Of a stretch of DNA of 64,000 nt, positions 1-64,000 are shown in pieces. This stretch comes from Sphingobacteriales bacterium (lineage in GTDB: Bacteria > Bacteroidota > Bacteroidia > Sphingobacteriales > Sphingobacteriaceae). The translations under genes were made by a program, and so were the position numbers. Location of the stretch: NCBI GenBank assembly GCA_047635375.1, contig JBLIKP010000001.1, positions 7,115 to 71,114 on the forward strand. The letters run 5' to 3'. The notes beneath the pieces were generated by a model. It was given only the letters and a program-made list of their open reading frames with translations, was not told the DNA's origin and made no database searches. Positions within the stretch are counted from its first letter, which is position 1. Every line of letters starts with the position of its first letter.

Positions 1-434
1 TTTCTTCAAAGTCGTTATAGTTTTCAGAGTAGATTCCGTATCCAGCAAAGGCAATGTCATTAGTGGTAACATCAAGCTCAGTTCCCGGTAGCGCATAAAA
101 ATCTTCACCGAATTTATTTTCTTTTTGATTGATGTAAATCTTTTTGTGGTTCCAAACAGATTTAATCAATGGGACTTTTTGAAAGTACCCATCGATAGCT
201 GGGATCCCTTTTATTCCGTAGGATTTAAACTCCTTTACTAAATAATCGGCGGCCATATTGTAGCCTTCTTTTCCAGTTTCACGACCAGCATATTCATCGC
301 TAGCAATAATGTTTAAGTGTTTTGATAAGTCTGCAGCTGTAATAGTTGCTGCATATTTACTTTGAGTTGCATCTTGACCATTAACCATGCTTGCGCAGAA
401 TGGAAGGGCCAATAAGATTAAATATTTCTTCATT
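1..434 (-). CDS. M28-family (aminopeptidase-like) secreted peptidase, N-terminal part; the ORF runs off the left edge
   Basis: Absent from the ORF track because no stop codon lies inside the window. Hand translation from ATG (complement of 432-434) gives MKKYLILLALPFCASMVNGQDATQSKYAATITAADLSKHLNIIASDEYAGRETGKEGYNMAADYLVKEFKSYG... This is a signal peptide followed by the LxxHLxxxASDExxGRxTG segment I associate with bacterial M28 peptidases. The frame stays open to position 1. Confidence 0.6.
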
Positions 435-490
435 TTATTATTTTTGGAAGGCTGAATATACGGCAAATCGAGATTAAGAAAAACTAAAAT

Positions 491-919
491 TTAGCAGTTT
501 ATCTTATTGACTCTGTTTTCGTGCCTTCCGCCTTCAAAGGGGGTTTGTAAAAAGGTAGATACAATTTCATTAGCATCGTCAAAAGCAACAAAACGAGCAG
601 GAATACAAACAATATTTGCGTTATTATGCTGTCTTGATAATGCTGCTAATTCTTTTTCCCAGCAAATGGCTGCTCTAATTCCTCCATGCTTATTTGCTGT
701 CATCGCTACTCCATTTGCACTTCCGCAGATAAGAATTCCGAGTTCTTGTTTTCCAGCTTTAACGCTTTCAGCAAGTGGGTGAACATAGTCTGGGTAATCC
801 ACTGATTCTCGACCATGAGTTCCAAAGTCTTCACAATCATGACCTTTTTTGGTAAGGATGTCTATTAACTGTGCTTTGTATTCGAATCCAGCGTGATCGC
901 CACCTAATGCAATTTTCAT
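491..919 (-). CDS. rpiB: ribose-5-phosphate isomerase B
   Basis: 142-aa ORF. MKIALGGDHAGFEYK..., ILICGSANGVAMTANKH and GGRHENRV match the RpiB/LacAB family pattern. Confidence 0.9.
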   Translation of the reverse strand: MKIALGGDHAGFEYKAQLIDILTKKGHDCEDFGTHGRESVDYPDYVHPLAESVKAGKQELGILICGSANGVAMTANKHGGIRAAICWEKELAALSRQHNNANIVCIPARFVAFDDANEIVSTFLQTPFEGGRHENRVNKINC

Positions 920-928
920 ATTTACCTG

Positions 929-1801
929 TTAATTTTGTTCTCTTTGTTTTTTAATGTCCTTAAGTTTTCTGCGCTCCACAGAGCCTGAGATAAAGATGCT
1001 TATTTCGTAAAGGAAAAACAATGGCATACTTATTAGAAGCTGCGTTGGAATATCAGGTGTAGGTGTAAGAAAGGCCGCCAGTATCAAAATAATCATGATG
1101 GCGTGTTTTCTGTACATCCGCATAAATTTTGGCGTGATAATTCCCATTTTCGAAAGGAAGTAGATTACCAAAGGGAGCTCAAATAGGATTCCAGCAGCAA
1201 AACAAATACTTGTAATCGTTGAAATGTATGAGTTAATACTTATTTGGTTCAATATCTCTGGACTCAACTCATAATTTGCCAAGAAATTGATGGACATAGG
1301 GGTCACGATAAAATAACCGAATAGTACGCCTGTTAAAAAAAGACTTGAACTAAAAAACACAACACCTCGTGTGGTGCTTTTTTCCTTGAATTTTAAGCCT
1401 GGTTTAACGAATCTCCACACCTCCCAAAGTAAGTAGGGGAATCCAAGAACCAACCCGATTACAAATGAGATTACTATGTGCTTGGTGAATTGACCAGCCA
1501 TTTCTGTGTTTAGTAAGGAGAAGTTTATTTCTGTAACACACAGCCCTTGAGCAAGGTTAAGCCACTCACTTAGGGCGCATAATTTTCTATAGGTCCAAAA
1601 GTCAACCGACTTTGGTCCTAAAATAATCATGTCAAAAACTATGTTTTTATAGGAGAATGCAAGACCAGTAATGGTCAGGATGAACAAAGTCGAACGGATT
1701 ACGTGCCACCTCAATGATTCAAGGTGGTCAATGAATGACATCTCCTTGGCGTCTATGTCTACCGGTTCAACCGGACCCGTTGTTTCTGTTTTGTCGGTCA
1801 T
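929..1801 (-). CDS. tatC: twin-arginine translocase subunit TatC
   Basis: 290-aa polytopic membrane ORF. The N-terminal MSFIDHLESLRWHVIRS segment is the TatC-type HLxELR motif, and the hydrophobic segments fit six TM helices. The true start could be the internal MSF. Confidence 0.88.
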   Translation of the reverse strand: MTDKTETTGPVEPVDIDAKEMSFIDHLESLRWHVIRSTLFILTITGLAFSYKNIVFDMIILGPKSVDFWTYRKLCALSEWLNLAQGLCVTEINFSLLNTEMAGQFTKHIVISFVIGLVLGFPYLLWEVWRFVKPGLKFKEKSTTRGVVFFSSSLFLTGVLFGYFIVTPMSINFLANYELSPEILNQISINSYISTITSICFAAGILFELPLVIYFLSKMGIITPKFMRMYRKHAIMIILILAAFLTPTPDIPTQLLISMPLFFLYEISIFISGSVERRKLKDIKKQREQN

Positions 1802-1840
1802 TTGAGTGCAAAGATAAATAAACCGAATGGTCTAATAACA

Positions 1841-1872
1841 AAAAAACTCCGCAGGAAACCTGCGGAGTTTTT
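1841..1872 (-). terminator. rho-independent terminator downstream of accC
   Basis: 9-bp GC-rich stem ctccgcagg (1847-1855) / cctgcggag (1859-1867) with a 3-nt loop. It is flanked by an A-run and a T-run, so the minus-strand transcript ends in a U-tract. Confidence 0.75.
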
Positions 1873-1888
1873 AATTTTTACTTTATCC

Positions 1889-3223
1889 TTACATTTTAAA
1901 GGTTTCCATAAACTTAGTGGTGAAATTCCCGGATCTATAATCGGGGTCTTTCATAAGTTTTATATGGAATGGTATTGTTGTTTTAACACCTTCAATAATG
2001 AATTCCGACAATGCTCTTTCCATTGTAGCAATTGCTTCGTCTCTTGTTTGAGCAACGGCAATAAGCTTGGCAATCATTGAGTCATAATTCGGTGGAATTA
2101 CATAACCAGCATAAACGTGAGTATCTACACGAACTCCATGGCCTCCTGGGCTATGGAAATTTGTTATTTTTCCTGGAGACGGTCTGAAATCGTTTTCAGG
2201 GTCTTCAGCATTAATACGGCACTCAATTGCGTGCATCTTAGGAATGTAAGCCTTTCCCGAAACAGGGATGCCTGCCGCTACCTTTATTTGCTCCTTAATT
2301 AAGTCGTAATTAATTACTTCTTCAGTTACAGGGTGTTCTACTTGGATACGAGTATTCATCTCCATGAAGTAGAAATTCCGGTGTTTGTCCACTAGAAACT
2401 CAACAGTTCCAGCACCTTCATATCTTACGGCATGAGCGGCTTTAATAGCTGCTTCTCCCATTGCCTTACGCAGCTTTGGAGTCATAAAAGGTGAAGGAGC
2501 TTCTTCGGTTAATTTTTGGTGGCGACGTTGGATTGAACAATCACGCTCACTTAAGTGGCAAGCATTTCCTTGTTGATCGCCGATAACCTGGATTTCAATA
2601 TGTCGAGGATCTTCAATGAATTTCTCAAGGTAGATTCCATCATTTCCAAAAGCTGCACCAGCCTCTTGACGAGCTGAGTTCCATCCTTTTTCAAATTCAT
2701 CTTCCTTCCAGCAAAGACGCATTCCTTTTCCACCACCACCGGCAGTAGCTTTAAGCATAATTGGATATCCAATTTCTAATGCAACTTCTTTCCCATGCTT
2801 GATGTCTCTAATTAGACCTTCAGAACCGGGGATTGTAGGTACACCAGCTTTTTTCATGGTAGTTTTGGCCATAGCCTTGTCTCCCATGTTATTAATCATG
2901 TCTGGTGAAGCTCCAATAAATTTAATGCCATTATCAGCACAAATGGCAGAAAATTTAGCGTTTTCAGCTAAAAACCCATATCCTGGGTGAATAGCATCCG
3001 CGTTTGTAATTTCCGCTGCAGCGATAATATTGGGAATATTTAAATATGAGTCAGCACTTGGTGGCGGGCCAATGCACACCGCTTCATCTGCAAAACGCAC
3101 ATGAAGTGATTCACGGTCGGCGGTAGAATATACCGATACCGTTTTTATGCCCATTTCTTTGCAAGTACGTATAATACGTAATGCAATTTCACCACGGTTG
3201 GCTATAAGTATCTTTTTAAACAT
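1889..3223 (-). CDS. accC: acetyl-CoA carboxylase, biotin carboxylase subunit
   Basis: 444 aa. Contains [26 protein letters not shown], the ATP-grasp GGGGKGMR motif and [14 protein letters not shown]. Lies directly downstream of accB. Confidence 0.97.
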
Positions 3224-3282
3224 AATGGTTTTTTAGTTTGATAGATGCCAAATTTCCCCATAAATGGGAAGTGAGCTCCTAA

Positions 3283-3762
3283 TTAGGAAGGGTCAACTAA
3301 GAAAAGAGGTTGATCGTATTCAACAGGGCTAGCGTTGTCTATCAAAACCTTAACGATTTTCCCTGAAACTTCAGATTCAATCTCATTGAAAAGTTTCATT
3401 GCTTCAACGATGCAAAGAACTTGTCCTGGTTTGATGGTGTCCCCAACATTTACAAATATATCTTGATCCGGTGAAGGAGTTCTATAAAATGTTCCAATCA
3501 TTGGAGATTTAATAGTGATGTAGTTTGCGTTTTCATCCGCTACTGGAGCATCGGCTGGAGCCGAAGCAGGTGCTGATGGAGCGGGAGTCATTGGCGCTTG
3601 CATTTGTTGCATAGCCTGAGGCGCATAAGCAACCATCTCAGTTTTTCTTTCTTTTGGTGATTTTATCACCAATTTGAAGTCTTCTTTTTCAAGAGATACT
3701 TCGCCTACTCCTGATTTAGAGACAAATTTAATCAGGTCCTGGATTTGTTTTAGATCTAACAT
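3283..3762 (-). CDS. accB: acetyl-CoA carboxylase biotin carboxyl carrier protein
   Basis: 159 aa. An Ala/Pro-rich linker ([18 protein letters not shown]) is followed by the biotinyl-lysine motif [13 protein letters not shown]. Confidence 0.95.
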
Positions 3763-3814
3763 AGAATTGGTTCGTATTGGTAGATAATGTTTACAATAAT
3801 ATTAAAATGTTTCT

Positions 3815-3857
3815 CTACCTCAAAAAAGACTGCCAACAAAAATCAAATTTGAGGTAG
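3815..3857 (-). terminator. long-loop hairpin between fabH and accB (weak terminator or processing structure)
   Basis: 10-bp stem ctacctcaaa (3815-3824) / tttgaggtag (3848-3857) with a 23-nt loop. On the minus strand it is not followed by a clean U-tract, hence the low confidence. Confidence 0.3.
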
Positions 3858-3885
3858 TTTTTAAGTTATTAATAAGTGTTATAAA

Positions 3886-4887
3886 TTATTCTTTTGTGTC
3901 GTAAGCCCATTTAATATAAATGGAGCCCCAGGTGAATCCTCCGCCAAATGCTGCAAGGACAATGTTATCACCTTTTTTCATTTTGCTTTCCCATTCCCAC
4001 AGACATAAAGGAATAGTTCCATTTGTAGTATTTCCATACCTTTGAATGTTTAGCATAACCTTTTCCGGTCCAACACCCATACGACTTGCCGTAGCGTCAA
4101 TTATTCTTTTGTTTGCTTGGTGAGGAACTAACCATGCTACATTTTCTGCAGTTAAGTCGTTTCTTTCCATGATTTCTGCAGCTACATTTGCCATGTTTTC
4201 TACGGCAAATTTAAATACTGTTCTTCCTTCTTGATAAACGTAATGTTCACGAGCGTCAACGGTTTCATGGCTTGCTGGCTTTCTAGAGCCACCAGCTTTT
4301 TGGTGTAAAAATTCAGCTCCTGACCCATCAGATTTTAGGATAGAATCTTGTATTCCAAATCCTTCATCATTTGCTTCTAAAAGCACAGCGCCAGCGCCAT
4401 CACCAAAGATGATGCAAGTTTGTCGGTCGGTGTAGTCGATTATCGACGACATTTTATCACCACCAACCACTACAATTTTTTTATATGAGCCTGTTTCAAT
4501 GAATTTTGAAGCAGTTGCAAGCGAAAATAAGAATCCAGAACAAGCAGCACCTATGTCGTAACTGAAGGCATTGGTTGCTCCAATTTGATCGCATATTAGG
4601 TTGGCTGTGGCCGGAAATTGCATGTCTGGCGTTACAGTAGCGCAGATTAACAAATCGATTTCTTTTGGGTCAATACCACGTTTTTTACAAAGGCCTTTTA
4701 CAGCCTCGGCGCCCATGTGAGATGTTCCTTTGCCTTCGCCTTTTAAAAGCCGACGTTCGTTTATCCCTGTTCGACTAGTTATCCATTCGTCTGTAGTATC
4801 GATCATGGTTTCTAATACCTTGTTCGATAAAACGTAATCAGGTAGATATCCGTTGACTGCTGTAATTGCCGCTTTTATATTTCCCAT
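3886..4887 (-). CDS. fabH: 3-oxoacyl-ACP synthase III
   Basis: 333 aa. Active-site Cys context GAACSGF, plus VPHQANKRI and GNTTNGTIP. Sits in the conserved rpmF-plsX-fabH order. Confidence 0.95.
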   Translation of the reverse strand: MGNIKAAITAVNGYLPDYVLSNKVLETMIDTTDEWITSRTGINERRLLKGEGKGTSHMGAEAVKGLCKKRGIDPKEIDLLICATVTPDMQFPATANLICDQIGATNAFSYDIGAACSGFLFSLATASKFIETGSYKKIVVVGGDKMSSIIDYTDRQTCIIFGDGAGAVLLEANDEGFGIQDSILKSDGSGAEFLHQKAGGSRKPASHETVDAREHYVYQEGRTVFKFAVENMANVAAEIMERNDLTAENVAWLVPHQANKRIIDATASRMGVGPEKVMLNIQRYGNTTNGTIPLCLWEWESKMKKGDNIVLAAFGGGFTWGSIYIKWAYDTKE

Positions 4888-4915
4888 GTATTGGTGTTCG
4901 AGATTTTGAAGGTAG

Positions 4916-5866
4916 CTAAACTACGGCTTCTTTAAATATTTTGGTAATCTTATTGGTAAGATTAGAGGTAACCATGTCTCTTGTCATAAGAATCATGTTT
5001 TTAATAGCCTTAGCATTAGAAATTCCATGACCAATTACAACAGGAGCGTTAACCCCTAAAATTGGGCTTCCTCCATAGTTTTCGTAATTGAATCGGTCAA
5101 AGAATTCGTCCTGAATTCCTCTTTTACGGATATAATAATAAAACGATTCAGCCTCTTTTAAAATTACATTTCCTGTAAAGCCATCACAAACGATTACATC
5201 GGCCTTGTCATTAAAAAGATCGCGCCCTTCAATGTTTCCAGCGAAGTTTATTTGTGGTGTGTTTTTTAAGAGTTGATTTGCGGCTTGGGTAAGGATAGAC
5301 CCTTTTTCTTCTTCTTCCCCAAGGTTCATTAATCCGACTTTAGGATTATCGATTCCGAAAACGCTTTTGGCGAATAATGAACCAAGAATTCCAAATTGGA
5401 CTAAATGTTCCGGCTTACAATCGGCATTGGCACCGACGTCCAAAATCACCCCATAACCACCTTTTTCCTTTGGAACTAGAGCGGCAATTGCAGGACGAGT
5501 AACGCCTTCTATCGGGCGCACACTAAATGCAGCACCAACAAACATAGCGCCTGTATTACCAGCACTTGCGAAGGCATCAACTTTCCCAGCTTTTAATAGG
5601 CCGAAACCTACTGCTATACTTGAGTCTGTTTTTTTAGAAATTGCTTTGGTGGGATGTTCACTCATTCCGATGACTTCGGTGGTGTGAACAATTTCGAAAT
5701 TTTCGGAGTTTGAACCGTTTTGATCTAGGATTGAACGAATTTCTTTTTCGTCTCCAATCAGGACCAACTTGACATCATTACCTAGTTCTTTAGAAGCTTG
5801 AATGGCTCCTAAAGTTGTTTGCAAAGGTGCGAAATCGCCCCCCATTATATCTAAGGCTATTTTCAT
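4916..5866 (-). CDS. plsX: phosphate acyltransferase PlsX
   Basis: 316 aa. Begins [14 protein letters not shown] and contains GNTGA. Lies between rpmF and fabH. Confidence 0.95.
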
Positions 5867-5934
5867 GGATGGTTCCTGTTTTATGCTAACCGAAAGTGGA
5901 TATTTTTTATAAAAACCACAAGAAAAAAGGCGAT

Positions 5935-5971
5935 AAAAAACCCTGCTCCTTTATAATACAAGTGAGCAGGG
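5935..5971 (-). terminator. terminator-like hairpin downstream of rpmF
   Basis: 8-bp stem ccctgctc (5941-5948) / gagcaggg (5964-5971) with a 15-nt loop. The A6 run at 5935-5940 gives a U6 tail on the minus-strand transcript. Confidence 0.5.
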
Positions 5972-5983
5972 TTTGAAATTTCC

Positions 5984-6172
5984 TTACTCTGCAGTGGCTT
6001 CTACCACCATTTTACCGTTGTAGTACATGTTGCCATCAACAAAGTACGCTCGGTGTGGCTGGTGAATAGTACCAGTGGTTGCACATTTTGCCAAAGCAGG
6101 AGCTACCGCTTTGTAATGAGTTCTGCGCTTGTCTCTCCTTGTTTTGGAAATCTTTCTTTTAGGATGTGCCAT
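5984..6172 (-). CDS. rpmF: 50S ribosomal protein L32
   Basis: 62 aa, beginning [21 protein letters not shown]. There is no CxxC pair, so this is the non-zinc form. Confidence 0.95.
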
Positions 6173-6176
6173 TTTG

Positions 6177-6707
6177 CTACGACTTTAAATTTAAATTTTT
6201 CAATGCATCCCAACGTGGATCTTGCTTTTGATCCTTATTGGCAATGTTTAGTTTGTTTATTTCCTCAATAGTGTCTTTATCACAACTTTGTCCGTCAATT
6301 CCAGCGTCTTCACAATTTGGAATCATTGGGAGGCTTAAAACTACGAATTCATAAATGAATTGTTTCAATTCGATTTCTGAAGAGTCTTGTGGAAGAAAGA
6401 TTATCTCATCCGTTGTGTCTTCTTCAGGTCCTGAAAGCTTGATAATTAAGCTTTCTTCTATCCAAATTGGTTGTTTAAATTCCGAAGTACATCGATCGCA
6501 GTTTAGAGTAACAGTACCGTCAAAGTCGAAATGAAGCTGTAACATATGGTCAGCTTTTTCAAATATGAGGTTTAATTCTAAATCACTTCCCGATATCCTA
6601 TCGGCCTCCAGTTGTTCAAAAAACGATGCGTCTATTGAATACTTAAATGAATGTTCTCCGTTTTTCAACCCTAAAAAGGGAATTGTAAAAGCATTTTTTT
6701 TAAGCAT
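6177..6707 (-). CDS. yceD: YceD/DUF177 family protein
   Basis: 176-aa acidic protein that ends 4 nt upstream of rpmF, the classic yceD-rpmF pairing. It carries a Cys cluster ([10 protein letters not shown] ... PNCED ... QSCDKD). Confidence 0.8.
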
Positions 6708-6787
6708 TCTCCGCTTCTTTTATTCAGCCTGCAAAATTAGGTATAAATGAGTTGAATAACAAAATTCTTGCAGTAAGTTTTTTTTAT

Positions 6788-7846
6788 TTATCCGTTCCTG
6801 TCATTTTCCAATCTTGATGAAGCTAACGGATTGGAAGTTAATTCGCTATACTCCGAACGCATTTTTATTATATCTAATGTGGTAAAAAGCGTTTCTCTAA
6901 GTGAATCAGGATTGGCTTCTTTTTTTCCCGCTAGTTCGTAAGCCGTTCCGTGATCCGGAGATGTTCTTATTACAGGAAGTCCTGCAGTAAAGTTCACTCC
7001 TTTACCAAAGCTAAGGGCCTTAAAGGGGACTAAACCCTGGTCGTGGAACATTGCCAGGACGCCGTCAAATTTCTTGTAATTCCCTGAGCCAAAAAATCCA
7101 TCTGCAGAATACGGGCCTAATGCCATAATTCCTTGTTTCTTTGCTTCCTCAATCGCAGGAATTATCCTTTCATTTTCTTCGCCGCCTAATTTTCCGTTAT
7201 CTCCGGCATGCGGATTCAAGCCTAAAACCGCAATTTTCGGCTTGTTTATTCTGAAGTCAGATTTTAAAGTTTGGTTTAAAATCTTAATTCGACTGAGTAC
7301 TTTTTTCTTTGTGATATTTGTACTTACCTCAGAAAGGGGGATATGTCCGGTAACCACGCCTATTTTTAAATGTTCATTCACCATTAACATGAGCGCTTCG
7401 CCATCAGTTGCTTTTGATTCGATATATTCCGTATGCCCTGGGAATTCAAATCCGCTTTTCGAAATAACGTCCTTATTAATGGGTAGTGTTATTAAGGCTT
7501 GAATTTCACCAGCATATAATGCTGTGGTTGCCGCCTCAAGAGATTTAATAGCATATTCACCCCCTACTTCGTTGGGTTCTCCTAAAGTGATTTTCACTTC
7601 CTCCTCCCATGCATTGAGTATATTGAGTTTTCCTGGCTTAGCTTCAGAAACTTGAGATATTGCATTGAAATTTATATGTGGCACTCCCGCCGCCTTTCTG
7701 TGGTAACTTACTACCTTTGATGAGCCGAAAATAACAGGAATACATCTACTTAATATTCTTTCGTCTTGGATTGTCTTTAAAAAAACTTCTAATCCAATTC
7801 CGTTAATGTCGCCAGTTGTAAATCCTATGATTGTGTTATTTTCCAT
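6788..7846 (-). CDS. pdxA: 4-hydroxythreonine-4-phosphate dehydrogenase
   Basis: 352 aa. Contains FPGHTEY, MFHDQGLVPFK and PVIRTSPDHGTAYELAGK. Confidence 0.93.
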   Translation of the reverse strand: MENNTIIGFTTGDINGIGLEVFLKTIQDERILSRCIPVIFGSSKVVSYHRKAAGVPHINFNAISQVSEAKPGKLNILNAWEEEVKITLGEPNEVGGEYAIKSLEAATTALYAGEIQALITLPINKDVISKSGFEFPGHTEYIESKATDGEALMLMVNEHLKIGVVTGHIPLSEVSTNITKKKVLSRIKILNQTLKSDFRINKPKIAVLGLNPHAGDNGKLGGEENERIIPAIEEAKKQGIMALGPYSADGFFGSGNYKKFDGVLAMFHDQGLVPFKALSFGKGVNFTAGLPVIRTSPDHGTAYELAGKKEANPDSLRETLFTTLDIIKMRSEYSELTSNPLASSRLENDRNG

Positions 7847-7948
7847 TTTTAATATATTATCCGCTTAACGGGAATAAAAGGTTTTTTTAAGCCTTACCCA
7901 AGAATATTATGCAATTTTAAGAAGAATTTCTGTATTTAGCCCTCAATA

Positions 7949-8722
7949 ATGAAAAAGGTACGCGCAAAGAAGCATTTAGGACAACACTTTTTGAAGGACC
8001 AAAACATCGCAAGAAAGATTGCAGAATCCCTTTCTTTTGGTGATGCTTATAATAAGGTGTTGGAAATTGGTCCTGGAATGGGGGTATTAACCAAATTCCT
8101 TATTGAAAAAGAAAAAGATCTTACGGTAGTCGAGCTAGACTCCGAATCGGTTTCCTACCTACAAGAGAATTTCCCAAAGGATAAAATCACTATAGTTGAA
8201 GGGGATTTTTTAAAGATAAATTGGCCCTTAGAACTAAAAGAACCTTTTGCCTTAATTGGGAACTTTCCTTATAATATATCCTCTCAAATAATATTTAAGG
8301 TGCTTGAGCATCGTGAATTTATTCCGGAAATGGCAGGGATGTTTCAGCGAGAAGTGGCACGAAGGCTTTCCTCTCCTCCAGGAATCAAAGATTATGGAAT
8401 TTTGACGGTATTATTGAATGCCTATTATAAAGTAAACTACCTCTTTACTGTAAACGAAGGTGTTTTTCAGCCGCCGCCAAAAGTGAAGTCGGGGGTGATT
8501 CGTTTAACTCGACATGAAAAAGAACCTGATGTAGAATATTCAATTCTTGCCGAAGTTGTGAAATCGGGTTTTGGCCAGCGTCGCAAAAAACTTAGCAATG
8601 CGCTAAAACCATTTAACCTTGCAGAAACTCCTGTTGCGCATTATCTAGAAAAACGTGCTGAACAATTAACGGTTGATAATTTTATTGAAATAGCCCAATA
8701 CGTAGCCTCTACCAGAATATGA
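7949..8722 (+). CDS. rsmA: 16S rRNA (adenine1518/1519-N6)-dimethyltransferase
   Basis: 257 aa. Contains AKKHLGQHFL, the SAM loop LEIGPGMGVLT and GNFPYNISS. Confidence 0.95.
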   Translation: MKKVRAKKHLGQHFLKDQNIARKIAESLSFGDAYNKVLEIGPGMGVLTKFLIEKEKDLTVVELDSESVSYLQENFPKDKITIVEGDFLKINWPLELKEPFALIGNFPYNISSQIIFKVLEHREFIPEMAGMFQREVARRLSSPPGIKDYGILTVLLNAYYKVNYLFTVNEGVFQPPPKVKSGVIRLTRHEKEPDVEYSILAEVVKSGFGQRRKKLSNALKPFNLAETPVAHYLEKRAEQLTVDNFIEIAQYVASTRI

Positions 8723-9654
8723 AAAAAGTTCTAGTGCTGGACGATATTCACCCAGTTTTCATTAATACCTTATTGGAAAATAATTTCGATTGTGTTTACA
8801 GGCCCGACATTACAAAGGATGAGGCTATGAAAATTATCGGAAATTTTGAAGGGATTTTAGTTCGCAGTAAATTCCAGATCACCAAAGATGTAATAGACGC
8901 TGCTCATAAATTGAGGTTTATTGCACGCTCTGGTTCTGGTATGGATGATATTGATGTGGCTTACGCCGAAGAAAAAGGGGTAAGTTGTTTAAGATCTCCT
9001 GAAGGTAATTGTGACGCAGTCGGTGAGCATGCGGTTGCCATGCTTTTGTGTTTGATGAACAAGGTGCACTTAGCAAATACAAGTGTTAAAAATGGTGAGT
9101 GGAATAGAGAGGAGCATAGGGGGACAGAAGTTAGCGGTAAAACGGTTGCGATTTTCGGCTATAGCCATATGGGAAAAGCCTTTGCTCGAAAAATCTCAGG
9201 GTTTGAGGCAAACGTTGTTTTTTATGATCGGTATAACAAAAGCTTAGAAGATGCAAATGCCAAGGAAACTATGCTTGATGAGATATTTCAAACAGCCGAC
9301 ATTGTTTCTCTTCATTTTCCATGGACTCCGGAGAACCATCATTTTATAGAAGAAGATTTCTTAAGAAAATTTAAAAAACCAATCTACCTGATCAATACAG
9401 CACGCGGAAAAGTATTAGACACTTCAATCATTTCAAGGCTTATCGATGAGAAAGTATTAATCGGAGTTGGCTTAGATGTTTTAGAAAATGAAAAACTTTC
9501 TTCGTTAACTTTAAATGAAAAGAATATATTTGAAGCCCTTATTGAAAATAAAAGGGTTTTGATGACTCCCCACGTGGCTGGGTGGACTCATGAATCTTAT
9601 TATAAATTAGCTAAGGTTTTGGTTGATAAAATCTTAGCCTTGAATTTCCCCTAA
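8719..9654 (+). CDS. D-isomer-specific 2-hydroxyacid dehydrogenase family protein (PdxB/SerA-like)
   Basis: 311 aa. Contains NTARG, LDVLENE and TPHVAGWT (the Arg/Glu/His catalytic contexts). The dinucleotide loop reads FGYSHMGKAF. Its start overlaps the rsmA stop by 4 nt (ATGA). Confidence 0.8.
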   Translation: MKKVLVLDDIHPVFINTLLENNFDCVYRPDITKDEAMKIIGNFEGILVRSKFQITKDVIDAAHKLRFIARSGSGMDDIDVAYAEEKGVSCLRSPEGNCDAVGEHAVAMLLCLMNKVHLANTSVKNGEWNREEHRGTEVSGKTVAIFGYSHMGKAFARKISGFEANVVFYDRYNKSLEDANAKETMLDEIFQTADIVSLHFPWTPENHHFIEEDFLRKFKKPIYLINTARGKVLDTSIISRLIDEKVLIGVGLDVLENEKLSSLTLNEKNIFEALIENKRVLMTPHVAGWTHESYYKLAKVLVDKILALNFP

Positions 9655-9772
9655 TTAATAGATGTCAATCGGGTGAATTCGGTATTTGTTTTGAACAAAT
9701 ACTTTGAAAATAATTTAAATTAGCCATATATTTAAAAATCTTTTGTTTTGAGTTAACACTAGGAAATCAATT

Positions 9773-12700
9773 ATGACAAGAAATTTATTCTCTGCATTAC
9801 TACTATGCATTTTTTCTGTTTCGTTTGCTTTAGCGCAGACGGGATCAGGAGAAATTCGTGGTACTATTACTGATGCGACCACGGGTGAGCCAATTCCATT
9901 TGCAAACATTATTGCAGAAAAGAACGGTGTTCAAGAAGGGGGCGCAAGTACTGACTTTGATGGTAAGTACTCGATTAAACCAATTGGAGCTGGTAAGTAT
10001 GATGTGAAAGTATCATATGTTGGTTATAAAATATTCATAACAACAGGTGTTGTAGTTTCATCAAATAAAACAACTTACTTGGACCCAAAGCTTTCTGCTG
10101 GGGTTCAATTGGATGAGGTTGAGATTGTATCTTATACTAAACCTTTATTGGAAAAAGACAATACCACAGTAGGGGGGACAGTTACTGCCGCAGAAATCGC
10201 AAAGCTTCCAACTAGAAATGTTAACTCCGTTGCTTCAACAACCGCTGGTATTTACCAGGCTGATGAAGGTGGAGGTTTAAATGTTCGTGGTTCTAGATCC
10301 GATGCAACTCAATACTATATTGATGGGATTCGTGTAATTGGTGGTTCAAACTCTATTCCTCAGTCGGCGATTGAGGAATTATCTGTTATTACTGGTGGTG
10401 TTCCTGCTCAATATGGTGACGTTACAGGTGGGGTTGTCTCTATTACTACAAAAGGACCATCTAGAACATACTTTGGAGGTGCTGAAGTAGTTACCTCACA
10501 ATTTTTAGATCCTTATGGATATAACTTGGCAGATGTAAGTGTTTCTGGTCCGCTATTGAAAAAGAACAAAGGAACGGATGCTGAAGCATCAGTTTTGGGC
10601 TTCTTTATTTCAACCCAAGTAAGTTTGCAACAAGATCCTAGCCCTTCGGCTTTAGGTTACTATAAAGTAAAAGATGAGGTTTTGGCTGATTTAGAGGCAA
10701 ATCCTTTACGACCAACATCGGGTGGTGGTACTCAGTTAAATGCTGAATACTTAAGAGCTGATGACTTACAAAAAATTGATGCTAAAAGAGAGTCTGAAAA
10801 TTTAGAAGGCTCTATTGCTGGAAAAATTGACTTTCAACCTAGAAAAAACGTGAATTTCACAGTGGGTGGTTCTGGTCGTTACTTTAAAGGACGTCAATAT
10901 ATTTACGATTACTCGTTATTGAACTTCAAAAACAATCCTGAGCAAATTAAAACAGATTATCGTGTATATGGTAGATTTACTCAGAAGTTTAAAAATAATG
11001 AAGAATCTGGATCTTCATCTTCATTAATAAAAAACGCATTCTATCAAATTCAGGCAGATTTCTCAAAAAGCGAGGATATTCGTCAGCATAATACTCACAA
11101 GGACAATCTTTGGGATTATGGTTATGTAGGTAAATTTGAAACGTACCGTCAACCTATATATGAATACAGAACCGATTCTGTAGTTGATAATGGTGAAAAA
11201 AAGGAAATTACAGCTTTCTTCCAAACAGGTATTCAAGATACTTTGGTTGAATTTAGCCGCCGCGAGGTAAACCCACTTCTTGCTAACTACACAAGTCAAG
11301 TTTATGACTTCATAGGTGATAATAACAACCAAAAAAGAACAAATCAACAAATTGTTCAAAATGGGGCTTTGTTAAATGGAGGTAACCCACAACACGTGTA
11401 TAGCCTTTGGTTTAACACAGGAAGAAATGTTCCAGGTTATAATGAAAGTGACGACTCACAATTTAGACTTTCTGCTTCAGCGTCAGCTGATATAAAAGAT
11501 CATGCAATTAAATTTGGTATTGAATACGAGCAAAGAATTGAGCGTTCATACGGGATTTCCCCACAAGCACTTTGGGGACTTGCCCGTCAATTAACCAATA
11601 AGCATATCACTACCCTTGATACAGATGCAGAGGATGCAATCCTTGTTAAGGATGAAAACGGAAATTTCCAAGGTATAGTAAATTATAATCGCCGAATTGT
11701 TGCTAGTGAACAAGCTGAATTTGATAAAAACTTGAGAGCCGCACTTGGTGTTTCTCCAACGGAATTTATTGACATTGACGCATTAGACCCTAGCACTTTT
11801 GCAGTAAATATGTTCTCTGCCGATGAGCTATTAAATAATGGTAGCAGATTGGTTGGATATACAGGTTATACCTTCGATGGAATAAAGACTACGAATAATA
11901 TTGATTATTTTGATTTCTTCGAGGATAAGGTTAATCGCCCCATAGCCCCTTGGAGCCCAATTTATACTGCCGGTTATATTCAGGACAAATTTTCATTCCG
12001 CGATTTAATTTTTAACGTTGGGGTTCGTGTTGATAGATTCGACGCTAACACTAAAGTGTTAAAGGATAGGTTTTCTCTATACGATGTAAGAACAGCTGGT
12101 GAAGTTGCTGGTTCTCTTAACTCAGCGAATGGTGGTATTCACCCAGCTAATATTGGTGCTGATTATGTAGTATATGTAGATGACCCATTAAATCCATCTA
12201 AAGTTTTAGGTTATCGTTCTGGGCAAGTGTTTTTTGATGCTGCCGGTACAGAACGCGCTGATCCAACTCCTTTAAGATCAACAATCACAAACGTTGTAAC
12301 ACCATACTTATCTGATGACGTTCAAGTTAATTCATCAAATGGTTCGCTAGAGTTAAGCCGTGCTTCTTTTAAAGATTATGAGCCTCAACTTACAATCATG
12401 CCACGTATTGCTTTCTCATTCCCGATTTCGGATGAGGCGGTTTTCTTTGCTAACTATGATGTATTAGCGCAAAGACCTCGTGGAAGTAACGTTACTCTGC
12501 CTTATGATTATTTCTTCCTTGCCTCAGGTGCAATTGGAAGAGTTAATAATCCAGATCTTAAACCAGAGAAGACTACAAACTACCAGTTAGGTTTTAAGCA
12601 AAAATTAAGCAACTCATCTGCAATGACATTAACATCATTCTATCGTGAGTTGAAAGACAACATTCAATTAATTAACGTTTCTTTTGCTTATCCAGTTAAT

Positions 12701-13435
12701 TATAACACATACGATAACGTCGATTTTGGTACTTCAAAAGGATTTACTGTTCAGTATGACCTTCGTAGAACTAACAACATTCGAATTAACGCGAGTTACA
12801 CACTTTCCTTCGCTGAAGGAACTGGGTCAAGCTCGACAAGTGCAGGTAACCTAATTGCATTAGGCCAGCCTAACTTGAGAATTCCAACGGCACTAAGTTT
12901 TGATCAACGCCATAACATCGTAACAACATTTGATTACAGATATGGTGCTGGAAGAGAATACGACGGACCTGAATCGCTTAGAGGATTACTTGAAACATTC
13001 GGTGCTAACTTGATTTTCCGTGTGGGTTCAGGAACTCCATTTACAAAGCAATCAAATTACCTAAGAAATGCTGAGATTGGCGGTGGAGATCAACGATTAA
13101 GATCGCTTGAAGGCTCGATTAACGGTTCACGTTTGCCATGGCAATTCAAGGTTGATTTACGTCTAGATCGTGACATCAACATTGGAGACAATGGAAATAT
13201 GAACGTTTACCTGCTGGTTCAAAACGTTACAAATGCCAAAAACATAACAAATGTGTATAGAGCAACAGGTAACCCTGATGATGATGGATTCCTAACTTCA
13301 AACTTAGGTGAGGAGTTCGTTTCAAATACTACAAACCCACAATCCTATTTGGACTTGTACTCCGCAAAAATGGATAATCCAGCGTTTTACACGCTTCCAA
13401 GAATTATCCGTGTAGGTTTACAATACAGTTTTTAA
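9773..13435 (+). CDS. very large TonB-dependent-receptor-like outer-membrane protein (carboxypeptidase-regulatory-like domain + plug + long barrel)
   Basis: 1220 aa. Signal peptide MTRNLFSALLLCIFSVSFALAQ. The GEIRGTITDATTGEPIPFANI...GKYDVKVSYVGY segment is a CarboxypepD_reg-like sandwich. LDEVEIVSY resembles a TonB box. Plug motifs include NVRGSRS...YYIDGIRV...GGVPAQYGDVTGGVVSITTK. The C-terminus ...RVGLQYSF is typical of a barrel terminus. Confidence 0.8.
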   Translation: MTRNLFSALLLCIFSVSFALAQTGSGEIRGTITDATTGEPIPFANIIAEKNGVQEGGASTDFDGKYSIKPIGAGKYDVKVSYVGYKIFITTGVVVSSNKTTYLDPKLSAGVQLDEVEIVSYTKPLLEKDNTTVGGTVTAAEIAKLPTRNVNSVASTTAGIYQADEGGGLNVRGSRSDATQYYIDGIRVIGGSNSIPQSAIEELSVITGGVPAQYGDVTGGVVSITTKGPSRTYFGGAEVVTSQFLDPYGYNLADVSVSGPLLKKNKGTDAEASVLGFFISTQVSLQQDPSPSALGYYKVKDEVLADLEANPLRPTSGGGTQLNAEYLRADDLQKIDAKRESENLEGSIAGKIDFQPRKNVNFTVGGSGRYFKGRQYIYDYSLLNFKNNPEQIKTDYRVYGRFTQKFKNNEESGSSSSLIKNAFYQIQADFSKSEDIRQHNTHKDNLWDYGYVGKFETYRQPIYEYRTDSVVDNGEKKEITAFFQTGIQDTLVEFSRREVNPLLANYTSQVYDFIGDNNNQKRTNQQIVQNGALLNGGNPQHVYSLWFNTGRNVPGYNESDDSQFRLSASASADIKDHAIKFGIEYEQRIERSYGISPQALWGLARQLTNKHITTLDTDAEDAILVKDENGNFQGIVNYNRRIVASEQAEFDKNLRAALGVSPTEFIDIDALDPSTFAVNMFSADELLNNGSRLVGYTGYTFDGIKTTNNIDYFDFFEDKVNRPIAPWSPIYTAGYIQDKFSFRDLIFNVGVRVDRFDANTKVLKDRFSLYDVRTAGEVAGSLNSANGGIHPANIGADYVVYVDDPLNPSKVLGYRSGQVFFDAAGTERADPTPLRSTITNVVTPYLSDDVQVNSSNGSLELSRASFKDYEPQLTIMPRIAFSFPISDEAVFFANYDVLAQRPRGSNVTLPYDYFFLASGAIGRVNNPDLKPEKTTNYQLGFKQKLSNSSAMTLTSFYRELKDNIQLINVSFAYPVNYNTYDNVDFGTSKGFTVQYDLRRTNNIRINASYTLSFAEGTGSSSTSAGNLIALGQPNLRIPTALSFDQRHNIVTTFDYRYGAGREYDGPESLRGLLETFGANLIFRVGSGTPFTKQSNYLRNAEIGGGDQRLRSLEGSINGSRLPWQFKVDLRLDRDINIGDNGNMNVYLLVQNVTNAKNITNVYRATGNPDDDGFLTSNLGEEFVSNTTNPQSYLDLYSAKMDNPAFYTLPRIIRVGLQYSF

Positions 13436-13456
13436 GAAAAAATTAAAGTGTATATA

Positions 13457-16400
13457 ATGAATAGCATTCAATTTAAAAAAATACCTTTTGTTTTAGCAGG
13501 GTTAATGCTGCTTTCAACAGCCTCTATGGCAGAGAAAGACGTAAACCGCAAATCAAAACCAAATGTTAATTCATCTCCGGGTAAGGTGGCAAATAATTGT
13601 AGTACGCCATTGGCCCAATTGGATTTGGATATAAATAACGTTAGAACAACCCTGCTGACGGGCGGAGATCTTTGGTGGGATCGCTCAACAGCTAGATACG
13701 AAATTCCTAAAGTTGAACCTGGATCAGGTGAAACCTCAAGAAATTCTTTGTTCGCTGGAGCCTTATGGTTTGGTGGTGTTGATGCTGGTGGAAACTTAAA
13801 AGTTGCCGCAGCTACTTATGGTCAAGGTGGAAAAGATTTCTGGCCTGGACCATTAACTACCTCTGCCGCATCTACAAATGCAGATATTTGTGCACAATAT
13901 GATAAGCTTTGGAAAGTCAACCGTTCCGAAATCGATACGTTTATTGCAAACTACGATAAGGATGGGTACAAAATTCCAGAATCTATTGAAACATGGCCAG
14001 GAAATGGTGATCAGTCGCTAGGACATGCTAAGAACTTAGCTCCTTTTCACGATGAAGATGGTGATGGTTTGTATAATCCAGCAGCTGGAGATTACCCTGA
14101 AATCTCAGGGGATCAGGCGCTTTGGTGGGTATATAATGATAAAGGAAATGTTCACTCAGAATTTGGTGGAGACCCAATTGGACTTGAAGTGCAAGTTCTG
14201 GCCTTTGGTTTTGCCACCAATGACGAACGAAATAACATGACTTTTTACAAGTATCGTGTAATTAACCGTTCTCCAAACTCTTCCTTAGACTCAACTGTTT
14301 TCGGACAATGGGTTGATCCTGATTTAGGGTTCGCCTTTGATGATTATGTTCAATGTGATGTTGATCGCTCATTGGGTATTTGTTTTAACGGAGATGATTT
14401 GGATGAGAATTCAAATGGTTATGGTTTAAACCCTCCATCTATCGGAGTTGACTTTTTCCAAGGTCCACTTGCAGATGAGAATGATGGTATAGATAACAAC
14501 CGTGATGGTGTTATTGATGAGCTAGGAGAAACAATTATCATGTCTAAATTTGTTTACTATAACAATACTAGTGATCCAGTAAACGGAAACCCAAGTACAG
14601 ACAATGATATCTACAACTATCTTAATGGTGTTTGGAGAAATGGTCAAAGGATTACTTATGGAGGAAACGGAACAACAGCAGGTGGTGATCCAGCTGACTT
14701 TATGTTCCCTGGAACAACAGATCCAAACGGACGTCCTCAATGGACTGAAATCACAGAAGGTAACACTCCTGAAGATAGAAGATTTTTACAAACCGCTGGT
14801 CCTTTTACATTGAAGCCGGGTGCTGTAAATGAAATTATTGTAGGAGTTGTTTGGGCGAGAGCATCAAGCGGAGGATCAACTGGTTCTTTCGACGTGCTAA
14901 GAAAAGCCGACGATAAAGCGCAAATTTTATTCTTTAACGATTTTAAATTAATTGATGGACCAACAGCACCAGATTTGAAAGGTGTTGAATTAGACCGTGA
15001 AATAATTTTAGTATTAGATAACACTGAAGGTACCGAAGGGTATATTGATTCAATTAAGAATAAAAATGGTATAAATATTAACTTTAAGTTCCAGGGATAC
15101 CAAGTTTATCAATTAGCAAACTCTACTGTTACCGCTGGAGACTTGGAAGATGTTACTAAAGCTAGGTTAATCTGGCAATCTGATATTCAAGATGGAATTG
15201 GAAGAATTGTAAACTTTGAGGATGACCCTAAATTACCAGAAGATATTCCAGTAATTAAAGTTGAAGGTCAAGACCAAGGAATTGAGCATACTCTCCAATT
15301 AAAGCAAGATATTTTTGCAACGGGGGATAATAAATTAGTGAATCATAAGCCGTACTATTTCTTGGTGATTTCTTATGCATTTACCGATGATTCAAATTTT
15401 GAACAACCCTATTTAGCTGGTCGTCGAGTTTCAACAATGACCGCTATTCCTCATAAATCTAATCCTCAAAATGGTGGAACGGTTATAAATTCTACTTATG
15501 GCGATGGAGTTCAAATTACTCGTATCGAAGGATTAGGAAATGGCGGGAATGTTTTAGACTTAACAGCGGAAATGGAGGCTCAAATTATGTCAGGAGCGCC
15601 ACATTCAGTTTTGAACCCTGTTTATAATTTAGGGAAAGGTCCTTTGGGAGTTTCAGTTTATAACCCTGTAAATGTACCAGGTGGAAATTTCGATTTTAAA
15701 TTGGAAAGCACTCTTGATAATTGGACAATCACAAGTGAATCAACAAATAAAGTTGTTTCAAACGCATCTGCCTTAGACACTGGTGTTTCTGAGAAAATAT
15801 TAAGTGGTGCAGATTTTGATTGGGGATTAGTTGCAAAACTTAAAAATGTAAACAATCCAGGAATTAAGGCTAGTGCTCAAAATAGCAATTCATTCCTTGA
15901 GGCATCAGTAGCGTTTAATGATCCAACTCAACAATGGTTGACGTTCTTACCTGATATTGAGTTTACACCTTTTAACTGGTTAACATCAGAGCCTGACCCT
16001 GCACGTGGCACACCAGATAATAGACAAGATCCTTTAGGAGCTTATTTAAATGTTTTAAGTGGTACATGGGGCCCATTAAAATTAGCATCAAACAATGTTG
16101 ATTTTGGGCCACAGGTTAAACCGAGTTTCGCATCCTTTATCAGAAATGACCTTTACGAAACAATGAAAAGTGTGGATGTAGTATTTACTGCAGACCAATC
16201 TTTGTGGACTCGTTGTGTTGTTATTGAAACAGGTGGAGATCCAAATCTTTCTGAAGGAAATGCTGAGAAATGGCAACTTCGTAAACGTACATCAGTTAAA
16301 AAAGACGGTACTCCAGATGCTACGGCAGGTGAAGGTTTAGGCTGGTTCCCAGGCTACGCCATTGATGTAGAGAGTGGAAAGCGGCTAAACGTTGTTTTCG

Positions 16401-17155
16401 GCGAGGATAGCTGGTTGAAATCTGAAAATGGTGGTGACATGTTGTTTAATCCGACAGCCAATATAACTCGTGGCCCTGGTGGAAATGGATTTGACAATTT
16501 TGTAAACGGTGGTAAGCACTACCTTTATGTCCACAACTCTACTTACGATGAAGGTGCCGCTGCAAAACAAATTTTAGTTGATTACTGGGATGACAATGGC
16601 AGTAAAAATCCATTAAAAAATTACTTAGGTCAAATGGGATGGATGTCCATTCCTTTAGCAACAGGAAATGCAGCATTTTTAGCTACAGACATAAGGGTTA
16701 GATTAAGAGTTGGAAGAACTTATGCTAAGGAAGATGCAGGAACTAAAACGTTCCAAAATGGCGGTTATCCATTGTTTAAGTTTAGTACTGACGCAATTGC
16801 ATCAAGTACAAATAATTTTGAAGCAGCTAAATCAGCATTAAGCTTGGTAAACATTGTTCCTAACCCATATTTTGCATTTTCAACTTACGAAAACAACCAG
16901 GTTGATAACAGGATTAAGTTTACAAACTTGCCAAAAAGAGCAACGATTTCTATTTATACATTAAGCGGAAGTTTAGTAAGAAGATTAGAAAAAGATTCTG
17001 ATGGACTTACTTCCTTGGATTGGGATTTAAAAAATAGTTCAAGAGTTCCAATCGCAAGTGGTATGTACCTTATTCATGTTGACGGAAAAGAATTGGGAGA
17101 AAGAACCCTTAAATGGTTTGGTGTAATGCGTCCAATTGATCTTGATACATTCTAA
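13457..17155 (+). CDS. large secreted protein of unknown family with a T9SS type-A-like C-terminal sorting domain
   Basis: The ORF-track entry starts at GTG 13448; I prefer ATG 13457 (MNSIQFKKIPFVLAGLMLLSTASMA, an SPI-type signal with no lipobox Cys). I can name no domain across roughly 1,100 aa. The C-terminus has CTD motifs: IVPNPYF, ATISIYTLSGSLVRRL and ASGMYLIHVDGKELGERTLKWFGV. Confidence 0.75.
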   Translation: MNSIQFKKIPFVLAGLMLLSTASMAEKDVNRKSKPNVNSSPGKVANNCSTPLAQLDLDINNVRTTLLTGGDLWWDRSTARYEIPKVEPGSGETSRNSLFAGALWFGGVDAGGNLKVAAATYGQGGKDFWPGPLTTSAASTNADICAQYDKLWKVNRSEIDTFIANYDKDGYKIPESIETWPGNGDQSLGHAKNLAPFHDEDGDGLYNPAAGDYPEISGDQALWWVYNDKGNVHSEFGGDPIGLEVQVLAFGFATNDERNNMTFYKYRVINRSPNSSLDSTVFGQWVDPDLGFAFDDYVQCDVDRSLGICFNGDDLDENSNGYGLNPPSIGVDFFQGPLADENDGIDNNRDGVIDELGETIIMSKFVYYNNTSDPVNGNPSTDNDIYNYLNGVWRNGQRITYGGNGTTAGGDPADFMFPGTTDPNGRPQWTEITEGNTPEDRRFLQTAGPFTLKPGAVNEIIVGVVWARASSGGSTGSFDVLRKADDKAQILFFNDFKLIDGPTAPDLKGVELDREIILVLDNTEGTEGYIDSIKNKNGININFKFQGYQVYQLANSTVTAGDLEDVTKARLIWQSDIQDGIGRIVNFEDDPKLPEDIPVIKVEGQDQGIEHTLQLKQDIFATGDNKLVNHKPYYFLVISYAFTDDSNFEQPYLAGRRVSTMTAIPHKSNPQNGGTVINSTYGDGVQITRIEGLGNGGNVLDLTAEMEAQIMSGAPHSVLNPVYNLGKGPLGVSVYNPVNVPGGNFDFKLESTLDNWTITSESTNKVVSNASALDTGVSEKILSGADFDWGLVAKLKNVNNPGIKASAQNSNSFLEASVAFNDPTQQWLTFLPDIEFTPFNWLTSEPDPARGTPDNRQDPLGAYLNVLSGTWGPLKLASNNVDFGPQVKPSFASFIRNDLYETMKSVDVVFTADQSLWTRCVVIETGGDPNLSEGNAEKWQLRKRTSVKKDGTPDATAGEGLGWFPGYAIDVESGKRLNVVFGEDSWLKSENGGDMLFNPTANITRGPGGNGFDNFVNGGKHYLYVHNSTYDEGAAAKQILVDYWDDNGSKNPLKNYLGQMGWMSIPLATGNAAFLATDIRVRLRVGRTYAKEDAGTKTFQNGGYPLFKFSTDAIASSTNNFEAAKSALSLVNIVPNPYFAFSTYENNQVDNRIKFTNLPKRATISIYTLSGSLVRRLEKDSDGLTSLDWDLKNSSRVPIASGMYLIHVDGKELGERTLKWFGVMRPIDLDTF

Positions 17156-17182
17156 TTTTAAATCAGAAAGAAATTAATAACT

Positions 17183-18229
17183 ATGAAGAATATTTATAGG
17201 TTACTTACAATAACTGCCTTAGCCGGGTTAACCTTGACTTCAGCGAATGCTGGTAATAAGGAAAGAACCGCACAAAATGGTGGGAATGAATTATTAATTA
17301 ACCCATGGGCACGAAGCTCAGGATGGGGAGGGATTAATACAGCGTCCGTAAGAGGTTTGGAGTCAATCAACGGTAATATCGGTGGATTGGCCTTTACTAA
17401 AAAGACTGAAGTGATTTTTGCAAACACCAACTACTTGCAGGCAGCAGATATTTCAATCAATAATTTTGGGTTTGCCCAAAAAATCGGAGAAAGTGGAGTG
17501 CTAGCGGCCTCTGTTTTTTCTATGAATTTTGGAGATATTCCAATTACTAGGGAAGATCAACCAGAAGGTGGATTGGGTACTTATGCACCACAATTTATCA
17601 CCATTAATTTAGCTTATTCGAAAGAGTTCTCTAATAGTATTTATGGAGGTATTGTTGTGAAAGCAATTAATGAGAATATTGCTAACGTAAAAGCTTCAGG
17701 ATTCGCTATTGATGCAGGTATACAATATGTGGCTGGTTCTAGAAACCAGATGCAATTTGGAATTGCTTTGAGAAATGTTGGTCCGAAAATGAGTTTTTCT
17801 GGTGATGGGCTTTCTAAGCGTGTTATTTTTGACAACGGTGTTCCAGGAACTATCCAACAAAGAAGCCAAGCTTTTGAATTACCTTCATTAATGAATATTG
17901 GCGCGTCTTATGACTTTCAGCTTGCTGAAGACCATAGACTAACAACTGCGGGTAATTTTACCAGTAATTCATTTACTAGTGACCAATTTGGTTTAGGTGT
18001 TGAATATGGTTTTAAAAGTTACCTAATGGTTCGTGGAGGTTATAACTATGAATCAGACATCGAAAGTCAAGTGAATACTTTGAATTTATTCACTGGATTT
18101 AGCGCAGGTGCAACTTTTGAAATTCCATTAAGTGATAAAGGTTCTAACTTCGGAATCGATTATTCTTACCGCCCGACATACGTGTTTGGAGGTTCGCATA
18201 CCATCGGTGTCAGAATTGATTTGAACTAG
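17183..18229 (+). CDS. PorV/PorQ-family-like outer-membrane beta-barrel
   Basis: 348 aa. Signal peptide MKNIYRLLTITALAGLTLTSANA. The N-terminal GGNELLINPWARSSGWGGINTASVRGLESINGNIGGLAF resembles the G-x-x-FL-x-I-x-x-x-AR-x-x-G-x-G-G ... NPAGLA signature I recall for PorV/PorQ-type barrels. The rest shows the alternating amphipathic pattern of a beta-barrel. Confidence 0.55.
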   Translation: MKNIYRLLTITALAGLTLTSANAGNKERTAQNGGNELLINPWARSSGWGGINTASVRGLESINGNIGGLAFTKKTEVIFANTNYLQAADISINNFGFAQKIGESGVLAASVFSMNFGDIPITREDQPEGGLGTYAPQFITINLAYSKEFSNSIYGGIVVKAINENIANVKASGFAIDAGIQYVAGSRNQMQFGIALRNVGPKMSFSGDGLSKRVIFDNGVPGTIQQRSQAFELPSLMNIGASYDFQLAEDHRLTTAGNFTSNSFTSDQFGLGVEYGFKSYLMVRGGYNYESDIESQVNTLNLFTGFSAGATFEIPLSDKGSNFGIDYSYRPTYVFGGSHTIGVRIDLN

Positions 18230-18254
18230 TAATAAAAGATTTATAAATTTGTAT

Positions 18255-18292
18255 AGAAGGTTATTCCTAACGGGATAACCTTCTTCTTGTTT
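18255..18292 (+). terminator. rho-independent terminator ending the 9773-18229 operon
   Basis: 10-bp stem agaaggttat (18255-18264) / ataaccttct (18275-18284) with a 10-nt loop, followed by the T-rich tail tcttgttt. Confidence 0.7.
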
Positions 18293-18312
18293 AATCTACC
18301 AATAACAAAGAC

Positions 18313-18786
18313 ATGAGTGATTTTAATTATTTTACCAAAGAGGGACTTGATAAATTAAAAGCGGAAATCCGAGAACTTAAAACCAAAGGTCGGCCGGATA
18401 TGTCAAGGCAAATCGGCGAAGCTAGGGACAAAGGGGATTTATCGGAAAACGCCGAATATGACGCTGCAAAGAACGCTCAAGGGCTAATGGAGATGCGAAT
18501 TTCACAACTCGAAGGAGTTTTGGGTAAAGCTAGGCTAATTGACGAGTCCAAAATCGACACTACCAAAGTTTTGATTTTATCTAAGGTTAAAGTAAGAAAC
18601 CTAGGAAATGGAATCGAAACGGTTTATCAATTAGTAAGTGAAAAGGAAGCAGATCTAAAAACAGGTAGAATTTCAATTAAGTCCCCAGTTGCTAAAGGAT
18701 TATTAGGCAAGTCTGTAGGTGATAAAGCTGAGGTTCAAGCTCCAAATGGTAAAATGGAGTTTGAAGTATTAGAGATCTCAAGATAA
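18313..18786 (+). CDS. greA: transcription elongation factor GreA
   Basis: 157 aa. Has the N-terminal coiled coil with GDLSENAEYDAAK and the C-terminal globular domain. Confidence 0.95.
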   Translation: MSDFNYFTKEGLDKLKAEIRELKTKGRPDMSRQIGEARDKGDLSENAEYDAAKNAQGLMEMRISQLEGVLGKARLIDESKIDTTKVLILSKVKVRNLGNGIETVYQLVSEKEADLKTGRISIKSPVAKGLLGKSVGDKAEVQAPNGKMEFEVLEISR

Positions 18787-19178
18787 TGGGTACAATATTT
18801 TCTCGCATAATATCAGGAGAATTACCCTGTCATAAGATTGCTGAAACAGACGATTTTCTCGCCTTTTTGGATATTTCTCCACTGGCTACTGGTCACACGT
18901 TGGTAATTCCTAAAAATGAGGTGGATTACATTTTTGACATGGATGAAAAACAATATTTAGAACTTCATTTGTTTGCAAAAAAGGTGGCCATAAATATTCA
19001 AAAAGTTATACTGTGTAAAAGGATTGGTGTTGCTGTAATTGGATTAGAAGTGCCTCATGCCCACATTCATCTGGTTCCAATTAATAACGTAGGTGATATT
19101 AATTTTAGCCGACCAAAACTAACGCCAACCAAGGAAGAATTATCAGCTACAGCTGATAAAATAAGCAGTTTATTTTAA
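18786..19178 (+). CDS. HIT family (histidine triad) protein
   Basis: 130 aa. Histidine triad VPHAHIHLVP. Its ATG overlaps the greA stop by 1 nt (TAATG). Confidence 0.9.
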   Translation: MGTIFSRIISGELPCHKIAETDDFLAFLDISPLATGHTLVIPKNEVDYIFDMDEKQYLELHLFAKKVAINIQKVILCKRIGVAVIGLEVPHAHIHLVPINNVGDINFSRPKLTPTKEELSATADKISSLF

Positions 19179-19721
19179 TCTTTCTGGGTTGTCCTTTAAA
19201 AAAGCATTCCATCCCGAGTAGCCCTTTTCAGATTTTTCGGGATTTCCGTTTTGCAGGTGATGACAAACCGCAGCGGCTAATCCGTCGGTTGCATCGAGTT
19301 TAATGTCTCCAAGTTTAAAGGATAAAATGTTCGTTAGCATTGCAGCCACTTGCTCCTTGCTTGCATTTCCATTGCCAGTAATAGATTGTTTAATTTTTTT
19401 CGGAGAATATTCGGTTATTGGGACCTCTCGGTAAAGACCTGCAGCCATTGCTACCCCTTGGGCCCGGCCCAATTTTAACATTGACTGGACATTTTTACCA
19501 AAGAATGGAGCTTCTATAGAGATGGCATCTGGATTATGCTTATCGATTAATTTTAATGTGGCTTCAAATATTTGTTTTAACCTTAACGCATGGGAATCAG
19601 TTGTTTTCATCTTTAGGATTCCAAGGTCTATTAGGGAAAGTTTGTTTCCTTTAATGCGTACTATCCCAAATCCCATTACATTTGTACCAGGATCAATACC
19701 TAAAATTATTTCCTCCTTCAT
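19170..19721 (-). CDS. ruvC: crossover junction endodeoxyribonuclease RuvC
   Basis: 183 aa. Begins ILGIDPGTNVMGFGIV and shows the RuvC acidic-residue pattern. Its 3' end overlaps the HIT gene convergently by 9 nt. Confidence 0.95.
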   Translation of the reverse strand: MKEEIILGIDPGTNVMGFGIVRIKGNKLSLIDLGILKMKTTDSHALRLKQIFEATLKLIDKHNPDAISIEAPFFGKNVQSMLKLGRAQGVAMAAGLYREVPITEYSPKKIKQSITGNGNASKEQVAAMLTNILSFKLGDIKLDATDGLAAAVCHHLQNGNPEKSEKGYSGWNAFLKDNPERLK

Positions 19722-19772
19722 TAAGGTTTATATTGTTAATATCACCGAATATTGAGACCTTTGGTTCAATCC

Positions 19773-20747
19773 ATGACGACAAAAGCTAAAAAAATTCTTT
19801 TTATTACGGTAAAAATAATCATTCTATTAGCTACACTAATGTTTTTACACGTGAAACTTATAAAGACAGGTAAGTGGAATGATTTTTTAGTTCAGTTTCA
19901 GTCCATTGGCGAGGGTAATACTCTGATTTTTTTAATTATAGGCGTTCTTATGTTGCCCTTTAACACAGGGCTTGAAGCCAAAAAATGGCAATATTTGACA
20001 AAAAAAATTCAAAATATTTCTTTTAAAAGATCTTGGTACGCGGTTTTTTCCGGTGTTACCTTAAATCTTTTCACACCTTTTAATCTAGGAGACTACGCTG
20101 CAAGGACTTTGTATCTCGAAGATAACAATAAGTTAAAAGGCGCGATGTTCACCTTTATATGCGGGATGGGACAATTGGTTGTGACCTTGGTTTTAGGTTT
20201 GCTTTCCCTTCCGTTTTACTTCTTGTATTTCGGGAATTTTGGTTTTACACTTGGATTAGTGCTTTCGGCCATTTCAATATTATTAGCTCTATCCATTTCC
20301 TGGGGATTTTTTAACATTCCTGTGATTTTCCATTGGTTTAGAAAGTTTATAAAGGACAAGAAAATAAGGGTTTACATTAGGTTAATAGAAAATTTATCAA
20401 AATTTGATTTGAGTAAAACCCTTAGATTAAGTTTTTTTAAATTTTTGGTGTACTCAAGTCAATATTATTTTTTTCTACGATTTTTTGGGATTGACGGTTC
20501 AATAATTTTGGTTTACCCATTGTTGTGTCTTGTTTTTTTTACCCAGAGTTTAATACCAACGTTTGCGCTTGTATCTTTCGGTATTAGAGGTGCAGCGGCA
20601 ATCTTTTTTCTTGGTTTGATTTCTCAAAATCATGCCGGGATTCTTGCTGCATCTTTATCCCTGTGGTTGGTTAATTTCATCCTTTCAGGCTTAATAGGCT
20701 TACTTATTATTTTCAGTTTTAATTTTGTACGTGGAGTTAACCGTTAA
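19773..20747 (+). CDS. polytopic membrane protein, MprF-type flippase-like (UPF0104 / lysyl-PG-synthase TM region-like)
   Basis: The ORF-track entry starts at TTG 19752; I prefer ATG 19773 (MTTKAKKILFITVKIIILLATLMFL). It has about 8 hydrophobic helices. The family call rests on overall look and the typical pairing with a GT2, so confidence is moderate. Confidence 0.55.
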   Translation: MTTKAKKILFITVKIIILLATLMFLHVKLIKTGKWNDFLVQFQSIGEGNTLIFLIIGVLMLPFNTGLEAKKWQYLTKKIQNISFKRSWYAVFSGVTLNLFTPFNLGDYAARTLYLEDNNKLKGAMFTFICGMGQLVVTLVLGLLSLPFYFLYFGNFGFTLGLVLSAISILLALSISWGFFNIPVIFHWFRKFIKDKKIRVYIRLIENLSKFDLSKTLRLSFFKFLVYSSQYYFFLRFFGIDGSIILVYPLLCLVFFTQSLIPTFALVSFGIRGAAAIFFLGLISQNHAGILAASLSLWLVNFILSGLIGLLIIFSFNFVRGVNR

Positions 20748-21840
20748 ATTATTCTGGTTTTTATTAGTACTTTATTCACTAATAATAACCTACTTTCTCT
20801 TAGGCTGGTTTAGGTTGAAAAAGCCAAATCAGGCTTTTGATTTCCCTAAAATCTCTGTTTTAATTCCTGCAAGGAATGAAGAGCTAAGACTTGGTCCTTG
20901 TTTGGATTCGTTGATGCTTCAAACTTATCCTAAAGATAAGTTGGAGATAATTGTAATCGACGATCACTCCGAAGACGGGACTTCCCAACTCGCAAGGAGC
21001 TATGGGGTTAAAGTCATTGAAATGAAAGACATCAATACAAATAGTTATAAAAAATTGGCCATTGAAAAAGGGGTTGCTCAAGCCACCGGCGAATATATTT
21101 TAACTACTGATGCGGATTGTTATGTCCCTGAAAATTGGGCAAAGAAAATGGTTTCCTACTTTTTAACTGAGAATGCCAAGTTCATAGCAGGGCCTGTTGC
21201 TTATCATAACGACAATTCTATTTTTGAAAAACTACAACATTTGGAGTTTTTGGCCCTTATAGGAGTTGGAGCAGGCGGGATAGGTCAAAATTTCCCCATG
21301 TTTTGTAATGGTGCGAATTTAGGTTTTCATAGAGATTCGTTTTTAGGATTAGATGGGTTTAAAGGAATAGACGATATCGCATCAGGTGATGACGAATTAT
21401 TACTGCATAGGTTTAGCAGATCATTTCCAAATCAAATTAGTTTTGTGAAATCTTCCGAAGCAATTGTATTAACAGAGGCGGTTTCCTCCATGTCTAAATT
21501 TATTAATCAAAGAAGGAGGTGGGCATCAAAAAGCACTAGACACAAAAATAATTATATAACCCTTATCGCAATAATTACCTTTTTGCTAAATTTATTAATT
21601 GCCCTATTTGGATTATTTTCAGTTTTTTCAATTAAATGGATCTTTCCATTTGTTATTGGATTATTATCAAAGACCATGGTTGAATTGCCGTTAATTTATT
21701 TCTTAACCAAATTCTCCAATAGGAGGGCGTTATTGTGGTGGCTTCCATTTGAGCAATTTTTCTATGTTTTCTATATTGTTTTAATTGCCCCAGCAGGACT
21801 TTTCGGAAAGTACAACTGGAAAGGAAGGAAGGTAAAATAG
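20725..21840 (+). CDS. processive family-2 glycosyltransferase with C-terminal TM helices
   Basis: 371 aa. Contains ISVLIPARNEE, VIDDHSEDGT, TDADC (DxD) and QRRRW (QxxRW). One TM helix lies N-terminal and several lie C-terminal. The start must be TTG 20725 or GTG 20731, because no ATG precedes the first TM helix. It overlaps the upstream gene by about 20 nt. Confidence 0.85.
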   Translation: MYVELTVKLFWFLLVLYSLIITYFLLGWFRLKKPNQAFDFPKISVLIPARNEELRLGPCLDSLMLQTYPKDKLEIIVIDDHSEDGTSQLARSYGVKVIEMKDINTNSYKKLAIEKGVAQATGEYILTTDADCYVPENWAKKMVSYFLTENAKFIAGPVAYHNDNSIFEKLQHLEFLALIGVGAGGIGQNFPMFCNGANLGFHRDSFLGLDGFKGIDDIASGDDELLLHRFSRSFPNQISFVKSSEAIVLTEAVSSMSKFINQRRRWASKSTRHKNNYITLIAIITFLLNLLIALFGLFSVFSIKWIFPFVIGLLSKTMVELPLIYFLTKFSNRRALLWWLPFEQFFYVFYIVLIAPAGLFGKYNWKGRKVK

Positions 21841-21843
21841 ATA

Positions 21844-22935
21844 ATGCGCAAGTTGGAATCAAATTGGACAAGATTTAATCGAAATTCTTTATCGGGCATA
21901 GGTCTAATTGTATGCTCAATAATTCTTTTTGTGGCGGTTTTAGGCTACTATATTATGCCTGATTCAGCGCCAAATGCAAACACCATGAATTTGGCGTTAG
22001 GGTCAAAGGATCCAGGTTTTTCTGTTAAGGGTATTGAGATTATTTCGTCAACTGAAGCGGTAAATTTCGGAAGTAAATTGATCAACGGTGAAACTCCGTC
22101 GTTTGAGTTTATTCCCATTGATTCATTTTATTTTTCTGATACGGAAATTAGTGTTTTTTCATATGATGGGGAGGCTGGGATAAACGGAATTAAGCAGGAT
22201 TATAAATTTGCAGAAATAAAGGATTATGTCGTAACCAATACCTCCTCAATTGTCGTAAAGGAAAAACAATTTTATTTAGGGACAGATAGGTTTGGTCGAG
22301 ATTTGCTAAGCAGATTAATTCTGGGTGCCAGAATTTCTTTTGCCGTGGGGTTTATGGCTGTATTTATTTCAGTTTTTATAGGGGTGTCCGTAGGATTAAT
22401 TGCAGGTTACTTTGGTGGATGGGTAGATAATTTAGTGAGCTGGTTGATAAACGTGATTTGGTCTCTGCCTGCATTATTGTTAGTGATAGCCCTGTCCTTT
22501 GCCCTTGGGAAAGGTTTTATGCAGGTTTTTATAGCGATTGGGCTAAGTATGTGGGTGGAAGTCGCAAGAATCGTTAGAGGTCAAGTATTGGGGGTTAGAA
22601 ATCTTGAATTCGTAGAGGCTGGAAAAGCCTTGGGTTTTGGTGATTTTAGGATTGTTGTCAAACACATTCTTCCAAATATTTTAGGGCCACTTCTTGTAAT
22701 AGCTACTTCAAACTTTGCCTCTGCAATTTTACTCGAAGCGGGAATGAGTTTTCTTGGATATGGAGCACAACCACCAACCCCAAGTTGGGGGAATATGATA
22801 AAAGAAAACTACGCATACATTACGGTAGGGGCATGGCATTTGGCGTTATTTCCTGGGTTGGCAATTATGGCGCTTGTGTTTTCTTTTAACATGATCGCGG
22901 TAGGGTTACGTGATGTGTTTGGATTAAGGGATTAA
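21844..22935 (+). CDS. ABC transporter permease, DppC/OppC-like, with a long periplasmic insert
   Basis: 363 aa. Contains LGTDRFGRDLLSRLILGAR and the EAA-type loop VEAGKALGFGDFRIVVKHILPN. About 110 aa are inserted between TM1 and TM2. It starts 4 nt after the GT2 stop. Confidence 0.85.
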   Translation: MRKLESNWTRFNRNSLSGIGLIVCSIILFVAVLGYYIMPDSAPNANTMNLALGSKDPGFSVKGIEIISSTEAVNFGSKLINGETPSFEFIPIDSFYFSDTEISVFSYDGEAGINGIKQDYKFAEIKDYVVTNTSSIVVKEKQFYLGTDRFGRDLLSRLILGARISFAVGFMAVFISVFIGVSVGLIAGYFGGWVDNLVSWLINVIWSLPALLLVIALSFALGKGFMQVFIAIGLSMWVEVARIVRGQVLGVRNLEFVEAGKALGFGDFRIVVKHILPNILGPLLVIATSNFASAILLEAGMSFLGYGAQPPTPSWGNMIKENYAYITVGAWHLALFPGLAIMALVFSFNMIAVGLRDVFGLRD

Positions 22936-23028
22936 TAATATAAAAATTGACCCTATTTTAATTAATTTTTAAAGTAGGATACTTTAGGTAAATTAGCATT
23001 AGCCATTAAGCTTGGCGAAACCACTAAT

Positions 23029-24273
23029 ATGAACGATTCAGTCATAAAAATTAAGTCATTGTCTTATGACGATATGCAGCGTATATTAATAACGCGGCAA
23101 ATCGAATTGAATTCCCTTTTGGAAATTACACAGGCAATTAACAACAATTTGTCTGCGGAAGCCCTTTTCAAAATGTATCAATTTGTTCTTAGGTTTCACC
23201 TGCATGTCAATAAGTTGGCATTATTTATCGCCAACGAAAAGGACTGGGAGTGTGTAATCCACTTTGGAGTGGAGGAAAATGTATCTCAGCTTAAGGTCGA
23301 TGAAAATTTAATTCGGTACCAAGAAATAAACGATTTGGAGGATCATCCAAATGAGATTTTAAACGATTTTGACATTGTGATTCCCGTTTACCATAAGGCA
23401 AGACCTCTTGCTTTTGCATTAATTGGAGGTTTTTCCGAGGCTGATACCGATTCAAGAAACGGGCTTAAATTTATTAGGACTATTACCAATTTAATCCTTG
23501 TTGCTAACGAGAATAAAAAGCTGTTTAAGGAGCAAATAAAGCAGGAAAAGTTAAGTAAAGAGCTAGAATTGGCAGCCAAAGTTCAAACCATGCTTATCCC
23601 TGATGAACTGCCCTCAAACGAAAAAATTCAATTATCAGCATTATACTTACCCCACCAAAATATTGGCGGAGATTATTATGATTTTATCCGTTTAAATGAG
23701 TCTGAATTCATCTTTTGTATTGCAGATGTAAGCGGTAAAGGGGTTGGAGCAGCCCTAATAATGTCAAATTTGCAGGCCTATATGAGAGCTTTGGTGCAAC
23801 AAGATTTTTCTTTAGAAAAGTTAGTGTCTAGCTTAAATGCAAACGTCTTAAAAAACACCAAAGGGGAACGTTTTATAACCCTTTTCTTAGGGCGATACAA
23901 TTGTGAAACGAGAAAGCTTGATTATATTAATGCAGGGCATAATCCTCCGCAACTGTTTCAAAAAAATAAAATAGTCGAATTAACGGTTGGGTGTACAATT
24001 TTAGGGATGTTTGATGAACTCCCCAAGGTTGAAACCGGATCGGTTAAATTGGATAAAAAGGCGCTTTTGGTGGCTTATACAGATGGGTTAATTGAAATGG
24101 ATGAGTTTGAGGGGGATTCTTTTGATGATGAGGACTTGTCAAGTTTCATTAAAGAAAATCATGCATTAGATTTAGATGATTTTAACAGCAGGCTACTGGC
24201 TAATTTAGACCCGTATAAGCAGCGAAACTTGTTAATTGACGATATTACCTTGCTCAGCTTCCGGGCCCTCTAA
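23029..24273 (+). CDS. GAF-like sensor domain + PP2C/SpoIIE-type serine phosphatase
   Basis: 414 aa. The C-terminal half has GGDYYDF, ADVSGKGVGAALIMS, NAGHNPP, YTDGLIE and DDITLL, which are SpoIIE/PP2C motifs. Confidence 0.85.
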   Translation: MNDSVIKIKSLSYDDMQRILITRQIELNSLLEITQAINNNLSAEALFKMYQFVLRFHLHVNKLALFIANEKDWECVIHFGVEENVSQLKVDENLIRYQEINDLEDHPNEILNDFDIVIPVYHKARPLAFALIGGFSEADTDSRNGLKFIRTITNLILVANENKKLFKEQIKQEKLSKELELAAKVQTMLIPDELPSNEKIQLSALYLPHQNIGGDYYDFIRLNESEFIFCIADVSGKGVGAALIMSNLQAYMRALVQQDFSLEKLVSSLNANVLKNTKGERFITLFLGRYNCETRKLDYINAGHNPPQLFQKNKIVELTVGCTILGMFDELPKVETGSVKLDKKALLVAYTDGLIEMDEFEGDSFDDEDLSSFIKENHALDLDDFNSRLLANLDPYKQRNLLIDDITLLSFRAL

Positions 24274-25701
24274 AACAGGCTTGTTATGGTAAATCTCTAA
24301 AGTTACAATCATGGCAATCATTGCCCAAATAGGAACCCCAGCCTTATCAATGTCTAAAAAATTATTCATTAGGCCATGAACAAAATAGGTAGTTAAGGCA
24401 AGCGTTGCACATGCGGCAAGAATTCTGACCTCCTGAGTTCTTCCATTATAGTAAAGTTCCATCCCACGATGCATCGTTAAAAACACAATACAAAGCCACG
24501 TGATTAATCCGGGAATGCCACTTTCAGAAAGCGGCCCAAGATATTCGCTATGGGCATTGCCTTTATCACCTGTGGTGGTGCTAATAATGGTCATTTCACT
24601 AAACCTTTGGTATGGTCCATATTGAAATGAGTAAGTACCCGGTCCGAATCCAACAATCGGTTTCTCCTTGAACATTCTAATTGCAGCGCTCCACCTATTT
24701 AATCGTTCTGTATTTGAGTCGTCCGTTGAAATGTTGTAGATAGAGTGAATCTGTTTAACATATTCCTTGTCAGAGTCCCGTGTAGCATCTTCTAAAGCAA
24801 TTACAATCTGTTTTTGGAAAATTACCAAACATGAAATCACTCCTATCAACAGAAGCATTAACGTTCTTAGTTTAAACCTGAATTGCATGAAGAAAAATAA
24901 AGCTCCTGCAATTAAAATTGAAATCCAAGCCGCTCTGGTAAAGGAAAGCACTACAGCAATGAGAAAAATCCCGGTAAAGGTGGTGGCAAGGAATTTAATC
25001 ATGGGATTCCCCTTGTTTAGGGATTTTGAGAGCATAATGCCACCCATTAAAAATATTCCAACTGCTATTACCGCAGCATAACCTGTATGATCACCATAAA
25101 AAGGTGTGGGTGCCCAATGGGCTACCTTTTTAGAAAATCCATTTTCTAAATGAACCCAAAAAGTGTATCCAATTATCCCTAAAAGTCCGACAGAATAAAG
25201 CCAGATAAACCTGTAAATATTCTTCTTCTGTTTAAACAATTGCGTCCCCAAAAAATACCAGCAAACTATGAACCACAATCTTCCTAGGAAGAATTTCAGT
25301 GAAATTATGGGCATAGTTGAAGTAATCGTGGTGAACAGTATCCACAATAAGTTGGCTATAATTAAAAATGTAAGAGAATGACGTAAAACATTTTTATCGA
25401 AGGTGCGCTCTTTAAAAAGTTTAAAGAAAAACAGCATCATAATTCCGAATAGGAGGGGTTCCGTAGGGAAATTAAATCCAATTCCACCAGGAAGCGTAAC
25501 AGGCAGTGAAATGGGTGTTAAAAGCGCGATTAAGAAGAGGACCTTGTCAAAAGAAAGTGCAATGAATAAGCCCGTTGCGATAATCACGGGTAGCAGAAGT
25601 ATCCAATACCATTCCATGGCAATGCAAAAACTTGTTGCAGCAATATACCCGATGGATATTGCGTAAAACAGTTTTTCTTTTTTTGTTAAGGAAAATCGCA
25701 T
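24232..25701 (-). CDS. O-antigen ligase / Wzy-like polymerase family membrane protein
   Basis: 489 aa with about 10-12 TM helices. The SFTRAAWISILIAG loop is typical of the Wzy_C/O-antigen ligase domain. Confidence 0.75.
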   Translation of the reverse strand: MRFSLTKKEKLFYAISIGYIAATSFCIAMEWYWILLLPVIIATGLFIALSFDKVLFLIALLTPISLPVTLPGGIGFNFPTEPLLFGIMMLFFFKLFKERTFDKNVLRHSLTFLIIANLLWILFTTITSTMPIISLKFFLGRLWFIVCWYFLGTQLFKQKKNIYRFIWLYSVGLLGIIGYTFWVHLENGFSKKVAHWAPTPFYGDHTGYAAVIAVGIFLMGGIMLSKSLNKGNPMIKFLATTFTGIFLIAVVLSFTRAAWISILIAGALFFFMQFRFKLRTLMLLLIGVISCLVIFQKQIVIALEDATRDSDKEYVKQIHSIYNISTDDSNTERLNRWSAAIRMFKEKPIVGFGPGTYSFQYGPYQRFSEMTIISTTTGDKGNAHSEYLGPLSESGIPGLITWLCIVFLTMHRGMELYYNGRTQEVRILAACATLALTTYFVHGLMNNFLDIDKAGVPIWAMIAMIVTLEIYHNKPVLEGPEAEQGNIVN

Positions 25702-25704
25702 TTC

Positions 25705-26823
25705 CTATTTAAGGTTTTTGAAGTATTCCCTTAAATAATCAGAAATAAATAGAAGTATTAGAGAAAGGAAAAATACGGAGAATGTGGTGCCAAAAACGAT
25801 TACCGATCGAACAGGAGTTGCTTTAATTTCAGAAACCTCTGCCTTATTAATGATAAATTTCTGCGGAAGCGTTTTTTCGTAATCAATAGTAGCCTTGTCC
25901 AATTTCAGCTTTAATTCGCTTAAATTTTGTTGCTCTAAATCCATTTGGTTTGAGAAGTAAATATACTTTCCACCGTATTTTGCTAGTAGGTTAAGTTTAT
26001 TTTCCAGCTCTTTCTTTTTTGCAAGGGCGCCATTTAATCTAGCGGTTGTTCCAAGAATTAATGAATCCGGGACGTTTCCTTTATACTCTTTATAAGTTTT
26101 TAACTTGGCTTGCTCATCTTGGGTGTTGGCTAATGCTTTAATAAATTGATCGTTAATAATCGCCGATTGTGACTCATAGTCGTAAATCCCAATATTCCTT
26201 AGGGCATTTAAAGAATCATTTAATTGATTAATGTTGCCAACCCTAGCTGTGTATTCGGCTTTAACAATATTAAAAGCTTCTAATGCTCTAATTTTTTGAA
26301 TTCTATTTTTTGTAGTATCCAGCATCTCCCCGATAAAATTAGCGATGTCAGCTGCAACTTGGGGATCGGAGTCAAGCACTTTAACTTGAATCGCGTTATA
26401 TTCTGTACGCTTATAGGTAATGTTTTTGTTGAATGTTTCGGATACGTTTGTTTTAAATTCTTTTTTGGTGGTATCGATGTCGTAATGTGCTACCAGATTA
26501 AAGTCTGATATTACACGATTTTTAATTTCTCCAGAACCTAAAATCTGCAGAATTTGATCAACCTGCTCCTTTTCGCCAAATGCTAAAACATCTTTTTTAT
26601 TGCCGCCCTCGTCAAGAAGTGCGCCTGAAACTGATGTGGTTGCCGTAGGATAAAAAATAAGGGTTGATTTAAATTTAGGCGTAATAAAAGCTGGACCCGA
26701 GAATATTATTGAGGATATCCCAGCTAATAGAGTAACCACAATTAATTGTATTTTGTATTTCCAGACAAAGTCAAGAAGGGTGACTATATTAAAGGAATAA
26801 TTGTTGTTTTTATTGCTTTCCAT
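25705..26823 (-). CDS. Wzz-like polysaccharide chain-length determinant (no kinase domain)
   Basis: 372 aa. One TM helix lies near the N-terminus (IQLIVVTLLAGISSIIF) and one at the C-terminus (VIVFGTTFSVFFLSLILLFI), with a coiled-coil periplasmic region between them. The gap to the downstream ligase-like gene is 3 nt. Confidence 0.7.
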   Translation of the reverse strand: MESNKNNNYSFNIVTLLDFVWKYKIQLIVVTLLAGISSIIFSGPAFITPKFKSTLIFYPTATTSVSGALLDEGGNKKDVLAFGEKEQVDQILQILGSGEIKNRVISDFNLVAHYDIDTTKKEFKTNVSETFNKNITYKRTEYNAIQVKVLDSDPQVAADIANFIGEMLDTTKNRIQKIRALEAFNIVKAEYTARVGNINQLNDSLNALRNIGIYDYESQSAIINDQFIKALANTQDEQAKLKTYKEYKGNVPDSLILGTTARLNGALAKKKELENKLNLLAKYGGKYIYFSNQMDLEQQNLSELKLKLDKATIDYEKTLPQKFIINKAEVSEIKATPVRSVIVFGTTFSVFFLSLILLFISDYLREYFKNLK

Positions 26824-26862
26824 TCAATTAGGTTTTGACATTGTAATCATGCAAAATTAATA

Positions 26863-28320
26863 TTAAAATCGTTTTTGACCACCCATCGACCGTAAAAAAG
26901 ATATTCCTTTTCCCAAGGGGATGATTTTTAATCCGAAAACAAGTGCAAGTCCAAGGGTTATTTGAAGCAATAATTCCTGAATATGATTGAAATGCCCCGC
27001 CGTTTTAATCATCCACATGCCAATTGGAGTAAGGGTAAGAAAGCCAATGAAAGCTAAAACCTTTAAAATTTTAGGGGTGAAGTTAAATTCTTTTTTACAA
27101 ATAATTAATTGAGCCATGGCTGTAAATCCTTGGGTAAATATTGTTGCCCAAACGGCACCTTCGGCCTTGTATTCTGGTATCAGGATAAAATTTAAAATCA
27201 CATTAATAAATACTCCGATAATGGCAACCCTATTTAATTTTTTTAAGCTCCCATTTGCCGTTAATAATGTTCCGAAAACATAATTGGTGGAGGTGAATAC
27301 AAAAACCATCATTAATAGCCCAAATAGGTTATTGGCGTATTCAGTTGTTCCAGGGTAAAGTAGTGTGAATATTTGTTCTCTTTGGAAAAAACATAACGAA
27401 GCTAAAACTACAGAACCTCCAAAGAGGAGGGAAAAGCTTATACCTGCCAAGGGGGCGGGAGACTTTTTCTTTTTGAGCATAGTTGCAAACATTGGCAATA
27501 AAAGGGTTGCAAAAAGGTAGGCTATCATTGAAGATGCATCAAGGAGACGGTAGCCCATGGCGTAGTAACCAGATTCGATTGCACCATCGGGGAGCATTCT
27601 TTCTAGCATTACTGTATCTAGGCGAGTGTAAATCATCATGAGCACAATTAGCAATGCAAAAGGATAGGCGCTTTTTAATATGCTTTTCATCCGCGTAAGC
27701 GATGGTTTGAAAGAAATTGTCCCAGAATAAAAAATCACTACTGCAAAGGCTATTGTTGCCGTAAGTGATAAACTCACAGTCTGTAGTAGTACAAAAGTTT
27801 TAATGGTCAAATCTACCTCAAGCCCACCGTATAAAACTGGCGCTAAAATTATTATCATTAATAATTTGTCTAGGCTGCTTAGGAGGCTGTCGGTTTTGAA
27901 TTTTTGAAGCCCTGAAATGTTACTTCGAAAGAATAGGATGAAACTATTTATTGCTTGATTCAAGGCCAGCCAAAGTAATAGTTGGAAGCTTAATCCAGAA
28001 TACCCCATGATTAATCCTGCAATTATTACGATTATTGCGAAAAGTCCGCTTAGGATTATTTTTAATGCTAAAACATCTGGCAAATATTTTTTAAGTAAAA
28101 AATGATGTTGAGCAATATTACGGTTGTTGTAATTTGTTAATCCTACATCAGCGAAAATGGAAAAAATAAAAGTAAGATTGAAAAGTGCATAATATAGGCC
28201 GTAGGATTCTGGTCCTACAAGATTCTGAACACCCCTGTCAATTCCCAACAACCAAACCGGCTTGATGATAATATTTATCATCAATAAAAGCAAAAGGTTT
28301 ATTAGGAAGGTTTTTTTCAT
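26863..28320 (-). CDS. Wzx-type oligosaccharide/polysaccharide flippase (MOP superfamily)
   Basis: 485 aa with about 12-14 TM helices and a typical polysaccharide-biosynthesis-protein profile. Confidence 0.8.
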   Translation of the reverse strand: MKKTFLINLLLLLMINIIIKPVWLLGIDRGVQNLVGPESYGLYYALFNLTFIFSIFADVGLTNYNNRNIAQHHFLLKKYLPDVLALKIILSGLFAIIVIIAGLIMGYSGLSFQLLLWLALNQAINSFILFFRSNISGLQKFKTDSLLSSLDKLLMIIILAPVLYGGLEVDLTIKTFVLLQTVSLSLTATIAFAVVIFYSGTISFKPSLTRMKSILKSAYPFALLIVLMMIYTRLDTVMLERMLPDGAIESGYYAMGYRLLDASSMIAYLFATLLLPMFATMLKKKKSPAPLAGISFSLLFGGSVVLASLCFFQREQIFTLLYPGTTEYANNLFGLLMMVFVFTSTNYVFGTLLTANGSLKKLNRVAIIGVFINVILNFILIPEYKAEGAVWATIFTQGFTAMAQLIICKKEFNFTPKILKVLAFIGFLTLTPIGMWMIKTAGHFNHIQELLLQITLGLALVFGLKIIPLGKGISFLRSMGGQKRF

Positions 28321-28421
28321 TTTTTAGATTTCCGGATGATTTACAAATTTCACAAACTATTTCTTTTTAACGGGTCAATAATCAATAAATTTGACCATAT
28401 TCATAAATTAACGAATCAAAA

Positions 28422-29549
28422 TTGGTAATTGCAGTAAATACAAGGCTTCTTTTAAAAAATAAGCTTCAAGGGATAGGTTGGTTTTCTTACGAAAGTTTGA
28501 AAAGGATAACCCAAGATCATCCTGAACATACTTTTCATTTCTTTTTTGATAGGCCTTTCGATCAAGAGTTTGTGTTTGGGGAGAATGTGATTCCACATGT
28601 CCTTTTCCCTCAGGCTAGGCACCCGTTTTTATATTTTTTGTTTTTCGAATTTGCGGTTACCCAGGCATTAAAAACCATAAAAGCCGACCTCTTCTTAAGC
28701 CCTGATGGGTACCTTAGTCTACGAACAGACGTACCATCGATTCAGGTGATTCATGACTTGAATTTTGAGCATAACCCTGAATTCGTTCCGTTTTTTGAGC
28801 GTAAGTTTTACCGTTATTTTTTTCCGCGTTATGCGCGTAAGGCTGCTCGGATTGCAACGGTATCATCCTTTTCAAAACAGGACATTATTGATGTGTATGG
28901 CATCGCAGAAAATAAAATTGATGTGGTCTATAATGGGGCAGGAAAGCAATTTCAGCCATTATCTGATATTGAACAAGTTGAAATTAGAAATGAAATTTCT
29001 GGCGGAGTTCCATACTTCCTTTATGTAGGGGCGTTTCACCATCGGAAAAATATGCATGGAATGGTTAATGCGTTTTCAAAATTTAAACGCTTAACCCAGT
29101 CTAAGGTGAAGTTTGTTTTTGTTGGGGAGAAACTTTTTGGGGATCCTGCTTTCGCGAAAGCTTATGAAACCTGTGAGTTTAAAAACGATTTTATTTTCAC
29201 GGGAAGGTTAGCTTCTGAAAAACTACCCAAAGTAATAGCATCTGCTCAAACCATGGTTTACGTGCCCTTTTTTGAAGGATTTGGAATTCCTCCCTTGGAG
29301 GCAATGCAAAGCGGAACACCCGTGATATGTTCAAACGTAAGCTCGTTACCTGAAGTGGTAGGAAATGCTGCGCTTACCGTTAACCCAAAAGATTGTGATG
29401 AAATAGTTTCGGCTTTAAGCCGAATGGATAGCGATCCCGAATTAAGGGAAAATTTTAAGAGATTAGGATTGGAACAAGCGAAGAAATTTTCTTGGGAAAA
29501 AACCGCAAGGGCGTTATACAATTCAATAGAAAAAGTTTTAAATGGCTGA
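28422..29549 (+). CDS. family-4 (GT-B, GT1/GT4-type) glycosyltransferase
   Basis: 375 aa. Contains [30 protein letters not shown] (the E-x7-E region). The TTG start at 28422 is forced: an in-frame stop lies at 28404-28406 and no ATG lies between them. Confidence 0.9.
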
Positions 29550-30147
29550 GTTATTAAACCAATACCAAGATGTACTTGTTGAGGCTGGATGCGATGAAGC
29601 CGGAAGGGGTTGTCTTGCCGGGCCCGTGGTTGCTGCAGCAGTAATCCTCAATGAAGGGGTAGACCACCCATTGCTAAATGATTCTAAGCAAGTTTCTGAA
29701 AAAAACCGAAATGAACTGAGGAAGTTTATTGAGAAAAATGCTCGCGCTTGGGCTGTCGGGATTTGTTCACCCCAAGAAATTGATGAAATAAACATACTTA
29801 AGGCCTCATTTTTAGCAATGCATAAGGCAGTAGATGGTCTTAGGGTAAAACCGGGTTTTTTATCCATTGATGGTAACCGATTTACGCCATATAAAAATTT
29901 GGAGTTTGCCTGTATTATCAAAGGGGATGCAAAATATAAAAACATTGCAGCAGCTTCTATTTTAGCCAAAACTCATCGAGATGAAATAATGAAGGGATTA
30001 GCTATTGAGCATCCTGAATACAGTTGGGAACAAAATATGGGTTACCCAACCAAAAAGCATCGTGAAGCCATTTATGAGTTTGGAATAACTATTCATCATA
30101 GAAAAACTTTCAGGCAGTTACCGGAGCAGCTTAGTATGAAAATTTAA
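29542..30147 (+). CDS. rnhB: ribonuclease HII
   Basis: 201 aa. Contains [19 protein letters not shown] and [10 protein letters not shown]. Its start overlaps the GT4 stop by 8 nt (ATGGCTGA). Confidence 0.95.
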
Positions 30148-30452
30148 CCGAGCCAATTATATCTTTCCGCAAAAAACACCAATACTCTAAATAGAATTGA
30201 AATACCTAAAAAGACATAAAACATGATTTTATAGGTCCTCAGTTTTACCACCTCTTTTTTTAACTCTTCCTTCATTTCAGGACTTTCAACGAACAATTTT
30301 GTGAGCTGAATATTGGTTATTCCTCTTGATTGAGCGAAACGCGAAATTTTGAAAAGCATTCTTCCATATTGAATGAAATACATAAATGTAATTCCTAATA
30401 GAAAGTAAAAAAGGATATCCGAAAGACTAGTTCCCATAAACTTTCTCCCCAT
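30144..30452 (-). CDS. small hypothetical membrane protein (two TM helices)
   Basis: 102-aa ORF with two hydrophobic helices flanking a charged loop. It overlaps the downstream amidohydrolase gene on the same strand. No family recognised. Confidence 0.4.
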
Positions 30453-32067
30453 TTACGAAGGTCATAATAACCTTGGTATTTCTAATTTCTCCTTCTGGAG
30501 CGGTCATAATATCTTTTTCCAAAACCACGAAATCGGCGGATTTGCCTTCAACCAAGGAGCCTTTATTTTTGTCTTCAAAACCGGCATAGGCCGCCCAAAT
30601 GGTCATAGCTTTTAATGCTTCAATGCGAGTGATTTTTTCTTTAGGCAGAAAGCCATCATCAGGGAAGCCCTGTGCGTCTTTTCTTTCAACCGCTGAGGCA
30701 AATCCTAGTAGAGGATTAATTTCTTCGACAGGAAAGTCACTTCCGGCTGCAATTAACCCCGTTGTTTTTATTAAAGTGTTATAGGCATAGGCGCCAGCTA
30801 ATCTGTTTTCTCCAAGTCTATCTTTTGCCCAATACATGTCGCTTGTTGCGTGAGTGGGTTGAACCGATGGGATAATATTAAAGGTTTCCATAAGGTTCAA
30901 ATCTGATGGGTTAATAACCTGGCAATGTTCGATTCTCCATCTTTTATCGTTTCCTTCATTTAGGAAATCTGCGTAAATATTTAGCATTACCCTATTTGCG
31001 GAGTCACCAATACAATGTGTGTTAAGTTGAAAACCCAAAAGGAACACCTTTTCAGCTACTTTACGCAGGCTATCCTGGGAGCTTAATAGGAATCCTATTT
31101 CCTGTGGTTTATCGCTATATGGGTGTAATAAGCATGCTCCTCGAGAGCCTAAAGCCCCATCGCCATAAAGTTTAAAAGAATTTACCGTGAGCCGTTCATT
31201 TTTTATTGACCCTTCTTGTTCGAAGAAATCAAAATTCTCCTGGTTAGGGTTGGCCATCGCGTAGACCTTAATTTTTAAAACACCCTTATTCTGAAGGGAA
31301 TCGAGGATTTGAATATCTTCAAGATCTAACCCAGCATCTGTAACAGTGGTGAGACCTACTTCGAATAAGTTTTTCTCCGCCAATATTAAAGCCGCCGATT
31401 TTTCTTCTCTTGTTAATTTCGGAATTGCTATTTCAATAAGATCTACTGCATTATCAAGAATAAGGCCCGTAAGTTTTCCGTTTTTCACTTCTAGAAAACC
31501 TCCCTCAATTTTGCTGTCAGGGCTGATTTTGGCGAGTTCAAAAGCTTTTTTATTGACATAAGCGGCATGACCATCTACTCGGCGGACTAGTACAGGGGTT
31601 TCGGGAAAGGATTTATTTAAAAGTGTATTGTCGGGGAATTCTTTTCCAGGCCATAATGATTGGTCCCAGCCTCTTCCGGTAATCCATTGTCCTGGATTGT
31701 TTTTTTGATGCTCCTCCATTTTAGCAACCATTTCTTCCATAGAGTTCACACCCCGTAAATCTACTCTTGATAATTGCTGCGCATAGCCATTAAAGTGGGA
31801 ATGAGCGTCATTAAACCCAGGGTAAACGGGTTTCCCTTGAAGATCGATTTCGCGTTCAACCGAATTGTTTTTTCGTAATGGAGTTTCCTTTCCAATGGCC
31901 ACAATTGTGCCATTTTTTACAATCATGGCTTCTGCCTTGGAAAAGTCCCCATCAACAGTATATATCACGCCGTTGAAGTAAAGGGTCCCTGATGGTTTTT
32001 CTTGATTACAAGAAATCAAAAATAGGTTGAGAAGGACGAAAAGTAAGATTGATTGGAAACGTTTCAT
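30427..32067 (-). CDS. amidohydrolase-family (YtcJ-like, metal-dependent) lipoprotein
   Basis: 546 aa. Lipobox LFLISC. Contains YPGFNDAHSH (the HxH metal site), plus NTHCIGD and a downstream EHCQ. Confidence 0.85.
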   Translation of the reverse strand: MKRFQSILLFVLLNLFLISCNQEKPSGTLYFNGVIYTVDGDFSKAEAMIVKNGTIVAIGKETPLRKNNSVEREIDLQGKPVYPGFNDAHSHFNGYAQQLSRVDLRGVNSMEEMVAKMEEHQKNNPGQWITGRGWDQSLWPGKEFPDNTLLNKSFPETPVLVRRVDGHAAYVNKKAFELAKISPDSKIEGGFLEVKNGKLTGLILDNAVDLIEIAIPKLTREEKSAALILAEKNLFEVGLTTVTDAGLDLEDIQILDSLQNKGVLKIKVYAMANPNQENFDFFEQEGSIKNERLTVNSFKLYGDGALGSRGACLLHPYSDKPQEIGFLLSSQDSLRKVAEKVFLLGFQLNTHCIGDSANRVMLNIYADFLNEGNDKRWRIEHCQVINPSDLNLMETFNIIPSVQPTHATSDMYWAKDRLGENRLAGAYAYNTLIKTTGLIAAGSDFPVEEINPLLGFASAVERKDAQGFPDDGFLPKEKITRIEALKAMTIWAAYAGFEDKNKGSLVEGKSADFVVLEKDIMTAPEGEIRNTKVIMTFVNGEKVYGN

Positions 32068-32107
32068 GCTTAAAAATTGAATATGGAAATTATACTACGA
32101 AGTAAAT

Positions 32108-32140
32108 AAAAAAATCCCCTTCCGTTACCGAAAGGGGATT
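32108..32140 (-). terminator. rho-independent terminator after M43 protease paralog 1
   Basis: 9-bp stem aatcccctt (32113-32121) / aaggggatt (32132-32140). The A7 run at 32108-32114 gives a U-tract on the minus-strand transcript. Confidence 0.75.
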
Positions 32141-32165
32141 TTATTTATTGAGTTAAGTAAAATTA

Positions 32166-34262
32166 TTACTTAGTGTAAACTACATTTTTGGTTACCGTAC
32201 TGTTTGAAGTCTTCATTCTCACGAAATAAACTCCAGCATTTGTAAAGCTGTTTTCATTAGCATTTAACTTAATCTTATGGCTTCCTGCCGATAAAGTCTC
32301 GTTTGTTACGCTAATAACACGACCAGTAATATCTAAAACTTCAAGTGTGATATTGTCGGCTTTTTCAAGGTCGAAATTAACACTAAGATCCTGAGTAAAT
32401 GGATTTGGAGCTAAAGTGAATCTCAACTTGAGGGCTTCGGCATCAGCTATACTAGTAGATGGGTTGGCATCATAAATATTGATATTGTCCATGTAAAAAT
32501 TGTTTCCTCCACCTGTGGTAAAGTCGAAACGAATTAGCCCACTAGTTGCACCTTCAATAGCGCCTAAATCAATAATTTGTTCTACCCATTCAGATTCTGA
32601 ACTTGGGAAATAAGTTCCCCCAACAGGTCCGTCTGAGGTTTCCATTTGGCCACCAGCACGACTTAATCTAACTTTCCAAGTTAACCCACAGTTATTACTT
32701 ACATAAACAGTTAATCTGTCAGCGCTTTGGTTAGTCCTTCTGGCGTATGCCATTCGGAAAGAAAGCTTTGGAGAATTCATGTTTGAAATATTGATTCCTG
32801 GGCTAATTAATTGGTCAGTTAAACCTGTAGGAGCGCCATTCACGTTGCTATAATAGATTGAAGCTGCTCCAGTATATGAGGCTTGTTCTGAACGTTGGAA
32901 TGTACGATCGTTGTCTTCGTTTATAATATTCCATCCATCGATATCGAAAGGGTCTGTTTCAAAACCTTCTGTTATTGGTCCGAATAAATCGCTTGTATTT
33001 TTTTGAATTTCAATGTAATCTTGTTTCAAAAGGCTATCAGAACCATTTGCGTTAGAAACCTTAAGTTGAACAGTGTATTTACCATCCAATTTAAATTTTA
33101 CGTTAGGGTTTTTACCCATAACAACAAATGAAGTGTCGCCATTGTCAAAAGTCCATTCCCAAGCATCAACCTCAGCATTGTAGCTATGGTCTGTGAAGGT
33201 TAAGGAAGACCCTGCACATGCAAGCGTGCTATTTGTATTGAAATCAGGGATTGGTGCGCATCCTGGAGAAACATATCCGTCATTTGTACCAGTCGCGATT
33301 AGATTCTGTTCAGTATGGTAAGTGTTTAATGAACCTGAGTTCATTAATGCAGCACGCATTCTGTCTTGTTGCCCATGAGTAAACATACGCTCGCAGCTAG
33401 AGTAATCCATAATGTTTTCAACATTATCAAGACTACCGCAAGATTCTGACGCCTTATTACATCCAGATGATCCAACTGTTAATGGTGTGTCGTCCACGCC
33501 ATCATCAAAGTTGCAATTTGCTATTTCTAAGGGAGTGTTAGTGCCCCCCCAAGTATGTGAAAGGTTATAAAAGTGACCTACTTCGTGTGGAAGGGTACGT
33601 CGACTTAAGTTACCACCTTGACCGAATTGGTTATAGCGGCAGTAAATAGCCCATCTTGGGTTTCCTGGAGCAAAAGTTCCAGGGTTGAATGTATATGCGC
33701 CAGCACCTGATTGCATATTGCGAACAACATAGATGTTCATGTATTTTTTTGTGTCCCAGCTGATTACTGCAGATACTCCAGCATTGTCTCCACCGTCGTT
33801 GGTTTTGTTAGAAAAAGTACGAGTGATACCGTCGGTGCAATTTCCGTTAGGATCAATTTGAGCAAAACGTAATTCAACGTAAGAAGCTCCCATTATTTTT
33901 CTAAAAGTGTCTAACACTTGATTAGAATCCTCGGCCATTTTAAGGTGGTCAAGGTTACTTAGGGCAATAGCGTTAAGCACATCTGATTTAGGAATGTTTT
34001 CAGGGCCATATTCGTGTAGAATATGAACTACCACTGGTATGATAAGTTTTTCGACTGTATCAGTTGATCTTTGAGAAGCTTTGTTAGCAATATAAAATTG
34101 GGTAGCTTCTTCAAGAGCCGCTCTTCGAGCTTGAGCTTCGGTATCATGTTGTACCACATTATCAGTATGACTGTGTGTTGTACATAGTCGTTGTGCCTGT
34201 GCATTTTTCGTTGCCGTTAGGCCTAATGCACCTAGAAGTAAGAGAGTGAAAATTTTACGCAT
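32166..34262 (-). CDS. secreted M43-type (cytophagalysin/pappalysin-like) zinc metalloprotease with PKD-like and MAM-like domains and a T9SS CTD (paralog 1)
   Basis: The ORF-track start at 34337 is rejected in favour of ATG 34262 (MRKIFTLLLLGALGLTATKNAQAQ, a signal peptide). Contains HEVGHFYNLSH, the Met-turn NIMDYS, TTGGGNNFYMDNINIYD and the CTD APNPF...LDITGRVIS...GVYFVRM...VYTK. Confidence 0.85.
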   Translation of the reverse strand: MRKIFTLLLLGALGLTATKNAQAQRLCTTHSHTDNVVQHDTEAQARRAALEEATQFYIANKASQRSTDTVEKLIIPVVVHILHEYGPENIPKSDVLNAIALSNLDHLKMAEDSNQVLDTFRKIMGASYVELRFAQIDPNGNCTDGITRTFSNKTNDGGDNAGVSAVISWDTKKYMNIYVVRNMQSGAGAYTFNPGTFAPGNPRWAIYCRYNQFGQGGNLSRRTLPHEVGHFYNLSHTWGGTNTPLEIANCNFDDGVDDTPLTVGSSGCNKASESCGSLDNVENIMDYSSCERMFTHGQQDRMRAALMNSGSLNTYHTEQNLIATGTNDGYVSPGCAPIPDFNTNSTLACAGSSLTFTDHSYNAEVDAWEWTFDNGDTSFVVMGKNPNVKFKLDGKYTVQLKVSNANGSDSLLKQDYIEIQKNTSDLFGPITEGFETDPFDIDGWNIINEDNDRTFQRSEQASYTGAASIYYSNVNGAPTGLTDQLISPGINISNMNSPKLSFRMAYARRTNQSADRLTVYVSNNCGLTWKVRLSRAGGQMETSDGPVGGTYFPSSESEWVEQIIDLGAIEGATSGLIRFDFTTGGGNNFYMDNINIYDANPSTSIADAEALKLRFTLAPNPFTQDLSVNFDLEKADNITLEVLDITGRVISVTNETLSAGSHKIKLNANENSFTNAGVYFVRMKTSNSTVTKNVVYTK

Positions 34263-34413
34263 TTGTTGTTTTTTGATGTTTTGAGATTTTAAAGATAATA
34301 AATACTTGCGATTAGCGCAATAATACACAATTCGCAAAGTGCTTAATTATGGCATGAATTTTATGCTAAATCCTTGTGTTTTGAACAAAATCAACGATTT
34401 TAGGATAGGACAT

Positions 34414-34448
34414 AAAAAAAGCCTTGTAACATTGTTACAAGGCTTTTT
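34414..34448. terminator. bidirectional hairpin terminator between the two tandem M43 genes
   Basis: 10-bp perfect stem gccttgtaac (34421-34430) / gttacaaggc (34434-34443) with a 3-nt loop, A7 upstream and T5 downstream. Confidence 0.8.
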
Positions 34449-34466
34449 CAAAAAGTGTGTTACTTC

Positions 34467-36557
34467 TTATTGGAAAATTACTTTTTCAATAAGGATACCA
34501 TGCTCAGAAGTTAGCTTTAAAAGGTAAACTCCTTTTGCTGGAAACAAATTGTTCCCATTAAAATTAAATGAGCTTGAAGAACTATCTAAAATCACAGCTT
34601 TGACAATTTTCCCAGTAATATCCATTACTTCTAAAGTAGAAGCCAGAGCAGAATTTGAAACTGAAATATTGAAGTTGTTATTAATTGGGTTAGGAGAAAC
34701 CTTAAATGAAACTCCTGATTTTTCAGTCACTCCCGTTGAAGGATTGTTGTCTACAATTTGGATGTTGTCAAAGTAAAGGTTATTGCCACCACCTGTTGTA
34801 ATTTGAAATTTAAACATTGCATTTGTTGCATCATCAATTGAGCTTAGGCTAATTTCATGTTCTACCCATTCGTCTGCCGAGCCAGGGAAGTATGCGCCAG
34901 ACTGTGGACCATCAGTGGTTTCCATTCCTGAACCGAATTTGCTGAATTTGAATTTCCATAATTTACCGCAGTTGGTTGAAGTAAATACAACAAGTCTATC
35001 ACTGGAGCTATTGTTTCTTCTAGCGTAAGCTAAGCGGAAACGTAATACAGGCTCATTCATATTGCTTATATCCACAGCAGGTGAAATCAACTCTGGATTT
35101 TTCCCTGAAGCATTCCCATTTGGCTGATTGTAAACTAAAGAGGCCGCACCTTGATATGAGGCATCGTAAGTTATTTCGAATGCTCTTCCGTCTTTGTCAG
35201 GAACTATTACCCAGTTACTATCGGTAAAATTTTCGTATTCAAATCCTTGTTGAACGTATCCTTGAAGATCTCCATTTTCAGGAATAACGCGAACCCAAGC
35301 CTCACGTGTAAGTGAATCTGATCCAGTTGCATTTGAAACGACTAATTTTACATCAAATTCACCACCCATGGTAAAAGTCATTGTTGGGTTTTGTTCGGTT
35401 GAAATAATGGTAGTGTCTTCGTTCGAGAATGTCCATTCCCAAGCGTCAGGTATGCCGTTCCAAGTAAAGTCGGTAAATTTTATTGGCTCACCTTCGCAGG
35501 CCGTTCTATAATTTTGCCAGAAATCTGCATAAGGCATAATCACATAGGAGTTAGTATCTAAAATACCCGTTACTTCGGCATTTTCTGGCGTAATTAAACG
35601 GTCTATTTTATTTCCTCCTGCTTTCAATGCAGCATGCATTCTATCGGTTTGACCGTGAGTAAACATGTTTTGGCAAGAACCGTTGGTGTAATCCATGTAG
35701 TTGTCAGTCATGTCGAATGTACCACAGGTCTGTTTATTAGTTGGGCATCCACTTGAGGAAGCTGAAGCGTCTGGAGTATCATTTACGCCATCAGAGGCTC
35801 CACAACCACCATCACCCCAAATGTGGCGAAGATTTAAGCAGTGGCCAATTTCGTGTACTAAAGTACGTCCTTGGTTATCGAAAGCGGTTCCAAATTCAAT
35901 TGATCCAGTAACATCGGCACGGATAACAATCCCGTAAGTAGCATCGGCTCCAGTTCCTGGGAATTGAGCATATCCAAGAATAACTCCTCCTCCGCCACTA
36001 GCGCCAATATTTCTAACCACCCATACATTAAAATAACTTGTTTGAGGCCAAACAGAAATTGCTTTATCTGTCCTGTCTGGTTGATTGTTGAAATCGGTAG
36101 CTGATGTAGGTACCATCACACGTCCATCTGTTCTTTCGCCGTTAGGATCTTTTCTAGCAAGGCGAAATTCGATATAAGTATCGGAGGCAACAGCGCGCCA
36201 GCGTTCGTCAGTGTCTGTGGTATCTGGATTAATCCGTCTAAAGTCCTCATTGATAATTCTTACTTGATCTTCAATTTGGGCACGGCTTATTGCCTCTGGA
36301 CCATATTGATGATAAATGTGGAATACAATTGGAATATAAACAGTGTCTTCGTGAGTTTGGGAAGTAACTTTTCTATTTTCTAAATACTGAAGAGTGAATT
36401 GCTCAAGTGCATCACGGTTTTCCTTGTATTCAGGATTTTCTTTAAAATTAATTTCTGTTTGCTCAGTGGTGTAACATGGAATTACAGCTTCCTGAGCTAT
36501 TGCACTTCCTGCAGAAAAGAACATTGCAGCAAGCAGAAAAGAAGAGAGATGTTTCAT
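34467..36557 (-). CDS. secreted M43-type zinc metalloprotease with PKD-like and MAM-like domains and a T9SS CTD (paralog 2)
   Basis: 696 aa. Signal peptide MKHLSSFLLAAMFFSAGSAIAQ. Contains HEIGHCLNLRH, NYMDYT, TTGGGNNLYFDNIQIVD and the CTD SPNPI...MDITGKIV...GVYLLKL...VIFQ. Confidence 0.85.
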   Translation of the reverse strand: MKHLSSFLLAAMFFSAGSAIAQEAVIPCYTTEQTEINFKENPEYKENRDALEQFTLQYLENRKVTSQTHEDTVYIPIVFHIYHQYGPEAISRAQIEDQVRIINEDFRRINPDTTDTDERWRAVASDTYIEFRLARKDPNGERTDGRVMVPTSATDFNNQPDRTDKAISVWPQTSYFNVWVVRNIGASGGGGVILGYAQFPGTGADATYGIVIRADVTGSIEFGTAFDNQGRTLVHEIGHCLNLRHIWGDGGCGASDGVNDTPDASASSSGCPTNKQTCGTFDMTDNYMDYTNGSCQNMFTHGQTDRMHAALKAGGNKIDRLITPENAEVTGILDTNSYVIMPYADFWQNYRTACEGEPIKFTDFTWNGIPDAWEWTFSNEDTTIISTEQNPTMTFTMGGEFDVKLVVSNATGSDSLTREAWVRVIPENGDLQGYVQQGFEYENFTDSNWVIVPDKDGRAFEITYDASYQGAASLVYNQPNGNASGKNPELISPAVDISNMNEPVLRFRLAYARRNNSSSDRLVVFTSTNCGKLWKFKFSKFGSGMETTDGPQSGAYFPGSADEWVEHEISLSSIDDATNAMFKFQITTGGGNNLYFDNIQIVDNNPSTGVTEKSGVSFKVSPNPINNNFNISVSNSALASTLEVMDITGKIVKAVILDSSSSSFNFNGNNLFPAKGVYLLKLTSEHGILIEKVIFQ

Positions 36558-36709
36558 ATAAGTTATTTAATTAATCACTTGAAGTGATTTTCAAGCGGAT
36601 TGAAATTAGGGAATTGTGTGAATATTAGCAATAAAATATTTATCCTTATTGGAGGATTCTCAGTTAATAAGACCCTTTTTTATAAAAATGGTTGCATTCA
36701 AAATGAATT

Positions 36710-38107
36710 TTATTCCGTGTCTGGGGTTAAGTTTATTTCACCTTCTGAGGTTGCAATAACACTTGCTACCGTGGCATCTCCAGTTACATTTACAACGGTT
36801 CTGCACATGTCCAGGATTCTGTCGACTGGGAATACAATAGCGATCCAGGTTGGATCTAAACCCACAGATTCTAACACGATAATTAACATAACTAGTCCGG
36901 CACTTGGCACCGCTGCTGAGCCAATTGATGCTAAAGTTGCGGTTAATATTATTGTTAGTTGCTGAACGAACGAAAGATCCACCATATGAAACTGAGCCAA
37001 AAAGACTACGGCTACTGCTTGGTATAGGCTGGTTCCATCCATGTTTACTGTTGCTCCTATGGGAAGGACAAAGCTGGTTACTTTTTCGCTAACCCCTAAT
37101 TTGTTTTCAACACAATCCATGGTAACGGGCAAAGTCGCCGCACTTGAGGATGTGGAGAAAGCTAGCATTTGGGCTGGGGCCATGCTTTTGAAGAATTTTT
37201 TGTAGCCGATTTTCCCTCTAGTAAGGAGCATCATGATTGTAGGGTAGAATACAAAAACCATCAGCGCTAAGCCAGCAAAAACAGTTAAAGAGTACCAGCC
37301 GAGGCCTTTGAAAATCTCGATTACATTTCCAGGATCGTCACCGGCCATTTCACTTATTTTTCCTGCAAGCAGGGCAAACACGAAAAATGGTGCAGCCTGC
37401 ATAGTGAGGTCCACCATTTTTAAGAATACTTCATTAGCACCTGCCACAAACTGATTTACGGGATTTGCGAATTCGGCGGGGATGAACAATAGCGAAATTC
37501 CAAAGAACAAAGCGAAGAAAATAATTTGAAGCATGCTTCCATTATCTCCAAGGGCCCCAAAAATATTGCTAGGCACCATATCTACCAGCATTTTAAGTGG
37601 ACCAGAATCCTTTACTTTTCGAGCGTCATTTATTTTTTTACTTACCTCGTCATTTTTTGGGGTGTTTGTCTCTACTTCGTTTAAAGATCCTTCGGATAGG
37701 ACCTGGTTATCAATTAACTCAACTCCATCAGTCTGTGCGACGAATAATTCGTAATTTTTACGGTTTTCAAGCCTTTGACCTTCTCCCATAAGGGTTCCTG
37801 GTTGGAATACATTAACCAAAGTTAGCCCTAAAGAAACTGCGGTAATTGTAGTGATTAAATACATCAAAAGGGTTTTCATTCCCATTCTACCCAGACTTGA
37901 AGCGTCAGTTAAGCCAGTGATTCCTTTTATAATGGAGAATAAAACTAGGGGAACTGCTATTAGCTTAAGCACATTGATGAAAATTGTGCCAAAAGGACTA
38001 ATCCAATCTATGGTGAACTTACTCCAACCTAGATAACTGGAAAGAAGAGCCCAAATAACTCCCAAAAATAAACCAATGATGATTTTCCAATGCAGTGCAA
38101 GTTTCAT
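36710..38107 (-). CDS. dicarboxylate/amino acid:cation (Na+/H+) symporter family transporter (GltP/DctA-like)
   Basis: 465 aa. Contains AFSTSSSAATLPVTM and PIGATVNMDGTSLYQ, typical of the SDF family. Confidence 0.9.
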   Translation of the reverse strand: MKLALHWKIIIGLFLGVIWALLSSYLGWSKFTIDWISPFGTIFINVLKLIAVPLVLFSIIKGITGLTDASSLGRMGMKTLLMYLITTITAVSLGLTLVNVFQPGTLMGEGQRLENRKNYELFVAQTDGVELIDNQVLSEGSLNEVETNTPKNDEVSKKINDARKVKDSGPLKMLVDMVPSNIFGALGDNGSMLQIIFFALFFGISLLFIPAEFANPVNQFVAGANEVFLKMVDLTMQAAPFFVFALLAGKISEMAGDDPGNVIEIFKGLGWYSLTVFAGLALMVFVFYPTIMMLLTRGKIGYKKFFKSMAPAQMLAFSTSSSAATLPVTMDCVENKLGVSEKVTSFVLPIGATVNMDGTSLYQAVAVVFLAQFHMVDLSFVQQLTIILTATLASIGSAAVPSAGLVMLIIVLESVGLDPTWIAIVFPVDRILDMCRTVVNVTGDATVASVIATSEGEINLTPDTE

Positions 38108-38125
38108 ATGTAGATTGTTAAACGG

Positions 38126-38764
38126 CTAGACCGATTTTTTCTTAAAAAGATTAGCTTTCGACTCCTCTCCCCTTAATAATCTTTCGATATTTTTTTGATG
38201 GGTGAGAATCACAAGTATGGCAATTGCAATACCAAAGATGATTAAAGACTTTATAGTGGTATGGTAAACAAAGACGATTAAAAATGGGAAAGCTACACTT
38301 CCCAAAATTGAGCCTAAAGAGACGTATTTAGTAATTAGAAGGATAACAATAAAAATTAAAATACAAATCCCTGCTGCTGGAGGGTGAACTGCTAGCACCA
38401 TTCCTAGAAGTGTTGCAATTCCTTTTCCGCCTCGAAATCCTGCGAATACTGGGAATAGGTGACCTAGAATTGCAGCAATACCATAAGCAAGCTGGGTATT
38501 TACAAATTGCTCAGTGCTTGGAACTAGGGTGGTGATGAATAAAACTAAGGAAGTGGCCGAAAATCCTTTTAAGATGTCAATTATTAAAACGGGTATGCCT
38601 GCCTTTTTCCCTAAAATCCTAAAAGTATTTGTTGCTCCAGCATTTCCACTACCGTATTCTCTAATATCAATCCCATAAAATTTCTTCCCAATTATCACGC
38701 TAGTTGGCATGGAACCTAATAGATAGGCTACAATTAAAAACAATATGGATTCTAAGTTTATCAA
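38126..38764 (-). CDS. plsY: glycerol-3-phosphate acyltransferase PlsY
   Basis: 212 aa. Contains GSGNAGATN and FRGGKGIAT, with five TM helices. Confidence 0.93.
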   Translation of the reverse strand: MINLESILFLIVAYLLGSMPTSVIIGKKFYGIDIREYGSGNAGATNTFRILGKKAGIPVLIIDILKGFSATSLVLFITTLVPSTEQFVNTQLAYGIAAILGHLFPVFAGFRGGKGIATLLGMVLAVHPPAAGICILIFIVILLITKYVSLGSILGSVAFPFLIVFVYHTTIKSLIIFGIAIAILVILTHQKNIERLLRGEESKANLFKKKSV

Positions 38765-38780
38765 GTGGGTTTAACATTAA

Positions 38781-38819
38781 AGCTCCTCAAGCTAATTGTT
38801 AAATTTAGTTTGAGGAGCT
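38781..38819 (-). terminator. long-loop hairpin between the 1,465-aa gene and plsY (weak terminator/attenuator)
   Basis: 10-bp stem agctcctcaa (38781-38790) / ttgaggagct (38810-38819) with a 19-nt loop. The minus-strand tail ttaatgtt is only moderately U-rich. Confidence 0.35.
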
Positions 38820-38840
38820 CAAAAATAGTCTTCCAAATCA

Positions 38841-41800
38841 TTAATCCAAAATCGGAAACTTCCTAAGGAAGTCAGATTTCTTTCTTCCGGTAGCCACAGA
38901 GAATGGTTTGTCGGATTTTGTTTTGTCTAAAACAGCTTGATTAAAGTCTTCATTTGATGAGTAAGCCTCCATTAAACCCTTATAAAAGCTGAAGTAATAC
39001 CAATTTTCAATTGGAGACTCTAGGTAGAAACTAATCTTTGGGGCACCTCTTTTTATTTCTATTACAACTTTCCCTTTTATTCGACGATTTATCAATTTAT
39101 CTTGAACTACTCCTAAACCGATGATTCCTTCAGAAACATAAGCCTTGGCAGTTTGGTCCCAAACGAAATTCAGTCTGTTAAAAAACAGGCTATGCTCTAG
39201 CGCTTTAATCATTTTGAAATTGCCATAAAGCTTAACGTCTTCAATGATAGTTTTGGCTTCTTTTTCAGGTAGCATTTCAGAAATACCATGGACAAAAACA
39301 TCCCTGTCATTAATCACAACGTCACTATTTAAAAGGTCAATTTCAAGTTGATCTTTCATTATTTCCAATGCCTTTTTTGGGAAATCAAAGTCAAACGCCA
39401 TAAGGATATCCAAAAAGAATGTCTCCTCAAATAAGTCGTTGGTTATGGTTCCTACAGTTTTTACTTTCGGTAAATCGTCAATAGGATTTAGCTCGATACC
39501 TATGTCAAGGACTCCTTCGGCGAAAATCTCCTCTCTTCTATCGTCGAAAGAAAGGTAATTTCCTTTGTTTCCAGTATTGAAGAGTTTTGTTTCGCTTCCG
39601 ATTTTGAAAATCTGATCGTCCTCGTCGAAAAGCATTTGCCCTTCAACTTTTATTATATCATGATCATTCGGTTCGACCTTTTGGCTAACAAAAGTTCCAT
39701 AAAGTCCGCCTGTCATATTGTTAATGTGAAAACCCGTGAATAGTCGTTTCTTATTAATATCACGTGGATCTGAAATAGTTGTAACAAGGGAGTCAGGATT
39801 TACTTCTGCAGCAAAGCTGAAGAACTCCGATTTTATTCGAGTGCTTTGTTGATCAAGTTTTGCATAGCCTTCGTAATTCATGTACTTGTCTTCTGCCTTT
39901 AAAACAACCTCACCCTTAAATAAGATTCTTGGATTTAAAACGAATGTGGTTGTGTCGGCGATTCGGCCTCGAGCCTGAGTTCTACCAGCAGTATCTACCA
40001 AAATACGTTCGAACTTGAATTTTTCAATAGCGCCTCCCTTACTCACATATTCGTATTCTCCTGACCCAGAGAATTTGTTTTTCCCGGTAATGTTCAGGTT
40101 GGCGTTGAAAATTTCGTGGAAACGGGTATCAGTATTGGCGATAATTCGGGCATTTTTTAGTAGTCCAAGTTTTCCGCCTTCAGCGATGTAGGCTTCGTTT
40201 TTGTCAGGGATGATTTCAACATCAGCAACAAAAATATTTGGGACATTACTCACCCCAATAGCCGAGCTATCTAGGAAGAATTTGGCAGTTTCTGATGCAA
40301 AAACTAAAGAATCTTGTTTTGGATCTGTCGATCTAAAGCTTAACTCCTCAGTAACTTGCCCTAGAGCCGCGCTAAATTCCATTTCCTTTTTCTTGATATC
40401 CCAAGTAAATCTGTTTAGTGAACCAACATATTTATTATTTGGGTATTCAATGTTGTACCCGAATAAATTTGATTCAAATTTACCTTGCATTGTTCCGAAA
40501 TCAACTTCACTTTTAATGTTGTTCGCGGCAAGTAAATGTTTGGTGCTATCCTGGTTGTAAACGTTCATATTCGAAGTGTCGGCTCGGAAGCTGTTTTCTT
40601 TTAATAAAAAGCTTCTTGAGGCTACCTGAGCATTGTTAAATCCAATCTTTCCACTTCCGTAAAGGTTGGCTGGAGTGTAAAGTATTGAGCCTTCATAGGT
40701 CGCTTTGTCACCGTAAATATCAAATGCTGTAGTTTTTTGGTCAATCCTCATACTGTCGGCATAGGGTTCCCAGTGCATGTATGAGCCTTCGGATACCACT
40801 CCCGGATAGGATGCAGCCCCAAACGGCCCTTTCTTTATTTCATACCTGTCGATGTCTGCCTTTACACTATCTAAAAGGAAAAGGATGTTCTGTGATTGAC
40901 CCTTGGATGAGAGGTATGTGATGTCTCCCTGTCCAAATAATCCATGCTGACTTAAGTTAATATTTCCCTCATAGTTTCCTTTTCCCTTGTAAAGCGGATA
41001 CCCCCCTTGAGGAGTGGGGGAAATGAATCCTAACGAGGTATCACTCTGTAATGAAAGTACTTCTTTCAAGTCAGGAAAAATCCCCCCAGAATAAAATATC
41101 CCTGGAAATGCAAGTCCGTTTGTTGAGGTTAATGCATCTAAACTATCCAGTTGGAAAGGAATTACCCTGAAAAAGAATCGGTCCCGGTCGTAGTTACTTT
41201 GCTGAATGTTCGGGTAATCGTAGTATACAAAGGATTCTTTTTGACTATCAAATAATGGATATTGTGGATAATCTTTTAATCCAGATTTATTGTCCTTGTC
41301 ATCAATGTAAAGGTCACCGTTAATGTTTTGAAGTACAGTTTCTACATCAATTAATTGACGGGCCCCTTGGGCGTCAGATGTTCCTATTACCTTGATTTTT
41401 AAGGAGTCAATATTTTGAAGGGCAATTTTGAAATTTTCATAATCAAATGTAAATCCCTTTCCATAGAAATCCAGTGTTCCCGCATGAACCTGACCACCGA
41501 ATAACATGTTTCTGTTCCCCATAACGGTTAACGTTCGGCCATAAGGCACAACATAAACCGACTGGCTATCTGACATGGTTATTTGACGCACTCCGTTAAT
41601 TACTAGGTTGTAATTTTTCATGTTTAGGTAGGCGTTCGCCGAGTCAGTTCGTGAGCGAATTCTTAGTATGTCATAGTCCACATTACCGGCGTTATTTTGG
41701 ACGTAGTTAATTGCTTTATCTTTAACTGTAATTAAGTCAAAATCTTCATCGAAATAAATAAATCCGCCCTCCACAAGCTTTCTTAATTGTCCGCGTACCT

Positions 41801-43238
41801 GATCGACAGTTAAATTTCTTCGTGCAGCATAGTCCTTGGCAAAAATCGGTTTTTCTTTAAATGCACGTTTAAGCATCATGATTTCAACAAGTGGATTATA
41901 GGATTGTAACCCCTGTGTTTTGTTGAAAATTTGTTGACGATAATAATTTGTAGACTCGAAGTATGCTTCTGGTTTGTTTTGGGAAATTATTTGACCAAGC
42001 TCGGCGGTACGCGTGTCAATGTTCCAGTTTAGTGTTTCAATATCAATGGCCATTTCATGAAAGGAGTCAAAAAACAGAGTGTTTCTAATTCCTGTTCCTT
42101 GGCGGATAAGCGAAATTGTGCGGGTATCCGCTAAAAACTTAATGGATACTTTTGGGTGGTAAAGAGAGTCACCTCCAAGGTAAAAGCTCACTTCAGATTC
42201 TTCCGCCGATATTCTATCGCTGTAAAAAACATACGCTTTGGAATAGGTGCGGAGGGCAAGTGTGTCACCGGTGTAGAAGTTTAATTTCGCATCAGCACCT
42301 TCTTCCCCAAAGCCAATAAATCTCCCCCCCGACATTTTTAGACCACCTTCATAGTTAATATTCTTGAAGATGTCGTCTTTTTTTATGGTCTTTTCGTAGG
42401 ATGTAAATTTTGGATAGGTAGCGTTTTCTGGCTTATAATTGGTCGTAAGCTTATCCTCAAAATCACCCATTAATGGCCTTTCAAGGAGTGTTTTATAATG
42501 AAAAGTAACACTGTCGGCATTGAAATTGGCGTTACTCATATTTATTTGATAGTCGTTGATTTCGGCATAAACCTGAGTGGAATCAAGTCCACCACGAGCC
42601 CAGTTTACTGTTCCGCCTTGACCATACCAATATCTTCTCAATGGGTGGTATTCACCTGTGGTTTTGTAAATCCCAGTGCGGTCGTTTCGCGCGATGCAGA
42701 TAATATCTGCATCTTCGCAAATTATTTTTGCCGTTGTGTCATAAACAAACTCAAAAGTCCTATCGGTTAAGTACCATTTTGTCCCTGTTTTATCACTTAG
42801 TGATAAATCTCTGAAAAAGTCTTTGGTGATTTCAACGTAATTTGAAAGATCTCTAGAACTACCGGCTTTAAATAAGCTGTCCAAAGTCGCTTGCCACTCC
42901 TTAAAATCGTTTGGCTCAAAGGCGTTGTTTGTGAAATTAATAAGGGCTTGATAATACATGGCGAAATCACTTGCCAGAAACCTGGTAGTGATTAGGTTGT
43001 TCGAAAAACGCATGATGTCATCTTCCTGATCATTGGTGAATGATTTTAATTCCCAAAGTTCAGCGAATTTCTTTGCTACTTTCTCTCCATCTTTGTTTTG
43101 CTCCTTTTTGAAGTATTTTTTTACATCATCCTGAAATTCAAGAGGGTCGGTTTTGAATTTAAACTCCTTTCGTTGAGCGGAGGAAACTTGAATCAAGCAA
43201 AAACTGACAAATAGTAGGGTAGCAATTCTTTTCAGCAT
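38841..43238 (-). CDS. 1,465-aa secreted hypothetical protein, no recognisable domain and no T9SS CTD
   Basis: Single uninterrupted ORF. Signal peptide MLKRIATLLFVSFCLIQVSSAQ. It starts 18 nt downstream of prmA. Beta-rich composition with no internal repeats seen. Confidence 0.8.
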   Translation of the reverse strand: MLKRIATLLFVSFCLIQVSSAQRKEFKFKTDPLEFQDDVKKYFKKEQNKDGEKVAKKFAELWELKSFTNDQEDDIMRFSNNLITTRFLASDFAMYYQALINFTNNAFEPNDFKEWQATLDSLFKAGSSRDLSNYVEITKDFFRDLSLSDKTGTKWYLTDRTFEFVYDTTAKIICEDADIICIARNDRTGIYKTTGEYHPLRRYWYGQGGTVNWARGGLDSTQVYAEINDYQINMSNANFNADSVTFHYKTLLERPLMGDFEDKLTTNYKPENATYPKFTSYEKTIKKDDIFKNINYEGGLKMSGGRFIGFGEEGADAKLNFYTGDTLALRTYSKAYVFYSDRISAEESEVSFYLGGDSLYHPKVSIKFLADTRTISLIRQGTGIRNTLFFDSFHEMAIDIETLNWNIDTRTAELGQIISQNKPEAYFESTNYYRQQIFNKTQGLQSYNPLVEIMMLKRAFKEKPIFAKDYAARRNLTVDQVRGQLRKLVEGGFIYFDEDFDLITVKDKAINYVQNNAGNVDYDILRIRSRTDSANAYLNMKNYNLVINGVRQITMSDSQSVYVVPYGRTLTVMGNRNMLFGGQVHAGTLDFYGKGFTFDYENFKIALQNIDSLKIKVIGTSDAQGARQLIDVETVLQNINGDLYIDDKDNKSGLKDYPQYPLFDSQKESFVYYDYPNIQQSNYDRDRFFFRVIPFQLDSLDALTSTNGLAFPGIFYSGGIFPDLKEVLSLQSDTSLGFISPTPQGGYPLYKGKGNYEGNINLSQHGLFGQGDITYLSSKGQSQNILFLLDSVKADIDRYEIKKGPFGAASYPGVVSEGSYMHWEPYADSMRIDQKTTAFDIYGDKATYEGSILYTPANLYGSGKIGFNNAQVASRSFLLKENSFRADTSNMNVYNQDSTKHLLAANNIKSEVDFGTMQGKFESNLFGYNIEYPNNKYVGSLNRFTWDIKKKEMEFSAALGQVTEELSFRSTDPKQDSLVFASETAKFFLDSSAIGVSNVPNIFVADVEIIPDKNEAYIAEGGKLGLLKNARIIANTDTRFHEIFNANLNITGKNKFSGSGEYEYVSKGGAIEKFKFERILVDTAGRTQARGRIADTTTFVLNPRILFKGEVVLKAEDKYMNYEGYAKLDQQSTRIKSEFFSFAAEVNPDSLVTTISDPRDINKKRLFTGFHINNMTGGLYGTFVSQKVEPNDHDIIKVEGQMLFDEDDQIFKIGSETKLFNTGNKGNYLSFDDRREEIFAEGVLDIGIELNPIDDLPKVKTVGTITNDLFEETFFLDILMAFDFDFPKKALEIMKDQLEIDLLNSDVVINDRDVFVHGISEMLPEKEAKTIIEDVKLYGNFKMIKALEHSLFFNRLNFVWDQTAKAYVSEGIIGLGVVQDKLINRRIKGKVVIEIKRGAPKISFYLESPIENWYYFSFYKGLMEAYSSNEDFNQAVLDKTKSDKPFSVATGRKKSDFLRKFPILD

Positions 43239-43256
43239 ATTATGTCTTTTAATTGA

Positions 43257-44099
43257 TTACCGAGAAAATTCGGCGGCAATCCATTCTTTTAATTCTTTAA
43301 CTTTTGAGATCGATAAATTGTACTTTTTGGACTCTTTTTCAATCATTTGAAGGTCATTATTGTAAAACCCACTTAGGAATAATAATCCTCCATCAGCCAA
43401 AAGATTGGCGTACATATCCATCTCCGAAAGGAGAATATTACGGTTTATATTTGCAAGCACAATATCAAACTTTTCCACAGGTATGTCAGCTACAGTGCCA
43501 CAATAGACTTTGTCGACTTTAACATCATTTTTCGTGAAATTTTGTTCGGTAACTAAGGCAGCGTTTTCTTCAATATCAGCGGCAACTATATAGCTCGCGC
43601 CTAGCTTTGCTGCCATCACTCCTAAAATTCCTGTTCCGCAGCCTAGGTCGATCACCTTTTTGCCTTTTAGATTTCCTTCAATAAGATGTTCCATCATTAA
43701 AGAAGTTGTTTGATGGTGCCCGGTCCCGAACGCCATTTCTGGGTTAATCACAAGTTCATTGGGGTAACTTGGGTCTTTTTCGTGAAAGGGGGCGCGCACC
43801 CTCCAGTTTTTTACGGTAATAGGGCTGAAATTACTTTCCCATACTTCGTTCCAGTTTTTTGGCTGAATAAGGGATTCAGAAACTTTTAGGCTTCCGCCGA
43901 AAGGCAATTTGCTTAGAACATTTTGAAGATTTTTCATGGTGAAACTTCCTTCTTGAAAAAAAGCTTTCACTCCATTCTCCGTTTCTTCGAACATGTCACC
44001 GCCTTCTGCGTCAAGCATGGCAACAACGATTTCACGCTCTTCGTCAGAGGAAATCCCTTCGATTAAGAATTGCGAGTAGGTTACATTTGTCAATCCCAT
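43257..44099 (-). CDS. prmA: ribosomal protein L11 methyltransferase
   Basis: 280 aa. Contains GTGHHQTT and the SAM loop DLGCGTGILG. Its ATG overlaps the tpiA stop by 1 nt. Confidence 0.93.
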   Translation of the reverse strand: MGLTNVTYSQFLIEGISSDEEREIVVAMLDAEGGDMFEETENGVKAFFQEGSFTMKNLQNVLSKLPFGGSLKVSESLIQPKNWNEVWESNFSPITVKNWRVRAPFHEKDPSYPNELVINPEMAFGTGHHQTTSLMMEHLIEGNLKGKKVIDLGCGTGILGVMAAKLGASYIVAADIEENAALVTEQNFTKNDVKVDKVYCGTVADIPVEKFDIVLANINRNILLSEMDMYANLLADGGLLFLSGFYNNDLQMIEKESKKYNLSISKVKELKEWIAAEFSR

Positions 44100-44896
44100 T
44101 AGGCGTTTTGCGTTGCTTTAACTGAATTTGAAAGTTCTTTGGCGATGGTGATAAATTCTTTAGACTTAAGTGCCGCTCCACCAATTAGTCCGCCATCTAC
44201 ATCCGCCATGGCGAAAATCTCGGCGGCATTATCGGGCTTACAGCTTCCGCCGTATAAAATAGAGGTGTTGTTTGCCGTGGTTGGATCATACAAGTTTGCA
44301 ATGCTTTCACGGATAAACATATGAACCTCCTGAGCTTGTTTTGGACTTGCGGTTTTACCCGTTCCAATAGCCCAGATTGGTTCATAGGCCAAAACTATAC
44401 TCTTCATTTGGTCAGCGCTAATTCCGGAAAGACCTTCTTTTATTTGTTTTCCTATAATTTCCTTGAAAGCGCCTGATTCTCTTTGAGATAATGACTCGCC
44501 CACACATAAAATAGGTAGTAACCCCGCTGCATTAGCGATCTTTACTTTTTCATTTACTGTTTGATTGGTTTCTCCGAAAAATTCTCGTCGTTCAGAGTGG
44601 CCTAGGATTACATATTTGCAGCCAACAGATTTAAGCATGCCTGCCGAAATTTCACCCGTAAACGCGCCCGATTCGGATGAGTGGCAGTTCTGCGCACCCA
44701 ATGAAACACTTGAGTTATTTGGCTCAATCATGGCCGCGACAGTCCTTGTGAAGAGGAACGGTGGCGCAAGCATTACTTCTACATGTTCGTAGGAGTTTTG
44801 GTAAATCATATGAATAACCTCTGAAGCGAGCTTTTGAGCTTCGTCAAGATTATTGTTCATTTTCCAGTTTCCGGCAACAATAAATTTTCTTGGCAT
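44099..44896 (-). CDS. tpiA: triosephosphate isomerase
   Basis: The ORF-track start at 44926 is trimmed to ATG 44896 (MPRKFIVAGNWKMN). Contains ILGHSERR and AYEPIWAIGTG. Confidence 0.95.
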   Translation of the reverse strand: MPRKFIVAGNWKMNNNLDEAQKLASEVIHMIYQNSYEHVEVMLAPPFLFTRTVAAMIEPNNSSVSLGAQNCHSSESGAFTGEISAGMLKSVGCKYVILGHSERREFFGETNQTVNEKVKIANAAGLLPILCVGESLSQRESGAFKEIIGKQIKEGLSGISADQMKSIVLAYEPIWAIGTGKTASPKQAQEVHMFIRESIANLYDPTTANNTSILYGGSCKPDNAAEIFAMADVDGGLIGGAALKSKEFITIAKELSNSVKATQNA

Positions 44897-44907
44897 AATT
44901 ATGTCTT

Positions 44908-46113
44908 TTATGTGGTTGCTTCCCACACTCTATCAGCTTTGTTTTGTTCAAAAATGTGATTAAAAACTGCTTCGTCGTCAGCGGTAAATTCAATTTTCCT
45001 GCGGGACATTACGATTTTTGCAACCTCAATTGCTTTTTTTGGTAAATAAGTGTTGAAGCCAGAGGCTCCTCCCCAAGAAAAGTCAGGAACGAAATTTCTT
45101 GGAAATCCGCTACCGAAAATATTGGAGCTAAAACCAACCACAGTACCCGTATTAAACATGGTGTTAATTCCACATTTACTATGGTCACCCATGATTAACC
45201 CGCAAAATTGAAGACCTGTTTTAGCAAACCCCTTTCTTTTATAATTCCAAAGTTTCACTTCGGTGTAATTGTTCTTTAAGTTAGAATTGTTGGTGTCGGC
45301 ACCAATGTTGCACCATTCCCCTAAAACACTATTTCCTAGAAAGCCATCATGGCCCTTGTTTGAATACCCAAAGATAACCACGTTATTTAATTCTCCCCCA
45401 ACTTTTGAATGAGGTCCCACGGTCGTTGGCCCGTAAATTTTTGTATCTAACTTGGTTGAGGAGTGATCGCAAAGAGCAAAGGGCCCTCTAATTTTTGATC
45501 CTTCCATTACTTCAGCATCTTTTCCTATATAAATTGACCCGTTCTGGGTATTTAAAATGGAAGCATTTACTGTTGCTCCAGGCTCAATGAATAACTTGCT
45601 CCTCTCGCCAAGTAAAATGTTATGTGAAAGTAAATCAGCCGATTCCCTTCCTTTTGTTAGTCTTTCAAAATCGGCTTCAATTGCTTCGCCATTAAAAGTA
45701 AAAATGTCGGGTAGCTGATTAATAATATGAACATCTCCACTGTAATCAACTCTTGATAGGGATGATAATTTATCATCTTCCCAAGGGAAAACGCCAAGAG
45801 TTGTTGTTTTAGCAGCCAAAGTTTCTTCCCCAGCCATTAAAACGGATTCTTCGGGCAGCGCTTCTATTGCTGAAAGAACAGCTGCATTGGGCGCAAGTCT
45901 TCCGTTTATATAAAGGGAAGCAGTGGATGAGTTCTGAGAATTATATTTTTCAGCAATTGGGGAGCGTGTTAAAAATACAGCCGTCCCTTTTAATTCATGC
46001 TCCCATTTCTCGGCAATTGTTAAAATGCCTAGTCTAAACGCACCTGTTGGGCGTGAAAGCGATAAGGGGAAAAGCTTATCGTATGATTTGTCGTCGTAGA
46101 GCCAAAATTCCAT
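44908..46113 (-). CDS. GlmU-like putative sugar-nucleotidyltransferase/acyltransferase with a left-handed beta-helix
   Basis: 401 aa. The N-terminus LFPLSLSRPTGAFRLG looks like a nucleotidyltransferase. The C-terminal half has hexapeptide-repeat character (IGADTNN..., GDHSKCGINT...). Confidence 0.6.
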   Translation of the reverse strand: MEFWLYDDKSYDKLFPLSLSRPTGAFRLGILTIAEKWEHELKGTAVFLTRSPIAEKYNSQNSSTASLYINGRLAPNAAVLSAIEALPEESVLMAGEETLAAKTTTLGVFPWEDDKLSSLSRVDYSGDVHIINQLPDIFTFNGEAIEADFERLTKGRESADLLSHNILLGERSKLFIEPGATVNASILNTQNGSIYIGKDAEVMEGSKIRGPFALCDHSSTKLDTKIYGPTTVGPHSKVGGELNNVVIFGYSNKGHDGFLGNSVLGEWCNIGADTNNSNLKNNYTEVKLWNYKRKGFAKTGLQFCGLIMGDHSKCGINTMFNTGTVVGFSSNIFGSGFPRNFVPDFSWGGASGFNTYLPKKAIEVAKIVMSRRKIEFTADDEAVFNHIFEQNKADRVWEATT

Positions 46114-46124
46114 AGCCCAAAAAT

Positions 46125-46155
46125 AAAAAAACCTCCATGGAGTGGAGGTTTTTTT
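46125..46155. terminator. bidirectional hairpin terminator after the L31 gene
   Basis: 7-bp stem acctcca (46131-46137) / tggaggt (46143-46149) with a 5-nt loop, flanked by an A-run and a T-run. Confidence 0.7.
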
Positions 46156-46182
46156 AAAATTATATTTTGATTCGAATGCGAA

Positions 46183-46455
46183 TTAATCTTCTTTAGGAGC
46201 AGAATCCTTACGTCCTTTGTAACGATTACGGAATTTATCAACACGTCCTGCAGTATCGATTAATTTCAGTTTTCCAGTATAGAAAGGGTGTGACATGTTT
46301 GAAATATCTAATTTTACTAAAGGGTATTCTTTTCCGTCAGTCCACTCGATTGTTTCTTTAGTAGCTACTGTTGAGCGAGTAATAAAGGAGTGATCACATG
46401 AAATATCTTTAAACACTATGAAACGGTAGTTCTCTGGATGTGTATTCGCTTTCAT
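46183..46455 (-). CDS. rpmE: 50S ribosomal protein L31, type B (non-zinc form)
   Basis: 90 aa. Begins [17 protein letters not shown] and contains SHPFYTGK. The CxxC zinc motifs are absent. Confidence 0.9.
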
Positions 46456-46483
46456 CTTATTGTCTTATTTTTAAATGAGTCTG

Positions 46484-46514
46484 CAAATATACGACGAAGA
46501 TATTAATTGACAAA
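46484..46514 (-). promoter_or_regulatory. Bacteroidetes-type promoter for the L31 gene (-33 TTTG, -7 TATATTTG)
   Basis: The minus strand reads cagTTTGtcaattaatatcttcgtcgTATATTTGcag. This is TTTG (complement of 46511-46514), a 19-nt spacer, then TAnnTTTG (complement of 46484-46491), about 28 nt upstream of the ATG. It matches the published Bacteroides -33/-7 consensus. Confidence 0.45.
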
Positions 46515-46554
46515 CTGTTAATAGGAAAAATATCATGTCGATTGCACAAATGTG

Positions 46555-47271
46555 TTATCTTTTTTCAATTGCCCCAGTTTTGGGGTTGTAAATAGGGACT
46601 ATAGCCCATTGATTTGGTGTTAGGCAGTAGTCCACGTCTCGCTCTATCTTTAAACGTTGTAAGCGCTTAAAATGTGACGAATGTTTCATAAAGCCTAGCA
46701 AGTTGGGTTTTGCAAGGTTGTAAAGGGTCTCAGCTCCTACACAGCTGTCGCAGAAAACTGTAAACTCCGTTTTCAACTTTTGATAAACCGCACCTGCAAA
46801 TGCAGTGTCTTCAAGATTGAATTTATTTTTCCACCCTGCGCAAAGCAAAACTACATCTTCCGATTTTTCACTTAAATATTTACAAACTGAGTCAAGGTTT
46901 ACAAAAGCTCCAATAATTATTTCTTTGGCATCCTTTGCTAGGTTTAAAGCTGCGGTTCCATTAGTGGTGGTCATCACAACCGACTTCCCATTGACTTCTT
47001 CTCCCATATAACTATAAGGAGAGTTACCCATATCGAACCCTTCAACCATGCTGCCGTCTCTTTCTGCGGAAAGTAGATAGCCCTTTCCGCGGTACGCTTC
47101 GCACTCCTCAACCTTGCTGACAGGAATGATTTCCTTCACCCCATTTGCCAAGCCTACGCATATGCTTGAAGTTGCACGCAGTACATCGATGACCACGACG
47201 ATTTTACCCGTTAGATCATAAAGGTTAATTAAAGCGGGAGTGAGGCAGACCTCAATACTTCTTTCTTGCAA
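46555..47271 (-). CDS. comB: 2-phosphosulfolactate phosphatase (ComB) family protein
   Basis: 238 aa. Contains VVIDVLRATSSI and TTTNGTAA, as I recall for the ComB family. Confidence 0.75.
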   Translation of the reverse strand: MQERSIEVCLTPALINLYDLTGKIVVVIDVLRATSSICVGLANGVKEIIPVSKVEECEAYRGKGYLLSAERDGSMVEGFDMGNSPYSYMGEEVNGKSVVMTTTNGTAALNLAKDAKEIIIGAFVNLDSVCKYLSEKSEDVVLLCAGWKNKFNLEDTAFAGAVYQKLKTEFTVFCDSCVGAETLYNLAKPNLLGFMKHSSHFKRLQRLKIERDVDYCLTPNQWAIVPIYNPKTGAIEKR

Positions 47272-47274
47272 ATT

Positions 47275-48357
47275 CTAAGCTTTGTAAAATGGTGGCTTCG
47301 CAATAATTGCTTTTACTGGTTTGTTGCGGATATTGATAACAATTTCCGTTCCTTCTTTGTTATATTCTTTTGGAACATAACCCATTCCAACGGCCTTTTT
47401 CAGACTTGGAGATTGAGTTCCCGATGTAACTCTTCCAATTACTTCGCCTTCGATGTTTAAAATTTCATAGTCGTGACGAGGAATTCCTCGGTCAACCATT
47501 TCAAATCCTACAAGTCGGTTTTTAATTCCAGCTTCCTTTTCCTTTAATAAGTTGGCGCTGTTTGTGAATTCCTTAGTAAATTTCGTAATCCAGCCAAGGC
47601 CCGCTTCTAAGGGAGATGTTTTATCGTCGATGTCGTTTCCATATAAACAGAAACCCATTTCTAGTCTAAGTGTGTCACGTGCACCAAGTCCTATAGGCTG
47701 AATGTCAAATTCAGCACCAGCCTCAAAAATTTTAGTCCAGATTGTTTCCGCATCGTTATTGTCAAAATAAATTTCAAATCCGCCAGCTCCTGTGTAACCC
47801 GTTGCCGAAACTAAAACGTTTTCAACTCCAGCAAAAACTCCCTTTTCAAAGGTGTAATAACCCATGTCCGAAAGTTTAATGTCGGTTAAAGCCTCCAATG
47901 CTTGCGTGGCTTTTGGACCTTGAACAGCCAAAAGTGTTGTGCGGTCACTTATGTCAATCATTTCAACACCCTTGGTGTTGTGTTTTTTTATCCAATTCCA
48001 ATCTTTCTCCATGTTGCTGGCATTAACCACCAACATGTATGTTTTTTCGTTAACACGGTATACAAGAAGATCGTCTACAATTCCACCGTCTTCGTTTGGA
48101 AGGCAGCTGTATTGAACTTTTCCATTCACTAATTTTGAAGCATCATTACTTGTAACACGCTGAATTAAATCTAATGCATTTTCACCTTTAAGGATGAATT
48201 CGCCCATGTGGCTCACATCGAAAACACCAACACCCGTTCTTACCACTTGGTGCTCTTGGTTAATTCCTTCGTAAGAAACAGGCATGTTATATCCTGCAAA
48301 TGGAACCATTTTGGCTCCTAGGACTATATGCTTATCGGTTAATGCTGTAGATTTCAT
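47275..48357 (-). CDS. gcvT: glycine cleavage system aminomethyltransferase T
   Basis: The ORF-track start at 48381 is trimmed to ATG 48357 ([31 protein letters not shown]). Contains FDVSHMGE and [11 protein letters not shown]. Confidence 0.95.
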
Positions 48358-48495
48358 AGTTTGATATCTTAAAAAGTACAAAAATAGACAATTATTAAAT
48401 GTTGTTCACCAAATTATATACCTAAAATTTAAAAGGAATGTTTAAATCCCTATATTGCAAGTTGAACATCTAATTTTTAATCATAAATTATTTAA

Positions 48496-50577
48496 ATGAA
48501 AAGATTTTACACGCTTGCAATTGTCGCCCTGTTAACGAGCCCTGCAGTCTTTGGGCAAGGAATCGATGACGAATGCGCAACTACGGATTATACCAATAGA
48601 ATGATGCAGTCCGATCCGCAATTCGAGCTTAATCAGCAACAATTAGAAAGAGAAACACAGCAATATATTGCGAATATGAAAGTCGCTGAGCGTGATTCTC
48701 ATCCAACAAAGGTGATTCCTATGGTTTTTCATATTCTTCATGATTATGGTGTTGAAAATATAAGCAAAGAACAGATTGAGGATCAAATTGGACGCCTGAA
48801 TGAAGATTTCAGGAAAATGGCCGATGATTATGCAAATATCCCCGATACTTTTCGTGGAGATCATGCAGATACAAAAATTGAATTCCGTCTTGCCCAATTA
48901 GATCCAAATGGAAATTGTACCGACGGGATAGTGCGCCAGCAATCGAATAAAACCGAAATGGATTATCCAGCTGAAAATGCTGCTTTAAAAGCAGAAAGCT
49001 ACTGGCCAAGCAATATGTACGTTAACGTTTGGGTAGTGCGCAGTATTGGCGGGACAATCAATGGATATGCCCAATTCCCAGGTGGAAATAGTGCGACGGA
49101 CGGTATTGTGTTGCGACATGGTGTTGTAGGTTCAATTGGAACTGGCGTCAGCTCAAACAATGGACGTACTTTAGCTCATGAACTAGGTCACCTATTTAAC
49201 CTAAGACACGTATGGGGTGATGGTCCTTGCGGACAAGACGATTTTGTACAGGATACTCCTGAGTCTGACGCTCCAAATTATGGCTGCCCAATTGGTCATG
49301 AGTCGTGCGGTTCTTTGGATAACTTTTATGCACTTATGGATTATTCTGACGGTTCATGCAGAAAAATGTTTACGAACGGACAGTCAGATAGAATGCACGC
49401 TTCACTTGAATCAGGACGAAGTGGAAGAAATAATCTTTGGTCACCGGAAAATAGAATTGCAACAGGTATCAACGACGATTATGTTGCTGTAACCTGTAAG
49501 CCACGCGCCGATTTTTACCCGTCAAAAACAGTAGGTTGTGAAGGAAGTGAAATCCGTATTGATAATTATTCTTGGCAAGGTGACGCCGATTCAGTAAGAT
49601 GGGTTGTTTATAACGACTCAGTAGAATATGTTTCTACGGAAACTGAGCCAACTATCCTTTTTGAAAACGCCGGAGTGTTTAACGTAAAACTTGTGGTTTC
49701 AAACTCAGCAGGATCTGATAGCATTGAACGTGAGAATCTAATATTAATTTATCCAGGCGAAGGTGAGAAATCTCCTATTGCTCAGGGCATGGAAGATGAG
49801 AATTTTCCGGATAATGGATGGAGTAACCTAAATCCTGATGAAAATCAAATGTTGGAAATTACCTACGACGCTGCCTATACTGGCGCAGCAAGTTTAAAGT
49901 GGAGCAACCCCAACGGTTCGGCAGCAGGTGATCAAGGAGTTTTAATGTCTCCGGTTATTGATCTTTCTAAATCAAATACGCCCGTGGTTACATTTAAAGT
50001 TGCCTACGCTCGTAGAAATGGAAATAGTGGTGACGCATTAAAAGTATTGATTTCTGATAACTGTGGAAAATCATGGAAGCAGCGTTTAAATAGAATTGGA
50101 TCGTCGTTGGAAACAACTTCAGCAACGGTTTCAGGGAATTTTTTCCCAGATGAATCTGAATGGAATGAAATTGAAGTTAGCCTTGCATCCGTAAATGGAG
50201 TTTCTAACGCTTTGATTCGTTTTGAATTTACCTCAGGCGGCGGAAATAATTTCTTTATTGATGATATCAATATCTTCGATAAAAACCCGCCAACGGGAAT
50301 AAATGATTTATCAAGCTTTGATTTTAATCTTATGCCAAACCCAACAGAAGGAAATGCGAAGATTAGATTCAATATGCCGGAAATGGGAGCTGTTAGCTTA
50401 AAGGTGTTTGATGTGCTTGGAAAAGAAATCTATTCAGCCTTGCCAGAAAGCTTTAATGCTGGTAGAAATGAAATGGAAATCAACAAAGAAAAAATGGGAA
50501 TGAATGCAAAAGGAATTTATATAATTCAACTTTCTACGCCATTCGGAAATAAAACTAACCGTTTAGTGGTTAAATAA
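48496..50577 (+). CDS. secreted M43-type zinc metalloprotease with PKD-like and MAM-like domains and a T9SS CTD (paralog 3)
   Basis: 693 aa. Signal peptide MKRFYTLAIVALLTSPAVFGQ. Contains HELGHLFNLRH, ALMDYS, TSGGGNNFFIDDINIFD and the CTD MPNPTEG...FDVLGKEIY...GIYIIQL...LVVK. Confidence 0.85.
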   Translation: MKRFYTLAIVALLTSPAVFGQGIDDECATTDYTNRMMQSDPQFELNQQQLERETQQYIANMKVAERDSHPTKVIPMVFHILHDYGVENISKEQIEDQIGRLNEDFRKMADDYANIPDTFRGDHADTKIEFRLAQLDPNGNCTDGIVRQQSNKTEMDYPAENAALKAESYWPSNMYVNVWVVRSIGGTINGYAQFPGGNSATDGIVLRHGVVGSIGTGVSSNNGRTLAHELGHLFNLRHVWGDGPCGQDDFVQDTPESDAPNYGCPIGHESCGSLDNFYALMDYSDGSCRKMFTNGQSDRMHASLESGRSGRNNLWSPENRIATGINDDYVAVTCKPRADFYPSKTVGCEGSEIRIDNYSWQGDADSVRWVVYNDSVEYVSTETEPTILFENAGVFNVKLVVSNSAGSDSIERENLILIYPGEGEKSPIAQGMEDENFPDNGWSNLNPDENQMLEITYDAAYTGAASLKWSNPNGSAAGDQGVLMSPVIDLSKSNTPVVTFKVAYARRNGNSGDALKVLISDNCGKSWKQRLNRIGSSLETTSATVSGNFFPDESEWNEIEVSLASVNGVSNALIRFEFTSGGGNNFFIDDINIFDKNPPTGINDLSSFDFNLMPNPTEGNAKIRFNMPEMGAVSLKVFDVLGKEIYSALPESFNAGRNEMEINKEKMGMNAKGIYIIQLSTPFGNKTNRLVVK

Positions 50578-50601
50578 GAACAGTCCCTTAAAACGAATTA
50601 G

Positions 50602-50629
50602 AGACCGACAGCCTTGTCGGTCTTTTTTT
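50602..50629 (+). terminator. rho-independent terminator after M43 paralog 3
   Basis: 9-bp stem agaccgaca (50602-50610) / tgtcggtct (50615-50623) with a 4-nt loop, followed by a T-run to 50629. Confidence 0.8.
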
Positions 50630-50633
50630 ATGC

Positions 50634-51920
50634 CTAAATATTTAGGATATTCCTGATGGCTTTAGTTTTAAGGAGGGATTCTTCGTATTCGCCTTCCGCG
50701 GAAGCGTCATGAGTTATCGCACCGCCGGCCATAAAAGACAAATACCCTGTTTCTTGGTTATAGAAAATTGAGCGGATAATCACATTGAAGTCAAAATCTC
50801 CAGAAGGACTCACATATCCCACACTTCCTGAAAAAAGACTGCGCCTTGAGCTTTCACTCTCATCAATAATTTCCATTGCCCGTACTTTAGGAGCACCGGT
50901 CATGCTCCCCATTGGGAAGGCCGATTTTAGTGCATTAACCCAAGTTTTGTCGGGTGAAATCTGGGCGCTAACCGTACTAATCATTTGATGTACTTGGGAA
51001 AACGAATAAATCCCCATTAACTCATCCACTGTAATAGTTCCTGCCTTGGAAACACGACTCAGGTCGTTTCGCACCAAATCTACAATCATTACGTTTTCTG
51101 ATTGCTCTTTGCGATTTGAGCGTAATAATGTTTTTGCAGCCTCGTCTTTTATAGGGTCTTTTTCTCTAGAAATAGTACCTTTAATTGGCTGAGAAATTAG
51201 TTTGTCCCCTAGTTTTCTTAAGAATCTTTCAGGGCTGGCACAGGCCAATTGACTATTGTTGTTTTTATAATATGCCGAAAACGGAGTAGGGCTAAATTCT
51301 GAAAGTTTATTGCTTAAGTAGGGCAGGTTTAATCCAGGAGATATGGCGTGAAATTCCTGACAAAAATTTACCTCGTAGATTTCACCCGTTCTAATGTATT
51401 CTTTTAGTTGAGCAAGAGTTTCTAAATATTGCTTTCGAGAAATCCGATTGGAAATTTTAATTTCCGGAAGAACAATATTTTTTGGGATTTCAAGCCCTGT
51501 TATTTCGTTGAAAATTTTGTCGGCACGGGACTGGTCCCCGGAAATCTGAATTTCAACGTTGTTTCCAAAAATGAAAATTAAATGCTCTGGAACGAAGAAG
51601 CTAATTTCTGAAAAACCAGTGGGGTTATCCTTTTTAGAGGATAGATTTTCAGCTTGATTTTTCAAATCATAGCCAAGGTGGCCGAAAATCCAATCCTTTT
51701 GCTCCTTGTGGAAATTGAATAAATCATTGAAATAATCTTGAGAGGTAGGTTTGAAAACCGACATATTTCCAGCTGCAATTGCGCAATTAAAACTGCTGTA
51801 ATTATCTTTATGCCCTTGGGAATCCAACAATAGAAAATAATCCTCCTTTGCTCCCCAAATTTTTGCCTTGGCGATAAAGGTTTTAGTTTCTGAAAGTGTA
51901 TATGTAAATTGATTCCGCAT
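50634..51920 (-). CDS. pabB: aminodeoxychorismate synthase component I (anthranilate-synthase component I family)
   Basis: The ORF-track start at 52043 would overlap the divergent nif3 gene, so I prefer ATG 51920 (MRNQFTYTL...). The C-terminal chorismate-binding motifs are SPERFL, FPMGSMTGAPKVRAMEII and GGAITHDS-like (GGAITHDA). Confidence 0.8.
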   Translation of the reverse strand: MRNQFTYTLSETKTFIAKAKIWGAKEDYFLLLDSQGHKDNYSSFNCAIAAGNMSVFKPTSQDYFNDLFNFHKEQKDWIFGHLGYDLKNQAENLSSKKDNPTGFSEISFFVPEHLIFIFGNNVEIQISGDQSRADKIFNEITGLEIPKNIVLPEIKISNRISRKQYLETLAQLKEYIRTGEIYEVNFCQEFHAISPGLNLPYLSNKLSEFSPTPFSAYYKNNNSQLACASPERFLRKLGDKLISQPIKGTISREKDPIKDEAAKTLLRSNRKEQSENVMIVDLVRNDLSRVSKAGTITVDELMGIYSFSQVHQMISTVSAQISPDKTWVNALKSAFPMGSMTGAPKVRAMEIIDESESSRRSLFSGSVGYVSPSGDFDFNVIIRSIFYNQETGYLSFMAGGAITHDASAEGEYEESLLKTKAIRNILNI

Positions 51921-51983
51921 GTTTGGCTTACGCCGACAAAAGTAAACAAGTTTTAAGAACTCCGACTGATAAAAATAATCAAC

Positions 51984-53081
51984 ATGACACAGATAAAACA
52001 AGTAATAAGTTTCCTTGAAAAATGGGCGCCGCCTTCGCTTCAAGAAAGTTATGATAATTCTAGATTGATTGTTGGTGATGATTTTAAGGAGGTAACAAAC
52101 GTTTTGGTGTCGTTAGATTGTACCGAAGAAATCATAGACGAAGCGCTCGCTAAAGGCGCTAACCTGGTGGTTTGCCATCATCCCATCGTTTTTAAGGGAT
52201 TAAAATCATTTACTGGGAAAACCTATGTTGAGCGCACTGTAATAAAAGCCATTCAAAATAATGTTGCCATTTATGCTATTCATACGAACCTCGATTCGGT
52301 TTTGGACGGGGTGTCCGGGAAAATCGCCGAAAAATTGGGCCTTGAAAACGTAAAGATATTAAGAAGCTCCCCTGGAAAGCTTAAAAAAATTGTTGTTTTT
52401 TCGCCTGAATCTTGTGCCAATGAAGTGCGTAGCGCAATGTTTGAAGCAGGAGCTGGTGCCATCGGCGATTATGAGGAGTGTAGCTTTAATTCCAAAGGTG
52501 ATGGAACGTTTAAGGCTGGTGTTTTAGCGGATCCTTTTGTAGGGAATATCGGCGAAAGTCATATTGAACCTGAAATAAAAATCGAGTCGGTTTGCCCGGA
52601 TTTTCTGGTCGGAAGAGTTATAGAGGCCGCGGTTAAAAAACACGCTTACGAGGAAGTAGCCTATGACGTTTTTTCCACAGACAATGTGCATTCGAAATAC
52701 GGCTTGGGAGTTGTGGGAGACCTTAAAACGCCACTGGCAGGCGAAGACTTTCTAAGAATGACAAAAAAATCATTAGCAACGGAGTGTGTCAGGCATACGC
52801 AGATTCCGAGCAAGAAGATTGAAAAAGTAGCGGTTTGCGGGGGGGCAGGTGGATTCCTTTTGGACGACGCTAAAGCAGCTGGAGCCGATGTTTTGGTTAC
52901 AGCCGACTTCAAATATCACGAGTTTTTTGACGCAAGGGATAGCGTCATGATTGCTGATGTTGGACACTTTGAAAGCGAGCAATTTACAATTGATTTATTG
53001 CATGATAGAATTAGTGAAAAATTTAGTAACTTTGCGGTTCTAAAAACTGAAGTAAATACCAATCCAATAAACTATTTTTAG
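51984..53081 (+). CDS. Nif3-like dinuclear metal-centre protein (YbgI/YqfO family)
   Basis: 365 aa. Contains LVVCHHPIVFKG and YAIHTNLD, with an inserted PII-like domain and a C-terminal DVGHFESE. Confidence 0.9.
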   Translation: MTQIKQVISFLEKWAPPSLQESYDNSRLIVGDDFKEVTNVLVSLDCTEEIIDEALAKGANLVVCHHPIVFKGLKSFTGKTYVERTVIKAIQNNVAIYAIHTNLDSVLDGVSGKIAEKLGLENVKILRSSPGKLKKIVVFSPESCANEVRSAMFEAGAGAIGDYEECSFNSKGDGTFKAGVLADPFVGNIGESHIEPEIKIESVCPDFLVGRVIEAAVKKHAYEEVAYDVFSTDNVHSKYGLGVVGDLKTPLAGEDFLRMTKKSLATECVRHTQIPSKKIEKVAVCGGAGGFLLDDAKAAGADVLVTADFKYHEFFDARDSVMIADVGHFESEQFTIDLLHDRISEKFSNFAVLKTEVNTNPINYF

Positions 53082-53086
53082 TCCAC

Positions 53087-53836
53087 ATGGAATTAACCGT
53101 AGAACAAAAATTACAGGCCCTTTGGGATCTTCAATCGATTCACACTGAATTAGATTCAATTCGTAGTGTACGTGGTGAGCTGCCTATGGAGGTGCGTGAC
53201 CTGGAAGACGATATCGCTGGTCTTCAAACACGTATCGAAAAGCAAAAACAAGATATTGAAGATACTGATCGCGACATCGCCGATAAAAAAGTATTCATCA
53301 AAGACTGTTTAGCTTTAATCAAAAAGTACGAAGAGCAACAAATGAAGGTTAAAAATAGCCGTGAATTTGATGCAATCAATAAAGAAATGGAGCTTCAAAA
53401 CCTTGAAGCGAAAGTTGCTGAGAAGAAAATCCGTGAGATGGAAGCAACTATCGTGGGTAAAAAGGAAGCTTTAGAAGTAGCAGTGGTAGACCACGACGAA
53501 CGTAAAAAAGATCTAGAGCACAAAAAAGGTGAATTAGAAACTATCGTTGCTGAAACTGAAAAAGAAGAGAAAAAACTTCTAGCTGAAGCTGACAAATCTT
53601 GCAAAAACATTGAAGAAAGATTATTAAACGCTTACACTAGACTTAGAGAAGGTTCTAAGAATGGTTTAGGAGTTGTAACTATCGCGCGTGATAGTTGTGC
53701 AGGTTGTTTCAACAAGATTCCACCACAGCGCCAAGCCGACATCCGTCAGCGTAAAAAGATTATCGTTTGTGAGCATTGCGGACGTATCCTTGTTGATGAG
53801 ATTTACGCTGGAACGGCTGAGGAGGTTGAAGACTAA
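53087..53836 (+). CDS. coiled-coil protein with a C-terminal C4 zinc ribbon (COG1579/DUF164-like)
   Basis: 249 aa. A long heptad-rich region is followed by CAGCFNKIP...CEHCGRIL. It starts 5 nt after nif3, a widely conserved gene pair. Confidence 0.8.
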   Translation: MELTVEQKLQALWDLQSIHTELDSIRSVRGELPMEVRDLEDDIAGLQTRIEKQKQDIEDTDRDIADKKVFIKDCLALIKKYEEQQMKVKNSREFDAINKEMELQNLEAKVAEKKIREMEATIVGKKEALEVAVVDHDERKKDLEHKKGELETIVAETEKEEKKLLAEADKSCKNIEERLLNAYTRLREGSKNGLGVVTIARDSCAGCFNKIPPQRQADIRQRKKIIVCEHCGRILVDEIYAGTAEEVED

Positions 53837-53855
53837 TCACACTCATAAAATATTC

Positions 53856-53891
53856 AAACCCTCGAAATTTTTTTTTCGAGGGTTTTTTTTT
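53856..53891 (+). terminator. rho-independent terminator after the zinc-ribbon gene
   Basis: 12-bp stem aaaccctcgaaa (53856-53867) / tttcgagggttt (53874-53885) with a T6 loop, followed by a T-run to 53891. Confidence 0.8.
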
Positions 53892-53930
53892 GCCCTTTTT
53901 CAGATTAGATTTTAATTATATTTGCCCTTA

Positions 53931-55409
53931 ATGAAGCGCTATATTCTTTCCTTATTATTTGTTTCTCTTACATCTGTTCTTCAAGCTGGAGCCACATGGT
54001 CAGCAGGTTGTCAGCAGGTTTATGATGATATATTTAATCTGAAATTCTCCTCGGCGCAGTCTCAAATCGCGGTGTTAATGGGGAAAGAAACGGAGAACTT
54101 AATGGTCCCCTATCTTTCTCATTATCTCGATTTCCTCGAAGTAATTCTAGGAGAAGATCCTGATTTGCTTTTAGAAGTGGAAAGGAAACGTGAGAATCTC
54201 CTAGCCCTATTAAGTAAAGACGAAAACCCAAATTCATTATCTCGATTCTTGGAAGGAGAGGTTAATCTGCAATGGGCCATGCTTCAGCTTAATATGGCCA
54301 ATTACCTTTCAGGGGCATTAAATGCCCGCCGAGCATTTAAGATTTACAATGAACTTTATGCTGTTGATCCTGATTTCCTCCCGCTTAAAAAAAGTAGAGG
54401 ATTACTTTTAACAGCATTGGGTGGTTTGCCGGATGATCTTCAGTGGGTTGTAAATCTCACAGGTATGAAAGGAGATGTCAATCAAGGTTTTTTAATGGTT
54501 GAGGAATTTATCCGTGAAAGCGAAAATACTCCTTACTCCCTTTGGAATAACGAAGCTATCTTTTTCGATGTGTTGTTGAATTTCAATTTTACGGATAAGC
54601 AAATTGCCTTCGACAAAGCCATGAAGCATACTGAAAGTCTTCCCGCTTCCCATCTCTGCCGGATTTTTATCCGTGGACTTATTGGGATGAAATCCGGGAA
54701 TGTCGAAGAAGCCTTAAAGGCAATCCTATATAGACCTAAGGGAAAAGAGTATTTCCCCTTTCCTCATCTTGATTATTTAGCGGGGTTAGGGATGCTTTAC
54801 GCAGACGACCCTAGGTGTCCTGATTATCTAATGACCTTTTTGAATAACACTTCTGGTCCCAACAGAGTTAAAGATGCATACTTGCATCTAGGTTATTTTT
54901 ACTACCTGAATGGTAATCTTGAAAAATACCAGAAAGCGATTAATAATTGTCTGCAAAGAGGTGATGATAAAATTGACAGGGATAAGCAGGCTATGCTTGA
55001 GGCAACCTTGCCATTGCCTGATAAAAAACTGTTAAAAGCACGGTTTTTATTCGATGGAGGTTATTATGATCGCGCTATTGCCGAAATCCCTGAAAATCTT
55101 GGGGTAAAATTTTCTGGGAATCAATTTACAGAATTTAACTACCGCCGTGGCCGAATTTTCCAACGAATGGATAATAAGCCAGAAGCGATTAAAGCCTATG
55201 TAATTGCGCAACAACAGCCAAACCCTGACGGACTATATTTTCAAGGAACCGCAGCCTTGGAATTAGGGCGCATATTTGAGAGCCTGGGTAATAAAAAACT
55301 TTCAAGCTTTTATTACAGCAAGTGCTTGTCCTTTTTAGGATTTCAATACGAAAGAGGAATAAAAAGCAAGGCCCGTGCAGGCCTTGATAGAATTGAAAAA
55401 ATAAATTAA
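53931..55409 (+). CDS. hypothetical secreted helical-repeat (TPR-like) protein
   Basis: The ORF-track start at TTG 53922 is trimmed to ATG 53931 (MKRYILSLLFVSLTSVLQAGA, a signal peptide). The alpha-helical composition includes TPR-like stretches near the C-terminus (YRRGRIFQRMDNKPEAIKAY..., LELGRIFESLGN). No family named. Confidence 0.55.
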   Translation: MKRYILSLLFVSLTSVLQAGATWSAGCQQVYDDIFNLKFSSAQSQIAVLMGKETENLMVPYLSHYLDFLEVILGEDPDLLLEVERKRENLLALLSKDENPNSLSRFLEGEVNLQWAMLQLNMANYLSGALNARRAFKIYNELYAVDPDFLPLKKSRGLLLTALGGLPDDLQWVVNLTGMKGDVNQGFLMVEEFIRESENTPYSLWNNEAIFFDVLLNFNFTDKQIAFDKAMKHTESLPASHLCRIFIRGLIGMKSGNVEEALKAILYRPKGKEYFPFPHLDYLAGLGMLYADDPRCPDYLMTFLNNTSGPNRVKDAYLHLGYFYYLNGNLEKYQKAINNCLQRGDDKIDRDKQAMLEATLPLPDKKLLKARFLFDGGYYDRAIAEIPENLGVKFSGNQFTEFNYRRGRIFQRMDNKPEAIKAYVIAQQQPNPDGLYFQGTAALELGRIFESLGNKKLSSFYYSKCLSFLGFQYERGIKSKARAGLDRIEKIN

Positions 55410-55942
55410 AATTTATTCTTCCACATCATGCTTTCAACAGGCTTAGTAGTGCGCGTGTTGTATTTTGCATTCGCCTTCTTGTTGTACATGGTTTTAATAT
55501 CACCCTTAACAACAAAATAGATTAACTGACCAATGGGCATACCGGCATAAATACGCACGGGCTGTGCACAGCTTATTTCCAATGTCCATGTATTGCAAAA
55601 TCCTACGTCACCCTTTCCGGCGGTTGCGTGGATATCAATACCCAATCTACCGGTGCTAGATTTCCCTTCTAGGAAAGGAATATGGCGGTGAGTTTCGGTG
55701 TATTCTTCAGTAACACCTAGGTAAAGCGTGTTTGGCTGAAGTACAAAACCTTCTTCAGGAATTTCGAAATGCTCAACCTTGTTGTGCTTTTTGGCGTCTA
55801 ATACTCTATCGTTGTAAACGGCTAAGTATTTACCTAAATGAACGTCGTACGAGTTCGTACCTAAATCGTCTTCGTTATACGGCTCAATAACTATAGAACC
55901 ATCTTTTATTTCTTGAAGTATTTCTTTATCCGAAAGAATCAT
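55406..55942 (-). CDS. dcd: dCTP deaminase
   Basis: The ORF-track start at 55951 is trimmed to ATG 55942 (MILSDKEILQEI...). Contains GKSSTGRLG and LEISC. Confidence 0.92.
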   Translation of the reverse strand: MILSDKEILQEIKDGSIVIEPYNEDDLGTNSYDVHLGKYLAVYNDRVLDAKKHNKVEHFEIPEEGFVLQPNTLYLGVTEEYTETHRHIPFLEGKSSTGRLGIDIHATAGKGDVGFCNTWTLEISCAQPVRIYAGMPIGQLIYFVVKGDIKTMYNKKANAKYNTRTTKPVESMMWKNKF

Positions 55943-55995
55943 AGGGGGCAAAAATTTTGGCTAAATTAGCAATTCATTTTTAAGATAAGTAGCAC

Positions 55996-56637
55996 ATGGG
56001 AATGATTTTAAACCGACCAATTCAAGGCGGCGCCCAATTAGGGTTGTGGAGTATTCAAGAAAGGGAGCAATATCTGCAATCAAAGCTTATTTTAAACGAT
56101 GCTGAAATGGATTACATAAACTCCATTTCAAACGCTCCACGTAGGCGTGAATGGCTTGCCAGCCGAGTTTTACTGAAGAAACTTTTAAAAACTACAGAAT
56201 TTGTCGAGGTTCGTGTCGACCCAGATAGGAGACCTCGGCTGGTTTCTCTTCCCCATAAAATAAGTATTAGCCATACCCATGATTTTGCTGCGGTTGTAGT
56301 GCATGAAGAAAAAGAGGTAGGCGTTGATATTGAAAAAATGGAAGGTAGAATTCTTAGAATTAAAGAAAAATTTATGCATCCTGATGAATTAAAATTCATT
56401 GATGCTAAAAACGAAGAACAACATTTGTACGCTTGTTGGGGTGCTAAGGAGGCTTTATTTAAAGTATGCCCGCTTCCTGGGGTAGATTTTAAGTCTCAAT
56501 TAAATCTAATGCCATTTGACATTAAGGAGGAGGGTGTTATTGATTGTAAAATCTCAAAACCTGGTGCAGAGGGCAATTTTCAGGTTCATTACCAAGTTTT
56601 TGGGGAATGTATGCTTACCTACGTTGTGCACCCTTAA
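55996..56637 (+). CDS. 4'-phosphopantetheinyl transferase (Sfp-type)
   Basis: 213 aa. Contains ISISHTHDFAAVVV, VGVDIEKM and WGAKEALFK, which are PPTase motifs. Confidence 0.85.
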   Translation: MGMILNRPIQGGAQLGLWSIQEREQYLQSKLILNDAEMDYINSISNAPRRREWLASRVLLKKLLKTTEFVEVRVDPDRRPRLVSLPHKISISHTHDFAAVVVHEEKEVGVDIEKMEGRILRIKEKFMHPDELKFIDAKNEEQHLYACWGAKEALFKVCPLPGVDFKSQLNLMPFDIKEEGVIDCKISKPGAEGNFQVHYQVFGECMLTYVVHP

Positions 56638-58553
56638 ATAATTACACTTCCCATTTGCTTGCTTAACTCCATCTTTAATGTATTGAGTTTCATGTGCACC
56701 GTTTGGAATAGGGTAATGTCGTCCAATTTATTCGCTTCCCGAAGCTTGTCTTCATTGTCCTTCATCATCCCCAAAACTTTCTTCACTTTTAGATGAACCA
56801 AGGCACTCACTATGCTTTTCTCGATTTTTGAATCCATTTCTGGTACAAAAATATCGTGTTTCTCCCAGTTTTCACTAAGCACATACCTTGACGATAAAAT
56901 TGCCGTGGCAAGCATTCCCAATTTGTCATTTCCGCCGTCAGGGCGTAAAAGAATACTAGAATCTATGTTTTTATTTTCGTCAAGCGACTTTTTGCAGTGT
57001 GCCACAATATCCCGTAATTCTTCACTTTCAAAAACCACGTCTTCTAATTCTGCCATTATGTAATCTCCCACAGTTCCTTCTTCATCATAGGGCTCGTTAC
57101 CATAGTTTAAAAGCAGTCTAACCACTTCTTTCTCTTGCTCAAAATGGGACTCAGGTTTGCTTTCTTTAGGTTGAGAAGCCTCGGCCTCATAAAATTCAGG
57201 TGGATATTCCTCAGGCATAGGCTCCACATTGCGTGACCGATTTTTTTTGAATTCCTGAAGCTTCATTTTGTTGAGCTCAGAAATTAAAAGTCGTTCTTCA
57301 ATGTCTAGTAAACCAGAACATTGCTTAATAAATAGAGAGGCCTTTATGCTGTCTGGGATTTGAGCGATGCTACTCACAATGTCGCGAATAACCTCCGTGC
57401 GCTTAACTGGATCATCACCAGATTCTGCTAGGAGGAAACGCGTTTTGAAGACAATGAAATCGGTGCTTTCCTCGGTCATGAACTTCTCAAAGCCGGAGGT
57501 GCCCTTTTCTCTAATAAATGAGTCAGGGTCGTGGCCTTCGGGCAGAAGGGCTACTTTTACATTAAGACCCTCGTGTAAACAAAGATCAATTCCGCGTAAA
57601 GCGGCTTTAATACCTGCGGCATCACCGTCGTAAAGAATAGTAATGTTAGGCGTGAATCTTCTAATTAATCTAATCTGCCCTTCAGTTAACGACGTCCCTG
57701 ACGAGGCTACAACATTTTCAATTCCGTTTTGGTTAAGACTGATAACATCAGTGTATCCCTCCACTAAAAGGCAACGGTCGTGCTGCTTGATTGCCTTTTT
57801 CGCGAAATACATCCCATAAAGCACATTGCTTTTATGGTAAATAAGATTCTCCGGCGAGTTGACGTATTTGGGTGCTTTTTTATCCGTTTTCAGGATTCTA
57901 CCTGCAAGGGCGATTACCCTTCCCGTAAGGTTATGGATGGGGAAAATTACTCTTCCACGGTATCCATCATAGAATTTGCCTTCCTTGCCTCGCTTCGCTA
58001 AGCCTGCAGCCTCAAGAAACTCTTCTTTAAAACCTTGTTCAAGAGCATGGTCACTAAAGGCGGTCCAGCTGTCTGGGCTGTAGCCGAGATTAAATTTCTC
58101 AATTGTTGATTCTAGGAACCCACGTTCTTTAAAATAGGATAGGCCAATGTTTTTCCCCTCCGTAGATTTTGTCAACTTCTCCGAAAACCATTTCTGGGCA
58201 TGGCTTGTAAGAATCATTAAAGACTCTCTGTCGTCACGGTCCTGGATGTCAACTTCGGAATGGGTTTCCTCAACTTCAATATTATAGCGTTGAGCAATTT
58301 GTTTTAAGGCTTCAGGAAAGCTTAGCTGCTCATGCTCCATTAAGAAGCGAACAGAATCCCCACCTTGTCCGCAACCAAAGCATTTAAAGATGTTCTTTGC
58401 CGGACTTACCGTAAAAGAAGGAGTCTTTTCATTGTGAAAAGGACAAACTCCAAGCAGGTTGGTCCCACGCTTTTTTAATTCCACAAATTCTCCCACAACC
58501 TCTTCAATTAGGGCTGCATCGTATATTTTTTGTATAGTGTCTTGAGAAATCAA
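56634..58553 (-). CDS. dnaG: DNA primase
   Basis: 639 aa. Zinc finger CPFHNEKTPSFTVSPAKNIFKCFGCGQGGD and TOPRIM motifs EGYTDV...DGDAAG. The TTG start is forced (see findings). Confidence 0.95.
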   Translation of the reverse strand: MISQDTIQKIYDAALIEEVVGEFVELKKRGTNLLGVCPFHNEKTPSFTVSPAKNIFKCFGCGQGGDSVRFLMEHEQLSFPEALKQIAQRYNIEVEETHSEVDIQDRDDRESLMILTSHAQKWFSEKLTKSTEGKNIGLSYFKERGFLESTIEKFNLGYSPDSWTAFSDHALEQGFKEEFLEAAGLAKRGKEGKFYDGYRGRVIFPIHNLTGRVIALAGRILKTDKKAPKYVNSPENLIYHKSNVLYGMYFAKKAIKQHDRCLLVEGYTDVISLNQNGIENVVASSGTSLTEGQIRLIRRFTPNITILYDGDAAGIKAALRGIDLCLHEGLNVKVALLPEGHDPDSFIREKGTSGFEKFMTEESTDFIVFKTRFLLAESGDDPVKRTEVIRDIVSSIAQIPDSIKASLFIKQCSGLLDIEERLLISELNKMKLQEFKKNRSRNVEPMPEEYPPEFYEAEASQPKESKPESHFEQEKEVVRLLLNYGNEPYDEEGTVGDYIMAELEDVVFESEELRDIVAHCKKSLDENKNIDSSILLRPDGGNDKLGMLATAILSSRYVLSENWEKHDIFVPEMDSKIEKSIVSALVHLKVKKVLGMMKDNEDKLREANKLDDITLFQTVHMKLNTLKMELSKQMGSVII

Positions 58554-58834
58554 TTTTCTGGAATTAAGAAAAGTAAAGGTCTGAAAAAATTATGAAGTGA
58601 GGATAAGTAATTTACGGTTTAGTTTTAAATGCTTAATAATTATGCATTTACTTGAGGTAGGTGTTATTCTGCCTGAATTCAATTATATTTTTTTTATATA
58701 AAATGATCTGATAAATAGTTTGTCACATAAAAATGTTTTATATTTAAAAGCTCTGTAATAACGGGTCTAATAGCTTTAAACCTCCAATAAAGGATTGCCT
58801 GTTTTTTTAACTTAAAAGATTAAAAATTCAAAAA

Positions 58835-59755
58835 ATGAAAAAAATATTATTATTAGCCCTTGTAGCCATTTCTGGATTAAGTTTTGGTCAGACTGTTGCA
58901 ATCGAGATCTTCGACTTTAGTGGTGACTCTCATAATGCTGGTGATAATTCCGCCATTACTGCAACTCCAAGTGGTTTTGCCGAGTCTTGTGCGGTTACTT
59001 ATGAATGGACAATAACTCCTTTAACATATACATTTCCCACTATAGGCGGAGCAACAAACGCTGGTCCTCATCCGGGAACATTTAATGCTGCTGCCAGTTA
59101 TACAGTAAGCGTAATTGCAACTGGGAATGGTCTAGGTTGTGGTGCTCAAAGCGAAGGCCAAGAGGCTATTTCTTCGGAAACGATTCAAATCTTTGAAGAG
59201 GGAACTCCTGTAGTTATTGCTAGCCAATCTGCAATTATTAAAAAGGGTGTAACGCAATTATCTTGGTCTACTTTCTCAGAATTTAACAATGATTTCTTTT
59301 TAATTAAACGTTCTTCTGATGGTTTTAATTTCGAAGAAATTGGATCTGTGGTTGGGAAAGGAAATACAAAAATCACGCAGTACTATTCGTTTGAAGATAT
59401 GAACCCACTTGCTGGAGTTTCTTACTATCAAATTGTTCAATTTGATATGGATGGTTCAAGTATAGCATTGTCTGCATTACCAGTTAAGTATCTTAAAAAC
59501 AACTTAAATGTGGTTAAACTTTCTCCAAATCCTGTAAATGTAACTTCAGTTATTGATTTCGAAGCTGCATTCGAAGGAGGTGTTGAGCTTAAAGTTTTCG
59601 ACTTAATGGGAAGATCAGTAATCTCTCAATTAGTTCCTGTTGAAAAAGGATTGAACTCTGTTAATCTAGATATGTCATTCTTAAGCAATGGTTTATACCA
59701 AGTAAGCTTAACTGACGGTGTGAATAATGTAATTGAAAAAATTTACAAGAATTAA
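58835..59755 (+). CDS. small T9SS-secreted protein (one two-Cys Ig/PKD-like module + Fn3-like module + CTD)
   Basis: 306 aa. Signal peptide MKKILLLALVAISGLSFGQ. The CTD is SPNPVN...VFDLMGRSVIS...NGLYQVSL...KIYKN. Confidence 0.8.
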   Translation: MKKILLLALVAISGLSFGQTVAIEIFDFSGDSHNAGDNSAITATPSGFAESCAVTYEWTITPLTYTFPTIGGATNAGPHPGTFNAAASYTVSVIATGNGLGCGAQSEGQEAISSETIQIFEEGTPVVIASQSAIIKKGVTQLSWSTFSEFNNDFFLIKRSSDGFNFEEIGSVVGKGNTKITQYYSFEDMNPLAGVSYYQIVQFDMDGSSIALSALPVKYLKNNLNVVKLSPNPVNVTSVIDFEAAFEGGVELKVFDLMGRSVISQLVPVEKGLNSVNLDMSFLSNGLYQVSLTDGVNNVIEKIYKN

Positions 59756-59778
59756 TTAGTAGGTTTAATAAATTAGTA

Positions 59779-59816
59779 AACGCCCTTGGATTTAAAATCC
59801 AAGGGCGTTTTTTTTT
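59779..59816 (+). terminator. strong rho-independent terminator
   Basis: 14-bp perfect stem aacgcccttggatt (59779-59792) / aatccaagggcgtt (59796-59809) with a 3-nt loop, followed by a T-run to 59816. Confidence 0.9.
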
Positions 59817-59844
59817 AATTATTTTGTTAATAAACAAAATAATT
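59817..59844. repeat. perfect 12-4-12 palindrome aattattttgtt-aata-aacaaaataatt
   Basis: Read directly from the sequence. It lies between the terminator and the giant adhesin gene, about 80 nt upstream of ATG 59925. Confidence 0.9.
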
Positions 59845-59924
59845 ATACATTTAAGGTCGAATTTAATAATAGTTACCAAACACTATCCCACTTTGATGGT
59901 TTTTTTAAAAAATCAACTTCATAC

Positions 59925-62900
59925 ATGAAAAAATTCTTGCCTCCTTTAGTCTTGGGACTTATTTGCGTGTTTGGCTTTCTTGGCCCCATCGATGCCTCCG
60001 CCCAATCCACCAACCCTTCAGAATATTTCAATAATCCAGACAGTACGCTGTCGGCCGGCTTTGATTCGTTAATTTCTAAGACGTTTAAAGAAGTTCCCAG
60101 TGAAGATGAAATTTATACTTTAATAGAATCAGCTCAAGTTCTTATTCAGAACTATAAAATTGATTTAGAGGAGTTAACAGAGGATCAATTAGATTTCGTT
60201 ACCACAAGAATGCAAGCGTTAATAAACCAGGTTGATGGTAATACCTTGTTTATTGACGGTTTTTTAAAAGCAGCTGGTAGGGCGAATTTGAATTATATCT
60301 TAACCCCTAGATTAACTGTGTTAAATGATGTTTTACGTATTGAAATGCTAATTTCAAATACTGGAAAACCATTTTTTCTTGGAGATGCATCCTTTAATCT
60401 TGTGATTAGAAATTATAATGAATCTGACCAAACGCCAATTCAACTTACAGAAACTTATAGAAATCCTCAGTTTGATGGTGTATACACTTCTCAAAACTCT
60501 AACGACTACGATGAAATGTCGGCTGGGTTTAACCAAGCTAAGGGATTTGTTACCTATCAAATTAATTTGGGTAAAGATGAGGTTTACGAGGAGTTACAAG
60601 GTCTGCCTGTTAGAACTAACTTGGTAAATAATATAAGATTTATTGGAGAAGAGGTGCCTTCGGGAGTTTCAATAATTGGGGCTGTAGAAATTCCTATTAT
60701 TCAATCAGCTGGTAAAGTTTATGTTTCTTTTGATAAGAGTTCTTACATGTATCAATCCAAGCCTCTTTATCAAAATATTTATAATGAATTTAAAGCGCTT
60801 TCTTCCAATGTAAATTTAGGATCAATTCAAATCACGTCCTCCAATGTTGGTGAGCTTTGTTATGGTGAAAATGTAACCTTTACCTCCAACCGCCACGGTG
60901 GAAATCAATGGCAAATCACCAATGCCCTAGGAGAATGGGTAGATGTTGTTGGAGTTAAGGATAGAGCTTATTCAACAGACAGTTTAAAAGATGGACAAAA
61001 GGTAAGAGTTAGTACACCATTTGGTGATGACGGCAACGGTGGATTTACAACACACTTTTCAAATGAAATTTCTCATGCCATTATTACATTAAGTGCAGCT
61101 ATCGACGAAGTTGGTCCAGCATGTGTTAACGGAAATATTGAATATACAGCTTCCTATGGAAATGGGGATAGTTATTTATGGGAAGTTATCGCGCCAGAAT
61201 CTGCTTTTTCTTTGAATAACGGATTGGCTAACGAAACGTTAGATTTAAATTGGATTGACGCTGGGACTTTTAAAGTTGCCTTTACTCATTTTTCATCAAA
61301 CAGTGCCTTGAGCTGTGACCCTATTAGTGATACAATAACTCAAGTAATAAATCCAACCGTTACCGCAATAATTAACCCAGCTTTCGATTTGTGTGAAAAC
61401 GGGTCGCAAACCTATTCGGCAGTTGTGTCGGAAAGTGGTGATGAATATTCCTGGTCGTTTTCAGGTGAGGAAGGTATTGATTTTCAATATGAAAATTCGA
61501 CTAACCAAAATTCAACAAATCCTGAAATTACCTGGTTAACAAATGGTATTAAAACGATAAACTTAACCGTAAGTAACGTTTTAACCGGAGACCAATGTGG
61601 TCCTGCAATCGCGGAGGCTGTATCTCATGTGGTAAATGAAACTACTAATGCTGTTATTAATGAAACTGTATCACTGTGTGAAACAGGTATTGATACGTTA
61701 AAGGCATCGGTTGTTAATGTAGACAACTATAATTGGACAATCAGCGGAGTTGGAAACGTTGACTGGGAATTTACATCAGGAACCAATGCCGCTTCGGCTC
61801 AACCAATTGTAAAGTGGTTACAAGCGAATGAGTATTCAATCGGCTTAAGCCTAACAAACAGCAATTCAGGAAGTAATTGTAATGATTTTTCAGCAACTGG
61901 AGTAACTCAATTGGTAAACTCAGCGGTAACCGTTGAGCTAATTCAAATAGCTGATGTGTGCCAAACGGGTGAGGTAATCTATACGGCAAACACGCAGTTT
62001 GCCAATGCTTTTTCTTGGAATATTTCTGGAACTGAAAGTGAAGATTACGAGTATCTTGATGGAACAGATTCTACTTCAGAATCACCGAAATTATTATGGC
62101 ATTCAGAAGGTATTTATAATATTTTCCTTGCGGTTACAAATGAAGAAAGTGGCTTCGGATGTAATGTTTCGGTTTCAGAAACTTTGCAGCAAACCGTAAA
62201 CTCTAGTTTAGTGTCCAGCCTTAACCCAATAGACTCAATATGCCAAACCGGAGATATCACTTATTCAGCAACAACTGAAAATGCCGGGAAATACTCCTGG
62301 TCAATTAGTGGTATTGTCAATGAAGATTACGTTTTCATTAATGGAACAAACGATAATTCGGTATCTCCCCAAGTTAATTGGATATCAGAAGGAGAATTTG
62401 GAATAGGTGCCCTGGTTACTAATGTGAATTCGGGAAGCGGATGTACTTCTTTAATAATAGGAGACTCGAGCCAAAAAGTTTATCCATCGGTCTCTGTTCA
62501 AATAGATCCAATTGAGGAATTATGCAATACAGGAAGCCGAAATTATTCGGCCACGGTTCAAAATGGAATTGGTTATATCTGGACGGTTGTTGCGGAGGAG
62601 AGTGATTATTCATTCGAAAATGAAACGACCGCAAGTTCAAAAGAAATAGAGTTAACTTGGTTAAGCACTGGTGAATATACACTTTCACTTGAGGTAGCCA
62701 ATGTTTTTGATTTTGAAGGCTGTACTCCTCGATCGGACACTGTTTATCAAAGAGTAAATAATAAAGCCACAGCTACCTTAAATCCTTCCGTTGAAGTTTG
62801 TGAAACTGGCGAAGTAATTTATTCTGCCAATGTGAATTTTGGGGATGCTTACACGTGGTCGTTAATTAGTGGAGGTTCAGATGATTTCGAATTTGTCAAT

Positions 62901-64000
62901 GGAACTAATTCAAATTCCGAATCGCCTAATATTAAATGGCTGAAGGCAGGAATTTACGATGTTAATTTAATAGTAACAAGTCTTAGTCAAGGGGCTGGTT
63001 GTGATAATGCTGAGGATACCATTTCCCAAAATGTAAATGAGACAGCGACAGTTGTAATTGATTCTGTGTCGGATGTTTGTGAAGGAGGAGAGTTATTCTT
63101 TTCTGCCCAAGTTGAATATGGCGAAAATGGCTTATGGTCGTTTGGCGGATCAAATGCTGGTGAATTTGTAAATTCAACAAACGATTCCTCTGCAACACCA
63201 AATAGAAAATACACCCAAAAAGGAAATGCGTGGGCGAACTTAGTTGTCGAGACCATATATGAAGGGGCAGGTTGCATCGATGCTATATCTGATACCGTTT
63301 ATTTTGATGTTCATGAAGCGCCTTATGCATATATTACCCCGTTAAATTTGCGTTGCTTGGGTGATGCAGTTGCCTATTCTGTCCAGCTAGGCCATACGGA
63401 GGGATCTACCTTTGAATGGGGTATTTCAGGGATTGAAAATACGGATTATTCCTTCCTTCCTGGATATAACAATACTGGAGATACTACAATTGTTGTTTGG
63501 AATGCCGCCGACACTAGCGAGATCGTTTTAATTGCTACGGGTCCTAATCCTGGCGTTTTCTGCGTTGCTAGCAATCCTGATACATTAACCCAAATAATTA
63601 GAACAATTTCAGTTAGTATAAATCCAGTTGATGTTATTGAAATAGGAGATACGATTGAATTAGTTCCAGTTGCAGCAATTAGTGATGGGGATCCAACAAA
63701 CATAATTTACTCTTGGTCAAGTGATGTTAATAATTCTGAAATTGTTGATTCTACAGCCTCCAATGCTTTTGTTAGGCCAATGATTAATAATACAACGTAT
63801 ACTCTTAAGGTAGACAATGGCGAAGGTTGCTTTGCTTCCGCACAAATTCAAACACCTGTCAACATATTTGTCCAAGCAGATTTAAAGGTTATGCTTGAAG
63901 GTGCTTTTTTTGCTGCAGGTGATTCAATGACAAATGAATTAAGAACTGGAGAAACTGATTATTTATCGGAACAGTACGGATATGTTAGCCCTACCGATTT
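59925..64000 (+). CDS. giant cell-surface repeat protein (adhesin-like), N-terminal 1,358+ aa; the ORF continues past the right edge
   Basis: Absent from the ORF track because no stop codon lies in the window. I translated the frame by hand from ATG 59925 (MKKFLPPLVLGLICVFGFLGPIDASAQ, a signal peptide) to 64000 and found no stop. From about 61085 it consists of tandem modules of roughly 93 aa. Confidence 0.8.
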   Translation, partial: MKKFLPPLVLGLICVFGFLGPIDASAQSTNPSEYFNNPDSTLSAGFDSLISKTFKEVPSEDEIYTLIESAQVLIQNYKIDLEELTEDQLDFVTTRMQALINQVDGNTLFIDGFLKAAGRANLNYILTPRLTVLNDVLRIEMLISNTGKPFFLGDASFNLVIRNYNESDQTPIQLTETYRNPQFDGVYTSQNSNDYDEMSAGFNQAKGFVTYQINLGKDEVYEELQGLPVRTNLVNNIRFIGEEVPSGVSIIGAVEIPIIQSAGKVYVSFDKSSYMYQSKPLYQNIYNEFKALSSNVNLGSIQITSSNVGELCYGENVTFTSNRHGGNQWQITNALGEWVDVVGVKDRAYSTDSLKDGQKVRVSTPFGDDGNGGFTTHFSNEISHAIITLSAAIDEVGPACVNGNIEYTASYGNGDSYLWEVIAPESAFSLNNGLANETLDLNWIDAGTFKVAFTHFSSNSALSCDPISDTITQVINPTVTAIINPAFDLCENGSQTYSAVVSESGDEYSWSFSGEEGIDFQYENSTNQNSTNPEITWLTNGIKTINLTVSNVLTGDQCGPAIAEAVSHVVNETTNAVINETVSLCETGIDTLKASVVNVDNYNWTISGVGNVDWEFTSGTNAASAQPIVKWLQANEYSIGLSLTNSNSGSNCNDFSATGVTQLVNSAVTVELIQIADVCQTGEVIYTANTQFANAFSWNISGTESEDYEYLDGTDSTSESPKLLWHSEGIYNIFLAVTNEESGFGCNVSVSETLQQTVNSSLVSSLNPIDSICQTGDITYSATTENAGKYSWSISGIVNEDYVFINGTNDNSVSPQVNWISEGEFGIGALVTNVNSGSGCTSLIIGDSSQKVYPSVSVQIDPIEELCNTGSRNYSATVQNGIGYIWTVVAEESDYSFENETTASSKEIELTWLSTGEYTLSLEVANVFDFEGCTPRSDTVYQRVNNKATATLNPSVEVCETGEVIYSANVNFGDAYTWSLISGGSDDFEFVNGTNSNSESPNIKWLKAGIYDVNLIVTSLSQGAGCDNAEDTISQNVNETATVVIDSVSDVCEGGELFFSAQVEYGENGLWSFGGSNAGEFVNSTNDSSATPNRKYTQKGNAWANLVVETIYEGAGCIDAISDTVYFDVHEAPYAYITPLNLRCLGDAVAYSVQLGHTEGSTFEWGISGIENTDYSFLPGYNNTGDTTIVVWNAADTSEIVLIATGPNPGVFCVASNPDTLTQIIRTISVSINPVDVIEIGDTIELVPVAAISDGDPTNIIYSWSSDVNNSEIVDSTASNAFVRPMINNTTYTLKVDNGEGCFASAQIQTPVNIFVQADLKVMLEGAFFAAGDSMTNELRTGETDYLSEQYGYVSPTD
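61085..63605 (+). repeat. about 9 tandem in-frame modules of ~280 bp (~93 aa) encoding two-cysteine Ig/PKD-like domains
   Basis: The recurrent pattern is V(N)xxxxxxIxPxxxxCxxGxxxYSAxxxxxxxYxWxISGxxxxDYxFxNGTxxxSxxPxIxWxxxGxYxIxLxVTNxxSGxGCxxxxSxTxxQxVN. Examples are ...ADVCQTGEVIYTANTQFANAFSWNISG... and ...IDSICQTGDITYSATTENAGKYSWSISG... The copies are strongly diverged at the DNA level. Confidence 0.7.

Follow-up and report, generated by a model that had tools for sequence, protein, structure and literature searches.

In the T9SS attachment complex of P. gingivalis, comprising PorZ-PorQ and PorU-PorV, surface proteins exported by the T9SS retain their C-terminal domain (CTD), and a PorV/PorQ-family barrel holds each of them (PMC10202324). 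A cargo gene precedes its barrel gene both in porU-porV and where type B cargo is paired with porP/sprF (PMC12618676, PMC10202324), and the dedicated barrel adjacent to type B cargo decides where that cargo ends up (PMC12618676). PorF (PG0534) belongs to the T9SS, is related to TonB-dependent receptors (PMC5445135, PMC8564354) and is reported to have no plug (PMC8564354); CHU_1606, its relative in C. hutchinsonii, co-purifies with PorV (PMC5445135, PMC8564354). Secretion of PopC in Myxococcus xanthus requires the large transporter Oar, which carries a CarboxypepD_reg domain at its N terminus (PMC6434023). In SusC/SusD, BtuB-BtuG and XusA-XusB, the transporter gene precedes one that encodes a large extracellular partner, a lipoprotein delivered by the lipoprotein route. 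The locus analyzed here consists of three genes (g1, g2 and g3) within a 64,000-nucleotide stretch of DNA, referred to as the window; no published description of such a trio was found in the literature.

Operon layout and conservation

The three genes lie on the forward strand with intergenic gaps of 21 and 27 nt, neither containing a stem, followed by a single terminator hairpin. This intrinsic-terminator-like element (18255..18292, forward strand) consists of a hairpin (18255-18284; 13-bp stem, 4-nt loop) and the imperfect T-run TCTTGTTT, while terminator-like matches within the genes occurred at chance level (8 vs 5.9 ± 3.1 in shuffles). Upstream, the 118-nt gap that follows a 2-hydroxyacid dehydrogenase gene (9655..9772, forward strand) is the presumed promoter region. 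It holds one sigma-70-like match (9704-9732), which does not establish an operon promoter; the overall number of such matches was at chance level, and the Bacteroidota consensus differs. The start of g2 was taken as ATG 13457 according to public gene calls; the mechanical ORF list contains an in-frame upstream GTG at 13448. Thousands of homologues exist for each of g1, g2 and g3, demonstrating that all three are real genes.

Of the 80 best related loci, 70 maintained the order and strand of g1-g2-g3. Another five were cut by contig ends, and the last five held orphan g2 paralogues lacking both g1 and g3, such that g2-type proteins are not strictly bound to an adjacent transporter gene. ORF clustering over the 80 loci recovered g2 in 80, g1 in 74 and g3 in 72, accompanied by the housekeeping families greA (64), HIT (61) and ruvC (34); no fourth conserved partner was detected, any other ORF family occurring in at most 23 of the 80 loci. 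When the search was started from three g1 homologues, a g2-sized and then a g3-sized gene came next in each case (3/3). The three-gene, same-strand arrangement described in the earlier note, with its stemless gaps and hairpin 3' of g3, was thus recovered exactly, and the trio proved syntenic in other genomes, as that note had required of it. Median gaps in the related loci were 24 and 27 nt within the trio and 88 nt between g3 and greA, and the upstream neighbours varied while the trio stayed constant. Hundreds of environmental Bacteroidota species carry the conserved trio; the related loci span several orders and all come from uncultured organisms, and the trio sits among housekeeping genes, outside any nutrient-utilisation locus. 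Divergence of g1 tracked that of g2, the g2 body being its best correlate when neighbouring housekeeping genes were controlled for (partial r 0.575). The correlation of CTD and g3 distances was weak (partial r 0.12), and the method is confounded in that the rates of outer-membrane proteins vary together.

Transporter, surface protein and barrel

Pfam matches above cutoff, an AF2 model and Foldseek delineate g1 (9773..13435, forward strand; 1220 aa) as follows: behind the signal peptide come a CarboxypepD_reg sandwich and the linker with the TonB box, then the plug and a ~22-stranded barrel whose extracellular loops are long. The N-terminal CarboxypepD_reg β-sandwich (residues 28-107; 9854..10093, forward strand) scored 57.2 bits with PF13620 and 55 bits with PF13715, and its strands fall at AF2 model residues 4-81. 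The TonB-box-like motif LDEVEIVSY, located in the sequence at residues 113-121 (10109..10135, forward strand), sits in the linker between sandwich and plug, which is disordered in the model (model residues 90-104, pLDDT < 50), and is moderately conserved as L-E-E-V-E-V-V..Y among 51 orthologues. The plug (residues 136-221; 10178..10435, forward strand; PF07715, 40.9 bits, cutoff 23.9) is among the better-conserved stretches of g1, with a mean majority-residue fraction of 0.72 in a 26-sequence alignment. The barrel, which scored 42.6 bits over residues 514-1151 with TonB_dep_Rec_b-barrel (Pfam, cutoff 27), was assigned from AF2 secondary structure to 10472..13432 (forward strand) and ends in the aromatic C terminus LQYSF. 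Its long loops are conserved to the same degree as its strands (majority-residue fractions of 0.55-0.69 and 0.55-0.83, respectively, in the same alignment). The AF2 model (pLDDT 78.9, pTM 0.72) matched PirA, FptA, BtuB and PfeA in Foldseek with E ~1e-20 and target-relative TM of 0.6-0.7. Plug and barrel models above cutoff, the fold of classic transporters and a disordered TonB-box linker together identify g1 as a genuine TonB-dependent transporter.

The product of g2 (13457..17155, forward strand) is a secreted protein of 1232 aa from a family that lacks annotation, comprising a signal-peptidase-I type signal peptide, ~1100 aa of mostly β structure and an atypical CTD. The signal peptide has no lipobox, and the same is true of 51 orthologues from complete loci. 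The first ~1100 aa matched no Pfam or NCBIfam model and no PDB sequence, although the family is large (3447 clusters at 50% identity, E <= 1e-30). Fold matches of the body in the AF2 model (pLDDT 78.6, pTM 0.65) were weak and partial, with TM of 0.13-0.16 to β-sandwich domains of GH116, GH94 and GH15-type enzymes, and give no clue to a particular ligand. An acidic loop, DGIDNNRDGVIDELGE (residues 343-358; 14483..14530, forward strand), is near-invariant across the family alignments as DGIDNDRDG..DE..GE. It looks like a calcium-binding loop, and weak EF-hand matches were seen in a few family members.

The third product, g3 (17183..18229, forward strand; 348 aa), is an outer-membrane barrel of the PorV/PorQ family (NF033709, 154.6 bits, cutoff 90). 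It fell under both equivalog cutoffs, with 86.5 bits for PorQ (cutoff 220) and 75.3 bits for PorV (cutoff 250), and thus looks like a third clade within the family. All 31 sequences examined (g3 and 30 orthologues) had matches to the family model (best E value 2e-46), to PorQ (best 1.7e-24) and to PorV (best 1.4e-21). The only PDB sequence match was F. johnsoniae PorV (6h3i_F, E = 4e-7), and the PorP/SprF model gave 24.8 bits (cutoff 90.55). By its scores g3 belongs with PorV/PorQ, not with FadL. No SusC, SusD or PorU match was obtained for the trio in Pfam or NCBIfam. These results agree with the earlier note on every part that it had named: the sandwich, TonB-box-like motif, plug, barrel and LQYSF end of g1; the lipobox-free signal peptide, ~1,100 aa outside known families and type-A-like T9SS sorting domain of g2; the PorV/PorQ family of g3; and a layout that is neither SusC/SusD nor porU-porV.

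The C-terminal domain of g2

The host clearly has a T9SS, as the window carries three canonical CTD cargo genes. Alignment to these three CTDs placed that of g2 at residues 1128-1232 (16838..17152, forward strand), where it retains the type A motifs PNP, G..V and G.Y and, in the AF2 model, the fold, a seven-strand sandwich. The same alignment revealed a 9-aa insertion, YFAFSTYEN (16868-16894, forward strand), and a 9-aa tail, MRPIDLDTF (17126-17152, forward strand), the latter ending in F or Y in 80 of 83 family copies; the conserved insertion and aromatic-ended tail also set this CTD apart from those of PorZ and PorU. TIGR04183 scored 20.0 bits on full-length g2, under its cutoff of 23, and 24.6 bits on the isolated domain, for which the best NCBIfam match was the PorZ C terminus (29.7 bits), with PorU at 18.9 bits. 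In contrast, the CTDs of the window's three ordinary cargo proteins scored 41-48 bits with TIGR04183 and did not match PorZ. The PorZ C-terminus model was matched by 23 of 36 g2 family members, and a family CTD profile searched against all PDB sequences returned PorZ first (E 0.012) and PorU second (E 0.087). Marginal as these matches are, the g2 CTD has its nearest relatives in PorZ and PorU, whose CTDs are retained, and resembles them more closely than it does the ordinary cargo CTDs of the window.

Within g2, conservation is highest in the CTD, with a mean p-distance of 0.42, as compared to 0.56 for the rest of the protein and 0.42 for greA and HIT. Of four pairs of same-genome g2 paralogues, two showed higher conservation of the CTD than of the body (0.88 vs 0.74; 0.81 vs 0.66). 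M43 cargo paralogues exhibited the reverse pattern (CTD 0.23-0.29 vs passenger 0.42-0.47).

A possible capture module and its alternatives

A transporter gene followed by a surface-partner gene, as in g1-g2, is the order of susC-susD and is shared with BtuB-BtuG and XusA-XusB; g1 is structurally similar to B. thetaiotaomicron XusA and BtuB (Foldseek). Unlike the lipoprotein partners of those systems, g2 has no lipobox and would reach the surface through the T9SS, with a separate barrel as its anchor. The position of g3 directly 3' of g2 is that of porV relative to porU. It is also reminiscent of sprB-sprF, in which type B cargo is followed by its own dedicated barrel, but g3 is not of the PorP/SprF type and the g2 CTD is type-A-like. 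From PorZ-PorQ and PorU-PorV, the unit differs in including a transporter gene and in the body of g2, which is unrelated to the two β-propellers of PorZ and the gingipain-like peptidase of PorU.

We propose, with a probability of roughly 0.45, that the T9SS exports g2, that g3 holds it by its CTD and that g2 acts as the capture subunit of g1 without being a lipoprotein. The earlier note had already suggested retention of g2 on g3 by the CTD and cooperation with g1; indirect support beyond that note comes from the PorZ/PorU-like CTD, its high conservation, the conserved long loops of g1 and the parallel divergence of g1 and g2. The signal-peptidase-I type signal peptide would take g2 across the inner membrane via Sec, and the host T9SS, recognizing the CTD, would take it across the outer membrane. 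Ordinary cargo loses its CTD; that of g2 would instead stay on, bound to g3 in the manner of PorZ on PorQ and PorU on PorV, and g3 would thereby fill the role of the lipid anchor in SusD-type partners. The ~1100-aa β-rich body may then be seated at the long, conserved loops that g1 exposes, either on top of them or alongside, and capture an extracellular ligand, which g1 would import, powered through TonB. As host T9SS and TonB-ExbBD would still be needed, the “self-contained surface module” of the earlier note stands as a surface module, while “self-contained” is too strong.

An unlikely alternative is that g3 is a dedicated shuttle with a transient role, like PorV for type A cargo, that g2 is cleaved and then released, or covalently attached, in the same way as ordinary T9SS cargo, and that g1 imports its product or ligand without a stable complex. 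The type-A-like CTD in a host with ordinary T9SS cargo, the orphan g2 paralogues, and partial fold matches to β-sandwich domains of glycoside hydrolases and phosphorylases are consistent with such a scheme. However, a CTD lost after export is not expected to be the best-conserved part of g2, nor to look more like PorZ and PorU than like cargo CTDs. Ordinary type A cargo, moreover, relies on the general PorV, without a private barrel gene, and no catalytic domain was detected in g2 with Pfam or NCBIfam.

Somewhat less probable is an accessory role in T9SS function or surface attachment, rather than nutrient import, with g2-g3 acting as a PorZ-PorQ-like pair and g1 as a PorF-like component that sort, attach or process other cargo or surface glycans. 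PorF and CHU_1606 offer a precedent for a TonB-dependent-receptor-related barrel linked functionally or physically to a PorV-family barrel (PMC5445135, PMC8564354), and the PorZ-like CTD, the best equivalog match of g3 (PorQ) and the placement among housekeeping genes point the same way. Yet g2 is not PorZ (24 bits vs a cutoff of 260; Foldseek TM of 0.09-0.14 to PorZ 5m11), and g1 is set apart by the description of PorF: ~134 kDa (estimated from 1220 aa) as compared to ~92 kDa, it has an N-terminal extension, a TonB-box linker and a canonical plug, whereas PG0534 is reported to be plugless (PMC8564354), and it matched no T9SS model in NCBIfam.

Export of g2 through g1 itself, independently of the T9SS, with the CTD-like domain serving as an Ig-like domain that docks on g3, appears improbable. 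Oar-PopC provides the precedent of secretion dependent on a large CarboxypepD_reg transporter (PMC6434023), to which g1 is comparable in size, domain and association with a secreted protein, and the full-length scan left the g2 CTD under threshold on standard CTD models. Against this, g1 matched no Oar-type barrel in Pfam and is structurally an ordinary plugged transporter, g2 carries a T9SS-type signal, its CTD retaining the type A motifs and fold, the host clearly has a T9SS, and the family of g3 is known only from T9SS contexts; Oar-PopC itself belongs to another phylum and involves no PorV/PorQ-family barrel. That the three genes owe their adjacency solely to the inheritance of gene order within a stable stretch of housekeeping genes is hardly credible: greA, HIT and ruvC are indeed conserved alongside the trio with no evident functional link, but the trio combines operon-like spacing, constancy beside variable upstream neighbours, exclusively outer-membrane or surface products and the cargo-then-barrel order of known cognate pairs.

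The best reading is that the three genes encode one outer-membrane module, which joins an energy-driven outer-membrane importer, a large surface protein and what would be the apparent dedicated membrane anchor of that protein.

Operon structure and conservation of the trio

Three consecutive genes on the + strand, g1 (9773-13435; 1220-aa ORF), g2 (13457-17155; 1232-aa ORF with an ATG start) and g3 (17183-18229; 348-aa ORF), are separated by gaps of 21 and 27 nt, respectively, neither of which is able to form a stem. A terminator-like hairpin with a 13-bp stem and a 4-nt loop, then TCTTGTTT, lies 3′ of g3 (18255-18284), an arrangement that bears out the three-gene operon proposed in the earlier note. 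A mechanical ORF list extended g2 upstream to an in-frame GTG at 13448, while in public annotations the identical locus has g2 starting at the ATG. Terminator-like matches within the trio genes occurred at chance frequency (8 versus 5.9 ± 3.1 in shuffled sequences). Just 5′ of the hairpin and ∼60 nt before greA, TAAATTTG (18244-18251) matches TAnnTTTG, the Bacteroidota −7 promoter motif; should transcription of greA begin from it, the greA leader would include the hairpin as well.

The window derives from a metagenome (JGI sample 3300054694), and the GC content of the trio region is uniform with its surroundings. The neighbors of the trio are housekeeping genes, with tatC, accC, accB, fabH, plsX, yceD, pdxA, rsmA/ksgA and a 2-hydroxyacid dehydrogenase gene on the 5′ side and greA, an HIT-family gene, ruvC, and genes for an LPG_synthase_TM-type membrane protein and a GT2 glycosyltransferase on the 3′ side; the region is neither a polysaccharide-utilization locus nor a mobile island. 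The 3′ block (18313-21840, with ruvC on the − strand) also trails the trio in most of the related loci from other genomes (L001-L087), across several Bacteroidota orders, and its gene order shows a stability that is unusual for Bacteroidota.

Conservation was examined in the best 80 loci from the g2 family alignment, i.e., the closest relatives at 37-46% identity, all of which came from uncultured Bacteroidota (Flavobacteriales [Cryomorphaceae, Schleiferiaceae], Bacteroidales, Lentimicrobiaceae, and Chitinophaga-like and Sphingobacteriales labels). As expected from the earlier note, the trio was syntenic in other genomes, with g1, g2 and g3 collinear and on one strand at 70 of these 80 best loci, a proportion that may fail for the most distant members of the g2 family; five loci were cut by contig ends and five were orphan g2 paralogues. 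A search begun from three g1 homologues reached the identical trio layout at 3/3 loci. Median gaps in related loci were 24 nt (g1-g2) and 27 nt (g2-g3) versus 88 nt to greA. ORF clustering over the 80 loci recovered g2 in 80, g1 in 74, g3 in 72, greA in 64, HIT in 61 and ruvC in 34, and no fourth conserved partner was found nearby in this set, other families each occurring in at most 23 loci and recurrent extras being housekeeping genes. The trio very probably constitutes one functional unit.

Distance correlation (“mirror-tree”) was calculated over 51 complete loci, greA/HIT and the other parts serving as controls, with g2 divided into its ∼1100-aa body and its C-terminal T9SS sorting-like domain (CTD; residues 1128-1232). 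Partial r was 0.575 for g1 and the g2 body, 0.44 for g1 and g3, 0.29 for g1 and the CTD, and 0.12 for the CTD and g3. These values fit g1 as a hub but are given little weight, since shared rates among envelope proteins are a confounder, and the CTD-g3 value reflects a weak specific signal that is uninformative rather than negative.

A plugged transporter and a PorV/PorQ-family barrel

The first gene had been read as a plugged TonB-type barrel, an assignment that profile searches upheld: g1 scored 40.9 bits against the plug model PF07715 (cutoff 23.9; residues 136-221) and 42.6 bits against PF00593, the TonB-dependent receptor barrel (cutoff 27). A CarboxypepD_reg sandwich was matched at residues 28-107 (Pfam). 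The AF2 model, of moderate confidence (pLDDT 78.9, pTM 0.72), proceeds from this sandwich through a disordered linker to the plug and then to ∼22-24 long strands, as counted by eye in the secondary-structure string. Within the linker lies LDEVEIVSY (residues 113-121), a moderately conserved segment that we take to resemble Bacteroidota TonB boxes. By Foldseek, the model matched PirA, FptA, BtuB and PfeA (E ∼1e-20; TM 0.6-0.7 relative to target) and also XusA and BtuB of B. thetaiotaomicron, transporters that are partnered with surface lipoproteins. The extra length of g1 is accommodated in long loops (model residues 266-321, 476-534, 575-708, 737-850 and 1134-1189), which are about as conserved as the strands (0.55-0.69 versus 0.55-0.83); loops as conserved as strands are unusual among TonB-dependent transporters. 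A SusC-like identity was ruled out by the absence of a SusC/RagA match in NCBIfam, and an Oar-like identity by the absence of a model match in Pfam and NCBIfam.

For g3, the NCBIfam PorV/PorQ family model NF033709 returned 154.6 bits (cutoff 90), as anticipated by the earlier note, which had favored this family over FadL. All 31 sequences searched (g3 and 30 orthologues) matched three models, the best E-value being 2e-46 for the family model, 1.7e-24 for PorQ and 1.4e-21 for PorV, and the sole PDB sequence match of g3 was F. johnsoniae PorV (E 4e-7). Within the family, PorV is the general cargo shuttle and PorQ the anchor of PorZ. Assignment of g3 to a named member was rejected in each case, including PorV proper (NF033710, 75.3 bits versus a cutoff of 250, with the alignment limited to the N-terminal half), PorQ proper (NF033711, 86.5 versus 220), the NCBIfam “PorV2” (43 versus 325) and a PorP/SprF shuttle (TIGR03519, 24.8 versus 90.55). 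Because the family model is passed while the PorQ, PorV, PorV2 and PorP/SprF models remain far from cutoff, g3 appears from model scores to represent a clade of its own within the PorV/PorQ family. Both FadL and BamG-type identities were ruled out by the same NCBIfam placement, and the FadL-like barrel described for the Bacteroidota BAM complex differs from g3 (PMC12578637, PMC12611786).

The secreted protein g2 and its sorting domain

By inspection, g2 begins with a signal-peptidase-I type signal peptide without a lipobox, as do the 51 orthologues read, and an invariant cysteine follows the predicted cleavage site by ∼20 residues in every one of them. Three cysteines (residues 48, 145 and 300; window ∼13598, 13889 and 14354) and several His, Asp and Glu residues are invariant, while a recognizable catalytic domain is absent. 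The contention that ∼1,100 aa of g2 belong to no assignable family also held, with zero matches for the body in Pfam or NCBIfam, including searches of 36 relatives member by member at permissive E-values, and nothing for the body among PDB sequences with the family profile. The AF2 model is mostly beta and of moderate confidence (pLDDT 78.6, pTM 0.65). Its matches in the PDB were all partial and of low TM, and comprised PorZ and the beta-sandwich domains of enzymes of the GH116, GH94 and GH15 types; among predicted viral structures, a CTD-like match and a GH65 sandwich match were the only useful ones. Partial matches of sandwich domains to a predicted model do not lead us to propose an enzymatic function for g2. 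Residues 343-358 form an acidic, putatively calcium-binding loop; this loop and the sandwich-domain matches are together insufficient to name a substrate.

Several known identities were considered for g2 and rejected. The invariant Cys and His residues prompted comparison with PorU-like cysteine peptidases, for which gingipain/PorU fold and model matches were absent. Against the PorZ model g2 scored 24 bits (cutoff 260) and against the PorU model 13 bits (cutoff 420), the CTD alone aligning in both cases, and Foldseek TM-scores to PorZ (5m11) were 0.09-0.14. No SusD match was found in Pfam or NCBIfam, the 36 relatives included, nor a type B CTD match in NCBIfam. The family itself is very large, comprising 3447 clusters at 50% identity (E ≤ 1e-30) and, at 90% identity, over 3000; at least 594 species-representative genomes encode relatives. 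It has no Pfam domain, name or solved relative, its source labels being “hypothetical” or “T9SS sorting domain-containing”, and the cluster members inspected were environmental sequences only, with no cultured carrier among them. Elsewhere in the window, between plsY and prmA/tpiA, a 1465-aa ORF (38841-43238, − strand) encodes another large protein of unassigned family, secreted or located in the envelope, which has a signal peptide and zero Pfam or NCBIfam matches.

The type-A-like sorting domain described in the earlier note was recovered in part. The PNP, G..V and G.Y motifs are retained in alignment with three canonical CTDs of the window, and the domain is modeled as a seven-stranded sandwich; against TIGR04183 (cutoff 23), full-length g2 fell below threshold at 20.0 bits, whereas the isolated C-terminal 130 aa reached 24.6 bits. 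The three ordinary CTDs, taken as cargo controls, scored 41-48 bits on this model. They belong to secreted M43 paralogues (32166-34337 and 34467-36557 on the − strand, 48496-50577 on the + strand), each with Peptidase_M43, PKD and a canonical T9SS sorting domain, from which it follows that the host possesses a T9SS. Of 36 g2 relatives, 22 matched TIGR04183 at E < 0.01; PF18962 gave zero matches in g2 and weak ones in 7/36 relatives. Relative to canonical CTDs, that of g2 carries an insertion of nine residues (YFAFSTYEN) and a nine-residue tail (MRPIDLDTF); of 83 copies in related loci, 80 have a tail of this type with a final F or Y.

Beyond the generic sorting models, the isolated g2 CTD matched the C terminus of PorZ at 29.7 bits and that of PorU at 18.9 bits, while no ordinary window CTD matched PorZ (NCBIfam); the PorZ C terminus was also matched by 23/36 relatives (best E 7e-9). 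When all PDB sequences were searched with a profile built from 37 family CTDs, PorZ ranked first (5m11, residues 670-745; E 0.012) and PorU second (6za2; E 0.087), whereas the single g2 CTD sequence gave zero PDB matches. Although individual E-values are marginal, these concordant comparisons suggest that the g2 CTD is most like the C terminus of PorZ, followed by that of PorU. Retention of the CTD distinguishes two T9SS proteins, PorZ and PorU, which are held by it on PorQ and PorV, respectively (PMC10202324). No part of g2 is better conserved than the CTD, whose mean p-distance of 0.42 (versus 0.56 for the body) equals that of greA+HIT; in two of four same-genome paralogue pairs, the CTD was also better preserved than the body. 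The M43 cargo paralogues showed the opposite trend, with 23-29% identity in the CTD versus 42-47% in the passenger.

Natural variants of g2 were observed at several loci. The five orphan paralogues (L004, L013, L016, L043 and L078) have a full CTD and tail without g1 or g3 nearby. One of these, L013, comes from the same metagenome-derived genome (MAG) as the complete trio L005, and the two g2 copies are 81% identical in the CTD versus 66% in the body, an indication that a single g3 barrel may be shared by more than one g2-type protein. In two Bacteroidales MAGs (L038, 14405-18430; L065, 14376-18413), a second paralogue directly follows g3 (g1-g2-g3-g2′), and this g2′ keeps the CTD insertion, lacks the aromatic tail and ends in ...KWFGALSE, a natural variant that could reveal the role of the tail.

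Proposed function and alternative explanations

The products of this conserved operon, whose host bears a T9SS, are a plugged TonB-dependent transporter, a private barrel of the PorV/PorQ family and a secreted protein whose CTD is PorZ/PorU-like and unusually conserved. In the mechanism we propose, g2 would be exported by the T9SS, its CTD would be kept and would hold g2 on g3, and the g2 body, working with the conserved g1 loops, would serve a TonB-driven importer as its capture subunit outside the cell. We give this proposal as a whole a probability of roughly 45%. For its parts, a stable g2-g3 pair is probable, and a role of the trio, with g1, in uptake is tentative. The gene order fits two established rules at once, namely transporter then surface partner (susC-susD) and cargo then barrel (porU-porV); a type B cargo gene followed by a porP/sprF barrel gene is a known instance of cargo-then-barrel order (PMC12618676).

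Individually, the parts are known or of known kind (a TonB-dependent transporter, a PorV/PorQ-family barrel and a type-A-like CTD of retained type), while their combination matches none of the described systems compared. As the earlier note had maintained, the layout is not that of SusC/SusD, from which the trio differs in that g2 is not a lipoprotein and the SusC and SusD signatures are absent from g1 and g2. It differs from the PorU/V/Q/Z attachment complex in that the g2 body is unrelated and g3 fails the PorV and PorQ equivalog models, and from the type B CTD/PorP pair in having neither a PorP/SprF barrel nor a type B CTD. Full-text literature searches returned no description of the trio.

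Of the alternatives, the best surviving is that g3 acts as a shuttle only, g2 then being released or covalently attached and g1 importing the products of g2; the conservation pattern of the CTD across the family and its paralogues would argue against removal of this domain by PorU after export, and we regard the shuttle-only reading as unlikely. An accessory role of the trio in T9SS sorting or attachment, with g2-g3 resembling PorZ-PorQ and g1 resembling PorF, has a precedent in CHU_1606, a transporter-like barrel that co-purifies with PorV and so exemplifies contact of this kind (PMC8564354, PMC5445135), and draws on the likeness of the g2 CTD to PorZ; the g2 body is unrelated to PorZ and PorU, and this role is rather improbable. 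It is doubtful, at long odds, that the trio is a TonB-energized surface machine instead of a nutrient importer, in which plugged g1 uses TonB force on T9SS-delivered, g3-anchored g2. Such a g1 might insert, extract, gate or remodel g2, or act via g2 on surface polymers, and, if true, two proton-motive-force-driven outer-membrane systems, TonB and T9SS, would be coupled in one conserved module. The milder version coincides with the mechanism favored above, with g2 as a putative lid of the TonB-dependent transporter that is not a lipoprotein and would be delivered by the T9SS and anchored by a barrel. Export of g2 through g1, as for Oar-PopC (PMC6434023), would assign the barrel of g1, which lacks an Oar model match, to secretion of its neighbor and is very improbable. 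Adjacency through inherited order only is barely credible.

If the T9SS-export and capture proposal is true, a third clade of the PorV/PorQ family would be tied to one very conserved 1200-aa CTD protein and a TonB-dependent transporter, a barrel plus a retained CTD would be a general means of building permanent surface complexes, and Bacteroidota could give a transporter an extracellular partner without a lipoprotein. The trio opens experiments on CTD retention, barrel specificity and the choice between a cleaved and a kept CTD. Since abundant freshwater, marine and sediment lineages carry it within their housekeeping core, what it does likely matters for feeding or surface building there.

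Follow-up and report, generated by a model that had tools for sequence, protein, structure and literature searches.

Within the window, a stretch of 64,000 nucleotides (nt) from a Sphingobacteriales bacterium, three genes form one same-strand (+) unit in the order TonB-dependent transporter, large secreted protein, and PorV-like barrel. The giant transporter (1,220 amino acids [aa]; positions 9773 to 13435, +), assigned from Pfam domain matches, is separated by a gap of 12 nt from the gene of the large protein (1,235 aa; 13448 to 17155, +), a member of an unnamed family delimited here by its open reading frame (ORF), signal peptide, and homologues. The length of 1,235 aa is counted from a GTG; counted from the ATG at 13457, which is likely the true start, the protein has 1,232 aa. 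Its TAA stop codon (17153 to 17155) and a 27-nt spacer are followed by the third gene, a 348-aa ORF (17183 to 18229, +) encoding a 14-strand barrel of the PorV/PorQ family, recognized by the NF033709 profile, by Foldseek, and by its position in a tree. Upstream of the operon, a promoter-like site (9704 to 9732, +) agrees with 10 of 12 sigma-70 consensus positions; Bacteroidota promoters differ, and we treat this site as weak evidence. A terminator-like hairpin with a 13-bp stem and a T-rich tail (18255 to 18284, +) lies directly past the barrel stop codon and closes the three-gene unit, and no terminator-like site was found between the large gene and the barrel gene. These two genes share a frame at this locus, with two TAA codons between them. 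Programmed stop readthrough from one into the other was considered and rejected, as the genes are in frame at 21 of 88 loci, which is not above the one-third expected by chance.

An earlier note on this DNA had proposed a pair consisting of the large protein and the barrel. The linkage of these two genes stands, but the unit is really a trio, as the transporter gene lies directly upstream of the large gene here and in nearly all related loci. The transporter consists of a signal peptide, a carboxypeptidase-regulatory-like N-domain (CarboxypepD_reg, PF13620; 57 bits), a plug (Plug; 40.9 bits), and a barrel of ~990 aa that ends in LQYSF (TonB_dep_Rec_b-barrel; 42.6 bits), and a TonB-box-like sequence, QLDEVEIVSY, precedes the plug. 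By its plug, barrel, and TonB box, this protein is a TonB-dependent transporter. It has no match to SusC/RagA or any other equivalog NCBIfam model at an E value of ≤0.01, and no relative in the PDB was found by sequence.

The large protein begins with a Sec signal peptide (cleavage at STASMA|EK) and contains neither a lipobox nor, by Pfam, a SusD domain. Its family comprises more than 5,000 homologues with ~45% identity across the full length, and all cluster members that we looked up come from uncultured organisms or MAGs and are labelled either hypothetical or "T9SS C-terminal target domain-containing." Searches with the passenger of 21 family members matched no Pfam or NCBIfam family, and a profile search of the PDB with the passenger gave no significant match. 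The AlphaFold2 monomer model of the large protein is mostly beta (pLDDT of 84, pTM of 0.70). A GH116/GH94-type fold was considered for the passenger, but the Foldseek matches were weak beta-sandwich matches (TM of ≤0.24) and were not accepted as homology.

The CTD-like beta-sandwich of the large protein spans aa 1135 to 1226 (16850 to 17125, +), as delimited by motifs, profile scores, and AlphaFold2 strands. The motifs that had been claimed for the last ~100 aa are indeed present: VPNPY, ISIYTLSGSLV, and SGMYLIHV...LKWFGV, followed by MRPIDLDTF. VPNPY, SGMYLIH, and LKWFG can be aligned with the true CTDs found in the window as well as with those of PorU and PorZ, and the beta-strands are present in both AlphaFold2 models, that of the monomer and that of the fusion described below. 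Past the PNP motif lies an insert of ~9 aa, YFAFSTYEN, that ordinary CTDs lack. Against TIGR04183, the domain scores 20.0 bits, below the cut-off of 23, with positions 2 to 61 of the 72 in the profile covered, while the window's three proteins with type-A CTDs reach 38 to 44 bits. The same profile matches 12 of 21 relatives at an E value of ≤0.01; Por_Secre_tail (PF18962) does not match the large protein and matches 3 of the 21. The best profile match of the domain, a weak one, is to the PorZ CTD (NF052228, E = 1.2e-5), and across the 21 family members the PorZ profile is matched by 14 and the PorU profile by 7. A near-invariant lysine has been described in type-A CTDs (PMC10994853); by inspection, K1222, located near the C terminus and kept in 60 of 61 sequences, appears to be this residue. 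The domain is thus type-A-like: it has the beta-sandwich and the motifs of a type-A CTD but falls below the TIGR04183 cut-off and does not end at the C terminus of the protein.

What lies beyond it is the nine-residue tail MRPIDLDTF (aa 1227 to 1235; 17126 to 17152, +), in agreement with the ~9 extra residues past the last CTD strand reported in the earlier note. The contrast drawn there with the other CTDs of the window, which were said to stop at the last strand, holds for three of them (ending in VVYTK, VIFQ, and LVVK). PorU and PorZ of the same genome also end at the last strand (LVTLR and ILFIN, respectively) and have no tail. When a CTD profile was built iteratively on the host genome, about 127 CTD-like C termini were recovered, and the large protein is the only one among them with an acidic segment past the last strand. 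The tail was found in 120 of the 120 top homologues. Across 61 aligned homologues, the tail surpasses every other region of the protein in conservation (mean of 0.85), with R1228 invariant and the P, D, L, D, and F residues each conserved at 93% or more; six of the nine positions are conserved at 90% or more. The family consensus reads [ML]-R-P-[IVL]-D-L-D-[TS]-F-COOH. Other classes of the phylum have variant tails, in which a deep core of L-D-x-aromatic-COOH persists.

The barrel carries a signal peptide (cleavage at TSANA|GN) and, as had been noted, is of PorQ-like size (348 aa versus 345 aa for the PorQ of this genome). It scores 154.6 bits against the PorV/PorQ family profile NF033709, exceeding the cut-off of 90. 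More specific identities were rejected: the barrel scores 86.5 as PorQ (NF033711; cut-off of 220), 75.3 as PorV (NF033710; cut-off of 250), and 42.8 as PorV2 (NF052325; cut-off of 325), and lies in a clade separate from each; as PorP/SprF (TIGR03519), it reaches 24.8 bits against a cut-off of 90.55. The PorV, PorQ, and PorV2 cut-offs are each reached by separate loci of the same genome, which carries PorV adjoining PorU, plus PorQ, PorV2, and PorZ. The barrel is therefore a fourth PorV/PorQ paralogue and not the sole PorV or PorQ of its genome. In a check for similar cargo, the gene beside PorV2 in this genome proved to encode an unrelated 234-aa protein that appears cytoplasmic.

The barrel tree resolves into four clades, with 16 of 16 barrels adjoining large proteins on one side of a branch with support of 100/98. 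A closer relationship to PorQ than to PorV is not seen in this tree. The best Foldseek matches are to Flavobacterium johnsoniae PorV (8gl6_F and 6h3i_F; TMt of 0.68 to 0.72), and the fold is a 14-strand, FadL-like barrel that resembles PorV. Its most conserved parts are loop L2 and an N-terminal hatch with the sequence AGNxxRxGxAGxxELLINPWARS; the periplasmic turns are short (2 to 6 residues), and conserved positions fall in loops L2 and L4.

We examined the association of these genes across related genomes, where linkage had been anticipated. The barrel gene lies directly downstream of the large gene in 72 of 79 informative loci, at a distance of 5 to 127 nt in those 72. Of 20 additional regions drawn from the phylum sample, 19 contained the complete three-gene set, and in 14 regions from other classes, all 15 large-protein triads were complete. 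In a sample of 251 genomes, the large protein occurs in 78 and the barrel in 84, with the barrel present in all 78 that have the large protein; within the class of our organism, the two proteins occur in an identical set of 12 genomes. Orphan copies of the large protein, with neither barrel nor transporter, make up about 9% of related loci, and pairing in cis is therefore not obligatory. The orphan copies that lack the transporter still keep the CTD and tail. Lineages outside class Bacteroidia have two or more copies per genome, and in the other classes protein and barrel are duplicated together, and the barrels there group according to which tail type the neighbouring protein has, not according to genome. 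A true PorV-class match was found in each of the 78 sampled genomes with the module.

Gene linkage by itself does not prove physical binding. We modeled a single in-frame readthrough fusion of CTD, tail, and barrel with AlphaFold2, using 21 paired alignment rows. The fusion model has a pLDDT of 92.6 and a pTM of 0.88, compared with a pTM of ~0.68 that we estimate arithmetically for an undocked CTD, from this one construct. The pLDDT of the tail is ~60 in the monomer model and ~95 for residues 127 to 130 of the fusion model. This implies a predicted docking of the CTD against the barrel.

To our knowledge, T9SS cargo is kept on the cell in two ways, by covalent attachment to A-LPS once the CTD is removed or by retention on a partner barrel. 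Examples of the latter are PorU-PorV, PorZ-PorQ, and type B cargo with PorP. The trio points to an undescribed mode of holding a surface protein, and our literature search on PorV2, PorV-like and PorQ-like barrels, and PorV with TonB-dependent transporters returned no description of it. We consider it reasonably probable that the large protein and the barrel belong together as cognate partners in a three-gene outer membrane module, with the barrel acting as a PorV-type carrier reserved for the large protein and as the anchor of its retained CTD. The large protein would be exported by Sec, its type-A-like CTD would be recognized, and the T9SS translocon would carry it across the outer membrane. 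It would leave the translocon on its own PorV-family barrel instead of the general PorV shuttle. PorU would leave the CTD uncleaved, so that CTD and tail remain on the barrel and anchor the 130-kDa passenger on the surface beside the TonB-dependent transporter, where the passenger would probably capture or process a ligand for import. Since the passenger has no recognizable fold or family, this uptake role is proposed solely from the adjoining transporter. Both retention and an alternative carrier have precedents: PorZ, which binds PorQ, and PorU, which binds PorV, both retain their CTDs (reviewed in PMC10202324), and type B substrates are taken from the translocon by alternative carriers, which afterwards serve as their anchors (PMC10994853).

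One alternative, which we regard as improbable, is that the large protein is ordinary T9SS cargo whose CTD is removed by PorU, with the protein released or linked to A-LPS and the barrel serving the transporter, for example, as a FadL-like channel for hydrophobic ligands. The FadL-like fold of the barrel and the type-A motifs of the CTD are consistent with this, and PorU, PorV, PorQ, and PorZ are all there to process cargo. However, one would not expect a discarded signal to exceed the rest of the protein in conservation or to bear a near-invariant extra tail, and the barrel phylogeny tracks the tail type. In addition, the barrel is structurally nearest to PorV, which carries proteins, rather than to a FadL with a transport function, and the AlphaFold2 fusion places the CTD on the barrel in a predicted contact.

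Of similarly low probability is a module independent of the T9SS, in which the transporter acts as an Oar-like exporter or insertase that passes the large protein to the barrel and the CTD is merely an Ig-like docking domain. In Myxococcus, PopC secretion is reported to require Oar, a TonB-dependent transporter, and the transporter here, which is not SusC/RagA, shares the CarboxypepD_reg N-domain (PF13620) of Oar-type receptors. That the three genes keep together across nearly all loci and that the CTD scores below the type-A cut-off would also fit. Against this, all 78 sampled genomes with the module have a true PorV-class match, so that the module did not turn up in a genome free of the T9SS, and the CTD retains both the motifs of the type-A fold and its C-terminal lysine, K1222. 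A folded 130-kDa protein is unlikely to pass through a plugged barrel of the 22-strand type, and the orphan copies retain CTD and tail with no transporter beside them. Least likely of all, and doubtful in our view, is a periplasmic complex in which the large protein stays inside the outer membrane and attaches through its CTD and tail to the hatch of the barrel or to its periplasmic face: the barrel is most conserved at its N-terminal hatch and the fusion model does not fix the docking face (extracellular loops, periplasmic face, or lumen), but the periplasmic turns are just 2 to 6 residues long with conserved positions in L2 and L4, the CTD resembles known T9SS export signals, and the known family members PorV and PorQ have their CTD partners on the outer side (PMC10202324, PMC10994853).

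A cognate pair of retained CTD and private barrel would most closely resemble PorZ-PorQ and PorU-PorV of Porphyromonas gingivalis, where a PorV/PorQ-family barrel holds a T9SS protein with a retained CTD on the surface; retention of the type-A-like CTD is predicted here. The CTD of the large protein is most similar to those of PorZ and PorU, and porU and porV are adjacent, as are the large gene and the barrel gene. The differences are that our barrel belongs to a fourth clade apart from PorV, PorQ, and PorV2, that the CTD carries an insert and a conserved nine-residue tail lacking in PorU and PorZ, and that the passenger is unrelated to either PorU, a C25 sortase, or PorZ. Furthermore, the pair is tied to a TonB-dependent transporter and not to the cargo attachment machinery, and the genome additionally has a normal attachment complex. 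In systems of type B CTD cargo with a PorP/SprF-like barrel (SprB-SprF and PG1035-PorP), the barrel replaces PorV and then serves as the anchor (PMC9143113, PMC10994853). These share with our locus a cargo gene beside a dedicated outer membrane barrel gene, but here the barrel is of the PorV/PorQ family, the CTD is type-A-like, and a transporter is part of the unit.

Two further systems offer partial parallels. In SusC/SusD-type systems (RagAB, BtuB-BtuG), as at our locus, the gene of a large TonB-dependent transporter immediately precedes that of a large surface partner, a surface location being predicted in our case, and the transporter has a TonB box and, at its N terminus, a carboxypeptidase-like domain. 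The large protein, however, is a non-lipoprotein with a plain signal peptide and is not SusD-like, its tether would be the CTD-barrel contact, and the transporter lacks a SusC/RagA model match. In BamG of the Bacteroidota BAM, a FadL-like barrel holds a surface protein and a terminal extension of ~10 residues occupies a lateral opening (PMC12578637). A 14-strand FadL-family barrel as the predicted holder of a surface protein and a conserved terminal extension recur at our locus, but the extension belongs to the BamG barrel itself, whereas here it belongs to the partner protein, and Foldseek places our barrel nearer to PorV than to BamG.

A more specific version, which we offer tentatively as possible, is that the tail is a plug-in peptide that locks the uncleaved CTD into the fourth-class PorV-family barrel, first a carrier at SprA and then a permanent socket, and that the trio is a capture-and-import machine that is ancient in the phylum. 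If so, the site used by the tail may be the hatch of the barrel or its FadL-type lateral opening, and the barrel would be a substitute for PorV at the SprA translocon. The trio would then represent a so far unrecognized class of machine, composed of a transporter, a non-lipoprotein partner delivered by the T9SS, and a socket barrel, which multiplied in non-Bacteroidia classes as a functional counterpart of SusC/SusD built on a different anchoring principle.

New here is a fourth clade of the PorV family that would be dedicated to one very widespread cargo family, and the nine-residue tail is a simple candidate determinant for the escape of some CTDs from PorU. That the transporter is a constant part of the unit suggests that many uncultured Bacteroidota build nutrient uptake stations without a SusD-type lipoprotein. 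If this is true, the annotation of transporter loci in abundant environmental bacteria would change.

The big protein considered here (1,235 aa, 13448-17155) lies in a compact unit of three genes, all on the + strand. It is preceded by a TonB-dependent transporter of 1,220 aa (9773-13435), which has a carboxypeptidase-regulatory-like N-terminal domain, a plug preceded by a TonB-box-like QLDEVEIVSY, and a barrel. The big gene starts 12 nt after the transporter gene, and its product has a plain Sec signal peptide and matched no Pfam family. The gene for a separate 348-aa barrel (17183-18229) starts 27 nt further downstream. A 13-bp terminator-like hairpin (18255-18284) is found 3' of the barrel gene, and the spacer that separates this gene from the big gene has none. 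The next gene is greA (18313-18786), which also lies behind the barrel gene in about 60 of 80 class-level loci but not in other classes; this adjacency is probably inherited gene order with no functional link. The big and barrel genes share a reading frame, with TAA-TTT-TAA and seven sense codons between them (17153-17182). Because only 21 of 88 related loci have this in-frame arrangement, we rejected programmed readthrough, and the shared frame looks like chance.

The earlier note had described a domain resembling the T9SS C-terminal domain (CTD) with an extra tail, and this was borne out: the motifs VPNPY, SGMYLIHV and LKWFGV mark a CTD-like domain in the last ~100 residues of the big protein, and MRPIDLDTF comes after it. 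In addition to the tail, the domain has an insert of ~9 residues behind PNPY. It scores 20 bits on TIGR04183, the type-A CTD model, under the 23-bit cut-off, and the best of its weak matches is to the PorZ model, in the CTD portion. Of 21 family members, 14 matched the PorZ CTD, 12 matched TIGR04183, and 7 matched the PorU CTD. A lysine near the C-terminus, almost invariant and important for function, is common to type A CTDs (PMC10994853); by inspection, K1222 of the big protein, kept in 60 of 61 sequences, appears to be its equivalent. We consider it improbable that the module is T9SS-independent and that the transporter, as an Oar-like protein, exports the big protein.

For comparison within the window, we used three paralogous proteins of ~700 aa (32169-34337 and 34470-36557 on the - strand, 48496-50574 on the + strand) with canonical type-A CTDs (38 to 44 bits). 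These proteins have weak similarity to metzincin (zinc-metalloprotease) lipoproteins. All three end at the last strand, as the note had said of the window's other CTD proteins, as do PorU and PorZ of the same genome, and in an alignment with the big protein none of these comparison CTDs has the tail. An iterated CTD profile run over all ORF C-termini identified ~127 CTD-like ends in the genome, and none of the others has an acidic segment beyond the last strand.

The tail is a hallmark of a large family. The big protein has more than 5,000 full-length homologues at ~45% identity, all annotated as hypothetical or as "T9SS C-terminal target domain-containing," and every homologue whose source was looked up comes from uncultured Bacteroidota. 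KWFGxMRPxDLD[TS]F is the C-terminus of all 120 best matches. When 61 sequences were aligned, the tail with its nine positions was the most conserved region of the protein (mean conservation 0.85, versus 0.72 for the CTD and 0.50 to 0.74 elsewhere), and R1228 of the tail is invariant. Relatives in other classes of the phylum are ~1,100 aa long and have variant tails (QEQQILDRF, KKRIQLDLL, MPQKQIPKY), in every case a C-terminal extension whose end is an L-D-x-aromatic or similar motif.

The barrel passes the PorV/PorQ family model (154.6 bits, cut-off 90). It was ruled out as PorQ, PorV, PorV2 or PorP/SprF, falling under the cut-offs of the equivalog and PorP/SprF models. It is not the only PorV/PorQ-type barrel of the genome, which has four family members: PorV (478 bits), PorQ (336 bits), PorV2 (477 bits) and the barrel itself. 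The true PorV adjoins PorU, and PorZ is also encoded. The PorV2-type gene (NF052325; G000:C12:7191-8171; 1489-2562 in locus L004, - strand) neighbors ligA and an unrelated 234-aa protein, with no tailed CTD cargo beside it. Five other complete genomes have each of the four barrel types once or twice, and the barrel-family tree separates into four clades, none of them supported below 100/98; one branch has all 16 barrels that adjoin a big-protein gene on the same side. The modelled barrel is closest in structure to Flavobacterium johnsoniae PorV (TMt 0.68 to 0.72), with FadL and BamG less close. Its most strongly conserved positions lie in the N-terminal hatch and the loops assigned as L2 and L4, and its periplasmic turns are 2 to 6 residues long. 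The family model also scored above cut-off in a control genome, that of Bacteroides thetaiotaomicron, an organism regarded as T9SS-free; a PorV-family barrel there would act outside the T9SS.

Linkage of the big and barrel genes is kept in related genomes. Among 80 loci from species-representative genomes (79 informative), the gene order is transporter, big protein, barrel in 72, most of which have greA next; the remaining 7 are orphan big-protein copies with both neighbors missing. Such orphans, with CTD and tail kept, occur at loci L009, L018, L021, L048, L077, L084, L085 and L087, and at least one is from a genome that also holds the full operon (L018, whose MAG also contains the complete operon L010). 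In each of two genomes, G087 and G167, a single barrel accompanies two big-protein genes. One barrel may thus serve several tailed proteins in trans. In a 251-genome phylum sample (barrel presence at E <= 1e-25), the big protein is found in 78 genomes and the barrel in 84, including all 78 with the big protein; within the window's own class, both occur in exactly the same 12 genomes. The three sampled genomes of the window's own family have neither, so the module is patchy rather than core. PorV-family barrels number 3 to 7 in class members that have the module, compared with a mean of ~2.8 in those without it.

The trio is also complete in the regions of 10 class-level and 24 other-class loci, except for one orphan second copy. 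Genomes of other classes have two to four complete trios; those behind L132-L145 and L096-L105 (tails QEQQILDRF, MPQKQIPKY, xEAQYIDRL and KKRIQLDLL) have at least eight PorV-family barrels. There, barrels group by the tail type of the adjoining protein and not by genome, and two barrels beside MPQKQ tails in different genomes pair with 100% support. This pattern may reflect a specificity code. Beside one complete trio (L145, G149:C43; locus 1281-6296) lie a further barrel (1281-2426) and a transporter-like ORF of 871 aa (3684-6296), with no detectable big-protein homologue in the ~1.2 kb between them; the pair may represent a module that has degenerated, or one whose partner protein is small. 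That the big protein is ordinary cleaved cargo and the barrel unrelated is as improbable as a T9SS-independent module.

For a docking model of the proposed pair, we fused CTD and tail through a 10-residue linker, with the two TAA codons read as Gly, to the barrel. The alignment paired 21 in-frame loci, and a further 62 rows covered the CTD only and 62 the barrel only. AlphaFold2 gave pLDDT 92.6 and pTM 0.88, with all five models at pLDDT >=89, for this one construct with 21 paired rows. Since the barrel makes up ~66% of the chain, pTM with an unplaced CTD has an estimated ceiling of ~0.68, and on this estimate a pTM of 0.88 requires a low predicted error for the position of the CTD against the barrel. 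The tail start falls in a pLDDT 95 block in the fusion, versus ~60 in the model of the big protein alone.

The T9SS substrates PorU and PorZ keep their CTDs, bound to PorV and PorQ, and cognate PorV-like barrels handling a CTD have been proposed to protect against its cleavage (PMC10202324). Type A CTDs touch PorV loops (PMC10994853), and type B substrates exit the translocon on alternative carriers that later become their anchors (PMC10994853; PMC9143113). The general logic of the note is thus established for other pairs; the barrel clade, cargo family, tail and transporter partner are new here. Taken together, the comparative and modelling evidence supports the note's reading of a cognate CTD-barrel pair. 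We somewhat favor a pathway in which Sec would export the big protein, the T9SS translocon would recognize its CTD, and the private barrel would replace PorV as carrier. CTD and tail would then stay docked and so keep the passenger next to the TonB-dependent transporter, where it would capture or process a ligand. That the big protein sits instead in a periplasmic complex is the least likely alternative. The passenger is mostly beta, with loops rich in Asp and numerous invariant positions (Asp, Asn and Gly) at residues 200 to 480, and we found no convincing structural relative for it. No description of the transporter, big protein and barrel trio turned up in the literature searched. There is a reasonable chance that the trio represents a distinct, undescribed outer-membrane machine.
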